From the NCBI GenBank assembly GCA_003695285.1, contig RFIL01000041.1, positions 1 to 30,440 on the forward strand: 30,440 nt of DNA. Direction: 5' to 3'. The translations under genes were made by a program, and so were the position numbers. Below, in pieces: positions 1 to 30,440 of the stretch. The notes beneath the pieces are model-generated. The model ran no database searches. It was given only the letters and a program-made list of their open reading frames with translations, and was not told where the DNA came from. How positions within the stretch are numbered: position 1 is the first letter of the stretch; the number at the start of each line of letters is the position of its first letter. Source of the DNA: Calditrichota bacterium. GTDB taxonomy: Bacteria > Calditrichota > Calditrichia > RBG-13-44-9 > J075.

Positions 1-185
1 TACTCCATCCCGAACCGCCAATGCGGATATCGGATTGGGAATCCTCCATATGCTGCCAGCTGGCTCATGGTATCATAATCCACCATCTCAAATATGACCG
101 GAAAAAAGTCCAACCCATATTCACGGGCATATGCTTCGATCTCGGGTTGCAGGGCAATTATATCTTCTTTAGTTGCGGCTTTCAT
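1..185 (-). CDS. spoVR: SpoVR/YcgB family protein, N-terminal part (runs off the left edge of the window)
   Basis: Not in the ORF track. Manual translation from the ATG at 185 (overlapping the yeaH stop as ATGA) gives [61 protein letters not shown], containing the SpoVR-type [16 protein letters not shown] motif. It follows prkA-yeaH. Confidence 0.93.
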
Positions 186-1288
186 TTTCCTTTCCCCAAA
201 AAATCTTTAATAGAATCATAAATTGCTTCTTTATCCGGGATGTACGATAGAATCAAATTATCATGCCCATCCAAATTCTCATCCAGGAAATCGATAAATT
301 CTCCACTACCATAGGTGCTTTCCACCTGACCATACCCGAATAAATTTACCCTGGGTAAAATTTCGTTTTTCAGCAGATCTGCACAGAGCCGGTTGTCCTC
401 ACGCGACCAGTTATCACCATCTGAAAAATGAAAGGCATAAATATTCCATTCATCTGGCGGATAATCCTGGTCAATAATCTGCTTGCATAGTTCATAAGCG
501 GTAGAGATGACAGTTCCTCCGTTTTCTCGAACACTAAAGAAGGTATCCCGGTCCACTTCATGAGCCTGTGCATCATGAATAATATAGCGAGTCACCAGAC
601 CTTTGTATTGATAATGCAGCCAGGTATCAATCCAGAATGTTTCTAAGCGAACGATTTGTTTTTGTTCATCCCACATCGAGCCGGAGACATCCATCATATA
701 GATAATAACCGCATTGCTTTGAGGTTGAGTGGTGGTCTTCCAGGATCGATAGCGGAAATCCTCACGAATGGGAACGATCTGGGGTTTTTCCATATTAAAC
801 TGGCCGGTGATGATCTGGCGCTTCAGAGCTTCACGAAATGTTCGTTTAAAATGTCGCAGGGATTCCGGTCCCACTTTGCTGATACCGGTATAGCGATCTT
901 TTTCCGAAACAATTTCCTTTTTCCCTTTGGGTTCAATGTTGGGCAGTTCCAATTCTTCAGCCAGAATTTCCGCCAGTTCTTCCAGGGTCAATTCAACCTC
1001 GCGAAGATGATAACCGGGTTCATTTCCGGCGTTCCCTGCTCCGGCTTCGCCATCGTCACCGCTCAAGGGGGTACCGGGTTCCCCTTCTCCCTGTCCGGCT
1101 CCACCTCGGCCATTATCCCCAAAACGGAAACGGGGTAAATCTATCTGTGGAAGAGGTATACTGATTAAATCCCGACCTTTTCTGCCAATCATTTCCCCAT
1201 TGGATATATATTTCCGCAGGTTCTCTTTGACCTTTCCTTTGATAATCTGGCGGAAACGATTGTAGTCATTATCAATGTGCATTAACAT
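182..1288 (-). CDS. yeaH: YeaH/YhbH (DUF444) family vWA-domain protein
   Basis: [19 protein letters not shown]-terminus, Gly-rich GQGEGEPG segment, MIDAS-like [17 protein letters not shown]. The ORF track starts at TTG 1333; ATG 1288 (or 1282), preceded by AAAGGGT, is the more likely start. Confidence 0.92.
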
Positions 1289-1353
1289 AATTAAAAACCC
1301 TTTATCTTTCCTTCGACCAGTTTCTTCTGGCAAAAAACTTACCTTTTATCAAC

Positions 1354-1377
1354 CCGGAGCCGGATGCCCGGCCCCGG
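1354..1377 (-). other. GC-rich stem-loop between prkA and yeaH (no U-tract; possible mRNA stability/processing element)
   Basis: Minus strand CCGGGGCCGG-GCAT-CCGGCTCCGG: 10-bp stem with one G:U pair, which works only on the minus-strand RNA. Followed by GTTGATAAAAGG, not poly-U. Confidence 0.55.
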
Positions 1378-1413
1378 TTTCATATTCATCTGCTTTGATG
1401 GAAAAATGCAATC

Positions 1414-1429
1414 GGCAAGTGAAATGCCA
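1414..1429 (-). promoter_or_regulatory. Candidate internal sigma54 (-24/-12) promoter for yeaH-spoVR
   Basis: Minus strand TGGCATTTCACTTGCC directly after the prkA TAA. GG-N10-GC spacing is exact; matches TGGCA-N6-TTGC. Confidence 0.45.
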
Positions 1430-3490
1430 TTATTCCTGGATATCACCCCGGGCAAAGATGCTGGCGACATAATTCAATACATCGGTCGCACTGTGTTCGT
1501 CGTATCCGAAATCTTTAATCAATCGCGCTTTCACAATATCAATCTTTTCCTGGGTTTCCTTATCCATCACCGAGGAGACCAGGGAGGATAATTTGATGCT
1601 ATCCTTCTGATCTTCAAACAGCTTTAATTCCAGGGCTTTTGCCAGGCGCTCATTGCTTCTCCAATCAAATTTCTTCCCTTCCAGGGAAAGTGCACCGATA
1701 TAATTCATAATTTCCCGACGGAAATCATCTTTTCGGCTTTCCGGAATATCAATTTTTTCCTCGATGGAGCGCATCAATTTTTCATTCGGCTCTTCATCTT
1801 CGCCGGTGTATTTGTTCTTCACTTTTTCCTTCTGTACATACGCTTTCACATTATCAATGTAATTGGCGAAGAGTCGCTTAATTCCTTCTTCATCAGCACT
1901 GATGGCTCGTTGCACTTCATTCTTGACGATTTCGGTGTATTCTTTCTTAACCACCTGTATCAACTCCCGATAACGTTTTTTGGTCTCCTCACTGGTAATC
2001 AGACTGTGATGATCCAGTCCGCTTTCCAGTTCATTTAAGACCATGAATGGATTCACTGTAGGTTCTTCCGGGAATTTAACAATGGCATTGGAAATTTTAT
2101 CCTGCACATAGCGCGGAGAGATTCCTTCCAGACCTTCCCGGACCGCTTCTTTCCGGAGTTCCCGGACATTATCCTCCGTGTATCCGGGGATAAGTTTGCC
2201 ATCATACAGTTTTAGCTTTTGTACCAGGGTTAAATCTGCTTTTTTGGGTTCTTCCAGACGAGTCAGCACCGCCCACATGGCCGCCATTTCGATGGTGTGA
2301 GGGGCAATAAATTTTCCGCGGATTTTTTCGTTATTGTAATCCTTCTTATAAATCTTTATCTCTTCCGACCACTTGGTAATATAGGGAATATCCACCTTCA
2401 CCGTTCTATCGCGAAGGGCCTCCATAAACTCATTATTCTGGAGTTTGCGATATTCCGGTTCATTGGTATGTCCGATGATGACCTCATCAATATCAGTTTG
2501 GGGAAATTTTTTCGGCTTAATTTTATGTTCCTGGCTGGCACTCAACAGATCATAGAGAAAGGCCACATCCAGCTTCAACATTTCGATGAATTCGATGATA
2601 CCGCGATTGGCAATGTTAAACTCGCCGTCAAAATTAAACGCCCGGGGATCGGAATCTGAGCCATATTCCGCAATCTTTCGATAATTAATATCTCCGGTTA
2701 GCTCGGTAGAATCCTGGTTTTTCTCATCCTTCGGTTGGAACGTTCCAATTCCGATGCGATCCTTTTCAGAGAGCAGAATTCGTTTCACCCGAACATGTTC
2801 CAGAACCTTCATCCAGTCGCCATTGTGCATTTCCACTAAACCGCGATAAATTTGACGACAACTGGGGCACAATCCACCTTCGACATATACCTCTTCGAAC
2901 TTATTGCCCAGCAATCCACGGAGAAATTCTTCTCGAATACCTTCCGGGATGATATGAAGGGGTTCTTCGTGCATCGGACAGGCGATATTCTCATGGGGAG
3001 AAGTTTCCACATCCTCAAAAAATTTGGGGACATTAATCCACTCAAAGGAATATAATGCGCCTTCCTCCGTTCGGGAATAATGCTCCAGCCCTTTTTTCAT
3101 TAATCGCACAATTGTACTCTTAGAACTTCCCACCGGTCCGTGTAAGAGTAGCACCCGACGCTCGGTTCCATAGCGATAAGCTGCCGATTTGATAGCGTTC
3201 ATCAGCTTCATCAGATACGCGTCTAACCCGAAGACCGCATCTTTTCCATTGTCAATGGGGTCATCAAAAAACTTGTAATGAATCATCTTCTTTCGTGAGT
3301 CTTCATACTCTTCGACACCGAAGGAAAGAATCATATCATACAAGCGCTGATATGCGGTTCGGGTGACCTTGGGATTTTTCTTTACCAGCTCCAGATATTC
3401 CTCGAAAGAGCCTGTCCAGGTAAGCGCCTGGAACTCTTTGTCGAAGTACTTTTGCTGGATATTCGTGAGTAATTGGGTTGGTGATGCCAT
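1430..3490 (-). CDS. prkA: PrkA/YeaG family AAA+ ATPase ('serine protein kinase')
   Basis: Walker [10 protein letters not shown], Walker B-like [38 protein letters not shown]; RBS AAGGAG upstream of ATG 3490; operon with yeaH and spoVR. Confidence 0.96.
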
Positions 3491-3496
3491 AATCCA

Positions 3497-3597
3497 TGTC
3501 TCCTTGTAATTAATTTAATGTTAACATTTCTACCCGATTATTGTCAGACACTCTTTCGTCCCTGAATACAGAGTGCTTCGCAGGAGGAAAGGAGACA
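3497..3597 (-). promoter_or_regulatory. Putative structured 5' leader of prkA with anti-Shine-Dalgarno
   Basis: On the mRNA, UGUCUCCUU (3597-3589) is perfectly complementary to AAGGAGACA (3505-3497), which contains the prkA SD. A CACUCU/AGAGUG stem lies between them. Confidence 0.5.
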
Positions 3598-3670
3598 AAC
3601 TCGAGAACGGACAGGCGCGAATACCGTGTTCACTGGAAGAGTCGCCAAACTGCAATCGAATACCTCTGTT

Positions 3671-3690
3671 TAAGGGGAATTTTCCCCTTA
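3671..3690. repeat. Perfect 9-bp inverted repeat (operator or hairpin)
   Basis: TAAGGGGAA-TT-TTCCCCTTA. Confidence 0.6.
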
Positions 3691-3799
3691 TATTTATTAG
3701 TGTCGTATAAATTTGAGCTTTCCTTATACTTTTCATTTTATATAAGTTATTTTTTTGGTTCCGGTGACTTGTCAGGCACCTGAACTATATCGATTGAAT

Positions 3800-3815
3800 T
3801 GCAATATCTTTGCCA
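3800..3815 (-). promoter_or_regulatory. Candidate sigma54 (-24/-12) promoter of the prkA operon
   Basis: Minus strand TGGCAAAGATATTGCA: exact GG-N10-GC spacing, TGGCA and TTGCA boxes, pointing toward prkA. Confidence 0.65.
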
Positions 3816-4245
3816 TATCTTAACTTTAATTGTTTATTTAACGGGAATACCGTCAAACAAGTTCACACAGATATCTAACTATTCTATCACGTTTTAATCA
3901 ATTTCAATCTCCCATCTTCTGGTAATTTTATATGTATGGATTCCACCGAATGTGTTTATCTCCCTGGATAAGGTCGAACACAAACAATTACTGTAAAAGC
4001 TGTCAGTTTAAATTACAATAAGGTGAAGGCGAAAATAATGGTGGTCAATACCTGCTTGATAATACCTCAACTGCAGATGAGGATAAATGGAAGTTTCCAG
4101 AGAAGGATAAACTTCTACCTTTTTATTACTTATGGGAAATTCTTTTTTCTTCATTGTTTTTTGAATTACTGCCATTTACTTTTTAAAACTCTTAAGTCAT
4201 AAAGAAAACGGTATCATTTTCTTTGTCATTCTGCTAAAACAAATT

Positions 4246-4274
4246 AAAGGTTGAAATTGTAAAAAGCAACCTTT
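4246..4274. promoter_or_regulatory. Inverted repeat upstream of the citrate synthase homolog (possible operator)
   Basis: AAAGGTTG-N13-CAACCTTT, about 40 bp upstream of ATG 4314. Confidence 0.35.
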
Positions 4275-4313
4275 TCTATGGAGAAAATAAATTTTTTTTG
4301 TGTTTGAGGTGAT

Positions 4314-5588
4314 ATGAATAATCTGAAACAAATCCTGACGACTAAAATTCCGATCTGGGGAGAACAACTTCAGAAAATCCAAAAAGAATATTCCGATTAT
4401 CCCGTTTCTACAATCACTGTTAAACAGCTGTTTAAGGGATTACGAGACGTTATCGCTGTAGTTTGCGATACCTCCTATGTTGATCCCCAGAAAGGACTAT
4501 TCATTCGGGATATACCGGTTCTGAAATTAATGGACCTTTCAGCCGAAGAACTTTTTTTTCTCCTTTGCAGTGGTGAGCAACCGGATGCACAGAGTGTGCA
4601 AGATTTGCAAATGGATTTATCCGCCCGGAGAGAGGTACCGCAACAAGTCTGGGATTTACTGGAAAGCCAACCCCCAGATACTCACCCCATGTCACTTCTG
4701 AGTATGAGCATGCTGGCCATGCAACGGGAATCTGTTTTTACAAAAGCTTATCAAAAGGGCTTATCCCGGGAACAATACTGGGAAGCAACCTTTGAAGATG
4801 CTTTGAACATCATTGCCAGACTCCCGGTAATTGCTGCTTATATCTATCGCCGTTTTCTTCGGGATGAACAGCCAATTGCACCACTGGCCCATCTGAATCA
4901 TACCGACAACTTTGCTAACATGCTGGGTTTCCCTTCCCGGGAGTTTAAAGAATTTCTTCAAAAATTTTTTGTGGTTCACAGTGACCACGAAGGAGCAAAT
5001 GCCAGCGTTTTTTCCAGTCGGGTGGTGAATTCTTCTCTTTCGGACCTTTATTATTCCATCTCAGCATCAATGAACAGCCTCGCAGGTCCCTTGCATGGGC
5101 TGGCCAATCAGGAATCACTCAAATTTATCCTTTCGGTCATCCAGGAATTTGCGGGAGTTCCATCTGAGGAGCAACTGGAAAAGCTTCTGAAAGTAAAAAT
5201 TCAGAATGGAGAAATTTTACCCGGTTTCGGACATGCGGTGTTACGAGCAGAAGACCCACGCTATCAGGCGCTTTTTGAATTCGGTGAGCAGTTATGCCCG
5301 GATGACCCTGTTTTTCAGGTGGCTGGTTTGTTAAAGAAATTGGTGCCACCACTGTTAATCGAAAAGGGAAAGGCCAGCAACCCTTACCCGAATATCGACG
5401 GGATTACCGGACCTCTTCTTTATCATTTTGGGATGAAAGAATTAACCTTTTACACAGTCATGTTTTCCACTGCACAGGTGTTGGGAATTTGTGCGCAATT
5501 AATTATCAACCAGGCATTGATGTTGCCAATATTCCGCCCCCGTTCGATTCCTCTGGCGCATTTAAAAGAACTTATTGAGAACCAGTAG
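4314..5588 (+). CDS. Citrate synthase family protein, eukaryote-like type, divergent (Arg401-equivalent is Gln)
   Basis: HSDHEGANAS, LAGPLHGLANQE, PGFGHAVLRAEDPRY, YPNIDG, FRPRS motifs; RBS GAGGTG. FSTAQVLG replaces the usual FGVSRALG, so the symbol gltA is withheld. Confidence 0.9.
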   Translation: MNNLKQILTTKIPIWGEQLQKIQKEYSDYPVSTITVKQLFKGLRDVIAVVCDTSYVDPQKGLFIRDIPVLKLMDLSAEELFFLLCSGEQPDAQSVQDLQMDLSARREVPQQVWDLLESQPPDTHPMSLLSMSMLAMQRESVFTKAYQKGLSREQYWEATFEDALNIIARLPVIAAYIYRRFLRDEQPIAPLAHLNHTDNFANMLGFPSREFKEFLQKFFVVHSDHEGANASVFSSRVVNSSLSDLYYSISASMNSLAGPLHGLANQESLKFILSVIQEFAGVPSEEQLEKLLKVKIQNGEILPGFGHAVLRAEDPRYQALFEFGEQLCPDDPVFQVAGLLKKLVPPLLIEKGKASNPYPNIDGITGPLLYHFGMKELTFYTVMFSTAQVLGICAQLIINQALMLPIFRPRSIPLAHLKELIENQ

Positions 5589-5660
5589 CGTAGTAAATTC
5601 GAGGTAATCAATAGCAAAACCAATTTTCTTTAGCCATCGTTGATGGAGCTTAAATAAGTT

Positions 5661-6749
5661 ATGGTACCAACAGTAACCTCACGGGCTCCCGGTAAAATCA
5701 TTTTCCTGGGTGAGTATGCCGTTTTAAAAGGTGCACCGGCCATCGTGGCGGCAATGAACCGTTTTGCAACCGTGAGGGTTTCCCCCTCGCAACAGGGATT
5801 CTCCCTTTACTCCCCTTTAATTCATCCTGAAAAATTGACCTTTTCCCTGGACGATAACAAACAACCTCAGTTCTTATCCCTTCCTCCAGAGGTGCTTACA
5901 AAATTACTTTTCTTCTCCACCACCTTTGAGTTTGCTGTTAGAGAACTCTCCAGGAGACAATTGCCCCTTCATCCTGCTGAAATTGAATTAGATACTTCTG
6001 ACTTTTACCTTGGTAAAGATGATCTTAAATTGGGTCTTGGTTCCAGTGCTGCCTTAACCGTTGCGCTCCTGGCAGCTCTTTATGAATACGCTGGTATTTC
6101 TCTGAGAGATGAAGAAGCCCGTTTACATTTGCTTCAGATGGCACTGGATGCGCATCGGGTAGCGCAGAAAAAAATCGGAAGTGGGGTGGATATCGCAGCC
6201 AGTACTTTTGGCGGGGTGTTAGAATTTCAAAGAATGGAGGAGACACTCACTCAACCGGTTTACCTGGAGGAAGTGGAACTCCCCCCAAATTTGTATTATC
6301 TGTTTGTCTGGAGTGGAACACCAGCCTCCACCTCCCGGTTGGTAAAACAGGTTGAAGAATGGGAAACTCTGCACCCGAAACAAGCTCAAGAACTTTATCG
6401 GAAAATGATCGATCTTTGTAAAACCGGTTGTGAGGCTATCAAAATCGGCGATACAAATCAATTTTTAGAGATAGTAGATTCTTACTATCATTATTTGCAT
6501 GAACTGGGCAAACAAAGTGGTGCTCCGATTGTTTCCCCGGTTCATCAGCACCTGGCTGATCTGGTAAAGGAAGCAGGCGGGTTTTATAAACCCTCAGGGG
6601 CCGGAGAAGGGGATCTGGGGATTGCTTTTACCAACTCTCCGGAAACGGCTGAAAATATCAAGAGGCATCTTACTTCAGCCGGTTTTACCGTGCTTCCCTT
6701 AGAAATTGAAAAAGATGGTGTTCAATGTCAAATAAAAGAGGGTCATTGA
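5661..6749 (+). CDS. mvaK2: Phosphomevalonate kinase (GHMP kinase family)
   Basis: RAPGKIIFLGEYAVL, KLGLGSSAAL, GSGVDIAASTFGG, KPSGAGEGDLG motifs; sits in a mevalonate gene cluster. Confidence 0.85.
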   Translation: MVPTVTSRAPGKIIFLGEYAVLKGAPAIVAAMNRFATVRVSPSQQGFSLYSPLIHPEKLTFSLDDNKQPQFLSLPPEVLTKLLFFSTTFEFAVRELSRRQLPLHPAEIELDTSDFYLGKDDLKLGLGSSAALTVALLAALYEYAGISLRDEEARLHLLQMALDAHRVAQKKIGSGVDIAASTFGGVLEFQRMEETLTQPVYLEEVELPPNLYYLFVWSGTPASTSRLVKQVEEWETLHPKQAQELYRKMIDLCKTGCEAIKIGDTNQFLEIVDSYYHYLHELGKQSGAPIVSPVHQHLADLVKEAGGFYKPSGAGEGDLGIAFTNSPETAENIKRHLTSAGFTVLPLEIEKDGVQCQIKEGH

Positions 6750-6751
6750 TC

Positions 6752-8995
6752 ATGGATTCAAGAATACCCAAATTTTACAAACATTCGGTTCTGGAACGGC
6801 TGGAAATTCTTCGGGAACGAGAGATTCTTTCCCCTGAAGATTTTAAAATTTTAGCCAATGGCAGTAATATCCTGAATGCTGAGGAAGCAGACAAAATGGT
6901 GGAAAACGTCATTGGCGTGTTTACCTTACCTATTGGCCTGGGACTCAATTTTTTGATCAATGATAAAGACTATGTGGTGCCCATGGTTGTGGAGGAACCC
7001 TCTATTATCGCAGCAGTAAGCTCGGCCGCGAAAACAGTGCGCAATGCTGGCGGATTTCGGAGTAAAAGCACTGATCCGATTCTCATCGGTCAAATTCAGG
7101 TGGTGGATATCGAACATCCCTCTCATGCCCAGAAAGCAATTTTACAAAACAAAGAAGAAATACTCAACTTAGCCAACAGTCTTCATCCTAAAATGGTAGC
7201 CCGGGGGGGAGGAGCCAAGGATTTAGAAGTCATCATTCACCCCTCTTCCTCCCATCGAGGAGATATGCTTATTGTTCATTTGCTGGTCGATACCCGTGAT
7301 GCCATGGGGGCCAATCTGGTGAACAGCATGTGCGAAGGAGTGGCCTCTTTAATTGAAAAAATCACCAATGGAAAAGTCTTTTTGCGGATTTTATCCAATC
7401 TGACTGACCGTGCTCTGGTGGAGGCTGAATGCACTATCCCCACCCGGTTATTAGCTGGTAAAGGGTATAGTGGTGAAGAGGTTCGCGATGGAATTATTCT
7501 GGCCAATGAATTTGCCATGGCGGATCCCTATCGCGCCGCCACTCATAATAAAGGCATCATGAACGGGATTGATGCCGTAGCTCTGGCCACCGGAAACGAC
7601 TGGCGAGCAATTGAAGCCGCTGCCCATGCCTACGCCGCCAGGGGCCATGCTTATACCTCATTAACCCGATGGTATAAAAACGACCAGGGTGATCTGGTAG
7701 GAAAGATAAAAATACCGATGAAGGTGGGTATTGTAGGGGGACCGGTTCAATCCAACCCCACAGTGGGAATTTTACTCCGACTAATGCGGGTGGCAACGGC
7801 AACCGAGCTTGCCGAGGTGATGGGGGCTGTGGGATTGGCGCAAAACTTTTCAGCCCTCCGGGCCCTTTCCACAGAAGGTATCCAGAAGGGGCACATGACG
7901 CTCCATGCCCGCACTGTTGCCATGGCTGCCGGGGCTTCTCCGGATATTTTTGATGAAGTAGTGGACCAATTAATCAAAAGTGGTGAAATCAAAGTATGGA
8001 AGGCGGAGGAGATTGTGAAACAAATTCGAACTCGTGAAGAAGAGCCCCAAAAGGTAGAAGAAATCAAGGAAGCGGAAAAGTTAGCCTCCGGCAGTGGGAA
8101 GGTGATTCTCTTCGGTGAACATGCTGCTGTTTATGGAAGCCATGTGATTGCCGCTCCTATTCCCATCGCCATTCAGGCTAAAGTGGAGGATGAAAATGAT
8201 GGTATTCATCTGGTAATTCCACGCTGGGGGGTGGAAGAACGACTGCACATGGATACCGAGCATAAACACTCCATCTATCAATCTCTTGACCTGATCATCA
8301 ATACCCTGGGATTAAAAGACAAAAACATGCGGATTGAGGTTTATCCTAATGTTCCCAGAGCAATGGGGCTTGGAGGTTCAGCTGCTCTGGCGGTTGCGAT
8401 TATTCGTGCCCTCTCTCAGCACTATCAACTGAATTTATCTGATGATGATGTTAACAAACTGGCATTTGAATCTGAAAAGATTGTCCATGGAACTCCCTCC
8501 GGGATTGATAATACCATGGCCACTTATGGGAAATTCATCCTCTTCCGAAAGGGTGAACCCCCATTAATGAAACCGATTGATGTTCCCCATCCCATCCCCA
8601 TCGTGATTGGTCTTTCCGGGGTTGAAAGTCTCACTGCTAAAATGGTGGCGCACGTCCGGAAAGCATGGGAAAAAAATCAGGCGCTTTATGATAAGATTTT
8701 CAAGGAAATTGACGAACTCGCCCTGCAGGCTGTCAAAGCCATTCAAAATTATGACCTTGAAAAACTGGGAGAATTGATGAATATTAATCAGGGATTGCTA
8801 AATGCTCTGCAGGTATCCAGCTGGGAACTGGAAGAACTCATCCAGATTGCCCGGAATTCGGGAGCGCTGGGTGCCAAATTAACCGGAGGTGGAGGTGGAG
8901 GTGCCATGATAGCCCTCTGTCCCGATAAGGCAGAACAGGTGGCTGAGGCGATGCGAAAAGCTGGTTATAAAGCCATCATCACTGAGTTGCGCTAA
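6752..8995 (+). CDS. Class II HMG-CoA reductase fused in frame to a C-terminal mevalonate kinase
   Basis: HMGR part (~6752-8030): VVEEPSIIAA, DAMGAN, THNKGIMNG, GNDWRAIEA, IQKGHMTLHAR. MVK part (~8081-8995): GSGKVILFGEHAAVYG, PRAMGLGGSAAL, HGTPSGIDN, GAKLTGGGGGG. The likely start is ATG 6752 (RBS AGAGGG) rather than 6725. Confidence 0.93.
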   Translation: MDSRIPKFYKHSVLERLEILREREILSPEDFKILANGSNILNAEEADKMVENVIGVFTLPIGLGLNFLINDKDYVVPMVVEEPSIIAAVSSAAKTVRNAGGFRSKSTDPILIGQIQVVDIEHPSHAQKAILQNKEEILNLANSLHPKMVARGGGAKDLEVIIHPSSSHRGDMLIVHLLVDTRDAMGANLVNSMCEGVASLIEKITNGKVFLRILSNLTDRALVEAECTIPTRLLAGKGYSGEEVRDGIILANEFAMADPYRAATHNKGIMNGIDAVALATGNDWRAIEAAAHAYAARGHAYTSLTRWYKNDQGDLVGKIKIPMKVGIVGGPVQSNPTVGILLRLMRVATATELAEVMGAVGLAQNFSALRALSTEGIQKGHMTLHARTVAMAAGASPDIFDEVVDQLIKSGEIKVWKAEEIVKQIRTREEEPQKVEEIKEAEKLASGSGKVILFGEHAAVYGSHVIAAPIPIAIQAKVEDENDGIHLVIPRWGVEERLHMDTEHKHSIYQSLDLIINTLGLKDKNMRIEVYPNVPRAMGLGGSAALAVAIIRALSQHYQLNLSDDDVNKLAFESEKIVHGTPSGIDNTMATYGKFILFRKGEPPLMKPIDVPHPIPIVIGLSGVESLTAKMVAHVRKAWEKNQALYDKIFKEIDELALQAVKAIQNYDLEKLGELMNINQGLLNALQVSSWELEELIQIARNSGALGAKLTGGGGGGAMIALCPDKAEQVAEAMRKAGYKAIITELR

Positions 8996-9066
8996 GAAAG
9001 AAATAAATAATCACACTGAAGCATAGAGCGGTTGAGTAAACGTCTGGTAAAGTTAGGAGAGAGCTT

Positions 9067-9630
9067 ATGAGTAATAATGACCAGCAAGTTTCTTTTGATG
9101 ATGAGATGCTGATTCTTGTGGATGAGAATGATAATATAATTGGTTATGAGAACAAACTGGCGTGTCATCGTGGGGAGGGGCTTCTCCACCGCGCTTTCTC
9201 TATTTTTATCTTCAATGACCGCAAAGAGTTATTACTCCAACAGCGGAGTGAACAAAAACATCTCTGGCCTCTGTACTGGTCTAACAGTTGTTGTAGCCAT
9301 CCCCGGAAAGGAGAAGATCTGGAAAATGCCACCCAACGCCGCCTGGCGGAAGAGCTTGGTATTAGCACCCCACTCAAACACCTGTTCACTTTTCAATACC
9401 ATGCCAGATATAAAAACGTCGGTTCAGAGAGGGAGGTTTGTGCTGTCTTGATCGGTAAAAGCAATGATCCCATTTCAGTCAATCCCACTGAGATTGCCGA
9501 TTGGAAATACATTGGCATTAATGAGTTGACTCAGGAACTCGCCAAACACCCGGAAAAATATACACCATGGTTAAAAATGGAGTGGGAACGATTGATGGTA
9601 GAGCACCTGGACGATATTATGGCATTATAG
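9067..9630 (+). CDS. idi: Isopentenyl-diphosphate delta-isomerase type 1 (Nudix fold)
   Basis: LHRAFSIFIFN, LLLQQRS, NSCCSHP, RRLAEELG, EREVC motifs; RBS AGGAGA. Confidence 0.96.
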   Translation: MSNNDQQVSFDDEMLILVDENDNIIGYENKLACHRGEGLLHRAFSIFIFNDRKELLLQQRSEQKHLWPLYWSNSCCSHPRKGEDLENATQRRLAEELGISTPLKHLFTFQYHARYKNVGSEREVCAVLIGKSNDPISVNPTEIADWKYIGINELTQELAKHPEKYTPWLKMEWERLMVEHLDDIMAL

Positions 9631-9671
9631 GTGTTGGGAATAAAAAATGGTAGCCGCATAGGACATATGGT

Positions 9672-10553
9672 ATGACACTTGGTCTCGCAGGACTCAGACT
9701 TCATCAGACGGAGCCTCAGTTGACTGGGCCGATGGACCTCAAAGCGTCCGAGGTGTCGGTCGTCGTTCCCGTCCGCAACAACACGAGTGGATTGATTCGT
9801 TTGCTCGAGGCGATCGCGAACCTCGACCACGACTCTCAACCAGGTGAAGTCATTGTCGTCGACGACGGATCTCGACCGCAAGTGCCGATGGAGGCACTAC
9901 GGTCATCTTCGGATGGGCTATGCATCAGAATTGTCCGCATGCGAGGCACCGGTCCTGGTGTCGCTCGGAACGCAGGCGCTGCCTTGGCGCGGGGACGGTG
10001 GCTCTTATTTACCGATAGCGACTGCGTTCCATGTTCGGGCTGGGTCATGGGCTACAAAAGCGCCATGAACGGCGCGATTGCATATGCGGGTGGGGTTCGC
10101 GCTCTCCACAACGACTTTCTTTCGCGCTACTGCGAAGCGCAGGAGCTCTTAATACCACCTCCATGCGCTGACTTGCGCCCGCTGTACCTCGTAACCGCAA
10201 ATGCGCTCGTTCTGCGCGAGGCGTTTGTCCGCGTGCGCGGGTTCGATCCACATTTCGCAATTGCCGGTGGGGAGGATATCGATTTTGCACTGCGAATGCG
10301 CAAGATTGGCGACCTCTGCTTCGCGCTGAACTCGGTCGTATTCCACGACTTCAGCGGAGGTATACGAACCTTCCTCCGCAGATGTATTAGGTACGGCATA
10401 GGAAACCGGATGCTCGCCAATAAGTATGGCCTTGACCTCGCTCCACAAAGGTTTCGACCGGCTTTAAAAGGATGGCGGGCCACATTGGCAGCGCATCTTC
10501 AATTCGTAGGGCTATGGGTTGGGTATCACATGGCAGCCGGGGCCCGGTCATGA
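9672..10553 (+). CDS. Family 2 (GT-A fold) glycosyltransferase, GC-rich, probably horizontally acquired
   Basis: VSVVVPVRN, VIVVDDGS, GPGVARNAG, FTDSDC, GGEDIDF. The start may be ATG 9732 (MDLKASEV). Sampled GC was 38/60 and 36/60, against 24/60 in idi and 23/60 in the M23 gene. Confidence 0.88.
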   Translation: MTLGLAGLRLHQTEPQLTGPMDLKASEVSVVVPVRNNTSGLIRLLEAIANLDHDSQPGEVIVVDDGSRPQVPMEALRSSSDGLCIRIVRMRGTGPGVARNAGAALARGRWLLFTDSDCVPCSGWVMGYKSAMNGAIAYAGGVRALHNDFLSRYCEAQELLIPPPCADLRPLYLVTANALVLREAFVRVRGFDPHFAIAGGEDIDFALRMRKIGDLCFALNSVVFHDFSGGIRTFLRRCIRYGIGNRMLANKYGLDLAPQRFRPALKGWRATLAAHLQFVGLWVGYHMAAGARS

Positions 10554-10562
10554 CGAGACTGC

Positions 10563-10622
10563 GTCTAACAACAGCATGCAGCGGACAGCGTTGCGAACCG
10601 CCGCTGATGCTGAACATTCAAT
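10563..10622 (+). mobile_element. Degenerate integron attC recombination site
   Basis: R'' GTCTAAC, 5-nt spacer, L'' CATGCAGC (extra G), GG(A)C stem, L' GCTGATG, 6-nt spacer, R' ATTCAAT (consensus GTTRRRY; G replaced by A). Lies 9 nt after the GT2 stop in cassette orientation. Confidence 0.75.
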
Positions 10623-10651
10623 CGAATGAAGAAATGATCGAAATTCCATTC

Positions 10652-11656
10652 TTACCATCGCAGGGTTAAAGAGGCTTTGACAGAATGGGCATCTGCCTTC
10701 CAGTCTACGGCCAACCCACTGCGGGGGATGATCATCTCCGCTCTTGATTTCTTACCTTTCTTTTGCATCCCTTGAATAAAAGCGGTAACAATATCCGTCC
10801 CCCAGATAACCCAGATAGCAGTTTGAAAGCTTTTCTCCAGGGAACGATTATCCTGGTAGCTTCGCCAGTAACGGTTCTGGCTTTCTGCATCCCGGGATAA
10901 TTCATAATTCTGCAGGGCTTCTTCCTTTCTCCCCCGGTATTTCAAAACAAAAGCATAGCATATCCCCATTGAGATGGGAGATACAAACCAGAGTTTTTGT
11001 TTGAGATAATAATGCCCTAAACCGGGGATAACAGAGAAGAGAGCGGCTTCCGGGCCTCTTCTGGAACGAGAAGTTTTTTTAGGGATGAACTGTGGTTTTC
11101 TTTGCGGTTTTTCTTCTCTTTTCGGTTCAATTTTTTTGCTACTCCCAACTGATGTCCTGGTGGAGAGGTCCAAATTGGGGGGACGTCGTTGGGCTTTTTG
11201 TAAATAGGGAAGGGGATCCACTTGCTTCCCGTTTTTTAATATGGAAAAGTGTAGATGAACCCCGGTGGCATCCCCGGTCGCACCGGCTTTCCCAATCAGT
11301 TCTCCTGCCTGAACATGCTGTCCCTGCTTTACCAGAATTTGAGACAAATGATGATAACGGGATTTATAATTCCCGGCATGTTGTAGGACAATGGATCTTC
11401 CGTAGCCGGATTGATACCCGGCTTTTACCACCGTTCCGGCTCGCCAGGCATAAACCGGGTCGCCTTCCTTCGCCTGTAAATCAATCCCTTGATGAAATTG
11501 ATTGTCCCTGGGATAAAACGGGTCTGCTCTCCATCCATATAGACTGGTCACATCACGCCATTCACCCAGGGGATGATAAGAAAGGGTATCACTACCAGGC
11601 GATTGTCCGAAAAGCCATTGGCAGAAGCACAGGAGTGTGATTAAAAATTTTCTCAT
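10652..11656 (-). CDS. Secreted M23 metallopeptidase fused to a C-terminal DUF5683-like membrane domain
   Basis: Signal peptide MRKFLITLLCFCQWLFG|Q; intact M23 zinc ligands HQGID and HLHF; Lys/Pro-rich linker; AALFSVIPGLGHYY plus hydrophobic helices; ends SVKASLTLRW; RBS GGAGG. Confidence 0.8.
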   Translation of the reverse strand: MRKFLITLLCFCQWLFGQSPGSDTLSYHPLGEWRDVTSLYGWRADPFYPRDNQFHQGIDLQAKEGDPVYAWRAGTVVKAGYQSGYGRSIVLQHAGNYKSRYHHLSQILVKQGQHVQAGELIGKAGATGDATGVHLHFSILKNGKQVDPLPYLQKAQRRPPNLDLSTRTSVGSSKKIEPKREEKPQRKPQFIPKKTSRSRRGPEAALFSVIPGLGHYYLKQKLWFVSPISMGICYAFVLKYRGRKEEALQNYELSRDAESQNRYWRSYQDNRSLEKSFQTAIWVIWGTDIVTAFIQGMQKKGKKSRAEMIIPRSGLAVDWKADAHSVKASLTLRW

Positions 11657-11712
11657 GGTTATATAAACCTCCCACCTATAGCCGGAGTTCCAGCCCCGGG
11701 AATAACCCGCCT

Positions 11713-12564
11713 TCAGTATTTCAGGTACTTACCAATCGAAATGTAGCTGCCAATTAATCCCAGCATCGTTCCTGTTAGAATCAAAAACCCATAATAATAC
11801 AGGGGTATATGCAAGGTGGGGAACAATGCTGTTCGGATGATATCCACTCCCAGCCACAACAACCCACAGGCGAAAAGACTACCCAGTAACCCCTGAAGTA
11901 TCCCCTCCACAACAAAAGGTCCTTTTATGAACAGGCGGGTGGCTCCCACCAACCGCATAATGGATATCAAATTTCGACGGGAATGTATGGTTAAACGAAT
12001 GGTATTAAAAATGAGCATGGTTGAAATAAAAAAGATGGTTGCCCCCACTGCGGAGGTGATGATAACACCCAGTAAAAAATATTTATTCATTAAGCGAATG
12101 ATATTCCTCTGATAATTAACCTCATCCACTTCTTCCAGGGCTTCAATTTTCCGCACGATGGATTCGATTTCATTCATCTTACGATATCCACCCTTCAATA
12201 CCACGCGGAAAGAGGGGGGAAAAGGATTCGCGTCCAACACTGAGAGAATATCACCGAAGTCGCTCTCAAATTCCTTCAATGCATGCTGAGGCGTGATATA
12301 ATTTACGTAGCCAACCCCATCCAGTGAATTTAAGTATCGGGCTAAAGAATCGACCTGACTCGATGATAAGGAGGGATCGATAAACACTTCCAGTTGGATT
12401 TTATTATACAATTGCTGGAATGAATGGGAGAGATTTTGAACGATCAACCCAAACATTCCAATTAAGGTAAGCGATAACGTCACCGTAACAATCGTTATCG
12501 TAGCCGAAAGTCGTGCTCTTTGAAACCCCGCTAAACCCTCTTTAAGCAAGAAAAACAGCTTCAT
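11713..12564 (-). CDS. ftsX: Cell division ABC transporter permease FtsX
   Basis: Four-TM layout with an extracytoplasmic loop (NPFPPSFRV), IFNTIRLTI, MRLVGAT, PFVVEG; overlaps the ftsE stop by 4 nt. Confidence 0.93.
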   Translation of the reverse strand: MKLFFLLKEGLAGFQRARLSATITIVTVTLSLTLIGMFGLIVQNLSHSFQQLYNKIQLEVFIDPSLSSSQVDSLARYLNSLDGVGYVNYITPQHALKEFESDFGDILSVLDANPFPPSFRVVLKGGYRKMNEIESIVRKIEALEEVDEVNYQRNIIRLMNKYFLLGVIITSAVGATIFFISTMLIFNTIRLTIHSRRNLISIMRLVGATRLFIKGPFVVEGILQGLLGSLFACGLLWLGVDIIRTALFPTLHIPLYYYGFLILTGTMLGLIGSYISIGKYLKY

Positions 12565-13247
12565 TTTTTCTTCCCCTGAATCTGGGATGCCGGAATTTCT
12601 TTATAGAGTCTGCCATTGTCCAACACAATCGTGCGATGGGGATATTGCCGAATCAAATCATAATTATGAGTAGCCATCACCACAGCAGTACCACTACGAT
12701 TGATACTTTCCAATAAACTCAATATTTCTTTCGATACATGGGGATCGAGGTTACCAGTGGGTTCATCGGCAAGTAATACAAATGGTTCGTTTACCAGTGC
12801 TCTGGCAATTGCGACCCGTTGTTGTTCGCCACCGGAGAGTTTATCGGGCATCACATAGCGTTTATGGGTTAACCCTACCCGATTTAACACCGCCAATACC
12901 CGGGGCTTGATCTTTTTCCCCGGAACCCCGATCACTTGTAGGGCAAAGGCAACGTTGTCAAAAACATTCCGATCGGTCAATAACTTGAAATCCTGAAAAA
13001 TGACCCCCACCTTACGTCTTAAATAAGGTATATGGCGAGGGGAGATGGAAGAAGAACTATATTTATCCACAATGACATTCCCCCGGGTGGGGAAAAGATC
13101 CATGTATATCAATTTTAAAAGGGTGGTCTTACCGGCTCCGGTCTTGCCTATTAAATAAACAAACTCCCCTTTCTGAATTTTCAAACTAATATGATCCAGA
13201 ATGGGACGTTTTCCCAGTGTAACACTCACATTAAATAGTTCAATCAT
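12561..13247 (-). CDS. ftsE: Cell division ABC ATPase FtsE
   Basis: [47 protein letters not shown]; adjacent to ftsX. ATG 13247 is preferred over TTG 13253. Confidence 0.95.
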
Positions 13248-13347
13248 CGGCAACCGCTTTTACTGCAATCAAACTTGACCAATTAATACGCCTTATTTCA
13301 CCGAAAACCTTAATATTGTTTCGGGTCTAAAGGAATTTTATTTAACC

Positions 13348-14136
13348 TCAATTGCTTTCTTTGCCCTCTTTTTTCAGAATAAAGTGGGCTCTCCCACTCA
13401 ATGGAGATAGGGGCTCAAGAGAGAATTCATCATACACATGGAGTAAAGTAAATGGTGTTTTTTCCGTTATCAGAGAATGAATATAGGAAAAGTCATATAT
13501 CCGTTGTTTATGTTCTTCTTCAAAAATACCTTCCGGAGTATAAATGCGAATCCAGTTATACTGTATTTTATCTTCTTCATGGTAAAAGCTCTCCCGTGAA
13601 TAAGCATAGTCGTTGTTCAGCACTTCGCTGTCGTAGTAACCCTGAAAATACTGCCGGCAGTGCAACTCGCTGACCAGATCAAAAATAAAGAGCCCACCAG
13701 GGAGAAGCTTTTGGTGTACCATGTTTAGCCCATTTACGACAGCCTCTTCCTCCATCAGATAATTAAAGGTATCGTAGAGACAGGTCATGATCAGATAGGA
13801 TTGCGGCGGAATTTCAACCAAATCCGGCAAACCGCATTGATAGAATGTTCTTTCCGGTACCTTTTTAAGCGCTGATTTTAACATATCCGAAGAAGGATCA
13901 CATCCATCAGCAACCTGTCCGAGACGCCCGATTTCTTTAATAAATCGTCCGGTTCCACATCCTATATCCAGCAGTTTACCCTGCTTCCATACCTTTTCTT
14001 CTTTGCATATTAAAGCAATATATTTCGCCCATTTGCGATAATTCACATGCTCCATCATTTTATCGTACACCAGTGCTAACATACTGTAAGGAGGGATGGA
14101 GCGAAGATTTTTTTTATCTGCCAAATGTGAACGCAT
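13348..14136 (-). CDS. Class I SAM-dependent methyltransferase
   Basis: YSMLALVYD, LLDIGCGTG, DPSSDML, CLYDTFNYL, PGGLFIFD motifs; substrate unknown. Confidence 0.88.
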   Translation of the reverse strand: MRSHLADKKNLRSIPPYSMLALVYDKMMEHVNYRKWAKYIALICKEEKVWKQGKLLDIGCGTGRFIKEIGRLGQVADGCDPSSDMLKSALKKVPERTFYQCGLPDLVEIPPQSYLIMTCLYDTFNYLMEEEAVVNGLNMVHQKLLPGGLFIFDLVSELHCRQYFQGYYDSEVLNNDYAYSRESFYHEEDKIQYNWIRIYTPEGIFEEEHKQRIYDFSYIHSLITEKTPFTLLHVYDEFSLEPLSPLSGRAHFILKKEGKESN

Positions 14137-14319
14137 AGACTAAAATTATCCTGTTATGTATATCATTGACAATGTTTCGGAGAGGTTGCAAAGTCCATGT
14201 GAGGAACCGGTAAGAAATGTGTTCTCCTCTTCCCTAACCTCAACTCAAAAAATATAAGTATCAATACGTTAAAAATAACATGGTAAGACCATCCACCATC
14301 GGATGAATAACATTTCAGT

Positions 14320-14353
14320 AAAAAAGCCGGGAAAACAATGGTCTTCCCGGCTT
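14320..14353 (-). terminator. Rho-independent terminator after icd
   Basis: Minus strand AAGCCGGGAAGAC-CATT-GTTTTCCCGGCTT followed by TTTT, starting ~11 nt after the icd stop. The G:U pair works on this strand. Confidence 0.85.
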
Positions 14354-14364
14354 CAAGATAAAGA

Positions 14365-15606
14365 TTAAAAATTATCAATAATAGCCTGAGCAAACTCTGA
14401 CGTTTTGAGTGGTTTCACATCACCTTCCATCTGGCGAGCAAGGTCGTAGGTAACTCGTTTTTGTTGAACCGCCTTTTCCAGAGCGTTTTCTATAATATCA
14501 CCCACTTCCTTCCATTGCATATACTGGAACATTAACACTCCCGACAGGATGAGTGAACTGGGGTTAACCTTATCCATTCCGGCGTATTTAGGAGCAGTTC
14601 CATGGGTCGCTTCAAAAACCCCAATTTCATCACCAATATTGGCGCCGGGTGCCATCCCCAACCCACCAACCTGTGCCGCACAGGCATCACTAATGTAATC
14701 ACCGTTCAAGTTAGGGGTGGCAATGATGTCATACTCATCGGTGCGGGTTAAAATTTGCTGCAGCATATTATCTGCAATTCGATCTTTTATGACCTTTTTC
14801 CCAGAAGGGACTTCTCCATTGTATTTAGCCCAGAGATCTTCTTCCGTAATAAAATAATCACCAAATTCTTCTTTGGCCACCTCATAACCCCAATCTTTAA
14901 AGGCGCCTTCGGTAAATTTCATGATATTACCTTTATGCATCAGGGTAATGCTTTCCCGATTCTGAGCCAGCGCATACTGAATGGCTTTGCGAACCAGTTG
15001 TTTGGTTCCCGTCTCACTAATCGGTTTGATACCGATTCCGGAATCAACCCGCAGATTAGCACCCAGTTCCTTTTGCAAAAATTCAATCAATTTTTGAGCT
15101 TCCGGGGTACCCTTTTTATACTCAATACCCGCATAGACATCCTCGGTATTTTCCCGGAAAACGACCACATTCATTTTTTCGGGATGTTTTACCGGGCTGG
15201 GAACACCTTTGTAATATTTGACCGGGCGGATACAGGCATAAAGATTCAAAATCTGTCGGATGGCAACATTTAAACTTCGGAAACCTCCCCCAACCGGAGT
15301 GGTTAAAGGCCCCTTGATGGCAATATAATGTTGACGTATCGCTTCAATCGTTTCGTCGGGTAGCCACTGGTTATAGATGGCATGAGCTTTTTCCCCGGCA
15401 TACACTTCCATCCAGGCAATTTTGCGCTTTCCACCATATGCTTTCTCAACAGCGGCATCAAATACTTTTTGAGAAGCGCGCCAGATATCCGGTCCTATCC
15501 CATCTCCTTCAATAAACGGTATAATCGGTTGATCAGGAACCTGATACTCACCATTCTCGAATGTGATCGGTTTTCCCCAATCTGGAACTTGAATGTGTTT
15601 AAACAT
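14365..15606 (-). CDS. icd: Isocitrate dehydrogenase, homodimeric E. coli-type (probably NADP)
   Basis: [81 protein letters not shown]; RBS AGGAG-like. Confidence 0.97.
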
Positions 15607-15646
15607 AGGAGTCTCCTCTCAATACATAATTCCGGTTAGCAGTTAT

Positions 15647-15922
15647 TTATTTGTTGGAAGCGTTCGATCCGCTATCATTCTTCTTATCCGTTTTAGAAGA
15701 CTCGCGTGAAGAAGATTGGTTATTTGTGGTCCCATTGGATTTTCGCTGGTAATCAGTGATATAAAATCCGGAACCTTTAAAAATCAATCCACTTCCACCA
15801 CTAATTAATCTTTCTGCCTTCCCGTGGCAAACGGGACACTCTTCAATGGGAAGATCTTTTATACTCTGAAATTCCTCAAACAGATGTCCACAATCCTTAC
15901 AACGATATTCATACGTCGGCAT
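15647..15922 (-). CDS. FmdB family zinc-ribbon protein
   Basis: MPTYEYRCKDCG...CPVCHG, FKGSGFYITDY, Ser/Lys-rich tail; RBS GGAGG. Confidence 0.9.
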   Translation of the reverse strand: MPTYEYRCKDCGHLFEEFQSIKDLPIEECPVCHGKAERLISGGSGLIFKGSGFYITDYQRKSNGTTNNQSSSRESSKTDKKNDSGSNASNK

Positions 15923-16344
15923 AGTTTACTACCTCCATAATTTAACCCCCAAAATTCAATTCCAGAGGACACTTCCAACTGCTTATGCTTTTTTAACGTC
16001 CATTGGAAACTGAATTAGCCTATTTTTTAGAAGTTGATGACAACTTTAAAATGAACTACCATGATAAATATCGACTGAAATTTTTACCATAACACCAGAG
16101 ACTAAAAAATTTATGATTTTTTTCGCTAAACGCAACAGGTTAAGTTTTTTTCAGCATTAGTCGAAATGCTTTATTCTACTTCGTATGCTCGACCTGGTAC
16201 CTTTAGCTATCCAAAATTAGGAATCATTAATAAGATTCCCCAATCTTCCTTCCGTTACAAAAAATAATATCTCCACCCAATGAAAGCGTTTTCTAAATCT
16301 GTAGGATTTTTTAATTGCGATATAGGGAGTCTTTCGTGATGGGT

Positions 16345-16842
16345 TTATTCTTTCAGATGGGGAAATTTAGCTTCCAGTTTTAGACGAACAACCGGTGGGA
16401 CAAAATTTGAAATATCGCCACCAAAGGATGCCACCTCTTTAACAATGGTCGAATTGAGGTAAGTATATTTTTCATGTGGCATGAGAAAGACCGTGGATAC
16501 CTCCGGAGCCAGACGTCGGTTAACCAGGGCCATCTGAAGTTCATATTCAAAATCGGACACCGCTCTCAGTCCGCGGATGATGGCATTCGCTTTCTTTTCC
16601 CGGGCAAAGTCCACAATCAATCCCTCAAAAGGTTCTACCAGGATTACTGCCTCTGTTTCCATGTCATCCACCACCTGCTGAATCAGGAATACTCGTTCCT
16701 GAACGGTAAGCAAGGGCTTTTTAGAAGGGTTTCTGGCCACGGTAACAATGATTTTGTCAAATAAATGGGATGCTCGTTCAATGATGTCGATGTGTCCGTT
16801 GGTGATGGGATCAAAGGTACCCGGGTAAATTGCGATTTTCAT
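16345..16842 (-). CDS. coaD: Phosphopantetheine adenylyltransferase
   Basis: AIYPGTFDPITNGHIDII, IIRGLRAVSDFEYELQMA, LNSTIVKEVA. Confidence 0.97.
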   Translation of the reverse strand: MKIAIYPGTFDPITNGHIDIIERASHLFDKIIVTVARNPSKKPLLTVQERVFLIQQVVDDMETEAVILVEPFEGLIVDFAREKKANAIIRGLRAVSDFEYELQMALVNRRLAPEVSTVFLMPHEKYTYLNSTIVKEVASFGGDISNFVPPVVRLKLEAKFPHLKE

Positions 16843-17390
16843 ACAACCCCCTTTCTGGTAAAGAATGTAATGATACTGCGATCGAACCGTTTTTGTCGCA
16901 ACACTTCGAAGGCTTCTCCTTCCTCAGGCAGGTGATGTGATTTTTCGCTTTCCAGAACCACTAATCCATATTCCGTTAAATTCGTTTCTTTAAAAAGCAA
17001 CGGCAGAAGCTCTTCATAACGGTTCCATTTGAAGGGTGGATCAATGAAGATTAAATCGAAAGGTTGTTTGTTTCCTTTCAGAAACGTCAGAACATCTTTT
17101 TTGACGATGGTGACAGGTTCAGTAACTTTTACCCGGGCGATATTTTTCCGTAAAACTCTTAGTGAATTAGAAGAATTATCGACAAACGTAACTTCTTTGG
17201 CTCCTCTGCTAAGTGCTTCCAGCCCTAAACTACCGGAGCCGGAGAAAAGGTCTAAGACAAGGGCATCTACAACAAAATCATTTAATAATTGGAAAATATA
17301 TTCTTTAATTCGATCCGTGGTGGGACGGATGGATTGATCCTTTGCAGCAATTAAGTGGCGTCCTTTATACTTACCAGCAATAATACGCAT
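16839..17390 (-). CDS. rsmD: 16S rRNA (guanine966-N2) methyltransferase
   Basis: MRIIAGKYKGR, RPTTDRIKE, LDLFSGSGSLGLEALSRGA, IFIDPPF; overlaps the coaD start by 4 nt. The start is likely 17390 (ORF track 17396). Confidence 0.95.
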   Translation of the reverse strand: MRIIAGKYKGRHLIAAKDQSIRPTTDRIKEYIFQLLNDFVVDALVLDLFSGSGSLGLEALSRGAKEVTFVDNSSNSLRVLRKNIARVKVTEPVTIVKKDVLTFLKGNKQPFDLIFIDPPFKWNRYEELLPLLFKETNLTEYGLVVLESEKSHHLPEEGEAFEVLRQKRFDRSIITFFTRKGVV

Positions 17391-17401
17391 AAGCACAAAT
17401 G

Positions 17402-18478
17402 TTATTCATTAGGGGTAATCAATGTCAAATCAACTCGTGCTTCTAAGGTCCCTCCGGAAATAATCTGTGAATTCTGGGGATAAACGGAGATTTTGTTAAA
17501 TTTTACTGCAGGAAAATCCCTGGCTATCTGACTGAAAAAACTAAACAGAGCATTCTTATTACCGGAAATCCTCAGATAATAAGCGGTGGTAGAGGTGGTC
17601 GCTTTGCGGAAATGGGCACCTTTCAGGAACCGGATGATTCGAACCCCGTTGGTAGAAGCTAACCTACGAATAGCGGGTATTACATCCCGTTCTTCCAATG
17701 CCTCTTTAAAATCACCACCACCCGAGGCGGGTGAATTGGGGAGTGGAACATAAAAATCCGCCTGAAGCTTTTTCTGATCTTCTATAATCTTCTCTGTGAT
17801 ACTTTCAACTGACATCTGAATATCCGGGAAACGGTCTTTGACCGTGCGACGGAAACGAGCTATCTCATCTCGGGAATCGGCCAGAATACTAATGTAAAGG
17901 GCACCGGGGGTCATCACCACCAACGACACCCCCATATCCCGAGTACTGCTATTCACAAAATTCGTAGCATAATTCAGGTTAAATGTGTTCTCACTTTTAT
18001 TCCGGAGATATGCATTTTTTAATGGGGCCGGTAAAACCGGGGTAGAGGCTGTCGGCACCGTTGAAGGAACTGTTGTTTGAGGTTCTGCGGGAGGTTGCTC
18101 AGGTGTTTTGGTTGCCGTAGGTTCCCGTTCCGGTCCTAACCATAATAACACGAACAATGCCGCTAACAGGAGAACACCAATAATCCCCAGAATAATAAAG
18201 AGCCGTTTCTTTTTCGGTGATTCATAAGAAAAACTTTCCTCCTCCCCACTTTCTACCGTTGGGGTGGAGTCGAACAGCACCCCTTCCTCAGTTTCTGGTT
18301 CACTGACGGGTTCCGGAGCCGGGATGGTGGTTCTGTTCTCTGGAGGTTCTTCTTCCGGCTGGATAAATGAAAAATCCATCTCAGTCTTGCTGCTTTCCTC
18401 CGATGGAGTTTCCATCCGTTTTTCCTGAGAGGAAGAATCCTCTTCTTCAGGAGTATTTAACAGATTGATTTTAACCAT
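17402..18478 (-). CDS. Bitopic membrane protein, putative PilN-PilO fusion
   Basis: N-terminal MVKINLL (PilN-type INLL), acidic/Pro-rich linker, KKKR plus TM helix, a first alpha/beta unit (GALYISILADSRDEIARFRR, PilN-like) and a second (YLRISGNKNALFSFFSQIA...LEARVDL, PilO-like). Pattern recognition only. Confidence 0.55.
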   Translation of the reverse strand: MVKINLLNTPEEEDSSSQEKRMETPSEESSKTEMDFSFIQPEEEPPENRTTIPAPEPVSEPETEEGVLFDSTPTVESGEEESFSYESPKKKRLFIILGIIGVLLLAALFVLLWLGPEREPTATKTPEQPPAEPQTTVPSTVPTASTPVLPAPLKNAYLRNKSENTFNLNYATNFVNSSTRDMGVSLVVMTPGALYISILADSRDEIARFRRTVKDRFPDIQMSVESITEKIIEDQKKLQADFYVPLPNSPASGGGDFKEALEERDVIPAIRRLASTNGVRIIRFLKGAHFRKATTSTTAYYLRISGNKNALFSFFSQIARDFPAVKFNKISVYPQNSQIISGGTLEARVDLTLITPNE

Positions 18479-18504
18479 GATCTGTCCTCAAAAATGTTGA
18501 GCAA

Positions 18505-19446
18505 TTAAAAAATATTGGAAAGAGGCTCTACAAAACGATAGGCATTGGTCACATCTAAATTTTCATCCTCTGAAAGCACCTGCCATTCCGTAGATTCCAG
18601 GGGATTAAACACCCTTAAAGGTAACTGACATTTATCTCTTAGAGTTCCCAACCAATCACTCTTAAAATAATAACCAAACAGAAACACCTGAGTAATGGAA
18701 TAAGCAGAACTATCTTCTTCAGCCATTTTTTGAAAATCCTGGAGGGCCTTTTCAAACACTGAAAAAACATCCGCAGTATTCAATTGATCAATTGGCAACA
18801 TCGAACGGGTATAAGGTTTAAATGTAAAGTTTAAAAAATTCTTTTCATCAGAGAGAATAAATTCCAATCCACGTTCCGTGAAATTGACCAGAAGAGTTTG
18901 ACCGATCACATTGGGAAAAAATTTTCGAAAGATTTCATCAATGGCAAAACAGTTCAGATTCATCTGTGATAGCTGAAAACCGGCCTCCCGCGCAATTTGT
19001 CGAGTAAATTCATAAATTTGCTTACGGATGGCCACGGCCAGAAGTTCTTTCATCCCCGATAATTCGCGCTCATAATCCGGTTGATACACTATAAATTCCT
19101 CTACCGGTGAAGTTAAAATATAATTTAACTCGGCCTTTATCAGGGAAAGATATTGGTTCTCGGGGATAAACTGATCCACCAGCACTTTCTTAACAAACCC
19201 CATCCGGGCGGAAAGCAAGAATCGAACGTTCTCGCTACTGAATTCTGCTTTCTCAGCCATCCCTTTTAATTGGTTTGCAATCTGGAGGGCTGTCGTGGTT
19301 TTCTGAAGATTATCATAATTAAGGATAAAGGGTAGCGGTCCTTCAGCTACCCTTTTGATAGAAACACTTTGCCCACCCGTCACTTCCGCCTGGACCCAAC
19401 TGATATAGTTGTCTTGAAAAGCAATACTGTTAATTGTTTCACTCAT
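18505..19446 (-). CDS. PilM-like actin-fold protein with degenerate ATP motifs
   Basis: SIAFQDNYISWVQ (in place of GLDIG), LLAVAIRK, AREAGFQLSQMNLNCFAI, LLVNFTERG, QVFLFG, LPLRVFNP follow the PilM layout; lies directly upstream of the INLL protein. Confidence 0.6.
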   Translation of the reverse strand: MSETINSIAFQDNYISWVQAEVTGGQSVSIKRVAEGPLPFILNYDNLQKTTTALQIANQLKGMAEKAEFSSENVRFLLSARMGFVKKVLVDQFIPENQYLSLIKAELNYILTSPVEEFIVYQPDYERELSGMKELLAVAIRKQIYEFTRQIAREAGFQLSQMNLNCFAIDEIFRKFFPNVIGQTLLVNFTERGLEFILSDEKNFLNFTFKPYTRSMLPIDQLNTADVFSVFEKALQDFQKMAEEDSSAYSITQVFLFGYYFKSDWLGTLRDKCQLPLRVFNPLESTEWQVLSEDENLDVTNAYRFVEPLSNIF

Positions 19447-19455
19447 AATACTCGT

Positions 19456-21171
19456 TTAGTCTTCCGACTCCCAACTCTTGGTTCCATTACTGATATATCC
19501 ATGATTGATGTGTTTCTTTGTGAACACACCATAAACTCGTTCATGGTATCCATTCAAAGCTTCCAGCAGAGATTCTTCGATGCTGGATCTGGCATTGCGT
19601 AAATTAACGGCATCCTGAGGGTTAAATGTGGATTTTAACTCCTCCACGATACCAAAAACCTTCTCATACTCCGGATATATCGCCGGGACATCTTTTTTGA
19701 TCCGCACATCGATTAATGAATCCAACGCCTGAATTTTCTGACCGAAGAACTGTAATCGTTTTTCCAGATCTCCTACCTGTCGGGTTTCCACCCGGGTGGC
19801 AAGAGTATCCAGTGGATTGAGCAGATCTTCAACCATTGGTTTTAACACCGACAGCTTTTTCTCAGTCTGAACGGTATCGATAAAGGTTCTCACCCTTTGA
19901 GAATAACGATAGAAGAGCACATTGTCAAGCGATTGCATCTCCGCCACAATTTCTTTCAAATTTAACACAACTTCCCCACTCTTATCCAGGCGGATTAACC
20001 GATAGCGCTCTTTAACAAAATTCATATAGTTAATCGTGCTATCCAGGTGAGCCCGAACTTTATCCAGGTATGGGAACCAACTCACCTGTTGCAGCGGAGT
20101 CGTTGCTTCCATTAAACGCTCATGAAAAGTATTTAACAAATTCGGACATTCCACCACCAGATTGGTACTATTCGGTTTATAGCTAATGATATACCGCTCT
20201 GTGCCATCAAAGGTGTCCGGGCAGGTAAAATTCCGTTGGTTAAAACCAATGAGCATGGAATCCACTTCATCCAGTCTCAAGATCCCTGGTTGTTGGGTGA
20301 TCAAAAAATTATCGTGGGTGATAAAATCATTATAGATTCCACTCAACGCCTGTTTCTGGGTATCCAAAAGATTGATATTTTGCTGAATATCAATTTGTTG
20401 AAATTCTTTCATGGCTGTATTGATACGATCGATAAATTTTTTCAATCGATCTGCCACACTGGTCACTTTAACCAGATCGGTTTTCTTAATATCCTTCACA
20501 AAATTAAAAATTTTAGTGTATTCGCTGCCCCAGAAATCATCAACAGCCGTCATTTCCACATTGGGCAAGAGATATTCCAGAGAATCAACATAGCGAAGTG
20601 CTAACAGTGCTGTGGTCTGTAAATCCTCCTCATTGATACGTTCCTGTAGCCCATATAGAGAATCCACATAAAGTGTTGCCCGGGCAAAATTCGGAAAGGA
20701 AACACTGGTGTTGAACTTTTCTAAATCCCTTAAAATATCATCTTTCTGGACAACCAGATGATCATAGCGATTAAAATAGCGGGTATTAAATTGGAGATCA
20801 CCGTTAATTTCATCTACCGCTTGTGAAATGGGGACCAGCGCACTGAAGACCGGAAGTTCCAGCACACTATGAATGCTATTATAAAGAGCATTGGTTAATT
20901 CATTAATTTTTTGTTTCACCTGAATGGTGCTATCGTTCTGGATAAATGCCGCAAGTTTTTCCAGTGAATCTGCCGGTAAATAGGAATTGGTTCTGGTATA
21001 ATAAAAACGTTCCGCTTCGTATACCGTTTCAAGATTTTTTCGGCCGATAGTGGTCATTCGTTTTTCTTCCGTCCAAATTTTATTCGGAATGGTGATCGTC
21101 GCCCATAACATCGCGGCAAGAACCACGATCAGTAGCTTTAAAACAATTGACCCCTTCGCTTTCGCCGCCAT
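19456..21171 (-). CDS. Large (571 aa) type IV pilin-like protein with a non-canonical class III signal peptide
   Basis: MAAKAKG|SIVLKLLIVVLAAMLWATITIP has P22 in pilin register, followed by G36, L40, Y50 and Y51; a single Cys pair (C-x24-C); mostly helical body. ATG 21171 has RBS GGAGGAG (the ORF track starts at TTG 21183). Confidence 0.55.
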   Translation of the reverse strand: MAAKAKGSIVLKLLIVVLAAMLWATITIPNKIWTEEKRMTTIGRKNLETVYEAERFYYTRTNSYLPADSLEKLAAFIQNDSTIQVKQKINELTNALYNSIHSVLELPVFSALVPISQAVDEINGDLQFNTRYFNRYDHLVVQKDDILRDLEKFNTSVSFPNFARATLYVDSLYGLQERINEEDLQTTALLALRYVDSLEYLLPNVEMTAVDDFWGSEYTKIFNFVKDIKKTDLVKVTSVADRLKKFIDRINTAMKEFQQIDIQQNINLLDTQKQALSGIYNDFITHDNFLITQQPGILRLDEVDSMLIGFNQRNFTCPDTFDGTERYIISYKPNSTNLVVECPNLLNTFHERLMEATTPLQQVSWFPYLDKVRAHLDSTINYMNFVKERYRLIRLDKSGEVVLNLKEIVAEMQSLDNVLFYRYSQRVRTFIDTVQTEKKLSVLKPMVEDLLNPLDTLATRVETRQVGDLEKRLQFFGQKIQALDSLIDVRIKKDVPAIYPEYEKVFGIVEELKSTFNPQDAVNLRNARSSIEESLLEALNGYHERVYGVFTKKHINHGYISNGTKSWESED

Positions 21172-21241
21172 AGACTCCTCCAAAGTGTTAGTGTGATAAA
21201 ACAGTTCTAATATACTACTCTGAATAGTTTAAAAACGGAAA

Positions 21242-21270
21242 AGTTTAATAAAATAACTGTAAAATGTCAA
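21242..21270 (-). promoter_or_regulatory. Sigma70-type promoter for the pilin-like/pilM/pilNO/rsmD/coaD operon
   Basis: Minus strand TTGACA-N17-TAAACT, about 70 nt upstream of ATG 21171. Confidence 0.6.
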
Positions 21271-21427
21271 TCGCTTTCTGAAAAACAAAAATGTAACCAT
21301 ATTATTTTTTAAAGGTTTGGACTTATTGAGTTTACTACCGCACTTTATCTTAAACTTAAATCGATCTCCATTTACTATTTTTCCGGAATAAAAATTTATG
21401 ACTCTTCCAGCTTAAACCATTATTCTC

Positions 21428-22219
21428 TTATGTTCTTTTCTCAAAGATTTCGTTGATAAATTCTTCCATCGCATTAAAAATTAAGTGTTTATCATTATCA
21501 ACACTGATGACATGATAGGAATTTTCCAGCGAAAGCGTTTTCTTGATCGGGGAAGAAATATGGTTTGCGATATAGCTTAAATTTTCATAAGTAATGGTGT
21601 GGTCCCTTCGGGAATGAATCAACAACGCTGGGGCTTCGATTCGAGGCAATTCGGATTTGACATGATGAATGAGCTTTAAAAACTCATCGAGACTTTTGAG
21701 CGGGTATTTATGATAGGAAGCACTTCGCGATTTAGCTTCTTTACAGCGGATGTCAGGCCCTTTGGATTTAAATTGATAGCGGATGATTTTTCGCGCCAGA
21801 GGTAATAAATGAAGTCTCCAGTCTTTCAGAAAAACCACAGCTGCCAGAGTAATTAACACATCCACCGGATGGGTAGCAGCTAAGTGTAAAGCCAATGCTC
21901 CACCCATGGATTGACCACACACCACCACCCGGGAATAGCGTTCAGTGAGCAGGGTATAATTCTCCTCCGCGGCCTTTATCCACTCTTGATAGGTAATTCC
22001 TTCCAGATCCGAGGGCTCTGTCCCGTGGCCGGGAAGTAATGGCACCCAAACTGTGAATCCCTTCTGCGAAAAATATTCTGCCAGTTCTCTTCCTTCGTAT
22101 GGGGAACCGGTAAAGCCATGGAGAAACAATAGTGCCGTATCCCCTCCCTCCTTAAAAATGGGCTCTGCTCCCGGCATCAATTTTTTCGGAAATTCTATAC
22201 CAAATGGATTCGTACTCAT
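21428..22219 (-). CDS. Alpha/beta-hydrolase, carboxylesterase (Est/YvaK-like)
   Basis: LFLHGFTGSP, LPGHG, nucleophile elbow GQSMGG, LIHSRRDHTI, NSYHVI. ATG 22219 is more likely than TTG 22234. Confidence 0.88.
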   Translation of the reverse strand: MSTNPFGIEFPKKLMPGAEPIFKEGGDTALLFLHGFTGSPYEGRELAEYFSQKGFTVWVPLLPGHGTEPSDLEGITYQEWIKAAEENYTLLTERYSRVVVCGQSMGGALALHLAATHPVDVLITLAAVVFLKDWRLHLLPLARKIIRYQFKSKGPDIRCKEAKSRSASYHKYPLKSLDEFLKLIHHVKSELPRIEAPALLIHSRRDHTITYENLSYIANHISSPIKKTLSLENSYHVISVDNDKHLIFNAMEEFINEIFEKRT

Positions 22220-22234
22220 CGTTGAGTTTGTCAA

Positions 22235-23233
22235 TCATCCCCCCATGTTTATTAAATGTTGTAAAATTTGTACTGCATTAGTAGCCGCACCTTTTCGAAG
22301 GTTATCGCTCACAATCCAGAGATTTATAGCATTTTCTACTGTTGGGTCTCGTCGGATACGTCCCACGAAAACCTCATCTTTGCCATCACAAAGAATGGGT
22401 AAGGGGTAAATATTTTCTTCTGGCTGGTCCAGAACAACCACACCAGGTACTTCTTCCAACACCTTCCGCACCCCTTCAACTGTGATCGGAGAACGAAATT
22501 CAATATTGACTGATTCGCTATGCCCATTTAAAACCGGTACCCGTACACAGGTAGCTGTAACAGCCAGAGATTCATCTTCCATGATTTTGGAGGTCTCCTG
22601 CATCATCTTATGTTCTTCCCTGCTATAACCATCCGGCTCAAACGAATCAATATGGGGTAAACAATTATAGGCAATCGGATGTGGATAAACTTTCTCCACC
22701 GGGTTTTTCTGATGAAGTTCATCTTTCAGTTGCTTGATGGCTGCTTTACCACTTCCACTGACTGCTTGATAGGTTGAAACCACAACCCGTTTGACACCAA
22801 ACCGCTTGTGAAGGGGGGATAAAACCATGACCAGCTGGATGGTAGAACAATTGGGGTTGGCAATTATCCCTTGATGCGTTTTCAGGGCATGCCCGTTAAC
22901 CTCCGGCACAACCAGCGGAACATGGGGTTCCATTCTCCAGGCACTGGAATTATCTATGACGACAGCTCCCTGACGAACCGCAACGGGTGCATATTCACGT
23001 GATATTTGGGCCCCGGCGGAAAACAGTGCAAAATCAACCCCCTCAAAAATGTTCTCTTTTAAAGGGAACACTTTGAGTTTCTCATCCCCAAACGAAACGG
23101 TCTTCCCGGCAGACTCCCTGGAGGCAATGGGCAGTACATCTGATATCGGAATCTGCCGCTCAAGCAAAACCTCCAACATCTTTTGACCAACCAGACCGGT
23201 GACACCCACAATCGCAATTCGATACTTCTGCAT
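22235..23233 (-). CDS. asd: Aspartate-semialdehyde dehydrogenase
   Basis: IAIVGVTGLVGQ, VIDNSSAWRM, IIANPNCSTIQ, STYQAVSGSG, TCVRVPVLNGHSE, DNLRKGAATNAVQ; RBS AAGGAG before ATG 23233. Confidence 0.97.
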   Translation of the reverse strand: MQKYRIAIVGVTGLVGQKMLEVLLERQIPISDVLPIASRESAGKTVSFGDEKLKVFPLKENIFEGVDFALFSAGAQISREYAPVAVRQGAVVIDNSSAWRMEPHVPLVVPEVNGHALKTHQGIIANPNCSTIQLVMVLSPLHKRFGVKRVVVSTYQAVSGSGKAAIKQLKDELHQKNPVEKVYPHPIAYNCLPHIDSFEPDGYSREEHKMMQETSKIMEDESLAVTATCVRVPVLNGHSESVNIEFRSPITVEGVRKVLEEVPGVVVLDQPEENIYPLPILCDGKDEVFVGRIRRDPTVENAINLWIVSDNLRKGAATNAVQILQHLINMGG

Positions 23234-23664
23234 CAAACTCCTTCACGAATCTATCAACTACTCAAACCATGGATTAAAAAAATAATTTAATTGTCTGTAT
23301 ACGTTCCACCAAAGAAATAATATCTTTCCCCCATCTAAATTAGAGTCAGTAATCCCTAAGCATCTAAAAACCAGGTGTATGGTTCGAGAAAAAAATGGAA
23401 TTTATCAACTTTCTCCAAACATTTAGTTATATCTCTAACAGACTGTGATATTTTTTCAAAAAAAGCAACATGGTGCGACGATGTAATTAAGTTGTAAATA
23501 TTTGAAAACATTAGTAGATTTAGAAGGCAAGAATTTTTGTTAAACGCTGTTTATTGGATTGCTGAACTTTGAATTTGGATTTTTTTAGGGAACAAATTCA
23601 GCAATATCTTTCAGTACAATTTATGGGGCAGTGAACTGTTAAGGTGTAAGGAAAATTAACCAGT

Positions 23665-26600
23665 ATGGATCGAAAGCATAGCTGGTACTTTTATGTATTA
23701 ACGTATGCTATAGCATTGCTTTTGGTGGGGCATATCCTGTGGAAATATTCTCCTCTGAAAAATGAAATCGAAAGCTATGCTATAGAAAAATTAAGAGAAT
23801 ATACTGAAAGTTCTGTTCTCATTCAGGACTTTTCTATTGGTTTTCAAACTGTCACCCTCTCCGGTATCAGTCTTACCGACCGAAAAGCTACCAACAATAT
23901 TGAATTAGAAGAGCTTCGTATAGGCTTTAATCCTTTTAAATTCATCACAGAAAATTTTAATTTTCAGAAGGCTATCAGTTCAATCACTCTGTACCAACCC
24001 CGGGTGATTCATTATGTTTCAGAACCTTCTGAGAAAGACACGATAAGGATTACCCCTGAACTCATCTTGAAAAAAGTAATAAGCAATCTTCAAAGAGTTC
24101 ACAATATCAACCAAATCAGAATTGAAGATGGGGTCATTTATCGAGTCGATGACTCCAGCTGGAAAGATGACACCCAGTCTGATGAGATAGATGCTTCGAC
24201 ACCCTCCCGCAATGAATGGGAAATTGTGCTCTTTGAAGGATTGACGGGGGACATGAGGTATCTCCCCTCCCGAAATCTGATAACTCTCGATTTACAAGGC
24301 ACTCTGGGGAACACCGGAGAATCTGTTGTACAAATTCGGGGATATCTGGATTCCTATACTGATCAAATGAATATCTCATTGATTTTTGATGACTGCAAAC
24401 TGACTACTGACTGGCCTTTCTGGAAATTAGATCATATTCAACTGGAAAATGCCTATCTCGATGGAATAATCCATTTGACCAATCAGGATAGCACATTCAA
24501 CCACTTTAACTTAAGCGGAACTGTGGAAGCTCGGGACTTCCGGGCAAGTTTCTTTAATCAAAAAGCCAGCGCTGAGCACATTCGAATGCGCTTTCTCCAG
24601 GATACTCTGATAATTGACCCCTTTCCCTGTCAGATTGAAGATGGGCAGGGAACTTTTTATGGTTCCATACGGCTTTTCCCCTCCCCAATCGCTGACTGGT
24701 ATCTGGAAGCTGAAGATTATTCTGTCACTTTTCTGGAAAAGTCACATGACATCTTTGAATATGCAGACAGTGGGAAAGTAAAAGGTAAAGCTCACTTCTA
24801 TGGCCCCCTTCGTAAATTACAAATAGATGCTGACCTATTCTGCCCTCAACTCCAATATGCCGTTGTTCCTTTTCACTCAGTAGAAACCAATCTCCATTAT
24901 GATGTGGCATCAAAGTTACTCACCTTCAATCATCTCAGAGCTGATTTTTTCAATTTCAGGACTCAGGGGGAAGGAGAGGTGAATTTTTCGAACAATCAGA
25001 TGACCTTAAATCTGATCTCCGACATTTTTGTACCCCCCGGATACTTTACCTTATTAAACCGACTGAACGGCAGCACCATATTTTTAAGAACGCGATTCCA
25101 GGGTGATATTTCCACCAAGCTATTTGGTGGGAACTTTCGGTATTATGTAGAAGGCGAAGATACTCTTATCTCCCATGGAGGAGGCCCCTTTACCCTGGAT
25201 AATCAACTTTTTAAATTTAACATTCAATCTCAAAATTTTTCACCGGTTATGCTCTTTACCGGTGAAATCGAAGATGTATTTAGCAATCCTCGGTTAATGG
25301 TCTTTGATATCAAAAACTTTCCGGTTGAAACATTAACGCTCAACCCTCTTTTAGCCAGCTGGATTCATGGTCGTCCCGTGAATATATACTTCTCTGGCCC
25401 TTATTACTCGCTGGCCAGCAAGTTGAAAATTTTATCCCGAACTTCCTCCACACCTATTGTAACGGTTAGTGGTAATATCCGAGATATTTTTCTTGACACC
25501 CAACAGTTTCGGGGGAACTTCCTTCTTAACACAGCGCCCCAAAAACTCGATGGCACGTTTGAGATTGGTTATACCAGGCACGGTGTCAATATTCAGCTAA
25601 ACTCAAAAAAATTGTTCCAGGGCGAACTGTTTGTCGGTAACGCCCCCGATTCTCCTTTTAACGGCACCATCCATTTATACAACTTTTCTGTGGCTGACTA
25701 TCTGGCTAATAATCCTCGCTGGGCGCAAATCATTACTTCTGGAGAACTTCAGGGGGATATGCAGATCAGGGGAACGGTAAAGAATCCATCCATTCAGTTT
25801 GATTTAAAAGCCTCTGATTTCATTGTCAACAAGATTGGATATTATAATACCAGATTAGCGGGCAGTCTTGAAGATTATTCCCTGAATTTTAAGGACCTCT
25901 GGTTAACACTGAACGGGGTTCCGGTGATAAATGCTGACATGAAGTGGGATTTATTGAAAGATAGTTTATACCTCACCATCAAGGGGGAGGATATTGAGAG
26001 TAATTTTCTGTCCGAGACCCTCTTTCCCGGGAAAGAGATGATTCAGGGAAAATTTACCTATGCCATCGTTCTGAACGGCAACAGTTCGCACCCGGTGATG
26101 TATGGCGACATCCAGATTCGAGAAGGTAATGTGAAAGGTAATCCCTTTCAAAACATCATCATTACTTTCGAAGATTCTTTAACAGCTAATGGAGATTTCT
26201 GGACACTTAAAGATCATCTTTTCAAAATAAGAAAGTTTCTGTATATCAATAAAGACGAGTATACAATTGAGGGAAAAGGCATCATTGGTGTTGATAAGGA
26301 AGCCCCTCTTGATATCACATTGAATATACAAGGCAATGTTCTGGCAGAGCTTCCCAAGCTCAATCCCTATTTCCGAAATCCCCAATCCTATGGATTCATC
26401 AAAGCTCGGGTTACCGGAAGCAGAGCCGTACCGGTGTTAAAGCAACTAAAAATGCAGGTAGTGAATGGATATCTGGAGTTCGATGGCATTCTGCCCCCGT
26501 TAACCAACCTGCAGATGGAAGCTGAACTGGATGAATCCGGAACATTCATTCATATCAACACTATTGAAGGCTATTTACTGAACCACTGGGCAAGGATTTA

Positions 26601-27903
26601 CAATATTGAACACGTCGAAGTAGATGGAAGACCCCTCCAACCGTGGTATTTTGAAGATGTGGATATCAATCTGGGTATCCTGGTACTGGAAACCGACCCC
26701 CGCGGGATACCCTTATCCATTCCCGGATTAATGGAGGAGGGAGACATCGGTTATTTTGCAGCAGCCGGCTTACACCCCGATGAAAAATTTTATTTTGCCG
26801 GACCACCGAATCTTCCTTATGCCCGGGGAAAAGTGACGCTCTTTAACAGCCGGGTGACCTTCCCTTTTATAGGAATGTATGAAGATGGTGAATTTTCATA
26901 TGCTGAGGAAAATCAAGTTATCGACTTTCTGATGAATATGCGCTGGGATGTGATGGCTGTCCCGGGTAAAAACAATCGCTACTTCGTGAATATTCCGGCA
27001 TACGTCGGTGAAGTGTTCATGGATCTCAACATTGACAACTCTTCTCCGGGCCTCCACTTTACCGGAAGGCTGATTGATGACTCCTTTCGAACCGAAGGGA
27101 AAGTTGAATCTTCCCGGGGGTTGGTGGAATATCTGGATGTGAAATTCCGGGTAGAACGGTTTGGCGCCGAATTCAATCGATTTGAAATTTTTCCCGAGGT
27201 CTATGGAAAAGCCTATACTACAGTACGAGACACTACCAGTGACTTCCCGATAGATATTTATCTGGTCCTGTATGTTATTGATCCGGTTACCAAAAAGGAA
27301 GTAAATAAGGGACGCTGGGAAGACTTTCGCTTTAAACTGGTTTCTCAGAATCAGATGGTTGGGGAAACACAGGAACAGGTGCTGGCTTATCTTGGCTATA
27401 GTGTACAAAATTTACAGAATAAGGCAGAAGAGGTGGGGCTTACCATGACGGAAAACTATCTCATTCGACCCCTTTTCCGCCCCCTGGAACGTCAGCTGGA
27501 ACGGATGTTACGCCTGGATTATGTACGGTTAAGGTCTCGCTTTACAACGAACCTTTTCTACCTGAGCTTTCAGGATCGAGCAAAATTATTTAATCGATTG
27601 AATTATAACACTCCCAACATTGTCAACCTGAATCTTGATCCTGCCCTGCTCCTGCTACAGAGTTCTGAATTTACTATGGGCAAATACTTGCTCAGGAACG
27701 TTTACGTCGCATATTCGGGATTGCTCGTTTCCGGTTATGAAGAATCAAAGCTGGGGTTGAACCACTCGCTGATGCTGGAATTTCGACTCCTTTCTAACCT
27801 GCTACTGGAAACCCAATACGATAAATTCCAATTCAATCCATTCTATAATAGTTCCATCGATAATGATTTTCGAGTAAGATTGCGATATTCCGTTACCTTT
27901 TAG
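23665..27903 (+). CDS. TamB/AsmA-like (DUF490-type) envelope protein, 1412 aa
   Basis: N-terminal TM anchor, long beta-rich repetitive body, C-terminal amphipathic strands (GKYLLRNVYVAYS...RVRLRYSVTF) typical of TamB; immediately upstream of an Omp85 gene. Confidence 0.7.
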   Translation: MDRKHSWYFYVLTYAIALLLVGHILWKYSPLKNEIESYAIEKLREYTESSVLIQDFSIGFQTVTLSGISLTDRKATNNIELEELRIGFNPFKFITENFNFQKAISSITLYQPRVIHYVSEPSEKDTIRITPELILKKVISNLQRVHNINQIRIEDGVIYRVDDSSWKDDTQSDEIDASTPSRNEWEIVLFEGLTGDMRYLPSRNLITLDLQGTLGNTGESVVQIRGYLDSYTDQMNISLIFDDCKLTTDWPFWKLDHIQLENAYLDGIIHLTNQDSTFNHFNLSGTVEARDFRASFFNQKASAEHIRMRFLQDTLIIDPFPCQIEDGQGTFYGSIRLFPSPIADWYLEAEDYSVTFLEKSHDIFEYADSGKVKGKAHFYGPLRKLQIDADLFCPQLQYAVVPFHSVETNLHYDVASKLLTFNHLRADFFNFRTQGEGEVNFSNNQMTLNLISDIFVPPGYFTLLNRLNGSTIFLRTRFQGDISTKLFGGNFRYYVEGEDTLISHGGGPFTLDNQLFKFNIQSQNFSPVMLFTGEIEDVFSNPRLMVFDIKNFPVETLTLNPLLASWIHGRPVNIYFSGPYYSLASKLKILSRTSSTPIVTVSGNIRDIFLDTQQFRGNFLLNTAPQKLDGTFEIGYTRHGVNIQLNSKKLFQGELFVGNAPDSPFNGTIHLYNFSVADYLANNPRWAQIITSGELQGDMQIRGTVKNPSIQFDLKASDFIVNKIGYYNTRLAGSLEDYSLNFKDLWLTLNGVPVINADMKWDLLKDSLYLTIKGEDIESNFLSETLFPGKEMIQGKFTYAIVLNGNSSHPVMYGDIQIREGNVKGNPFQNIIITFEDSLTANGDFWTLKDHLFKIRKFLYINKDEYTIEGKGIIGVDKEAPLDITLNIQGNVLAELPKLNPYFRNPQSYGFIKARVTGSRAVPVLKQLKMQVVNGYLEFDGILPPLTNLQMEAELDESGTFIHINTIEGYLLNHWARIYNIEHVEVDGRPLQPWYFEDVDINLGILVLETDPRGIPLSIPGLMEEGDIGYFAAAGLHPDEKFYFAGPPNLPYARGKVTLFNSRVTFPFIGMYEDGEFSYAEENQVIDFLMNMRWDVMAVPGKNNRYFVNIPAYVGEVFMDLNIDNSSPGLHFTGRLIDDSFRTEGKVESSRGLVEYLDVKFRVERFGAEFNRFEIFPEVYGKAYTTVRDTTSDFPIDIYLVLYVIDPVTKKEVNKGRWEDFRFKLVSQNQMVGETQEQVLAYLGYSVQNLQNKAEEVGLTMTENYLIRPLFRPLERQLERMLRLDYVRLRSRFTTNLFYLSFQDRAKLFNRLNYNTPNIVNLNLDPALLLLQSSEFTMGKYLLRNVYVAYSGLLVSGYEESKLGLNHSLMLEFRLLSNLLLETQYDKFQFNPFYNSSIDNDFRVRLRYSVTF

Positions 27904-28114
27904 TGTTTCATCTCCCCACCTTATAGTGGGAATTTCCACCAAAAAACAGGACTTCTTTTGTCATTGACCACTCTCGCCTAAAACTCATGGAAAAATCCAT
28001 CCTCCGGGAACTTTCCCTCAGAATATGCGAATAATGTATTTACTTTTTAATTTGCAAAAAAAACAATCATCTTTTAAGTTTTACAGTTTGGATATATTAA
28101 AAGGAATGGGGTTT

Positions 28115-30436
28115 ATGCTGGAAAAATTTTGGCGCGCAAAAATTGGTTTACTTCTATTAGTCACGATATTACTCGGTGGTCTTCAGCTATATGCTCAGGC
28201 ACCACGATTGAAGGTTGAAGATATCCGTGTTGAGGGAAATGTCAATGCAGACACATCTCTCATTATTTTAAACAGTGGTCTTTTCAGAGGTTCTTTTATC
28301 ACTTCGGATCATATTCAACGAGCAATTAAAAATCTCTGGGCTTTAGGGCTGTTCTCAGATATTCAAATCTTTGGGGAAGAAAAAACCCCCAATTCCCTCA
28401 ACCTGATCATCAAAGTCCAGGAATATCCCCGCCTGGAGAGCTGGACGGTAGAAGGGAATAAAAAGCTTAAAAAGAAGGATATTGAAAAGGAAATCGGCTT
28501 CTACAGTTCAATGGTCTATACCCCCTTTAAACAATATAAAGCCCGTCAAACTCTGCTTCGGAAATACAAAGATGAAGGTTATCTCCTGGCACAGGTGAAC
28601 ATTGATACCGTCATGCTTTCTCCCTATCGGGTTCAGGCTCGGATTACCATCAATGAAGGGAAAAAGGTTCAGGTAAAGAAAATCCGGGTGCTGGGGAGCA
28701 AATATTTAAGCGCCAAAGAATTGCGGAAGGCATTTAAGGAAATCAAAGAAAAGAAATGGTGGAGAGGAGCCGATTTCAACCGGCAGAAATACGAAAAAGA
28801 CCTTGATAATCTGCTCACCTATTGCCGTAAAAAAGGATTCCGTGATGCCGAAATTGTCAAAGATTCTATTTACTACAGTGAAGATAAGCGAGATCTGTTT
28901 ATCGATGTGTATATCAACGAAGGGCGGCGGTATTATTTTGGCGACATCACCTTCGAAGGAAATACTATCTTCACAGACGAACAACTTCGCCAGGAATTAC
29001 TCTTCACTAAAGGAGATATCTATAACCAGGAGAATTTGGACAAGAGTATTCGGGAAAATATCCAAAATCTTTATTATAACCAGGGGTATCTATTTGCCAC
29101 TATTCAACCACTGGAAATTCCCACCAGTGAAGATACGGTTAATTTAAATATTCGCATTAACGAAGGGCATGTAGTTCGAATTAAAGAAATCATCATCACC
29201 GGAAATACCAAAACCAACGAAAAGGTCATTCGACGAGAATTTAAGATTTATCCCGGAGACACCTTTAATCGAAGTAAACTGGAACGCAGTGTTCGGGATG
29301 TCTGGATTCTGAATTATTTTTCCAACGTTGTGCCGGACGTGAAACTTCTCCCGGATGATGATAAACATGTCAATCTGGAAGTGAAAGTGGAAGAACGTTC
29401 CACTGACACTGCCAACATGAGTGCTGGTTACAGTCAGCGGGATGGTTTAATCGGGAGTATTGGATTTTCTTTCAACAATTTTTCTCTACAGCACCCGTTT
29501 TCCGGGGGCGATGGCCAACGGTTAAGTTTTCAATGGGATTTTGGTCGCTTTTATCGAAATCTGTCATTGAGTTTCATTGAGCCCTGGGCATTTGGCTCTC
29601 CCACTCTACTTGGATTTTCATTATTTGATACCCGTTTTCGTGGTAATTTCCTCCCCTGGGATGGAAAAGAGCGCGGAGGTACCATTCAGGTGGGACGACG
29701 CTTCCGTTGGCCGGATAATTATTTTCGAGGAGACTGGATCTTCCGCATCTCAGAAAATGAAATCTTTAATATCCGAGATACGCAAAGAGACCAACGCTTT
29801 CTGTTCGCCAATCGCAATTCAACACAGGTGAGTATCACCCAAATTATTCGACGGGATAGTCGAGATAGACCGGAGTTTCCTACTCAGGGGACTGTATTCA
29901 ATCTTCGAACCAAATTTGCTGGTGGTCCCTTGCAGGGAAGCGAGGATTTCATCAAGAACGTCTTCACCATGGAATGGTATATCCCAATGAAATTCGGCTT
30001 TGTTCTCTTTTTACAGAATCATATGGGGGTTATTACCGGATTGGTCGATGATTTTTACATCAACCCCAGTGAACGATTTTTCATGGGCGGTTCCGGTTTA
30101 GGATTTTCCGAAACGTTACGTGGCTATGATGAGGGGCGTGTGGGTCCCATCCAGGGTGGATTATCCATGGCCCGCTTTACCGCTGAGTTTCGTTTTCCCA
30201 TTGCTCCCAATCCCACTATCTTTGGGTTAATCTTTATGGAAGGAGGGAATTCCTGGGAGAATTTTGCACAGACCAATCTTACCAACCTCAGACGTTCAGT
30301 CGGGGTTGGGGCAAGGCTCTTTATGCCTCTGTTGGGTATCATAGGGATTGACTTCGGATACGGATTCGACCATTTTGATGAATCCGGTAACAGAAAGGGG
30401 CAATGGAAAATTCATTTTAAATTCGGACAGTTTTAA
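28115..30436 (+). CDS. bamA: Outer membrane protein assembly factor BamA (Omp85), five POTRA domains
   Basis: Five POTRA starts (VEDIRVEGN, LESWTVEGN, VKKIRVLGS, FGDITFEGN, IKEIIITGNTKT), loop-6 LRGY motif, C-terminal HFKFGQF. The likely start is ATG 28115 (or 28106) with AAGGA upstream, not 28025. Confidence 0.95.
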   Translation: MLEKFWRAKIGLLLLVTILLGGLQLYAQAPRLKVEDIRVEGNVNADTSLIILNSGLFRGSFITSDHIQRAIKNLWALGLFSDIQIFGEEKTPNSLNLIIKVQEYPRLESWTVEGNKKLKKKDIEKEIGFYSSMVYTPFKQYKARQTLLRKYKDEGYLLAQVNIDTVMLSPYRVQARITINEGKKVQVKKIRVLGSKYLSAKELRKAFKEIKEKKWWRGADFNRQKYEKDLDNLLTYCRKKGFRDAEIVKDSIYYSEDKRDLFIDVYINEGRRYYFGDITFEGNTIFTDEQLRQELLFTKGDIYNQENLDKSIRENIQNLYYNQGYLFATIQPLEIPTSEDTVNLNIRINEGHVVRIKEIIITGNTKTNEKVIRREFKIYPGDTFNRSKLERSVRDVWILNYFSNVVPDVKLLPDDDKHVNLEVKVEERSTDTANMSAGYSQRDGLIGSIGFSFNNFSLQHPFSGGDGQRLSFQWDFGRFYRNLSLSFIEPWAFGSPTLLGFSLFDTRFRGNFLPWDGKERGGTIQVGRRFRWPDNYFRGDWIFRISENEIFNIRDTQRDQRFLFANRNSTQVSITQIIRRDSRDRPEFPTQGTVFNLRTKFAGGPLQGSEDFIKNVFTMEWYIPMKFGFVLFLQNHMGVITGLVDDFYINPSERFFMGGSGLGFSETLRGYDEGRVGPIQGGLSMARFTAEFRFPIAPNPTIFGLIFMEGGNSWENFAQTNLTNLRRSVGVGARLFMPLLGIIGIDFGYGFDHFDESGNRKGQWKIHFKFGQF

Positions 30437-30440
30437 CAGA

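Follow-up and report, generated by a model that had tools for sequence, protein, structure and literature searches.

The open reading frame at positions 4314 to 5588 of the window (the whole 30,440-nucleotide stretch of Calditrichota DNA analyzed here) encodes a homolog of citrate synthase (CS) that lacks one of the arginines expected to bind oxaloacetate, raising the question of which reaction such a protein would catalyze. CS is a textbook example of an enzyme, and the three arginines with which it binds oxaloacetate are regarded as invariant. An earlier note made from the sequence alone had proposed that acetyl-CoA activation is retained in this protein whereas its acceptor may differ, that the protein could alternatively be a regulatory or heteromeric subunit, and, more speculatively, that it supplies the HMG-CoA synthase (HMGS) step for the mevalonate genes lying next to it. 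The features of the locus are collected in Table 1.

Table 1. Features of the window around the CS homolog. Positions are those of the window; residue numbers of CS follow the pig enzyme unless stated otherwise.
Feature	Position	Strand	Basis
yhbH/yeaH (DUF444), second gene of the prkA operon	182..1333	-	Profile matches
prkA (AAA_PrkA and PrkA domains), first gene of the divergent prkA-yhbH-spoVR operon	1430..3490	-	Pfam; adjacency in relatives
Divergent intergenic region between prkA and the CS homolog, AT-rich, 823 bp	3491..4313	.	Sequence
CS homolog, eukaryote-type, Arg401-less Calditrichota clade	4314..5588	+	PF00285, NF007128, AF2 model, tree
Lys41 codon, at pig Gly43 of the GGMRG CoA-binding loop	4434..4436	+	Lys/Arg in the clade, Gly in Arg-bearing relatives
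Gln388 codon CAG, at the position of pig/TtCS Arg401	5475..5477	+	Alignment, column counts, two runs, CAG/CAA turnover
Mevalonate genes: phosphomevalonate-kinase-like GHMP kinase (divergent), HMG-CoA reductase-mevalonate kinase fusion, idi	5661..9630	+	Profile matches

The 424-aa translation matched PF00285 (Citrate_synt) end to end (280 bits, profile positions 1–357), passing the gathering score. It scored 442.6 bits against NF007128, the eukaryote-like subfamily model of citrate (Si)-synthase (cutoff 344), and 399.7 against the eukaryotic equivalog model TIGR01793, under the cutoff of 619.75. The nearest solved CS structures were the Thermosulfidibacter takaii enzyme (TtCS, 8XXD) and the plant and animal mitochondrial enzymes. 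An AF2 model with an input of 68 homologs had a pLDDT of 92 and superposed on TtCS with a TM score of 0.96–0.97 and an rmsd of 1.4 Å. By its full-length match and its fold, the protein is a member of the CS superfamily PF00285.

The HMMER alignment with solved CS structures was gapless over query residues 296–397 with an offset of 13, so that the register used in the earlier note holds. The structure-based alignment and the clade columns also bore out the presence of equivalents of H238, N242, H274, H320, R329, D375, and R421 in the query, and the translation reads ASVFSSRVV and NIDGITG at the two motifs described there as drifting. The catalytic triad (His274, His320, and Asp375) was found in the query and in all 55 members of the clade introduced below, which were likewise invariant at H235, H238, G275, A277, R324, D327, R329, N373, F397, R421, and R46. 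The dN/dS values of two congeneric pairs were 0.09–0.10, showing purifying selection. Together with the invariance of H274 and D375, these values are in keeping with the proposal that acetyl-CoA activation is retained. The oxaloacetate arginine set is incomplete, with Arg329 and Arg421′ kept and Arg401 replaced by Gln388. In TtCS, Arg401 and Arg329 lie at the keto end of oxaloacetate, where Arg401 hydrogen bonds with the C1-carboxylate oxygens in one complex, and the other carboxylate is held by His238 and Arg421′ (bioRxiv 10.1101/2024.11.06.622199).

The replacement of Arg401 was borne out as a property of the lineage. Gln388 aligned opposite Arg401 of TtCS, and pig and chicken CS gave the same offset. 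Among the best 120 homolog clusters, the column held R 64, Q 45, H 8, L 3, and N 1, and the closest relatives of the query were non-Arg proteins; the close homologs that carried names were labeled Calditrichota. In the maximum-likelihood tree, the 55 non-Arg proteins formed one clade (SH-aLRT 99), the sister of which was an Arg-bearing Calditrichia clade (n = 14), and the whole Arg401-less clade fell into a single 50% cluster of a library of 1.84 billion representatives. Position 401 was Q, H, L, or N in every member and Arg in none (0/55), although a single step separates the Q, H, and L codons from Arg codons, which suggests selection against Arg. The tree points to a single loss of Arg401 followed by shifts among Q, H, L, and N.

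We also considered whether the Gln codon could come from an error of sequencing or assembly, or from a pseudogene in decay, because CAG is one base away from CGG and because the metagenome-assembled genome is fragmented (587 contigs, 89% complete). Two metagenome runs from hot springs (depths 17 and 4.4), however, yielded contigs with the same CAG codon despite six differences from the window elsewhere, and the Gln codon at this position turned over synonymously among the fetched loci (CAG 14, CAA 12) while the change itself was kept across the whole clade. The column counts, the two runs, and the codon turnover thus mark a fixed lineage trait rather than chance or error, and the intact reading frame under purifying selection argues against decay; the probability left for either explanation is negligible.

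The loss of Arg401 is coupled to a second substitution. The residue at pig Gly43 was Lys or Arg in 55/55 Arg401-less proteins versus Gly in 64/64 Arg-bearing relatives. The GGMRG loop that contains it also carries the CoA-phosphate ligand R46, and loop 39–44 of TtCS (preprint numbering) forms part of the CoA entry/exit site (bioRxiv 10.1101/2024.11.06.622199). Clade-specific changes of otherwise conserved residues were further found at Y231 (to F), L234 (to V), A245 (to V), L282 (to V), Y318 (to F), V374 (to I), and R401 itself (to Q/H/L/N), and T326, also otherwise conserved, was variable in the clade. The residues around the lost C1-carboxylate ligand have become bulkier or have lost hydroxyl groups.

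To place these changes in the history of the gene, the CS complement was surveyed across the phylum in 86 species genomes. No genome had more than one eukaryote-type CS, and R421, which one subunit of the homodimer contributes across the interface, is retained; the heteromeric subunit that had been suggested thus finds no support. A second, canonical CS had been called for as a check, and the source genome encodes two, both with the arginine: a type II CS on contig C306 (NF004126, 624 bits; cutoff 505) and a PRK14032-type CS on contig C274 (NF010635, 675 bits; cutoff 426). PRK14032-type CS was near-universal in the order of the window, and nearly all genomes bearing the Arg401-less paralog also had a canonical CS. 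In five other families (f4–f8), the eukaryote-type CS was of the Arg type and was the sole full-length CS. In family f3, four of 17 genomes had it, each with the Arg, and in the other 13 it was not found. In the family of the window (f1) and the next family (f2), it was present in 20/20 genomes and of the non-Arg type in all 19 that were readable at the column. The second CS of the order would have made the eukaryote-type gene dispensable as a citrate synthase, after which the gene was either lost or retained without Arg401.

These data bear on whether the protein is still a citrate synthase, namely a stress or stationary-phase isozyme with lower oxaloacetate affinity or altered regulation, in which Lys/Arg43 or the remaining R329 and R421′ would compensate for Arg401. 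Such an isozyme would account for the invariance of every other CS residue, for a score above the NF007128 cutoff, for the apparently unchanged fold of the model, and for the perfect coupling of the Gly43 substitution to the loss of Arg401, as expected of a relocated charge. However, position 43 belongs to the CoA-phosphate loop, at the mouth of the cleft and outside the oxaloacetate pocket, and the tolerance of Leu, His, and Asn at position 401 implies that no specific bonding role is left there. Arg, one mutation away, has not come back in any of the 55 proteins. Moreover, sister lineages with a second CS often lost the gene, whereas the two families with the non-Arg form retained it throughout, a pattern of loss or retention that neofunctionalization predicts and that does not fit easily with an isozyme that is merely redundant. 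We therefore regard an isozyme as possible but unlikely.

A pseudoenzyme that is inactive or regulatory, and that might serve the PrkA module encoded beside it as a partner or substrate, would explain the loss of a substrate-binding residue, the conserved place next to prkA, and an evolutionary rate higher than that of its neighbors: between the two closest genera, the CS homolog is 65% identical, compared with 83–92% for prkA, the HMG-CoA reductase-mevalonate kinase fusion (HMGR-MVK), and idi. The catalytic triad and all CoA and remaining oxaloacetate ligands are nevertheless complete in 55/55 proteins, and the dN/dS is about 0.1, which makes a loss of activity very unlikely.

The best reading of a lost C1-carboxylate ligand in an otherwise conserved active site is a changed acceptor, as had been suggested. 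We propose, with a probability of roughly 0.55, that the protein is a neofunctionalized eukaryote-type CS-family acyl-CoA condensing or lyase enzyme whose acceptor does not carry the C1 carboxylate of oxaloacetate; judged from its residues, a substrate other than oxaloacetate is probable. In this scheme, the ancestral housekeeping CS role would have become dispensable after the order acquired a PRK14032-type CS (and, in some genomes, a type II CS). On the stem of one Calditrichota clade, the protein lost Arg401, took on Lys/Arg at Gly43, and became more hydrophobic through the substitutions A245V, V374I, Y231F, and Y318F. H274 and D375 would still enolize acetyl-CoA and hydrolyze the product, H320 and R329 would polarize the carbonyl, H238 and R421′ would clamp the distal CH2-COO− arm, and R46 and R324 would hold the CoA phosphate. 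The protein would thus still condense an acyl-CoA in a Claisen-type reaction, or act in the reverse direction as a lyase, with a carbonyl partner that is presumably not oxaloacetate; most simply, the partner would have no C1 carboxylate, for example a 3-oxo acid of the type R-CO-CH2-COO− with R uncharged. At the loci examined, no neighboring gene hinted at the substrate. The score above the citrate (Si)-synthase cutoff of NF007128 counts against a new function.

The genomic neighborhood was then compared among relatives. The conserved neighbor of the CS homolog is the prkA operon and not the mevalonate genes. All seven metagenomic homologs (with Q, L, or H at position 401) stood head to head with prkA-DUF444(yhbH/yeaH)-spoVR and a small ORF, and their 3′ neighbors varied (a CLC channel, DnaJ/Lon, an epimerase, and others). 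Among the non-Arg species genomes, prkA lay directly upstream and divergent in 14 of 16, the two without it being G055 and G061; this count leaves out four genomes whose loci end at a contig edge. By comparison, prkA occurred in the fetched flanks of 0/13 Arg-type loci. It was present in all f1 and f2 genomes and sporadic elsewhere. In the window, spoVR lies outside, past the start of the contig; in relatives, spoVR and an ORF of about 170 aa come next. The intergenic region between prkA and the CS homolog spans 510–1027 bp in relatives. An Rfam search for riboswitches or leaders over positions 3300–5800 gave zero matches at E ≤ 1, and no 9-mer was common to at least 5 of 11 orthologous intergenic regions. 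A sigma54-like motif was confined to the window and the genus nearest to it. The prkA link is confined to one order, the genomes of which are kin, so that few independent events are represented.

PrkA/YeaG, YeaH, and YcgB have been described as a conserved, co-fit signaling or stress unit (bioRxiv 10.1101/072470), and Bacillus subtilis PrkA is reported to be an ATP-dependent protease (PMC9512850). Because the CS homolog became fixed head to head with this starvation and stress module, co-regulation of the CS homolog and prkA through the shared intergenic region is likely. A whole clade spanning two Calditrichota families has kept a CS homolog without Arg401, with a coupled second substitution, under purifying selection, and its fixed genomic partner is the poorly understood PrkA-YeaH-SpoVR module. 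The clade offers a well-defined target in the search for a new acyl-CoA condensing or lyase activity and may provide a metabolic lead to the processes controlled by the PrkA module. Because its named members are labeled citrate synthase in databases, metabolic reconstructions may miscount tricarboxylic acid (TCA) cycle capacity.

The mevalonate genes begin 72 nt downstream of the CS homolog, as the earlier note had stated. No terminator-like hairpin was found in this 72-nt gap, which folded no better than shuffled sequences, and co-transcription with the mevalonate genes is possible in the source genome. The adjacency was seen only in the source genome and, in the same order, in the nearest other genus (G056); it was absent in the seven metagenomic homologs and in the other species genomes examined. 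In the complete genome G064, the CS homolog lies at 0.62 Mb, HMGR-MVK at 2.28 Mb, and HMGS at 5.08 Mb. The position ahead of the mevalonate genes would thus reflect a local rearrangement, and we judge that these genes are not part of the same system as the CS homolog.

The HMGS that had been thought missing was also found. Positions 3–509 of contig C406 encode the C-terminal half of an archaeal-type HMGS, cut at the contig edge (NF003274, 261 bits; cutoff 244; profile positions 180–346) and 58% identical to the HMGS of a genome of the same family. The edge of another contig (C102) opens inside diphosphomevalonate decarboxylase. HMGS was full-length in 11 of 15 f1 genomes, with one further copy cut at a contig edge, and was present in 4/4 f2 genomes, one copy again being cut; all of the HMGS-positive f1 and f2 genomes also carried the Gln-type CS. 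Genomes of f3 run the mevalonate pathway without the Arg401-less paralog.

These findings bear on the idea that the CS homolog replaces HMGS, condensing acetyl-CoA with acetoacetyl-CoA or acetoacetate to HMG-CoA for the adjacent mevalonate genes. The idea draws on the short terminator-free gap and its recurrence in one other genus, on the chemical consideration that acetoacetate differs from oxaloacetate in having CH3 where the latter has the C1 carboxylate, on the expectation that a Si-type attack would yield (3S)-HMG-CoA, on canonical HMG-CoA lyase not being found in f1 or f2 genomes, and on an independent Arg401-less lineage described below, in which the gene follows an acyl-CoA carboxylase, enoyl-CoA hydratases, ETF, and a CoA transferase. 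However, the source genome contains canonical HMGS as a fragment, HMGS was found in 16 of 19 related paralog-bearing genomes, the pathway operates in f3 without the paralog, and the linkage is confined to two genera, with the loci megabases apart in the complete genome. In addition, a second CoA site for acetoacetyl-CoA is not evident in the protein, and the retained thioester-hydrolysis residues would give free HMG rather than HMG-CoA. With an HMGS in the genome and no conserved linkage to mevalonate genes, the speculation of the earlier note is refuted on the grounds it had itself laid down: HMGS replacement is not supported and is highly unlikely, and the CS homolog probably does not replace HMGS.

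The loss of Arg401 is not restricted to this clade. On the tree of the eukaryote-type CS family, it occurred in at least five events, and other representatives without Arg401 carried L, M, I, Q, or G at the position, with the catalytic triad mostly kept. One unrelated lineage with Ile401 also has Arg43, and its gene ends an operon that contains two enoyl-CoA hydratases, ETF, an acyl-CoA carboxylase, an epimerase-like protein, and a CoA transferase. A leucine-catabolism-type operon of this kind was sought in Calditrichota and rejected: the carboxyltransferase ortholog stands alone in the complete genome G064. That ortholog is 81–84% identical to the copy of the source genome, which in turn is 59% identical to the query from the independent Arg401-less lineage. 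Ten representatives were looked up, and those that had names were all called citrate synthase.

A broader form of the same chemistry would have Arg401-less CS-fold enzymes interconvert acetyl-CoA and acetoacetate (or another 3-oxo acid) with (3S)-HMG-CoA (or an analogue). If true, they would be CS-fold, nonhomologous HMG-CoA lyases or synthases, and carbon of the ketone-body or leucine type would be linked to the mevalonate/acetyl-CoA pool by a second route, one that is switched on with the PrkA starvation module. The carboxylate bound by Arg401 is the one that acetoacetate does not have. The CS intermediate is (3S)-citryl-CoA, and when a methyl group takes the place of the central carboxylate, the CIP priorities undergo a 3-cycle permutation, so that an unchanged geometry should give the natural (3S) isomer of HMG-CoA. 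The lack of a detected canonical lyase in the two families, the independent lineage in an operon where a lyase would be expected, and the position directly ahead of mevalonate genes in two genera are weakly in favor. On the other side, the equivalent carboxylase stands alone in Calditrichota, the hydrolytic residues are kept, and HMGS is present, so that we consider this interconversion quite unlikely.

The proposed acyl-CoA enzyme with a changed acceptor was finally compared with known systems. The nearest is eukaryote-type citrate (Si)-synthase (NF007128/PRK09569), represented by TtCS (8XXD-F) and Desulfurella DaCS, with which the CS homolog shares 43% identity in the structural alignment, the same length, the same dimer-type active site, and residues H238, H274, H320, R329, D375, F397, R421, R46, and R324. 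It differs from these enzymes in having Gln for Arg401, Lys for Gly43, the substitutions A245V, V374I, Y231F, and Y318F, and no conservation of Thr326; it also scores about 90 bits below its Arg-bearing sister proteins against NF007128 and is accompanied by other canonical citrate synthases in its genome.

2-Methylcitrate synthases (fungal mcsA, 5UQO; bacterial PrpC) are likewise CS-family paralogs with a changed specificity and the same fold, at 35–36% identity in the structural alignment. In methylcitrate synthases, the acyl-CoA has changed and oxaloacetate and Arg401 are kept, whereas the altered side of the CS homolog is that of oxaloacetate. Against the 2-methylcitrate synthase models TIGR01800, NF010636, and NF009006, the CS homolog scored 168, 149, and 108 bits, with cutoffs of 421, 479, and 550. 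HMG-CoA synthase and lyase resemble the CS homolog only in the proposed chemistry (acetyl-CoA plus a 3-oxo compound in exchange with HMG-CoA) and are not homologous to it, HMG-CoA synthase having a thiolase fold and HMG-CoA lyase a DRE-TIM fold. Citryl-CoA lyase of the reductive TCA cycle is a CS-fold enzyme that performs the C-C step without net citrate synthesis and is a precedent for the lyase direction, but it is short (about 260–280 aa) compared with the full-length CS homolog, which scored 28–49 bits against the citryl-CoA lyase models NF004864–NF004869 (cutoffs 193–261). Separate citryl-CoA-lyase-like ORFs of about 262 aa were found in many genomes of the phylum.

Arg401 (pig citrate synthase [CS] numbering), which is replaced by Gln388 in the CS homolog of the window, was also absent from several further lineages of the eukaryote-type CS family, in which L, M, I, Q or G occupied this position. 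On the tree, at least five loss events were needed in this family, and Arg421 was additionally changed to His in some of the representatives without Arg401. No name other than "citrate synthase" was found among those representatives that were looked up. The independent homolog at locus L062 carried Ile at the Arg401 position and Arg at the Gly43 position and was the last gene of an operon that also encoded an enoyl-CoA hydratase, ETF beta and alpha, a carboxyltransferase, a biotin carboxylase, BCCP, an epimerase-like VOC protein, a CoA transferase, and a second hydratase. The CS homolog thereby holds the place in this operon where one would expect a hydroxyacyl-CoA lyase.

Coordinates of the features compared
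Feature	Location	Remark
Eukaryote-type CS homolog, independent	L062 (NCBI GCA_031960865.1 contig), 9001-10296
CS representatives without Arg401	P0128, P0129, P0132-P0134, P0138, P0145, P0150, P0187
Phosphomevalonate-kinase-like GHMP kinase	window 5661-6749	compared with L048 (nearest genus)
HMG-CoA reductase-mevalonate kinase fusion	window 6725-8995	compared with L057-L061
GT2 glycosyltransferase	window 9672-10553	between idi and M23 peptidase genes
HMG-CoA synthase, archaeal-type	G000 C406:3-509 (L006)	cut by contig end
Diphosphomevalonate decarboxylase	G000 C102:1-648 (L004)	cut by contig end

Short CS-family ORFs of approximately 262-305 aa were widespread in Calditrichota, occurring in many genomes of the phylum (e.g., G062:C1:3235100-3235681); they matched solely the C-terminal half of PF00285 and were citryl-CoA-lyase-like. 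None was detected above threshold in G000, the assembly to which the window belongs.

The divergent prkA-CS intergenic region (window 3491-4313) was of unusual length in all relatives (510-1027 bp). On its prkA side, a sigma54-like TGGCA-N-TTGCA motif was located at offset 325 in the window and offset 338 in G056, the nearest genus, and among the orthologous regions it was common to these two only.

With regard to the mevalonate genes, it is gaps in the assembly alone that make the pathway in G000 look incomplete. Across the window's family and the next family, the HMG-CoA reductase-mevalonate kinase fusion was 74-79% identical. Its frame was open throughout in the Calditrichota genomes G051 and G061, whereas a single stop (TAA or TGA) was present in G059, G062, and G064, so that, judging from these reading frames, both fused and split forms seem to exist. 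The GHMP kinase showed just 47% identity between the two nearest genera, compared with 83-92% for its neighbors, and reached neither the curated cut-off of the PMK model (125 versus 166 bits) nor that of the MVK model (103 versus 163). In the nearest genus (G056:C177), idi was followed directly by M23-ftsX-ftsE and the GT2 glycosyltransferase had no counterpart at this position, a gene order consistent with a recent insertion in the window's genome.

Follow-up and report, generated by a model that had tools for sequence, protein, structure and literature searches.

Whether an open reading frame that joins a hydroxymethylglutaryl-CoA reductase (HMGR) to a mevalonate kinase (MVK) encodes a genuine bifunctional enzyme, in which metabolic direction such an enzyme would run, and what could be gained by the joining are the questions raised by a single gene in the window, i.e., the whole analysed stretch of 30,440 nucleotides of the Calditrichota contig RFIL01000041.1. 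Flux through the mevalonate pathway is controlled at the HMGR step, and the class II enzymes are freely reversible. Judging from the sequence, the fused protein is very probably a biosynthetic enzyme that reduces HMG-CoA to mevalonate, probably with NADPH, and then phosphorylates mevalonate to mevalonate 5-phosphate, its gene lying in the middle of a cassette that consists of phosphomevalonate kinase (PMK), HMGR-MVK, and isopentenyl-diphosphate isomerase (IDI) genes. The features on which this reading is based are listed in Table 1.

Table 1. Features of the HMGR-MVK locus (positions in the window; residue numbers refer to the fused protein)
Feature	Position	Strand	Basis
Upstream GHMP kinase, probable PMK	5661..6749	+	TIGR01220, PDB 3K17, conserved context
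HMGR-MVK fused gene	6752..8995	+	Single frame; Pfam and NCBIfam matches to both families, above curated cut-offs
Class II HMGR domain, residues 1-425	6752..8026	+	Alignment to 1QAX and 6DIO, AF2 model match
Cofactor helix H145-P-K-M-V-A-R151 (NADPH-like)	7184..7204	+	Alignment to P. mevalonii D146-Q-L-L-N-S-L152
HMGR C-terminal flap, about residues 375-425	7874-8026	+	Flap helices modelled
Interdomain linker, residues about 426-444, charged, variable, predicted disordered	8027..8083	+	pLDDT, alignment columns
MVK domain, residues 445-747	8084..8992	+	PDB matches, TIGR00549, motif conservation
Downstream type 1 IDI (Nudix)	9067..9630	+	NF002995, 169 bits (cut-off 127); TIGR02150, 161 bits

The fused gene is a single open frame of 747 codons plus the stop. 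Its ATG at position 6752 is preceded by a GAGGG Shine-Dalgarno sequence and lies 2 nt past the TGA (6747-6749) of the upstream kinase gene; an earlier in-frame ATG at 6725 would make the frame longer but would overlap that gene. The choice of the ATG at 6752 is supported by the alignments, as both the homologues of the fusion and the HMGR of Pseudomonas mevalonii align from residues 1-3. In the 747-aa product, Pfam recognizes HMG-CoA_red (PF00368) at residues 13-386 (E value of 1e-112), GHMP_N at 508-592, and GHMP_C at 660-739. The preliminary description of the locus, made from the DNA alone, had proposed one uninterrupted frame joining a class II HMGR to a complete MVK, and this is what the frame, the domain models, and the alignments bear out.

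The N-terminal half has all the properties of a class II HMGR. It is matched over residues 1-386 by the family model TIGR00532 (427 bits against a cut-off of 260), and its residues 1-426 align with residues 3-426 of the 428-residue P. mevalonii chain (1QAX; E value of 3e-123); end-to-end alignments were also obtained with the Delftia enzyme (6DIO) and with that of Burkholderia. Because the alignment with the P. mevalonii enzyme runs from end to end, it includes the flap that carries the catalytic His. In that alignment, Glu82, Lys267, Asn271, Asp283, and His381 correspond to Glu83, Lys267, Asn271, Asp283, and His381 of P. mevalonii HMGR, so that the Glu, Lys, Asp, and His motifs named at the outset are all present, and none of them varies among 120 close homologues. 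The stand-alone class II HMGRs with solved structures, from P. mevalonii (1QAX and 4I4B), Delftia acidovorans (6DIO), Burkholderia cenocepacia (6P7K), and Streptococcus pneumoniae (5WPJ), share with the fused half the whole fold, including the flap, the same Glu, Lys, Asn, Asp, and His residues, and ∼50% identity. Unlike in these enzymes, the last flap helix of the fused protein extends into the linker, which is followed by a kinase of 300 residues.

The cofactor helix of the fused HMGR, as had been pointed out, keeps an Arg (Arg151) and has His145 at the position of Asp146 of the P. mevalonii enzyme. Its pattern is HxKxxxR, in contrast to Dx(V/L)xxxL in the three NADH-dependent enzymes from proteobacteria. 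According to a 2026 Protein Science paper (PMC13488460), which quotes Miller and Kung (2018), class II HMGRs that use NADH carry the Dx(V/L)xxxL motif and those that use NADPH carry (H/Y)xSxxxR. Among 120 homologues, His145 and Arg151 are invariant, and position 147 is Lys, Asn, or Arg. The fused HMGR therefore probably prefers NADPH; this preference is a prediction, since Lys, Asn, or Arg at the third position departs from the Ser of the published motif.

By its sequence, the C-terminal half belongs with MVKs rather than with other GHMP kinases. The MVK model TIGR00549 matches residues 449-722 with 262 bits against a cut-off of 163, and another MVK model, NF003036, gives 240 bits, which is under its cut-off of 403; both score far over the PMK, galactokinase, and homoserine kinase models. 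The PDB matches are the MVKs of Leishmania major (2HFS; E value of 2e-47) and Methanosarcina mazei (6MDE; E value of 2e-42), and the Staphylococcus MVK aligns as well. The residues of motifs I to III and the catalytic Asp were all found: motif I consists of Gly449-Lys450 and Glu456-His457, motif II includes Gly541 and Ser543, Glu575 and Asp586 follow, and motif III is Lys709-LTGGGGGG. Of these, Lys450, Glu456, His457, Ser543, Glu575, Asp586, and the glycine loop from Lys709 to Gly717 are invariant in 51 fusions that range from 33% to 86% identity. Lys450, Ser543, Glu575, and Asp586 are taken here to be equivalent to Lys13, Ser146, Glu193, and Asp204 of the rat enzyme. The predicted substrate of this half is accordingly mevalonate, its specificity being assigned over that of PMK and the other GHMP kinases from models and motifs. 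With the stand-alone MVKs of L. major (2HFS), M. mazei (6MDE), and Staphylococcus aureus (2X7I), it shares motifs I to III, the catalytic Lys and Asp, and the fold (TMt of 0.89), but its N terminus is not free: it begins after the linker, 5 residues before the Lys of motif I.

The two halves are connected by a linker of about 18 residues that is disordered in the AF2 model, where pLDDT falls below 50 at residues 430-442. It is the sole poorly conserved stretch of the protein, with indels in its alignment columns and a composition of 16.5% Glu and 15.9% Lys; the charged linker that had originally been described corresponds to residues 426-446, and its sequence was confirmed. The distance between Trp416 and Lys450, both invariant, varies from 28 to 42 residues, with a mode of 34.

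A join of this kind could, in principle, be an assembly or sequencing artefact, or the product of a very recent loss of the stop codon between mvaA and mvk genes, confined to this metagenome-assembled genome (MAG). Unfused HMGR genes followed by MVK genes do exist in Myxococcus, Corallococcus, and Bacillaceae, so that such a join would be mechanistically easy, and the read-level support for this MAG is thin. The read-level data, which come from a hot-spring metagenome (the probable source) and a microbial-mat metagenome, consist of short Logan contigs, no piece of which spans the gene. A check of read support across positions 8030-8090 had been proposed; one Logan contig of 151 nt, from another study, bridges the linker (positions 8014-8164) with zero indels, which speaks against an artefact but is too thin to mean more than the absence of contradiction. 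The real proof of the fusion, compared with this weak read support, is the conservation of the junction in independent assemblies. The junction and its conserved flanks, Trp416 and Lys450, recur in 120 protein clusters of 68-86% identity, and the same junction is found in the closed single-contig genomes G007, G023, and G036. There is also no in-frame Met between Met382 and Met538. The earlier argument against a recently lost stop codon thus holds, the junction being old and common to the phylum and across phyla, and an artefact or a recent join, to which next to no probability is assigned, is refuted for practical purposes.

These best 120 clusters (745-769 aa), whose members come from assemblies labelled Calditrichaeota, Calditrichia, Caldithrix abyssi, and KSB1, all contain the three domains. 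Among the relatives, 30 of 31 carry the fusion as a full-length single frame, as do 79 of the 86 genomes of the phylum and 52 of the 53 phylum genomes with a completeness of 90% or more; the carriers include closed genomes, and every partial match in these sets is located at a contig end. The fusion is found outside the phylum as well. At 50% clustering, ∼20 clusters are full-length fusions, and, with one genome sampled per GTDB species, HMGR and MVK share a single ORF at 43 of the best 80 loci. In Gammaproteobacteria, these include Rhodanobacteraceae, Woeseiaceae, Nevskia, Chiayiivirga, and others; further one-ORF fusions are encoded in an alphaproteobacterial MAG, Acidobacteriota, Balneolota, Ignavibacteriota, Nakamurella, Methylomirabilota, and a Myxococcota MAG. 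The survey of domain architectures that had been suggested finds that the fusion is real and old and, far from being rare, common in several bacterial phyla. In cultured Myxococcus and Corallococcus, and in the Bacillaceae genera Virgibacillus and Oceanobacillus, HMGR and MVK are encoded by adjacent but separate genes. These mvaA-mvk pairs have related sequences and the same gene order, HMGR then MVK; unlike the fusion, they are two ORFs in different frames, and they likely represent the pre-fusion state.

The genomic context of the fusion is that of isoprenoid biosynthesis. The upstream kinase has the PMK model TIGR01220 as its best NCBIfam match (125 bits, under the cut-off of 165.7) and Listeria Lin0012 (3K17; E value of 2e-25) as its best PDB match. 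At most loci across phyla, a PMK gene is located upstream of the fusion and an IDI gene downstream, and within the main fused clade (see below) the order PMK, HMGR-MVK, IDI is kept across phyla; in a separately fused Ignavibacteriota lineage, PMK is instead encoded downstream of the fusion. Elsewhere in the genome, a diphosphomevalonate decarboxylase (MDD) gene is cut by a contig end and an archaeal-type HMG-CoA synthase is represented by a fragment; in the closed relative G007, the archaeal-type HMG-CoA synthase gene is followed by one for thiolase. PMK, HMGR-MVK, and IDI, together with HMG-CoA synthase, thiolase, and MDD encoded elsewhere, would make up a complete classical mevalonate pathway. 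DXS (best score, 57 bits) and IspH were not found in this MAG, which comprises 3.58 Mb in 587 contigs and is 89% complete, so that absences, whether of the MEP genes or of a second MVK, mean "not found"; even so, they suggest that the classical mevalonate route is probably the sole source of IPP in the cell. The host is a hot-spring Calditrichota-like bacterium, and the mevalonate route leads to isoprenoid lipids.

The same context bears on the direction of the reaction. A catabolic role, in which the class II reductase would oxidize mevalonate to HMG-CoA as in P. mevalonii, is suggested by the title of the best NCBIfam model, TIGR00532 ("HMG-CoA reductase, degradative"), and by the closest structures, which are those of the NADH-dependent Delftia, P. 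mevalonii, and Burkholderia enzymes. TIGR00532, despite its title, covers all class II HMGRs, those that serve biosynthesis in Gram-positive cocci among them. Fusing a mevalonate-consuming kinase to an enzyme that oxidizes mevalonate would make no catabolic sense, the neighbouring genes code for PMK and IDI, the cofactor helix is without the Asp and Leu of the NADH-type motif cited above, and a cell in which MEP genes were not found needs a biosynthetic mevalonate route. A catabolic role is thus highly improbable. The biosynthetic role originally suggested for the protein is, by comparison, well borne out by the PMK gene upstream, the IDI gene downstream, and the failure to find DXS and IspH.

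In addition to the fusion, the genome encodes a class I HMGR. This 513-aa protein (P0121, on contig C551) has an additional domain, PF25653, in its N-terminal part; its closest match is the archaeal enzyme of Methanothermococcus (6HR7; E value of 1e-83), and it is apparently intact, with the class I motifs TTEG, DKK, and GQD and the C-terminal His all seen. Contamination, which was considered as the source of this contig, was ruled out by the presence of class I HMGR in all 15 genomes of the host's family (f1), a single-contig one included; the enzyme is therefore native to the family. It was also found in 3 of 4 genomes of a second family but in none of 11 genomes of f3, a third family belonging to this order, in which the fused HMGR is the sole one seen. 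This pattern indicates that the fusion is the universal HMGR of the order, to which a part of the order has added the class I enzyme. The co-residence of an archaeal-like class I HMGR, in this genome and across its family, is a new observation. The class I HMGR gene has a WS/DGAT gene as its neighbour, but a functional connection of the two was rejected, the adjacency being kept only in the nearest relative.

With a native class I HMGR also present, the HMGR half of the fusion is not demonstrably essential in this organism. One half of the fused protein might then be dead or regulatory: the MVK half could, for example, sense mevalonate or ATP, or the HMGR half could be redundant with the class I enzyme, and fused domains do sometimes decay into regulatory modules. 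Nevertheless, no substitution of a catalytic or nucleotide-binding residue was found in either half among 51 fusions of as little as 33% identity, and no class I HMGR is seen in the f3 genomes. As for the kinase, no second MVK was found: besides the fusion, whole-protein queries of this and related genomes yielded weak GHMP-kinase matches, none of MVK grade. The loss of activity in either half is accordingly improbable, if somewhat less so than a catabolic role, and both halves are very probably active in the bifunctional, biosynthetic enzyme proposed here.

How the two activities might cooperate was considered with the help of an AF2 model built on an alignment of 51 fusions (mean pLDDT of 87.4). 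Its pTM of 0.62 is what would be anticipated when the orientation of two domains relative to each other is not fixed, and the model shows no docked interface between the HMGR and MVK halves; a separate complex prediction for residues 1-428 and 445-747 scored 0.00, which counts neither for nor against docking. In Foldseek searches, the first half matched ternary complexes of P. mevalonii HMGR, including 9dcp (TMt of 0.95), and the second half matched M. mazei MVK (6mde; TMt of 0.89), while no solved chain covering both halves was retrieved. Channelling of mevalonate between the halves, which had been raised as a possibility, gains no support from a linker predicted to be disordered and a model with no interdomain interface. 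It remains speculation, and a sealed channel is not supported by the modelling.

The likely benefits of the fusion are that its stoichiometry is fixed and that the use of ATP draws a reversible reductase forward. In this mechanism, the N-terminal class II HMGR would reduce HMG-CoA to mevalonate, probably with NADPH, and the MVK tethered to it by the disordered linker would phosphorylate mevalonate to mevalonate 5-phosphate, the HMGR:MVK ratio being set at 1:1. In P. mevalonii HMGR, the flap closes over the active site and must open for product release. The kinase of the fused protein would hang from the last helix of this mobile, gating flap and, being attached to its end, would stay no more than a few nanometres from the site of mevalonate release. 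ATP-driven phosphorylation could thereby pull the freely reversible reductase forward and limit the loss of free mevalonate, the advantage being one of proximity. A much bolder combination of ideas appears rather unlikely, namely that placing the kinase on the flap is itself functional, so that flap opening hands mevalonate over and makes the reductase effectively irreversible, that the class I and fused HMGRs feed separate isoprenoid pools, and that PMK/HMGR-MVK/IDI, moving horizontally as a "lower mevalonate" cassette, has introduced the pathway into at least seven phyla.

The architecture had been said to lack any known biochemical characterization, and a full-text literature search, with most subscription journals outside its reach, likewise found no publication on an HMGR-MVK fusion; it is unmentioned in a 2026 review of the diversity of bacterial isoprenoid pathways and in Hoshino and Gaucher (2018). 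The fusion is therefore best described as a real, widespread, and uncharacterized variant of known enzymes; what is added here is its count across the phylum, the presence of a class I HMGR in the same genome, the conservation of a mobile cassette, and the evidence for one dominant and several independent fusions. NCBI names these proteins only "hydroxymethylglutaryl-CoA reductase, degradative," a name that conceals the kinase and points to the wrong physiological direction. Because the name covers the HMGR half alone, metabolic reconstructions of Calditrichota and many Gammaproteobacteria will wrongly report MVK as missing. The fusion represents a natural and widely successful design in which the reductase is linked to the ATP-driven step that follows; it could be used as a ready-made part for the metabolic engineering of isoprenoids and offers a test case for whether the tethering of consecutive enzymes alters flux.

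The phylogeny of the HMGR domain points to one dominant fusion event and some additional ones. In a FastTree tree of 173 HMGR domains, a clade of 55 rows (support of 98) contains 49 fused proteins and 4 partly sampled fused ones, with all the phyla named above intermixed, and further fused lineages fall outside it; the main fused clade was recovered (support of 97) in a "quick" IQ-TREE tree of 84 rows. A single origin of all HMGR-MVK fusions was rejected by the AU test (p of 0.0002) for a group defined after the first tree had been seen, the trees being of "quick" or FastTree grade. The mixing of phyla in the dominant clade points to transfer of the cassette, and the simplest reading of these trees is that one old fusion has been carried between phyla as a three-gene cassette and that a few fusions arose independently. 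The mixed-phylum clade and the conserved cassette also document lateral spread of the bacterial mevalonate pathway.

Another natural bifunctional protein of the mevalonate pathway is MvaE of Enterococcus faecalis, in which an acetoacetyl-CoA thiolase is fused to a class II HMGR. In MvaE, the partner is N-terminal and catalyzes a non-consecutive step (step 1 joined with step 3), whereas here it is C-terminal and catalyzes the very next step; the fused protein has no thiolase domain, its HMGR starting at residue 1, and is comparable to MvaE in principle without being of the MvaE type. Several other combinations were detected, including the reversed architecture MVK-HMGR (P0142), GHMP-kinase-HMGR (P0148, P0160, and P0181), thiolase-HMGR of the MvaE type (P0223), HMGR with a squalene-hopene-cyclase-like domain (P0159), and HMGR with polyprenyl synthase and squalene/phytoene synthase domains (P0167 and P0189). 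The C terminus of class II HMGR evidently tolerates many partners. Nested in the main fused clade are the triple fusions HMGR-MVK-Nudix (P0123, P0125, and L041), in which IDI, the product of the next gene of the cassette, has been fused on as well.

Besides the class II enzyme fused to mevalonate kinase (MVK), the genome from which the window derives encodes a second HMG-CoA reductase (HMGR), so that both HMGR classes are kept in one bacterium. The second enzyme is an archaeal-like class I HMGR (PDB match 6HR7, E 1e-83) with an extra N-terminal domain of 135 residues (PF25653). It is native to the family of the window's genome, being present in 15/15 genomes, and was not found in the 11 genomes of the sister family. 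Calditrichota, though bacterial, carry an archaeal-type HMG-CoA synthase; in the closed relative G007, its gene is followed by that of a Thiolase_C_1-type thiolase, the same arrangement as in archaeal HMG-CoA synthase/thiolase operons.

Class II HMGR is also found in other fusions. In the natural triple fusions (928-952 aa), the same polypeptide gains the product of the next cassette gene, type 1 isopentenyl diphosphate isomerase (IDI), and seven more proteins display further architectures (see the table).

Features of the window, its genome (G000) and other genomes
Feature	Location or protein	Strand	Remarks
Class I HMGR	G000 contig C551:5334-6872 (locus L001:1075-2616)		second HMGR
HMG-CoA synthase, archaeal type	G000 contig C406:9-494 (locus L005)		fragment
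HMG-CoA synthase, archaeal type	G007:C1:5080294-5081322 (locus L105)		NF003274, 530 bits
HMGR-MVK-Nudix (type 1 IDI)	P0123, P0125; locus L041:5983-8814		Woeseiaceae-like Gammaproteobacteria
MVK-HMGR	P0142		reversed order
GHMP kinase-HMGR	P0148, P0160, P0181		
HMGR + squalene-hopene-cyclase-like domain	P0159		
HMGR-polyprenyl synthase-squalene/phytoene synthase	P0167, P0189		1162-1453 aa
DUF444 (YeaH-like) + PrkA (YeaG-like) serine kinase	window 182-3490	-	gene pair, left end
Three consecutive ORFs	window 17402-21183	-	358, 313, 575 aa

Elsewhere in the window, the three consecutive ORFs, none of which has a Pfam match at E 1e-5, are flanked by rsmD/coaD on one side and an alpha/beta hydrolase gene on the other. 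The remaining genes are housekeeping ones, coding for citrate synthase, ICDH, FtsEX with an M23 peptidase, Asd, TamB, and BamA.

Follow-up and report, generated by a model that had tools for sequence, protein, structure and literature searches.

The stretch of DNA analysed here (the window, 30,440 nt) is contig C324 of a 3.58-Mb Calditrichota MAG, which consists of 587 contigs and is 89% complete. The runs holding the window are hot-spring metagenomes. On the 5' side of the locus lie the genes for phosphomevalonate kinase, an HMG-CoA reductase-mevalonate kinase fusion and idi, and on the 3' side, on the reverse strand, those for an M23 peptidase, ftsX and ftsE. A segment with a GT2 glycosyltransferase gene and an attC site is found between idi and the M23 gene. 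The features are listed below with their window coordinates; the limits of the insert are given relative to an allele that lacks it (the empty allele, contig L287).

9067-9630 (+): idi, type 1 IPP isomerase, last gene of the mevalonate cluster (NCBIfam NF002995, 169 bits, cut-off 127)
9631-9649 (no strand): host intergenic DNA left of the insert, ending in ...AAAAAATG; identical in L287
9650-10622 (+): inserted segment, 973 nt in place of the 6-nt TTAAAA of the empty allele (strict comparison)
9650-9655 (+): 5' end of the candidate cassette, GTAGCC, equivalent to what is left of an R' box after the crossover, TTRRRY (here the variant TTAGCC), except that G stands in place of the first T
9660-9663 (+): Shine-Dalgarno-like AGGA inside the candidate cassette, 8 nt upstream of the start codon
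9672-10553 (+): intact GT2 gene, 293 aa (Pfam Glycos_transf_2, PF00535, 64.7 bits compared to a gathering threshold of 23.3)
10563-10622 (+): attC site, 60 nt (family covariance model R1, fold and flank statistics)
10623-10651 (no strand): host intergenic DNA right of the insert; identical in L287
10652-11656 (-): M23 peptidase gene, convergent with idi and followed by ftsX and ftsE (Pfam PF01551, 117.8 bits)

In the nearest relative (G001, idi 83% identical) idi and the M23 orthologue are 159 nt apart and there is no gene between them. The intergenic DNA of G001 is too diverged for a base-level alignment and the adjacency of idi and M23 is all that it shows. An exact look-up of the M23 protein returned no matching record.

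The inserted segment and its cargo

The earlier note had pointed to a GC-rich segment of ~1 kb between idi and the M23 gene, and the composition bears this out. The insert has a GC content of 57.3% compared to a MAG mean of 43.5% (sd 3.5%) in windows of 973 nt, and 8 of the 6324 windows are as high. At a window size of 300 nt the GC content is 0.56-0.60 from 9700 to 10600, whereas it is 0.41-0.49 on both sides. The GT2 gene shows a GC3 of 0.61 compared to 0.40-0.49 in nine neighbouring genes. The left breakpoint lies at 9649|9650 (vertical bars mark junctions and cuts) and the right end at 10622. Of the limits first proposed for the segment, 9633-10622, the right one was thus exact and the left one was wrong: the motif GTTGGGA at 9633-9639, which had been offered as a left junction, is host DNA that the empty allele shares. 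With TTCAAT (10617-10622) taken as host TTAAAA that has diverged, the net insert shrinks to 9650-10616 (967 nt); in a BLAST comparison the tail of L287 aligns to 10617-10652 with 2 mismatches.

The start of the GT2 gene at 9672 is backed by the AGGA motif and by the identical N-terminus (MTLGLA) of the closest homologue, P0002, which has the same length and is 67% identical. The GT2 motifs DDGS, DSD and GGEDID are present and conserved, and D115-S-D117 is invariant across 48 homologues. An AlphaFold model of the protein (pLDDT 94.6) has a GT-A fold, and its fold matches are MftF, the pre-mycofactocin glycosyltransferase (TM ~0.68), and enzymes of the AglE/AglI and ExoM type (TM up to 0.76), with TM values in the range of 0.67-0.76 and identities of 16-26%. 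The GT-A fold and a DXD motif are common to the cargo and all of these enzymes. The best family match was TIGR03965 (MftF) with 137 bits, which is below the cut-off of 280, and we found no mft genes in the window; for these two reasons an identity as MftF was rejected. Based on the motifs and the predicted fold, the cargo is an intact inverting GT2 and an ordinary member of this class.

Elsewhere, homologues of the GT2 stand in ordinary chromosomal contexts and some of them are fused to TspO/MBR or NYN/LabA domains. The contig of P0002 stops 65 nt past the stop codon, as it might if the assembly had broken off within an attC site.

There is no terminator-like site between the idi stop and the GT2 start (9630-9672), and read-through from idi into the segment is therefore plausible. 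Scans for promoters and terminators gave signal at chance level only. We infer that the segment most likely has no promoter of its own and that transcription reaches it by read-through from idi.

An attC site of a widespread family

The attC site follows the single ORF (9672-10553) after 9 nt, as the earlier note had described, and the hairpin with two extrahelical bases and spacers of 5 and 6 nt was found exactly in the form given there. Its parts are as follows.

10563-10569 (+): R'', GTCTAAC, which matches RYYYAAC and starts 9 nt past the GT2 stop codon
10570-10574 (+) and 10610-10615 (+): spacers of 5 nt and 6 nt, read from the sequence
10575-10582 (+): L'' with the unpaired G10578, from the fold
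10583-10602 (+): stem and variable loop with the unpaired A10585, from the fold
10603-10609 (+): L', from the fold
10616-10622 (+): position of R', which reads ATTCAAT, from the sequence
10616/10617 (+): expected crossover, A|TT here and G|TT in the family, from the family flank statistics

In the stem, CAGCAT(G)CAGCGG(A)C at 10572-10586 pairs with GCCGCTGATGCTG at 10600-10612, which gives 13 pairs with both bulges on the 5' arm. The bottom strand of the site folds with -17.2 kcal/mol (z = -3.4) and 0 of 200 shuffles were as good. The R' position departs from the box GTTRRRY with its G|TT crossover: the TT is present and the G has become an A.

The 48 bases at 10565-10613 occur at a depth of 47-74 and recur in contigs with unrelated GC-rich flanks. 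In two such contigs from the community GTTCGGC and GTTAGGC, respectively, lie exactly 6 nt beyond the stem. We searched two public collections for further members of the family using the 21 stem bases only, so that the R boxes were not part of the pattern. The 21-base core was encountered in at least 120 metagenome contigs and at least 120 genomes, and the carriers belong to over ten phyla in all. They comprise MAGs of Acidobacteriota, Planctomycetota, Gemmatimonadota, Nitrospirota and Eisenbacteria, and furthermore Latescibacterota, Verrucomicrobiota, several Proteobacteria and one Calditrichia chromosome. This spread of one attC type across phyla fits the observation that attCs cluster by environment and not by host phylogeny (Ghaly et al. 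2021, PMC8352920).

Flank statistics were computed for 260 unique copies among the matches listed, with the window copy excluded. At the place of R'' we observed AAC in 207 of the 260 members. GTT was found exactly at +6 to +8 after L' in 209 members and within 2 nt of this place in 231. Position +6 is G in 224 of 260 and A, the base that had been noted at the crossover of the window copy and is confirmed here, in 9 of 260; position +7 is T in 242 and G in 7 of the 260 members. The commonest continuation after the crossover G is TTAGGC, and TTAGCC is seen in 12 members. In an alignment of 140 family sequences, 4 of which are chance matches of the pattern within coding sequence, covariation is seen at the pair that adjoins the fixed pattern on its outer side (AU 59, GC 41, CG 5). 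With the assumed structure 88% of the cells are paired, compared to 26-51% in slid controls.

From this alignment we built the covariance model R1. A match to an attC model had been set beforehand as a test, and the window site scored 56 bits (E 5e-15) on the forward and 12.8 bits on the reverse strand; R1 is specific to this family, and since the members were collected with the stem of the window copy as the query, the score is circular as far as the core is concerned. The R boxes and their spacing, the arrays and the covarying pair do not depend on the query stem. The alignment to R1 retains both bulges and the 56 bits are within the range of array members (42-79 bits).

Several members of the family stand in integron contexts. 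Arrays of 7 to 11+ copies with a spacing of 0.5-1.5 kb were found in L075 and L090, and the family is also arrayed in L170. A Latescibacterota contig (L220/L270) holds a complete integron, in which intI at 2031-3056 (+) diverges from two family attCs at 1130-1193 and 645-707 (-) with small ORFs between them. IntI above the TIGR02249 cut-off was detected in 5 of 5 family-carrying genomes tested, whereas 0 of 14 control genomes had it. The suggestion that the segment carries a true attC of the integron type was thus upheld by the arrays and by the copies beside intI. By its composition and its absence from the relatives the insert is of foreign origin, and it comes from a pool of GC-rich cassettes with a common, widespread type of attC. 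As to its source, tblastn of the GT2 against 240 attC-bearing loci gave no match, no attC was seen by eye or with R1 downstream of the homologues L028 and L286, and a donor copy of the cassette was not found.

Among 40 Calditrichia relatives IntI was found with at least 297 bits in 17, and 8 of the 15 genomes of the same family had it. Isolated copies of the attC family occur in six relatives, and the complete chromosome G007 has a small attC array 877 kb from its intI. R1 detected no attC within 1.5-20 kb of intI in the relatives L277, L278, L282, L283 and L284, whose own arrays may use other attC types. A literature search on integrons in Calditrichota retrieved no paper. In the MAG itself (89% complete) R1 and a fuzzy pattern scan gave no second attC, and there was no IntI: the best match to TIGR02249 is Xer-like and reaches 85 bits compared to a cut-off of 265. 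As had been suggested, the cassette therefore stands outside any integron detected in the MAG. No intI, attI or Pc lies beside it and its neighbours are idi and the M23 gene, so that the locus is not a complete integron.

Empty and filled alleles and their junctions

We compared Logan contigs from three runs (X1, X2 and X3) of one hot-spring study over the positions 8800-11500; SRR7905022 is one of these runs, and the evidence on the alleles consists of assembled contigs. Contig L287 (X1, 5455 nt, depth 17.2) was retrieved via the exact idi protein and was then read and aligned to the window. It follows the window sequence to 9649, continues with TTAAAA and resumes at 10623, so that 9650-10622 are skipped and the empty site is ...GGGAATAAAAAATG TTAAAA CGAATGAAG.... 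The identity to the window is 99.64% over 3583 nt with 13 differences, the closest of which is 181 nt from the junction. L287 therefore comes from a different strain of the species. In the empty allele, idi and M23 are separated by a clean spacer of 54 nt which contains a GTT and reads ATG|TTAAAA|CGAATG. An empty site had been predicted from the window alone, and the prediction failed at the sequence level: L287 reads ...AAAAAATG|TTAAAA|CGAATG....

The filled allele is covered by independent contigs as well. Its left junction is bridged by an X2 contig of 390 nt (9506-9895) and its right junction by an X1 contig (10293-10652) and an X2 contig (10424-10671), in all cases without mismatches. For X1 the depth of the shared right flank is 21.7, which is close to the sum of 17.2 for the empty and 4-7 for the filled form. 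In X2 the filled form alone was seen (~4x), and in X3 we found other attC copies only and the locus was absent. Given the contigs that span the junctions and the additive allele depths, we conclude that this is a real polymorphism and not a chimera, which the earlier note had listed as a danger. Cells with and without the cassette coexist in the same spring, and the share of the filled allele in the X1 population is roughly one fifth to one quarter. In the 40 relatives there was no orthologue of the GT2, and the best match is 35% identical and lies at other loci; the same gene at the same place with host-like GC, another outcome that had been considered, was likewise found in none of them.

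Host sequence extends unchanged up to G9649, the first base of the GTT in the empty allele, and at the other end of the insert the attC adjoins the TT, in keeping with the mechanism of the integrase. GTT is found at 1.7% and GWT at 3.8% of the positions per strand in the genome. The consensus of the attG target is GWT with a cut after the G (10.1101/2022.09.11.507474), and the locus likewise has a 5'-GWT-3' that is interrupted behind its G, with the WT next to the attC end. The exact junctions expected for such a product, G|TT into the cassette and G|TT into the host, are replaced by G|GT (left) and A|TT (right). The canonical product would read ...ATG|TTAGCC...GAACG|TTAAAACG, whereas we observed ...ATG|GTAGCC...GAACA|TTCAATCG. 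The host bases after the right crossover are TTCAAT in the filled and TTAAAA in the empty allele, and the insert ends in ...CTGAAC A where the family has its spacer followed by G. Compared with the family, both ends of the insert lie at canonical cassette ends, with a first and a last base that are atypical.

Four differences within ~14 nt are not explained by ordinary drift given a background of 0.36%. Several origins of the odd junction bases are possible. They may have been changed during resolution of the recombination intermediate, they may reflect selection for copies that can no longer be excised, or the indel polymorphism may be old and its borders may have diverged while recombination homogenised the flanks. 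The recipient strain may also have had a different target sequence. Two of the changes on the right create a perfect 5-bp inverted repeat (CATTC at 10614-10618 and GAATG at 10624-10628), and a template-switch mutation at this junction is possible as well, which leaves the third change unexplained. Four other routes did not reproduce the observed sequences and were rejected: an excision that starts from the filled allele and uses GWT sites close by, a shift of the cleavage by one base, a heteroduplex mosaic via double-strand exchange and a crossover in the shared AATG. That the changes flanking the crossovers, possibly together with the two host bases, are something other than later random mutations, namely a by-product of attC x attG resolution or the result of locking selection, is a reading we hold with considerable doubt. 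If it were true, the locus would show a mobile cassette in the course of becoming a fixed gene with the ancestral empty allele still in the spring.

Origin of the insertion and comparison with known systems

The segment is probably an integron cassette sitting outside an integron, and it seems likely, with somewhat less assurance, that IntI itself made the insertion. We place the insertion at a G|TT site because the empty allele with ATG|TTAAAA occurs in the same community, and the capture at a secondary G|TT-like site that had been proposed earlier agrees with this. IntI would have taken the cassette out of an array, either one in the community or one in an unassembled integron of the host. 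It would then have brought the bottom strand of the attC into its folded form and recombined it, by exchange of a single strand, with the double-stranded GTT site (attC x attG), and replication would have resolved the product of the strand exchange. The integrase could be encoded in an unassembled part of the genome or could have been present transiently. After insertion the GT2 gene would be transcribed via idi and translated from its own RBS. As both bases next to the crossovers are atypical, so that the hybrid sites read A|TT and G|GT, the cassette is probably hard to re-excise and excision would be inefficient. The R' change may have followed the insertion and immobilised the cassette, as the earlier note had proposed. 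A link between the GT2 and isoprenoid metabolism had also been suggested. We found nothing for it beyond the landing place, and the polymorphism is of strain level at a generic GWT site between convergent genes.

Integron-derived DNA could also have entered without IntI, as a free fragment that arrived, for instance, by natural transformation and was joined by illegitimate or microhomology-mediated repair, with the loss of 6 bp at the target. Such a course would account for the non-canonical bases at the junctions and for the host TTAAAA being replaced and not kept, and it agrees with the lack of a detected intI in the MAG. It would have to account at the same time for two insert ends within one base of canonical cassette ends (a start of xTAGCC and an end of spacer plus one base), for a host breakpoint exactly after the G of a GTT, a position class of 1.7%, and for an orientation that fits the IntI rule. 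Random breakage is unlikely to yield all three, and we regard this course as improbable.

The cassette might instead be the last remnant of an integron or cassette array at this locus, in which case the empty allele would have arisen by deletion. With IntI common in the family (17 of 40 relatives) and an attC array far from intI in G007, such a history is conceivable for the lineage. The locus itself, however, has a single attC and no remnant of intI or attI, idi adjoins M23 without an array in G001, and the empty allele is a clean 54-nt spacer with a GTT, which is not the sequence that results when the insert is removed from the filled allele. We therefore consider a remnant very unlikely. 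Even less credence is due to a GC-rich segment that was misplaced by assembly or binning. The MAG is fragmented (587 contigs), the depth of the insert is low (4-7x) and the attC repeat is abundant in the community (47-74), all of which would favour a chimeric contig; yet independent per-run Logan contigs cross both junctions without mismatches and the allele depths sum to the flank depth. We thus retain an insertion by IntI as the preferred explanation.

The geometry of the window attC presumably matches that of the aadA7 attC. With this classical site and with attCs from soil and freshwater it shares the R'' box GTCTAAC, the spacers of 5 and 6 nt, one unpaired base in the L box and a second unpaired base 6 pairs on, and the position after the ORF on the coding strand. 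It differs from the classical sites in R', which is ATTCAAT instead of GTTRRRY, and in the first unpaired base, a G in the top strand. Four positions of the terminal stem depart from the family consensus. Insertions at secondary sites (GWTMW or G(A/T)T) were described for the class 1 integrase IntI1 in the 1990s, on plasmids in enterobacteria, and such cassettes are poorly excised. The window resembles them in having a cassette at a short G-T/A-T site outside attI.

CALINs and complete sedentary chromosomal integrons (Cury et al. 2016, PMC4889954) hold the same attC family in arrays (L075, L090, L170) and beside intI (L220), whereas the window holds a single cassette with no array, intI, attI or Pc promoter. 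The insertion is of a kind that is already known, the SALIN of attG type. SALINs of this type were defined in a preprint by Loot et al., with thousands in RefSeq genomes, and the attC x attG reaction was reproduced in E. coli (10.1101/2022.09.11.507474). The window agrees with them in its one CDS and one attC, in the lack of a nearby integrase or additional att site, in the GWT site cut after the G, in the orientation of the cassette along an upstream host gene able to supply transcription and in a cargo with its own RBS. It departs from the exact laboratory product in two bases adjacent to the crossovers and two nearby host bases. Unlike the laboratory events, it was encountered in a wild population that holds both alleles, and its host is a Calditrichota MAG.

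The insertion of cassettes outside integrons was shown in the laboratory only recently, and in genomes it has mostly been inferred from lone attCs. Here, the coexisting alleles show which GTT between the convergent genes was the target, where exactly the insert begins and ends and how it is oriented, and they document gene flow from a cross-phylum, GC-rich cassette pool into Calditrichota. The junction bases that deviate from the consensus offer a concrete case for the question of how cassettes become fixed. As the cargo is an ordinary GT2 and the element is of a known kind, the value of the locus is that of a well-documented example and not of a new principle. What sets it apart is that the two alleles occur in one community, that the target is known exactly, that the host belongs to the Calditrichota and that the crossover bases are atypical.

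The right junction and the neighbourhood of the insert

The right junction of the inserted cassette is spanned by a perfect 5-bp inverted repeat, CATTC/GAATG (window 10614-10628). Its perfection is due to two of the three bases that deviate from the expected product, the canonical GAACG followed by host TTAAAA; the observed sequence is GAACA followed by TTCAAT. On the mevalonate side of the insert we recorded a fused gene:
6725-8995 (window), HMG-CoA reductase and mevalonate kinase, fused in a single ORF

Several homologues of the cassette GT2 (P0008, P0041, P0044 and P0048) are fusions to a TspO/MBR or NYN/LabA domain, and at L286, a further locus with a GT2 homologue, a methyltransferase and a TspO gene are located a few genes away from it. 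Stretches of high GC content were also observed elsewhere in the window's own MAG, on the contigs C304 (1000-4500), C267 (1-973) and C370 (4501-5473), with 57-62% GC compared to 43.5% for the genome. These may be more foreign DNA or mis-binned contigs. A contig from the hot-spring run X2 covers window positions 9097-9487 and shows 4 mismatches to the window across 391 positions (9339, 9357, 9360 and 9468), so the springs hold at least one further strain of the window species.

Integron integrases and an attC array in Calditrichia relatives

An integron integrase scored above the curated cut-off in 17 of the 40 Calditrichia genomes searched. In one of them, the complete chromosome G007, we found the following array:
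near 3.675 Mb (locus L170), one strand, attC array with at least four attC-model matches within 8 kb

The cassettes of this array have GC contents between 30 and 55%. As the only IntI of the genome is located at 2.798 Mb and thus 877 kb away, this relative carries an integrase-less attC array. A literature search on integrons and attC sites in Calditrich* found no paper.

The window-type attC in other organisms

In a Pirellulales MAG (L179:2006-2456) a group II intron (Rfam group-II-D1D4-3, 113 bits; D1D4-1, 37.7 bits) starts immediately 3' of the spacer of a window-type attC, at the position where GTT is expected. About 19 bases (GTGTGTGCCAGGCATGGCA-like) at the same place of the attC are common to this locus and to L034 and L207, which come from unrelated organisms. 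The intron looks like a member of the attC-targeting group IIC class.

Among the matches listed, the attC type with its 21 invariant stem bases was found in MAGs of more than 10 phyla and from many habitats (loci L029-L268), in many cases as a single copy and in some as arrays. The occurrence of one attC type across so many phyla and habitats implies that the cassette pool behind it is very widely shared, in agreement with the attC clades that have been reported to cluster by environment (PMC8352920).

Follow-up and report, generated by a model that had tools for sequence, protein, structure and literature searches.

Three consecutive unannotated genes lie directly upstream of rsmD and coaD in a 30,440-nucleotide stretch of DNA from a Calditrichota bacterium (the window), and the question raised by this locus is whether they encode a pilus-like machine in their own right or a part of a larger one. 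The initial annotation had described them as a self-contained, divergent type IV pilus-like module, consisting of a single pilin-like subunit, a PilM-like protein and a PilN-PilO fusion carrying an INLL motif, which was expressed together with rsmD-coaD from a near-consensus sigma-70 promoter. The three open reading frames were found on the minus strand at 19456-21183, 18505-19446 and 17402-18478, as annotated, and are the first members of a tight array of five minus-strand genes (pilin-like, PilM-like, PilN-PilO fusion, rsmD, coaD) spaced by 9, 26 and 5 nt and then by -4 nt, where rsmD and coaD overlap (Table 1). Homologues of the pilin-like gene numbered 63, and those of the other two genes 26 and more than 30. 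The pilin-like frame encodes 575 aa when read from TTG 21183 and 571 aa when read from ATG 21171; the TTG falls within the Shine-Dalgarno region of the gene, the ATG is preceded by GGAGGAG, and all homologues begin at the equivalent Met-Ala, and ATG 21171 is almost certainly the true start. The sigma-70-like motif is present upstream of the pilin-like gene, within an intergenic region of 244 nt; however, it is regarded here as a motif match and not as evidence of a promoter, because such motifs occur in the region at the frequency seen in shuffled sequence (14 found versus 13.4 expected, i.e., no excess). Co-transcription of the array, and the constitutive expression that the initial annotation had proposed from its coupling to coaD, are possible on the basis of gene spacing, this chance-level motif and synteny. 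At the other end of the array, a hairpin possibly marks the end of the transcription unit.

Table 1. Positions of the genes, motifs and predicted protein features of the locus, listed in gene order
Feature	Position	Strand	Detail
Sigma-70-like motif TTGACA-17-TAAACT	21242..21270	-	10/12 consensus matches
Pilin-like gene ("giant pseudopilin")	19456..21171	-	571 aa from ATG 21171
Basic leader MAAKAKG, ending in invariant Gly (-1)	21151..21171	-	alignments
Long hydrophobic/amphipathic alpha1, residues 8-65 of 575-aa frame	20989..21162	-	AF2 model; predicted pilin-type membrane anchor
Helical insertion 1 (from alpha1 to first beta hairpin), residues 71-312	20248..20973	-	alignments and AF2 model
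Beta hairpin with Cys pair CPD...ECPN, in pilin core sheet	20149..20190	-	alignments and AF2 model
Helical insertion 2, residues 350-544	19552..20136	-	AF2 model
C-terminal three-stranded part of core sheet, signature NHGxIxxGxKSWE	19489..19548	-	alignments and AF2 model
PilM-like actin-fold gene, cytoplasmic product	18505..19446	-	313 aa
PilN-PilO single-chain fusion gene, bitopic product	17402..18478	-	358 aa
PilN-type motif MVKINLL, Asn5 invariant	18458..18478	-	alignment; predicted PilM-binding peptide
Disordered acidic cytoplasmic tether, ~83 residues	18209..18457	-	from MVKINLL to the membrane
Conserved DFSF-like motif inside acidic tether	18365-18376	-	
Single TM helix, residues 91-113	18140..18208	-	
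Periplasmic domain 1, GspL/PilN-like, residues 151-245	17744..18028	-	helix + alpha-beta-beta-alpha-beta-beta
Periplasmic domain 2, PilO/GspM-like, residues 259-358	17405..17704	-	structure search
rsmD (16S rRNA m2G966 methyltransferase)	16839..17396	-	TIGR00095, 169 bits (cut-off 117.5)
coaD (pantetheine-phosphate adenylyltransferase)	16345..16842	-	TIGR01510, 209 bits
Terminator-like hairpin, ~105 nt 3' of coaD	16219..16240	-	consensus scan only

The product of the third gene displays the features of PilN, namely an INLL-type motif, one transmembrane helix and a periplasmic ferredoxin-like domain, and the PilO-like part, which has no transmembrane helix of its own, is fused behind the PilN-like domain. 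Asn5 of the motif is invariant in Calditrichota, and KSB1 and its allies carry MVDINL[ILF]; residues 1-90 have a pI of 4.05 and are 28% Asp+Glu. Structure comparison (VIA) matched domain 1 to XcpY (6ghu, Z 8.9), EpsL (2w7v, 7.9), PulL (8a9w, 7.4) and Thermus PilN (4bhq, 7.4), and although Z values of 7.4-8.9 are near noise, these four family members ranked among the ten best of 48,161 chains. Domain 2, which has the PilO core fold (alpha-beta-beta repeated twice), matched PilO (2rjz, Z 12.6; 3jc8_O, 11.6; 5uvr, 10.5) and PulM/EpsM (7.5), and was assigned to PilO by Foldseek with a probability of 1.0. Neither PilN (PF05137) nor PilO (PF04350) was matched among the Pfam/NCBIfam models, and a profile of the fusion family had no match to PDB sequences. 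These structural data support the annotated single-chain fusion, PilN-like and then PilO-like, with two ferredoxin-like domains behind MVKINLL.

The product of the second gene is supported by modelling as a full-length PilM actin-like fold, which is what had been anticipated for this gene. The ESM Atlas model (pTM 0.87) aligned to PilM_2 clusters over 303-306 of the 313 residues with TM 0.82-0.85, and the only PDB match of the family profile was M. xanthus PilM (3jc8, E 8e-8). The window protein itself stays under the family thresholds (17.5 versus 27 bits for Pfam PF11104; 22.6 versus 133 for TIGR01175), and orthologues in KSB1 and other lineages clear Pfam PilM_2 with 31.7-80 bits. When the two partners were modelled as a complex, MVKINLL was seated in the groove of the PilM-like protein with an ipSAE of 0.84 against 0.06 for the best control, although this value could echo solved PilM-PilN structures that the model had learned; 58 of 80 solved complexes attained the ipSAE mark, versus 2 of 110 mismatched pairs. 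In the model, the groove is contacted by peptide residues 1-7 and 9-11, and five of the 25 invariant or near-invariant residues of the PilM-like family map to it (p ~0.05). The PilM-like protein is thus predicted in silico to bind the N-terminus of the fusion protein.

This arrangement resembles PilM-PilN-PilO of the type IVa pili of P. aeruginosa, M. xanthus and T. thermophilus in the PilM fold, in the gene order M-N-O, in the INLL-type N-terminal peptide on a bitopic partner (whose binding to PilM is here a prediction), and in the order of the periplasmic ferredoxin-like domains, PilN-like first and PilO-like second. Unlike in that system, PilN and PilO form one chain with a single transmembrane helix and a long acidic tether, pilP and pilQ are absent, the genes have a constant place upstream of rsmD-coaD, and the proteins fall below the family HMM thresholds. 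Domain 1 has its best matches in the periplasmic domains of the type II secretion protein GspL (XcpY, EpsL, PulL), and domain 2 resembles GspM; however, whereas GspL has its cytoplasmic domain fused to the transmembrane segment, the PilM-like protein of the window is separate.

For the first gene, the AF2 model (pLDDT 91) shows the pilin fold, in which alpha1 packs against a small antiparallel sheet, and the sequence begins with a short basic leader whose last residue is Gly, behind which comes the hydrophobic helix alpha1 (residues 8-65). The core, drawn from residues 12-571, superposes on T2SSG (GspG)/N_methyl clusters over 109-115 residues (rmsd 2.6-3.0; TM 0.55-0.67 by target), and these data support a GspG-type pseudopilin core interrupted by two helical inserts, in agreement with the annotated pilin-like subunit. 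Family members range from 146 to 744 aa around a constant N- and C-terminal core, and insertion 1 is missing from those of 146-185 aa. The whole protein had no match to PDB structures and no match to the PF07963 (N_methyl) HMM; N-terminal matches to GspG, below threshold, were found in 12 of 22 short members, and short members also gave such matches to PilA, ComGC and ComGE. At the putative cleavage site, G-1 and S+1 are invariant in the alignments, Ser taking the place of the canonical +1 Phe/Met throughout the family. In a survey of 34 genomes, family f1, to which the window protein belongs, carried Lys at +5 throughout and f2/f3 carried Glu, which is also found in KSB1 and others, that is, in most other clades; the Lys argues against ordinary polymerisation in f1. 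The core is nearest to GspG-type pseudopilins. GspK is an oversized minor pseudopilin with a helical insertion and no Glu5, and the window protein is likewise oversized, helically inserted and, in its family, devoid of Glu5. Unlike in GspK, the insertions are far larger (~240 and ~195 residues), and no gspC-O operon surrounds the gene.

The array is found throughout the order, with the PilM-like gene in 37/37 genomes and the fusion gene in 36/37. Beyond the order, it was detected in KSB1, Kryptonia and other MAGs, with the module beside rsmD-coaD across several related phyla, and the three-gene synteny expected in relatives was kept at every locus examined; at the Kryptonia loci the pilin-like and PilM-like genes are kept and the PilN-O gene is missing. 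Across phyla, the neighbours are the housekeeping genes ftsEX, hrcA-grpE-dnaJ and rsmD-coaD. Outside the window's order, the array usually stands behind dnaJ-comEA, and in 22 of 36 loci the pilin-like gene is immediately preceded by a ComEA-type HHH_3 gene, also at Kryptonia loci in which hrcA-grpE-dnaJ no longer adjoins. Within the window's order, comEA and dnaJ remain together on another contig, away from the module.

Genes for an ATPase, a platform protein, a secretin or a prepilin peptidase are absent from the window and from more than 60 related loci, and neither pilP nor pilQ follows the fusion gene, where a pilMNOPQ operon would have them and where rsmD-coaD stands instead; their absence from the vicinity of the three genes had been remarked upon in the initial annotation. 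A search of the whole genome located the type IV filament parts on contigs C182, C164, C123, C77 and C521, comprising a GspE-type ATPase of 597 aa, GspF, a PilT-like ATPase, a PilM-PilN fusion, a secretin and PilD (prepilin peptidase A24, on C182). To our knowledge, all known type IV filaments require an ATPase and a PilC/GspF platform, and a complete system in a diderm also includes a secretin. Lacking ATPase, platform protein, secretin and peptidase, the module cannot assemble a filament alone, and since ATPase and platform are encoded elsewhere, it is an orphan subcomplex and not a minimal machine; the claim that it is self-contained therefore does not hold. The T2SSE ATPase was detected in 11/11 genomes tested, including every one of them without PilD. 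Two Kryptonia genomes and 13/37 genomes of the order, including two closed ones, gave no match to Peptidase_A24, and as the pilin-like gene is kept in all of these, classical prepilin processing may not be required.

The explanation that we favor, in which our confidence is evenly balanced, is that the module is an ancient orphan inner-membrane platform subcomplex of type IV pilus/type II secretion descent, most likely working with the trans-encoded type IV filament machine. Besides the folds, motifs and synteny, the full set of filament parts elsewhere in the genome and the T2SSE ATPase in all genomes tested speak for it. The cytoplasmic PilM-like protein would clamp the N-terminal MVKINLL of the bitopic fusion protein, whose periplasmic part is a covalently linked pseudo-heterodimer of PilN-like and PilO-like domains, carried by an acidic tether of unusual length. 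The pseudopilin-fold protein would be anchored by alpha1 in the same membrane, probably as client or partner of this platform. We infer that the module may serve as an adaptor dedicated to this particular pseudopilin, positioning or priming it for the trans-encoded machine, and that the pseudopilin, instead of polymerising as a major pilin, may form a cap or a membrane-proximal subunit.

It should be noted that several observations count against this adaptor role: the trans-encoded machine already owns a canonical PilM-PilN fusion and a PilO-like gene, some genomes lack Peptidase_A24, the +5 residue is Lys in f1, the Kryptonia loci lack PilN-O, the window proteins score below threshold, and the complex score carries the caveat given above. 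A less probable account, though one with a real chance of being correct, is that the module serves no filament and has been exapted as a stand-alone scaffold, namely a structural or regulatory complex at the envelope that performs a housekeeping function; the initial annotation had likewise raised the possibility of a repurposed envelope machine. Its setting in the housekeeping array across phyla, its persistence where no prepilin peptidase is detectable, the +5 Lys throughout f1 and the canonical PilM-PilN fusion in the genome's filament cluster all favor such a role, and there is precedent for it. In Campylobacterota, FcpM, FcpN and FcpO are PilMNO homologues that became parts of the flagellar cage and are encoded in an independent orphan operon by a housekeeping gene, with a fused pilMN in the type IV pilus cluster (PMC11870540), and the PilMNO homologues of H. 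pylori exhibit the same split (10.1101/2023.04.27.537399). The window's PilMNO-derived genes are similarly separate from the pilus cluster, lineage-wide and housekeeping-adjacent. However, the invariant Gly-Ser site and the Glu at +5 in most clades suggest that pilin-like constraint continues to act on the pilin-type N-terminus, and the T2SSE ATPase is present in every genome tested.

The FcpMNO precedent would also allow an accessory of the flagellar motor, as the genome of the window is flagellated and encodes FlhA. Unlike FcpMNO, however, the window module belongs to FCB lineages, includes a pilin-fold gene, has PilN and PilO fused, and occurs independently of flagella: FlhA had no match in 11/37 genomes of the order and partial, atypical matches in four more, the FlhA-less set including the closed genome G082 and the 98-100% complete G084 and G061, all of which keep the module, and two KSB1-type genomes with the full module are also without FlhA. 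A flagellar role is therefore largely refuted by this lack of co-occurrence and is the least probable of the readings considered. A self-contained minimal pilus machine, suggested by three pilus-type parts in one tight array, is only slightly less improbable, given the parts missing from the window and the related loci. Unlikely, although clearly less so than either of these, is a DNA-uptake (competence) pseudopilus module working with ComEA. The comEA-type gene upstream of the module outside the order, Kryptonia included, points in this direction, and a giant competence pilin has a counterpart in the oversized ComZ of Thermus thermophilus, a pilin described as competence-associated and located at the tip (PMC6561018). 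The likeness extends to the ancestral neighborhood of the module, which includes comEA; this adjacency may, however, merely belong to a larger conserved housekeeping block, and it is lost in the window's order. The insertion of ComZ is not known to be helical, whereas those of the window protein are. With a median pI of 5.7, and a net charge of -13 for the window protein, the pilin-like proteins are acidic, which is unlike a DNA receptor.

Two further systems resemble parts of the module. A single-chain PilN/PilO cluster of the ESM Atlas, commonest in Aminicenantota (Pfam PilN in 100%, PilO in 98%), has the same two-domain periplasmic layout as the fusion protein (207 residues, TM 0.70 by target); its members are ~253 aa long and recognised by Pfam, whereas the window protein has a long acidic tail and is not. 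The type IV pilus-like cluster Amuc_1098-1102 of Akkermansia includes a secretin, and the window proteins show no membership of its families at the sequence level. A weak HMM match nevertheless connects the module to the Amuc_1101 (PilM-like) family, and structures of Amuc_1100 (PilO-like) match domain 2 of the fusion protein.

The pilin-like, PilM-like and PilN-PilO genes, three consecutive frames that would be annotated as hypothetical, lie ahead of rsmD and coaD as the initial annotation had claimed, with junctions between the five genes, read off the sequence, of 9 nt, 26 nt (GAGGA inside), 5 nt and a 4-nt overlap. For the pilin-like gene the most likely start is ATG 21171, with a 571-aa product, because TTG 21183 lies within the GGAGGAG ribosome-binding site and the homologues all open equivalently with Met-Ala. 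The near-consensus sigma70 promoter proposed for this array is present as a motif (TTGACA-17-TAAACT); however, promoter-type motifs in the region occur only at chance level (14 versus 13.4 expected from shuffled sequence). The source assembly, a Calditrichota (Calditrichia) MAG, has 587 contigs and is 89% complete.

Genes and signals of the pilin-like/PilM-like/PilN-PilO array in the window
Feature	Coordinates	Strand	Basis
Pilin-like ORF	19456-21183	-	ORF listing; first of five consecutive minus-strand ORFs
PilM-like ORF	18505-19446	-	ORF listing
PilN-PilO fusion ORF	17402-18478	-	ORF listing
rsmD	16839-17396	-	TIGR00095, 169 bits
coaD	16345-16842	-	TIGR01510, 209 bits
Promoter-like motif TTGACA-17-TAAACT	21270-21242	-	Motif match
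Terminator-like hairpin, 3' of coaD	16240-16219	-	Consensus scan

The 358-aa protein is a single-chain PilN-PilO, and the fusion claimed earlier is borne out by PilN/GspL-type and PilO-type domains in the fold scans. Its AF2 model (pLDDT 76 overall, >90 in the folded part) consists, from the N- to the C-terminus, of a disordered acidic tail (pI 4.05), one TM helix (91-113), a Pro-rich linker, a helix (151-175) and two alpha-beta-beta-alpha-beta-beta domains. When 48,161 chains were scanned exhaustively by structure, domain 2 (259-358) matched PilO (2rjz, Z 12.6; 3jc8_O, Z 11.6; 5uvr, Z 10.5) and also PulM/EpsM (Z 7.5). Domain 1 (166-247) matched XcpY, EpsL and PulL in their periplasmic domains (Z 8.9-7.4) as well as Thermus PilN (Z 7.4), values near the noise level of the tool, with four members of one family in the top ten. 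Foldseek agreed, returning PilO, ComC and GspM, and the two-domain region superposed over 207 residues (TM 0.70 by target) on an Atlas cluster carrying both Pfam PilN and Pfam PilO. The family profile gave noise only against PDB sequences, and a word-based homologue search matched nothing besides the protein itself owing to its low-complexity tail; homologues were obtained by genome search instead. In an alignment of 28 orthologues the N-terminus reads M-[VI]-K-[ILF]-N-L-[LFM] with Asn5 invariant, and in KSB1 and allies MVDINL[ILF]. A short DFSF-like motif (18365-18376, minus strand) is kept in the otherwise variable acidic tail, where it may serve as another linear binding motif.

The 313-aa protein is homologous to PilM. 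Alone it falls below family thresholds (PF11104, E 2e-3; TIGR01175, E 4.7e-5), and a profile of 31 orthologues found M. xanthus PilM (3jc8, E 8e-8) as its sole match among PDB sequences. In its ESM Atlas model (pTM 0.87), 306 of the 313 residues superpose on PilM_2 clusters (TM 0.85), which together with the profile match upholds the earlier PilM-like assignment; furthermore, same-position orthologues pass Pfam PilM_2 (70-80 bits in KSB1 and other lineages, 31.7 bits in Kryptonium). Modelled as a complex with fusion residues 1-22, the PilM-like protein scored 0.84, compared to 0.06 for the best control; 58 of 80 solved complexes attained this score, as did 2 of 110 mismatched pairs. Contacts are predicted for peptide residues 1-7 and 9-11, and the predicted groove holds 5 of the 25 invariant or near-invariant PilM-like residues (p about 0.05). 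The model supports binding of the MVKINLL peptide as a prediction only, and the PilM/INLL clamp of the module appears to be intact; the score may itself be a memory of solved PilM-PilN structures.

The giant pilin of the initial annotation is a pseudopilin core that carries two helical inserts. The AF2 model (pLDDT 91) has an alpha1 helix of 58 residues, helical bundles at 71-312 and 350-544, and a small sheet made of residues 332-345 and 546-565. The discontinuous core superposes on GspG/N_methyl pseudopilin clusters over 109-115 residues (rmsd 2.6-3.0, TM 0.55-0.67 by target), a likeness recognised in the Atlas search only: the whole model (575 aa) had no Foldseek match in the PDB at E <= 0.001 and, against AFDB clusters, found itself and one family member only, and Pfam gave no consistent family for 33 members. 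In the family alignment a short basic leader is followed by an invariant Gly-Ser and a hydrophobic helix; further features are the Cys-Pro...Cys-Pro hairpin and, invariant at the C-terminus, NHGxIxxGxKSWE. Relatives from an exhaustive profile search span 146-744 aa, and what they have in common is limited to the N-terminal 80 residues plus the C-terminal motif; the short forms are of ordinary pilin size, with sub-threshold N-terminal matches to GspG (12/22), PilA, ComGC and ComGE. Proteins of the family are acidic (median pI 5.7). Taken together with the two partner proteins, these data solidly indicate that the parts of the module derive from a type IV filament (T4F).

At position +5, the window and all 14 genomes examined of its family have Lys, 19 of the 20 genomes examined of two sister families have Glu (the other one Gly), and most short-form relatives of other lineages also have Glu. 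Lys as a marker of PilD loss is ruled out, since the whole family of the window has Lys with or without PilD; the residue tracks phylogeny and not PilD presence.

The module had been described as self-contained, and this does not hold: it is without motor or conduit, and the remaining T4F parts are encoded on other contigs of the same genome, none of them inside the window. These are PilB-PilC-PilD with a canonical G|LTLIE pilin (C182), a 597-aa GspE-type ATPase with GspF (C164), another GspF-family gene (C123), a PilT-like ATPase (C77), and a GspK-like protein, a 519-aa PilM-PilN fusion, two small bitopic proteins and a secretin (C521). The GspK-like protein (G000:C521:386-1402) carries a Lys-Gly-Ser junction ahead of its hydrophobic helix, like the pilin-like protein of the window, which hints at a shared processing specificity.

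The PilM-like gene was found in all 37 genomes of the order and the fusion gene in 36 (35 of 36 relatives and the window's own genome); most of the class's other families have diverged copies of the PilM-like gene. Synteny was confirmed: the three module genes, rsmD and coaD are kept in every order locus of sufficient length, and also outside the order, where the array reads ftsX-hrcA-grpE-dnaJ-comEA-pilin-like-PilM-like-fusion-rsmD-coaD. A search for related loci with a 6-member alignment and an exact pattern gave at least 34 loci; species-representative genomes with the family belong to Calditrichota, KSB1, Ca. Kryptonia/Thermokryptus and MAGs labelled Cytophagia or Bacteroidota, and Atlas clusters provide leads only to Fidelibacterota and Fibrobacterota. 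Kryptonia keep comEA and the pilin-like and PilM-like genes, and the fusion gene is absent at the locus. Eight Kryptonia loci (L060, L064, L067, L080, L082, L083, L085 and L086) hold only a 146-aa pilin-like and a 292-293-aa PilM-like protein, the gene of the latter overlapping rsmD, with no PilN-O gene at the locus, which raises the question of its binding partner there. In the lineages of loci L050 and L129 the order is methyltransferase-ftsE-ftsX-hrcA-grpE-dnaJ-comEA-module-rsmD-coaD-Zn_ribbon_8, whereas the window has the module, rsmD, coaD, a Zn-ribbon gene (15647-15922), icd, methyltransferase, ftsE and ftsX in a single run (11713-17396 compared), indicating that the block was rearranged and hrcA-grpE-dnaJ-comEA split off; dnaJ-comEA of the window's genome lie on a different contig.

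FlhA had no match in 11 of the 37 order genomes, among them closed G082, G084 (98% complete) and G061 (100% complete), and only partial, atypical matches in four more; the module is kept in all 11. FlhA is also absent from two KSB1-type genomes with the full module. In G054, G057, G058 and G059 (of the window's family), which lack a full-length FlhA match, partial FHIPEP (FlhA C-terminal) matches lie in 600-1800-aa open frames, an unexplained domain reuse. Peptidase_A24 was not detected in 13 of the 37 order genomes (including closed G064 and G082), nor in two genomes of Kryptonia. The five A24-less order genomes tested and both Kryptonia genomes keep a GspE-type ATPase (about 597 aa), and most of these seven have a PilT-like ATPase (about 430 aa) as well. 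The Kryptonium ATPases belong to a full T4F-like cluster with unusual pilins. In Ca. Kryptonium thompsonii (locus L094, G086:C9:34000-52000), a genome in which Peptidase_A24 was not detected, this cluster encodes GspF, a 595-aa GspE-type ATPase, a PilT-like ATPase, 534- and 293-aa proteins, a secretin and four small proteins with atypical pilin-like N-termini without G|FxxxE (e.g., MGQQQLLLIV).

The reading we prefer, with about an even chance of being correct, is that the module would act as an accessory alignment unit for one special pseudopilin on a trans-encoded T4F machine; in support, the prepilin-like site is conserved, most clades have Glu5, and all genomes tested have T2SSE ATPases. 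The main rival, that the module was exapted to form an envelope complex unconnected with filaments, is possible although doubtful; in its favour are the housekeeping gene context, persistence of the module without a detectable prepilin peptidase, Lys at +5 and the published fcpMNO parallel (PMC11870540). In Campylobacterota, a fused pilMN lies in the canonical T4P cluster and an orphan MNO operon beside a housekeeping gene (PMC11870540; 10.1101/2023.04.27.537399). A flagellar role of the FcpMNO kind is unlikely here because the module is kept without FlhA, and the flagellar-cage idea was rejected for this lack of co-occurrence. It is also possible, although doubtful, that a pilus-derived complex of PilM, single-chain PilN-PilO and a pilin-fold protein of widely varying size was exapted in the shared ancestor of several phyla of the FCB group (Calditrichota, KSB1 and Kryptonia, and probably also Fidelibacterota and Fibrobacterota) to serve a housekeeping function in the envelope that would need neither prepilin peptidase nor filament assembly; the T4P alignment complex would then have been exapted twice independently, the Campylobacterota flagellar cage being the first case. 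Adjacency to comEA suggests a competence role; however, that adjacency is lost in the window's order and the pilin-like protein is acidic, which also weakens the idea of a DNA receptor. The Riemerella natural-transformation proteins (PMC8459023) are different proteins, unrelated to the cassette.

The cassette is real, ancient and uncharacterised, but assembled from known parts, and it is undescribed in the literature searched, including that on Calditrichaeota, Fibrobacter and Marinimicrobia pili. The PilM-PilN-PilO platform has mostly been studied within pilus or secretion machines that are complete; the diverged copy found here accompanies a single pseudopilin (146-744 aa) and rsmD-coaD across several poorly studied phyla, and persists whether or not flagella or a detectable prepilin peptidase are present. 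If the module serves a trans-encoded machine, one machine uses a second, dedicated alignment module; if it was exapted, pilus parts have gained a new cellular use. Either way, three 'hypothetical' proteins found in hundreds of MAGs receive names and testable partners, and the natural single-chain PilN-PilO offers material for structural work.

Envelope housekeeping genes surround the module in the window. An M23 peptidase, ftsX and ftsE lie downstream (10652-13253, minus strand), and upstream, past a hydrolase and asd, a divergent stretch (23665-30436, plus strand) encodes an Omp85/BamA-type protein with POTRA repeats and a 1412-aa protein whose syntenic counterpart in related loci is TamB.
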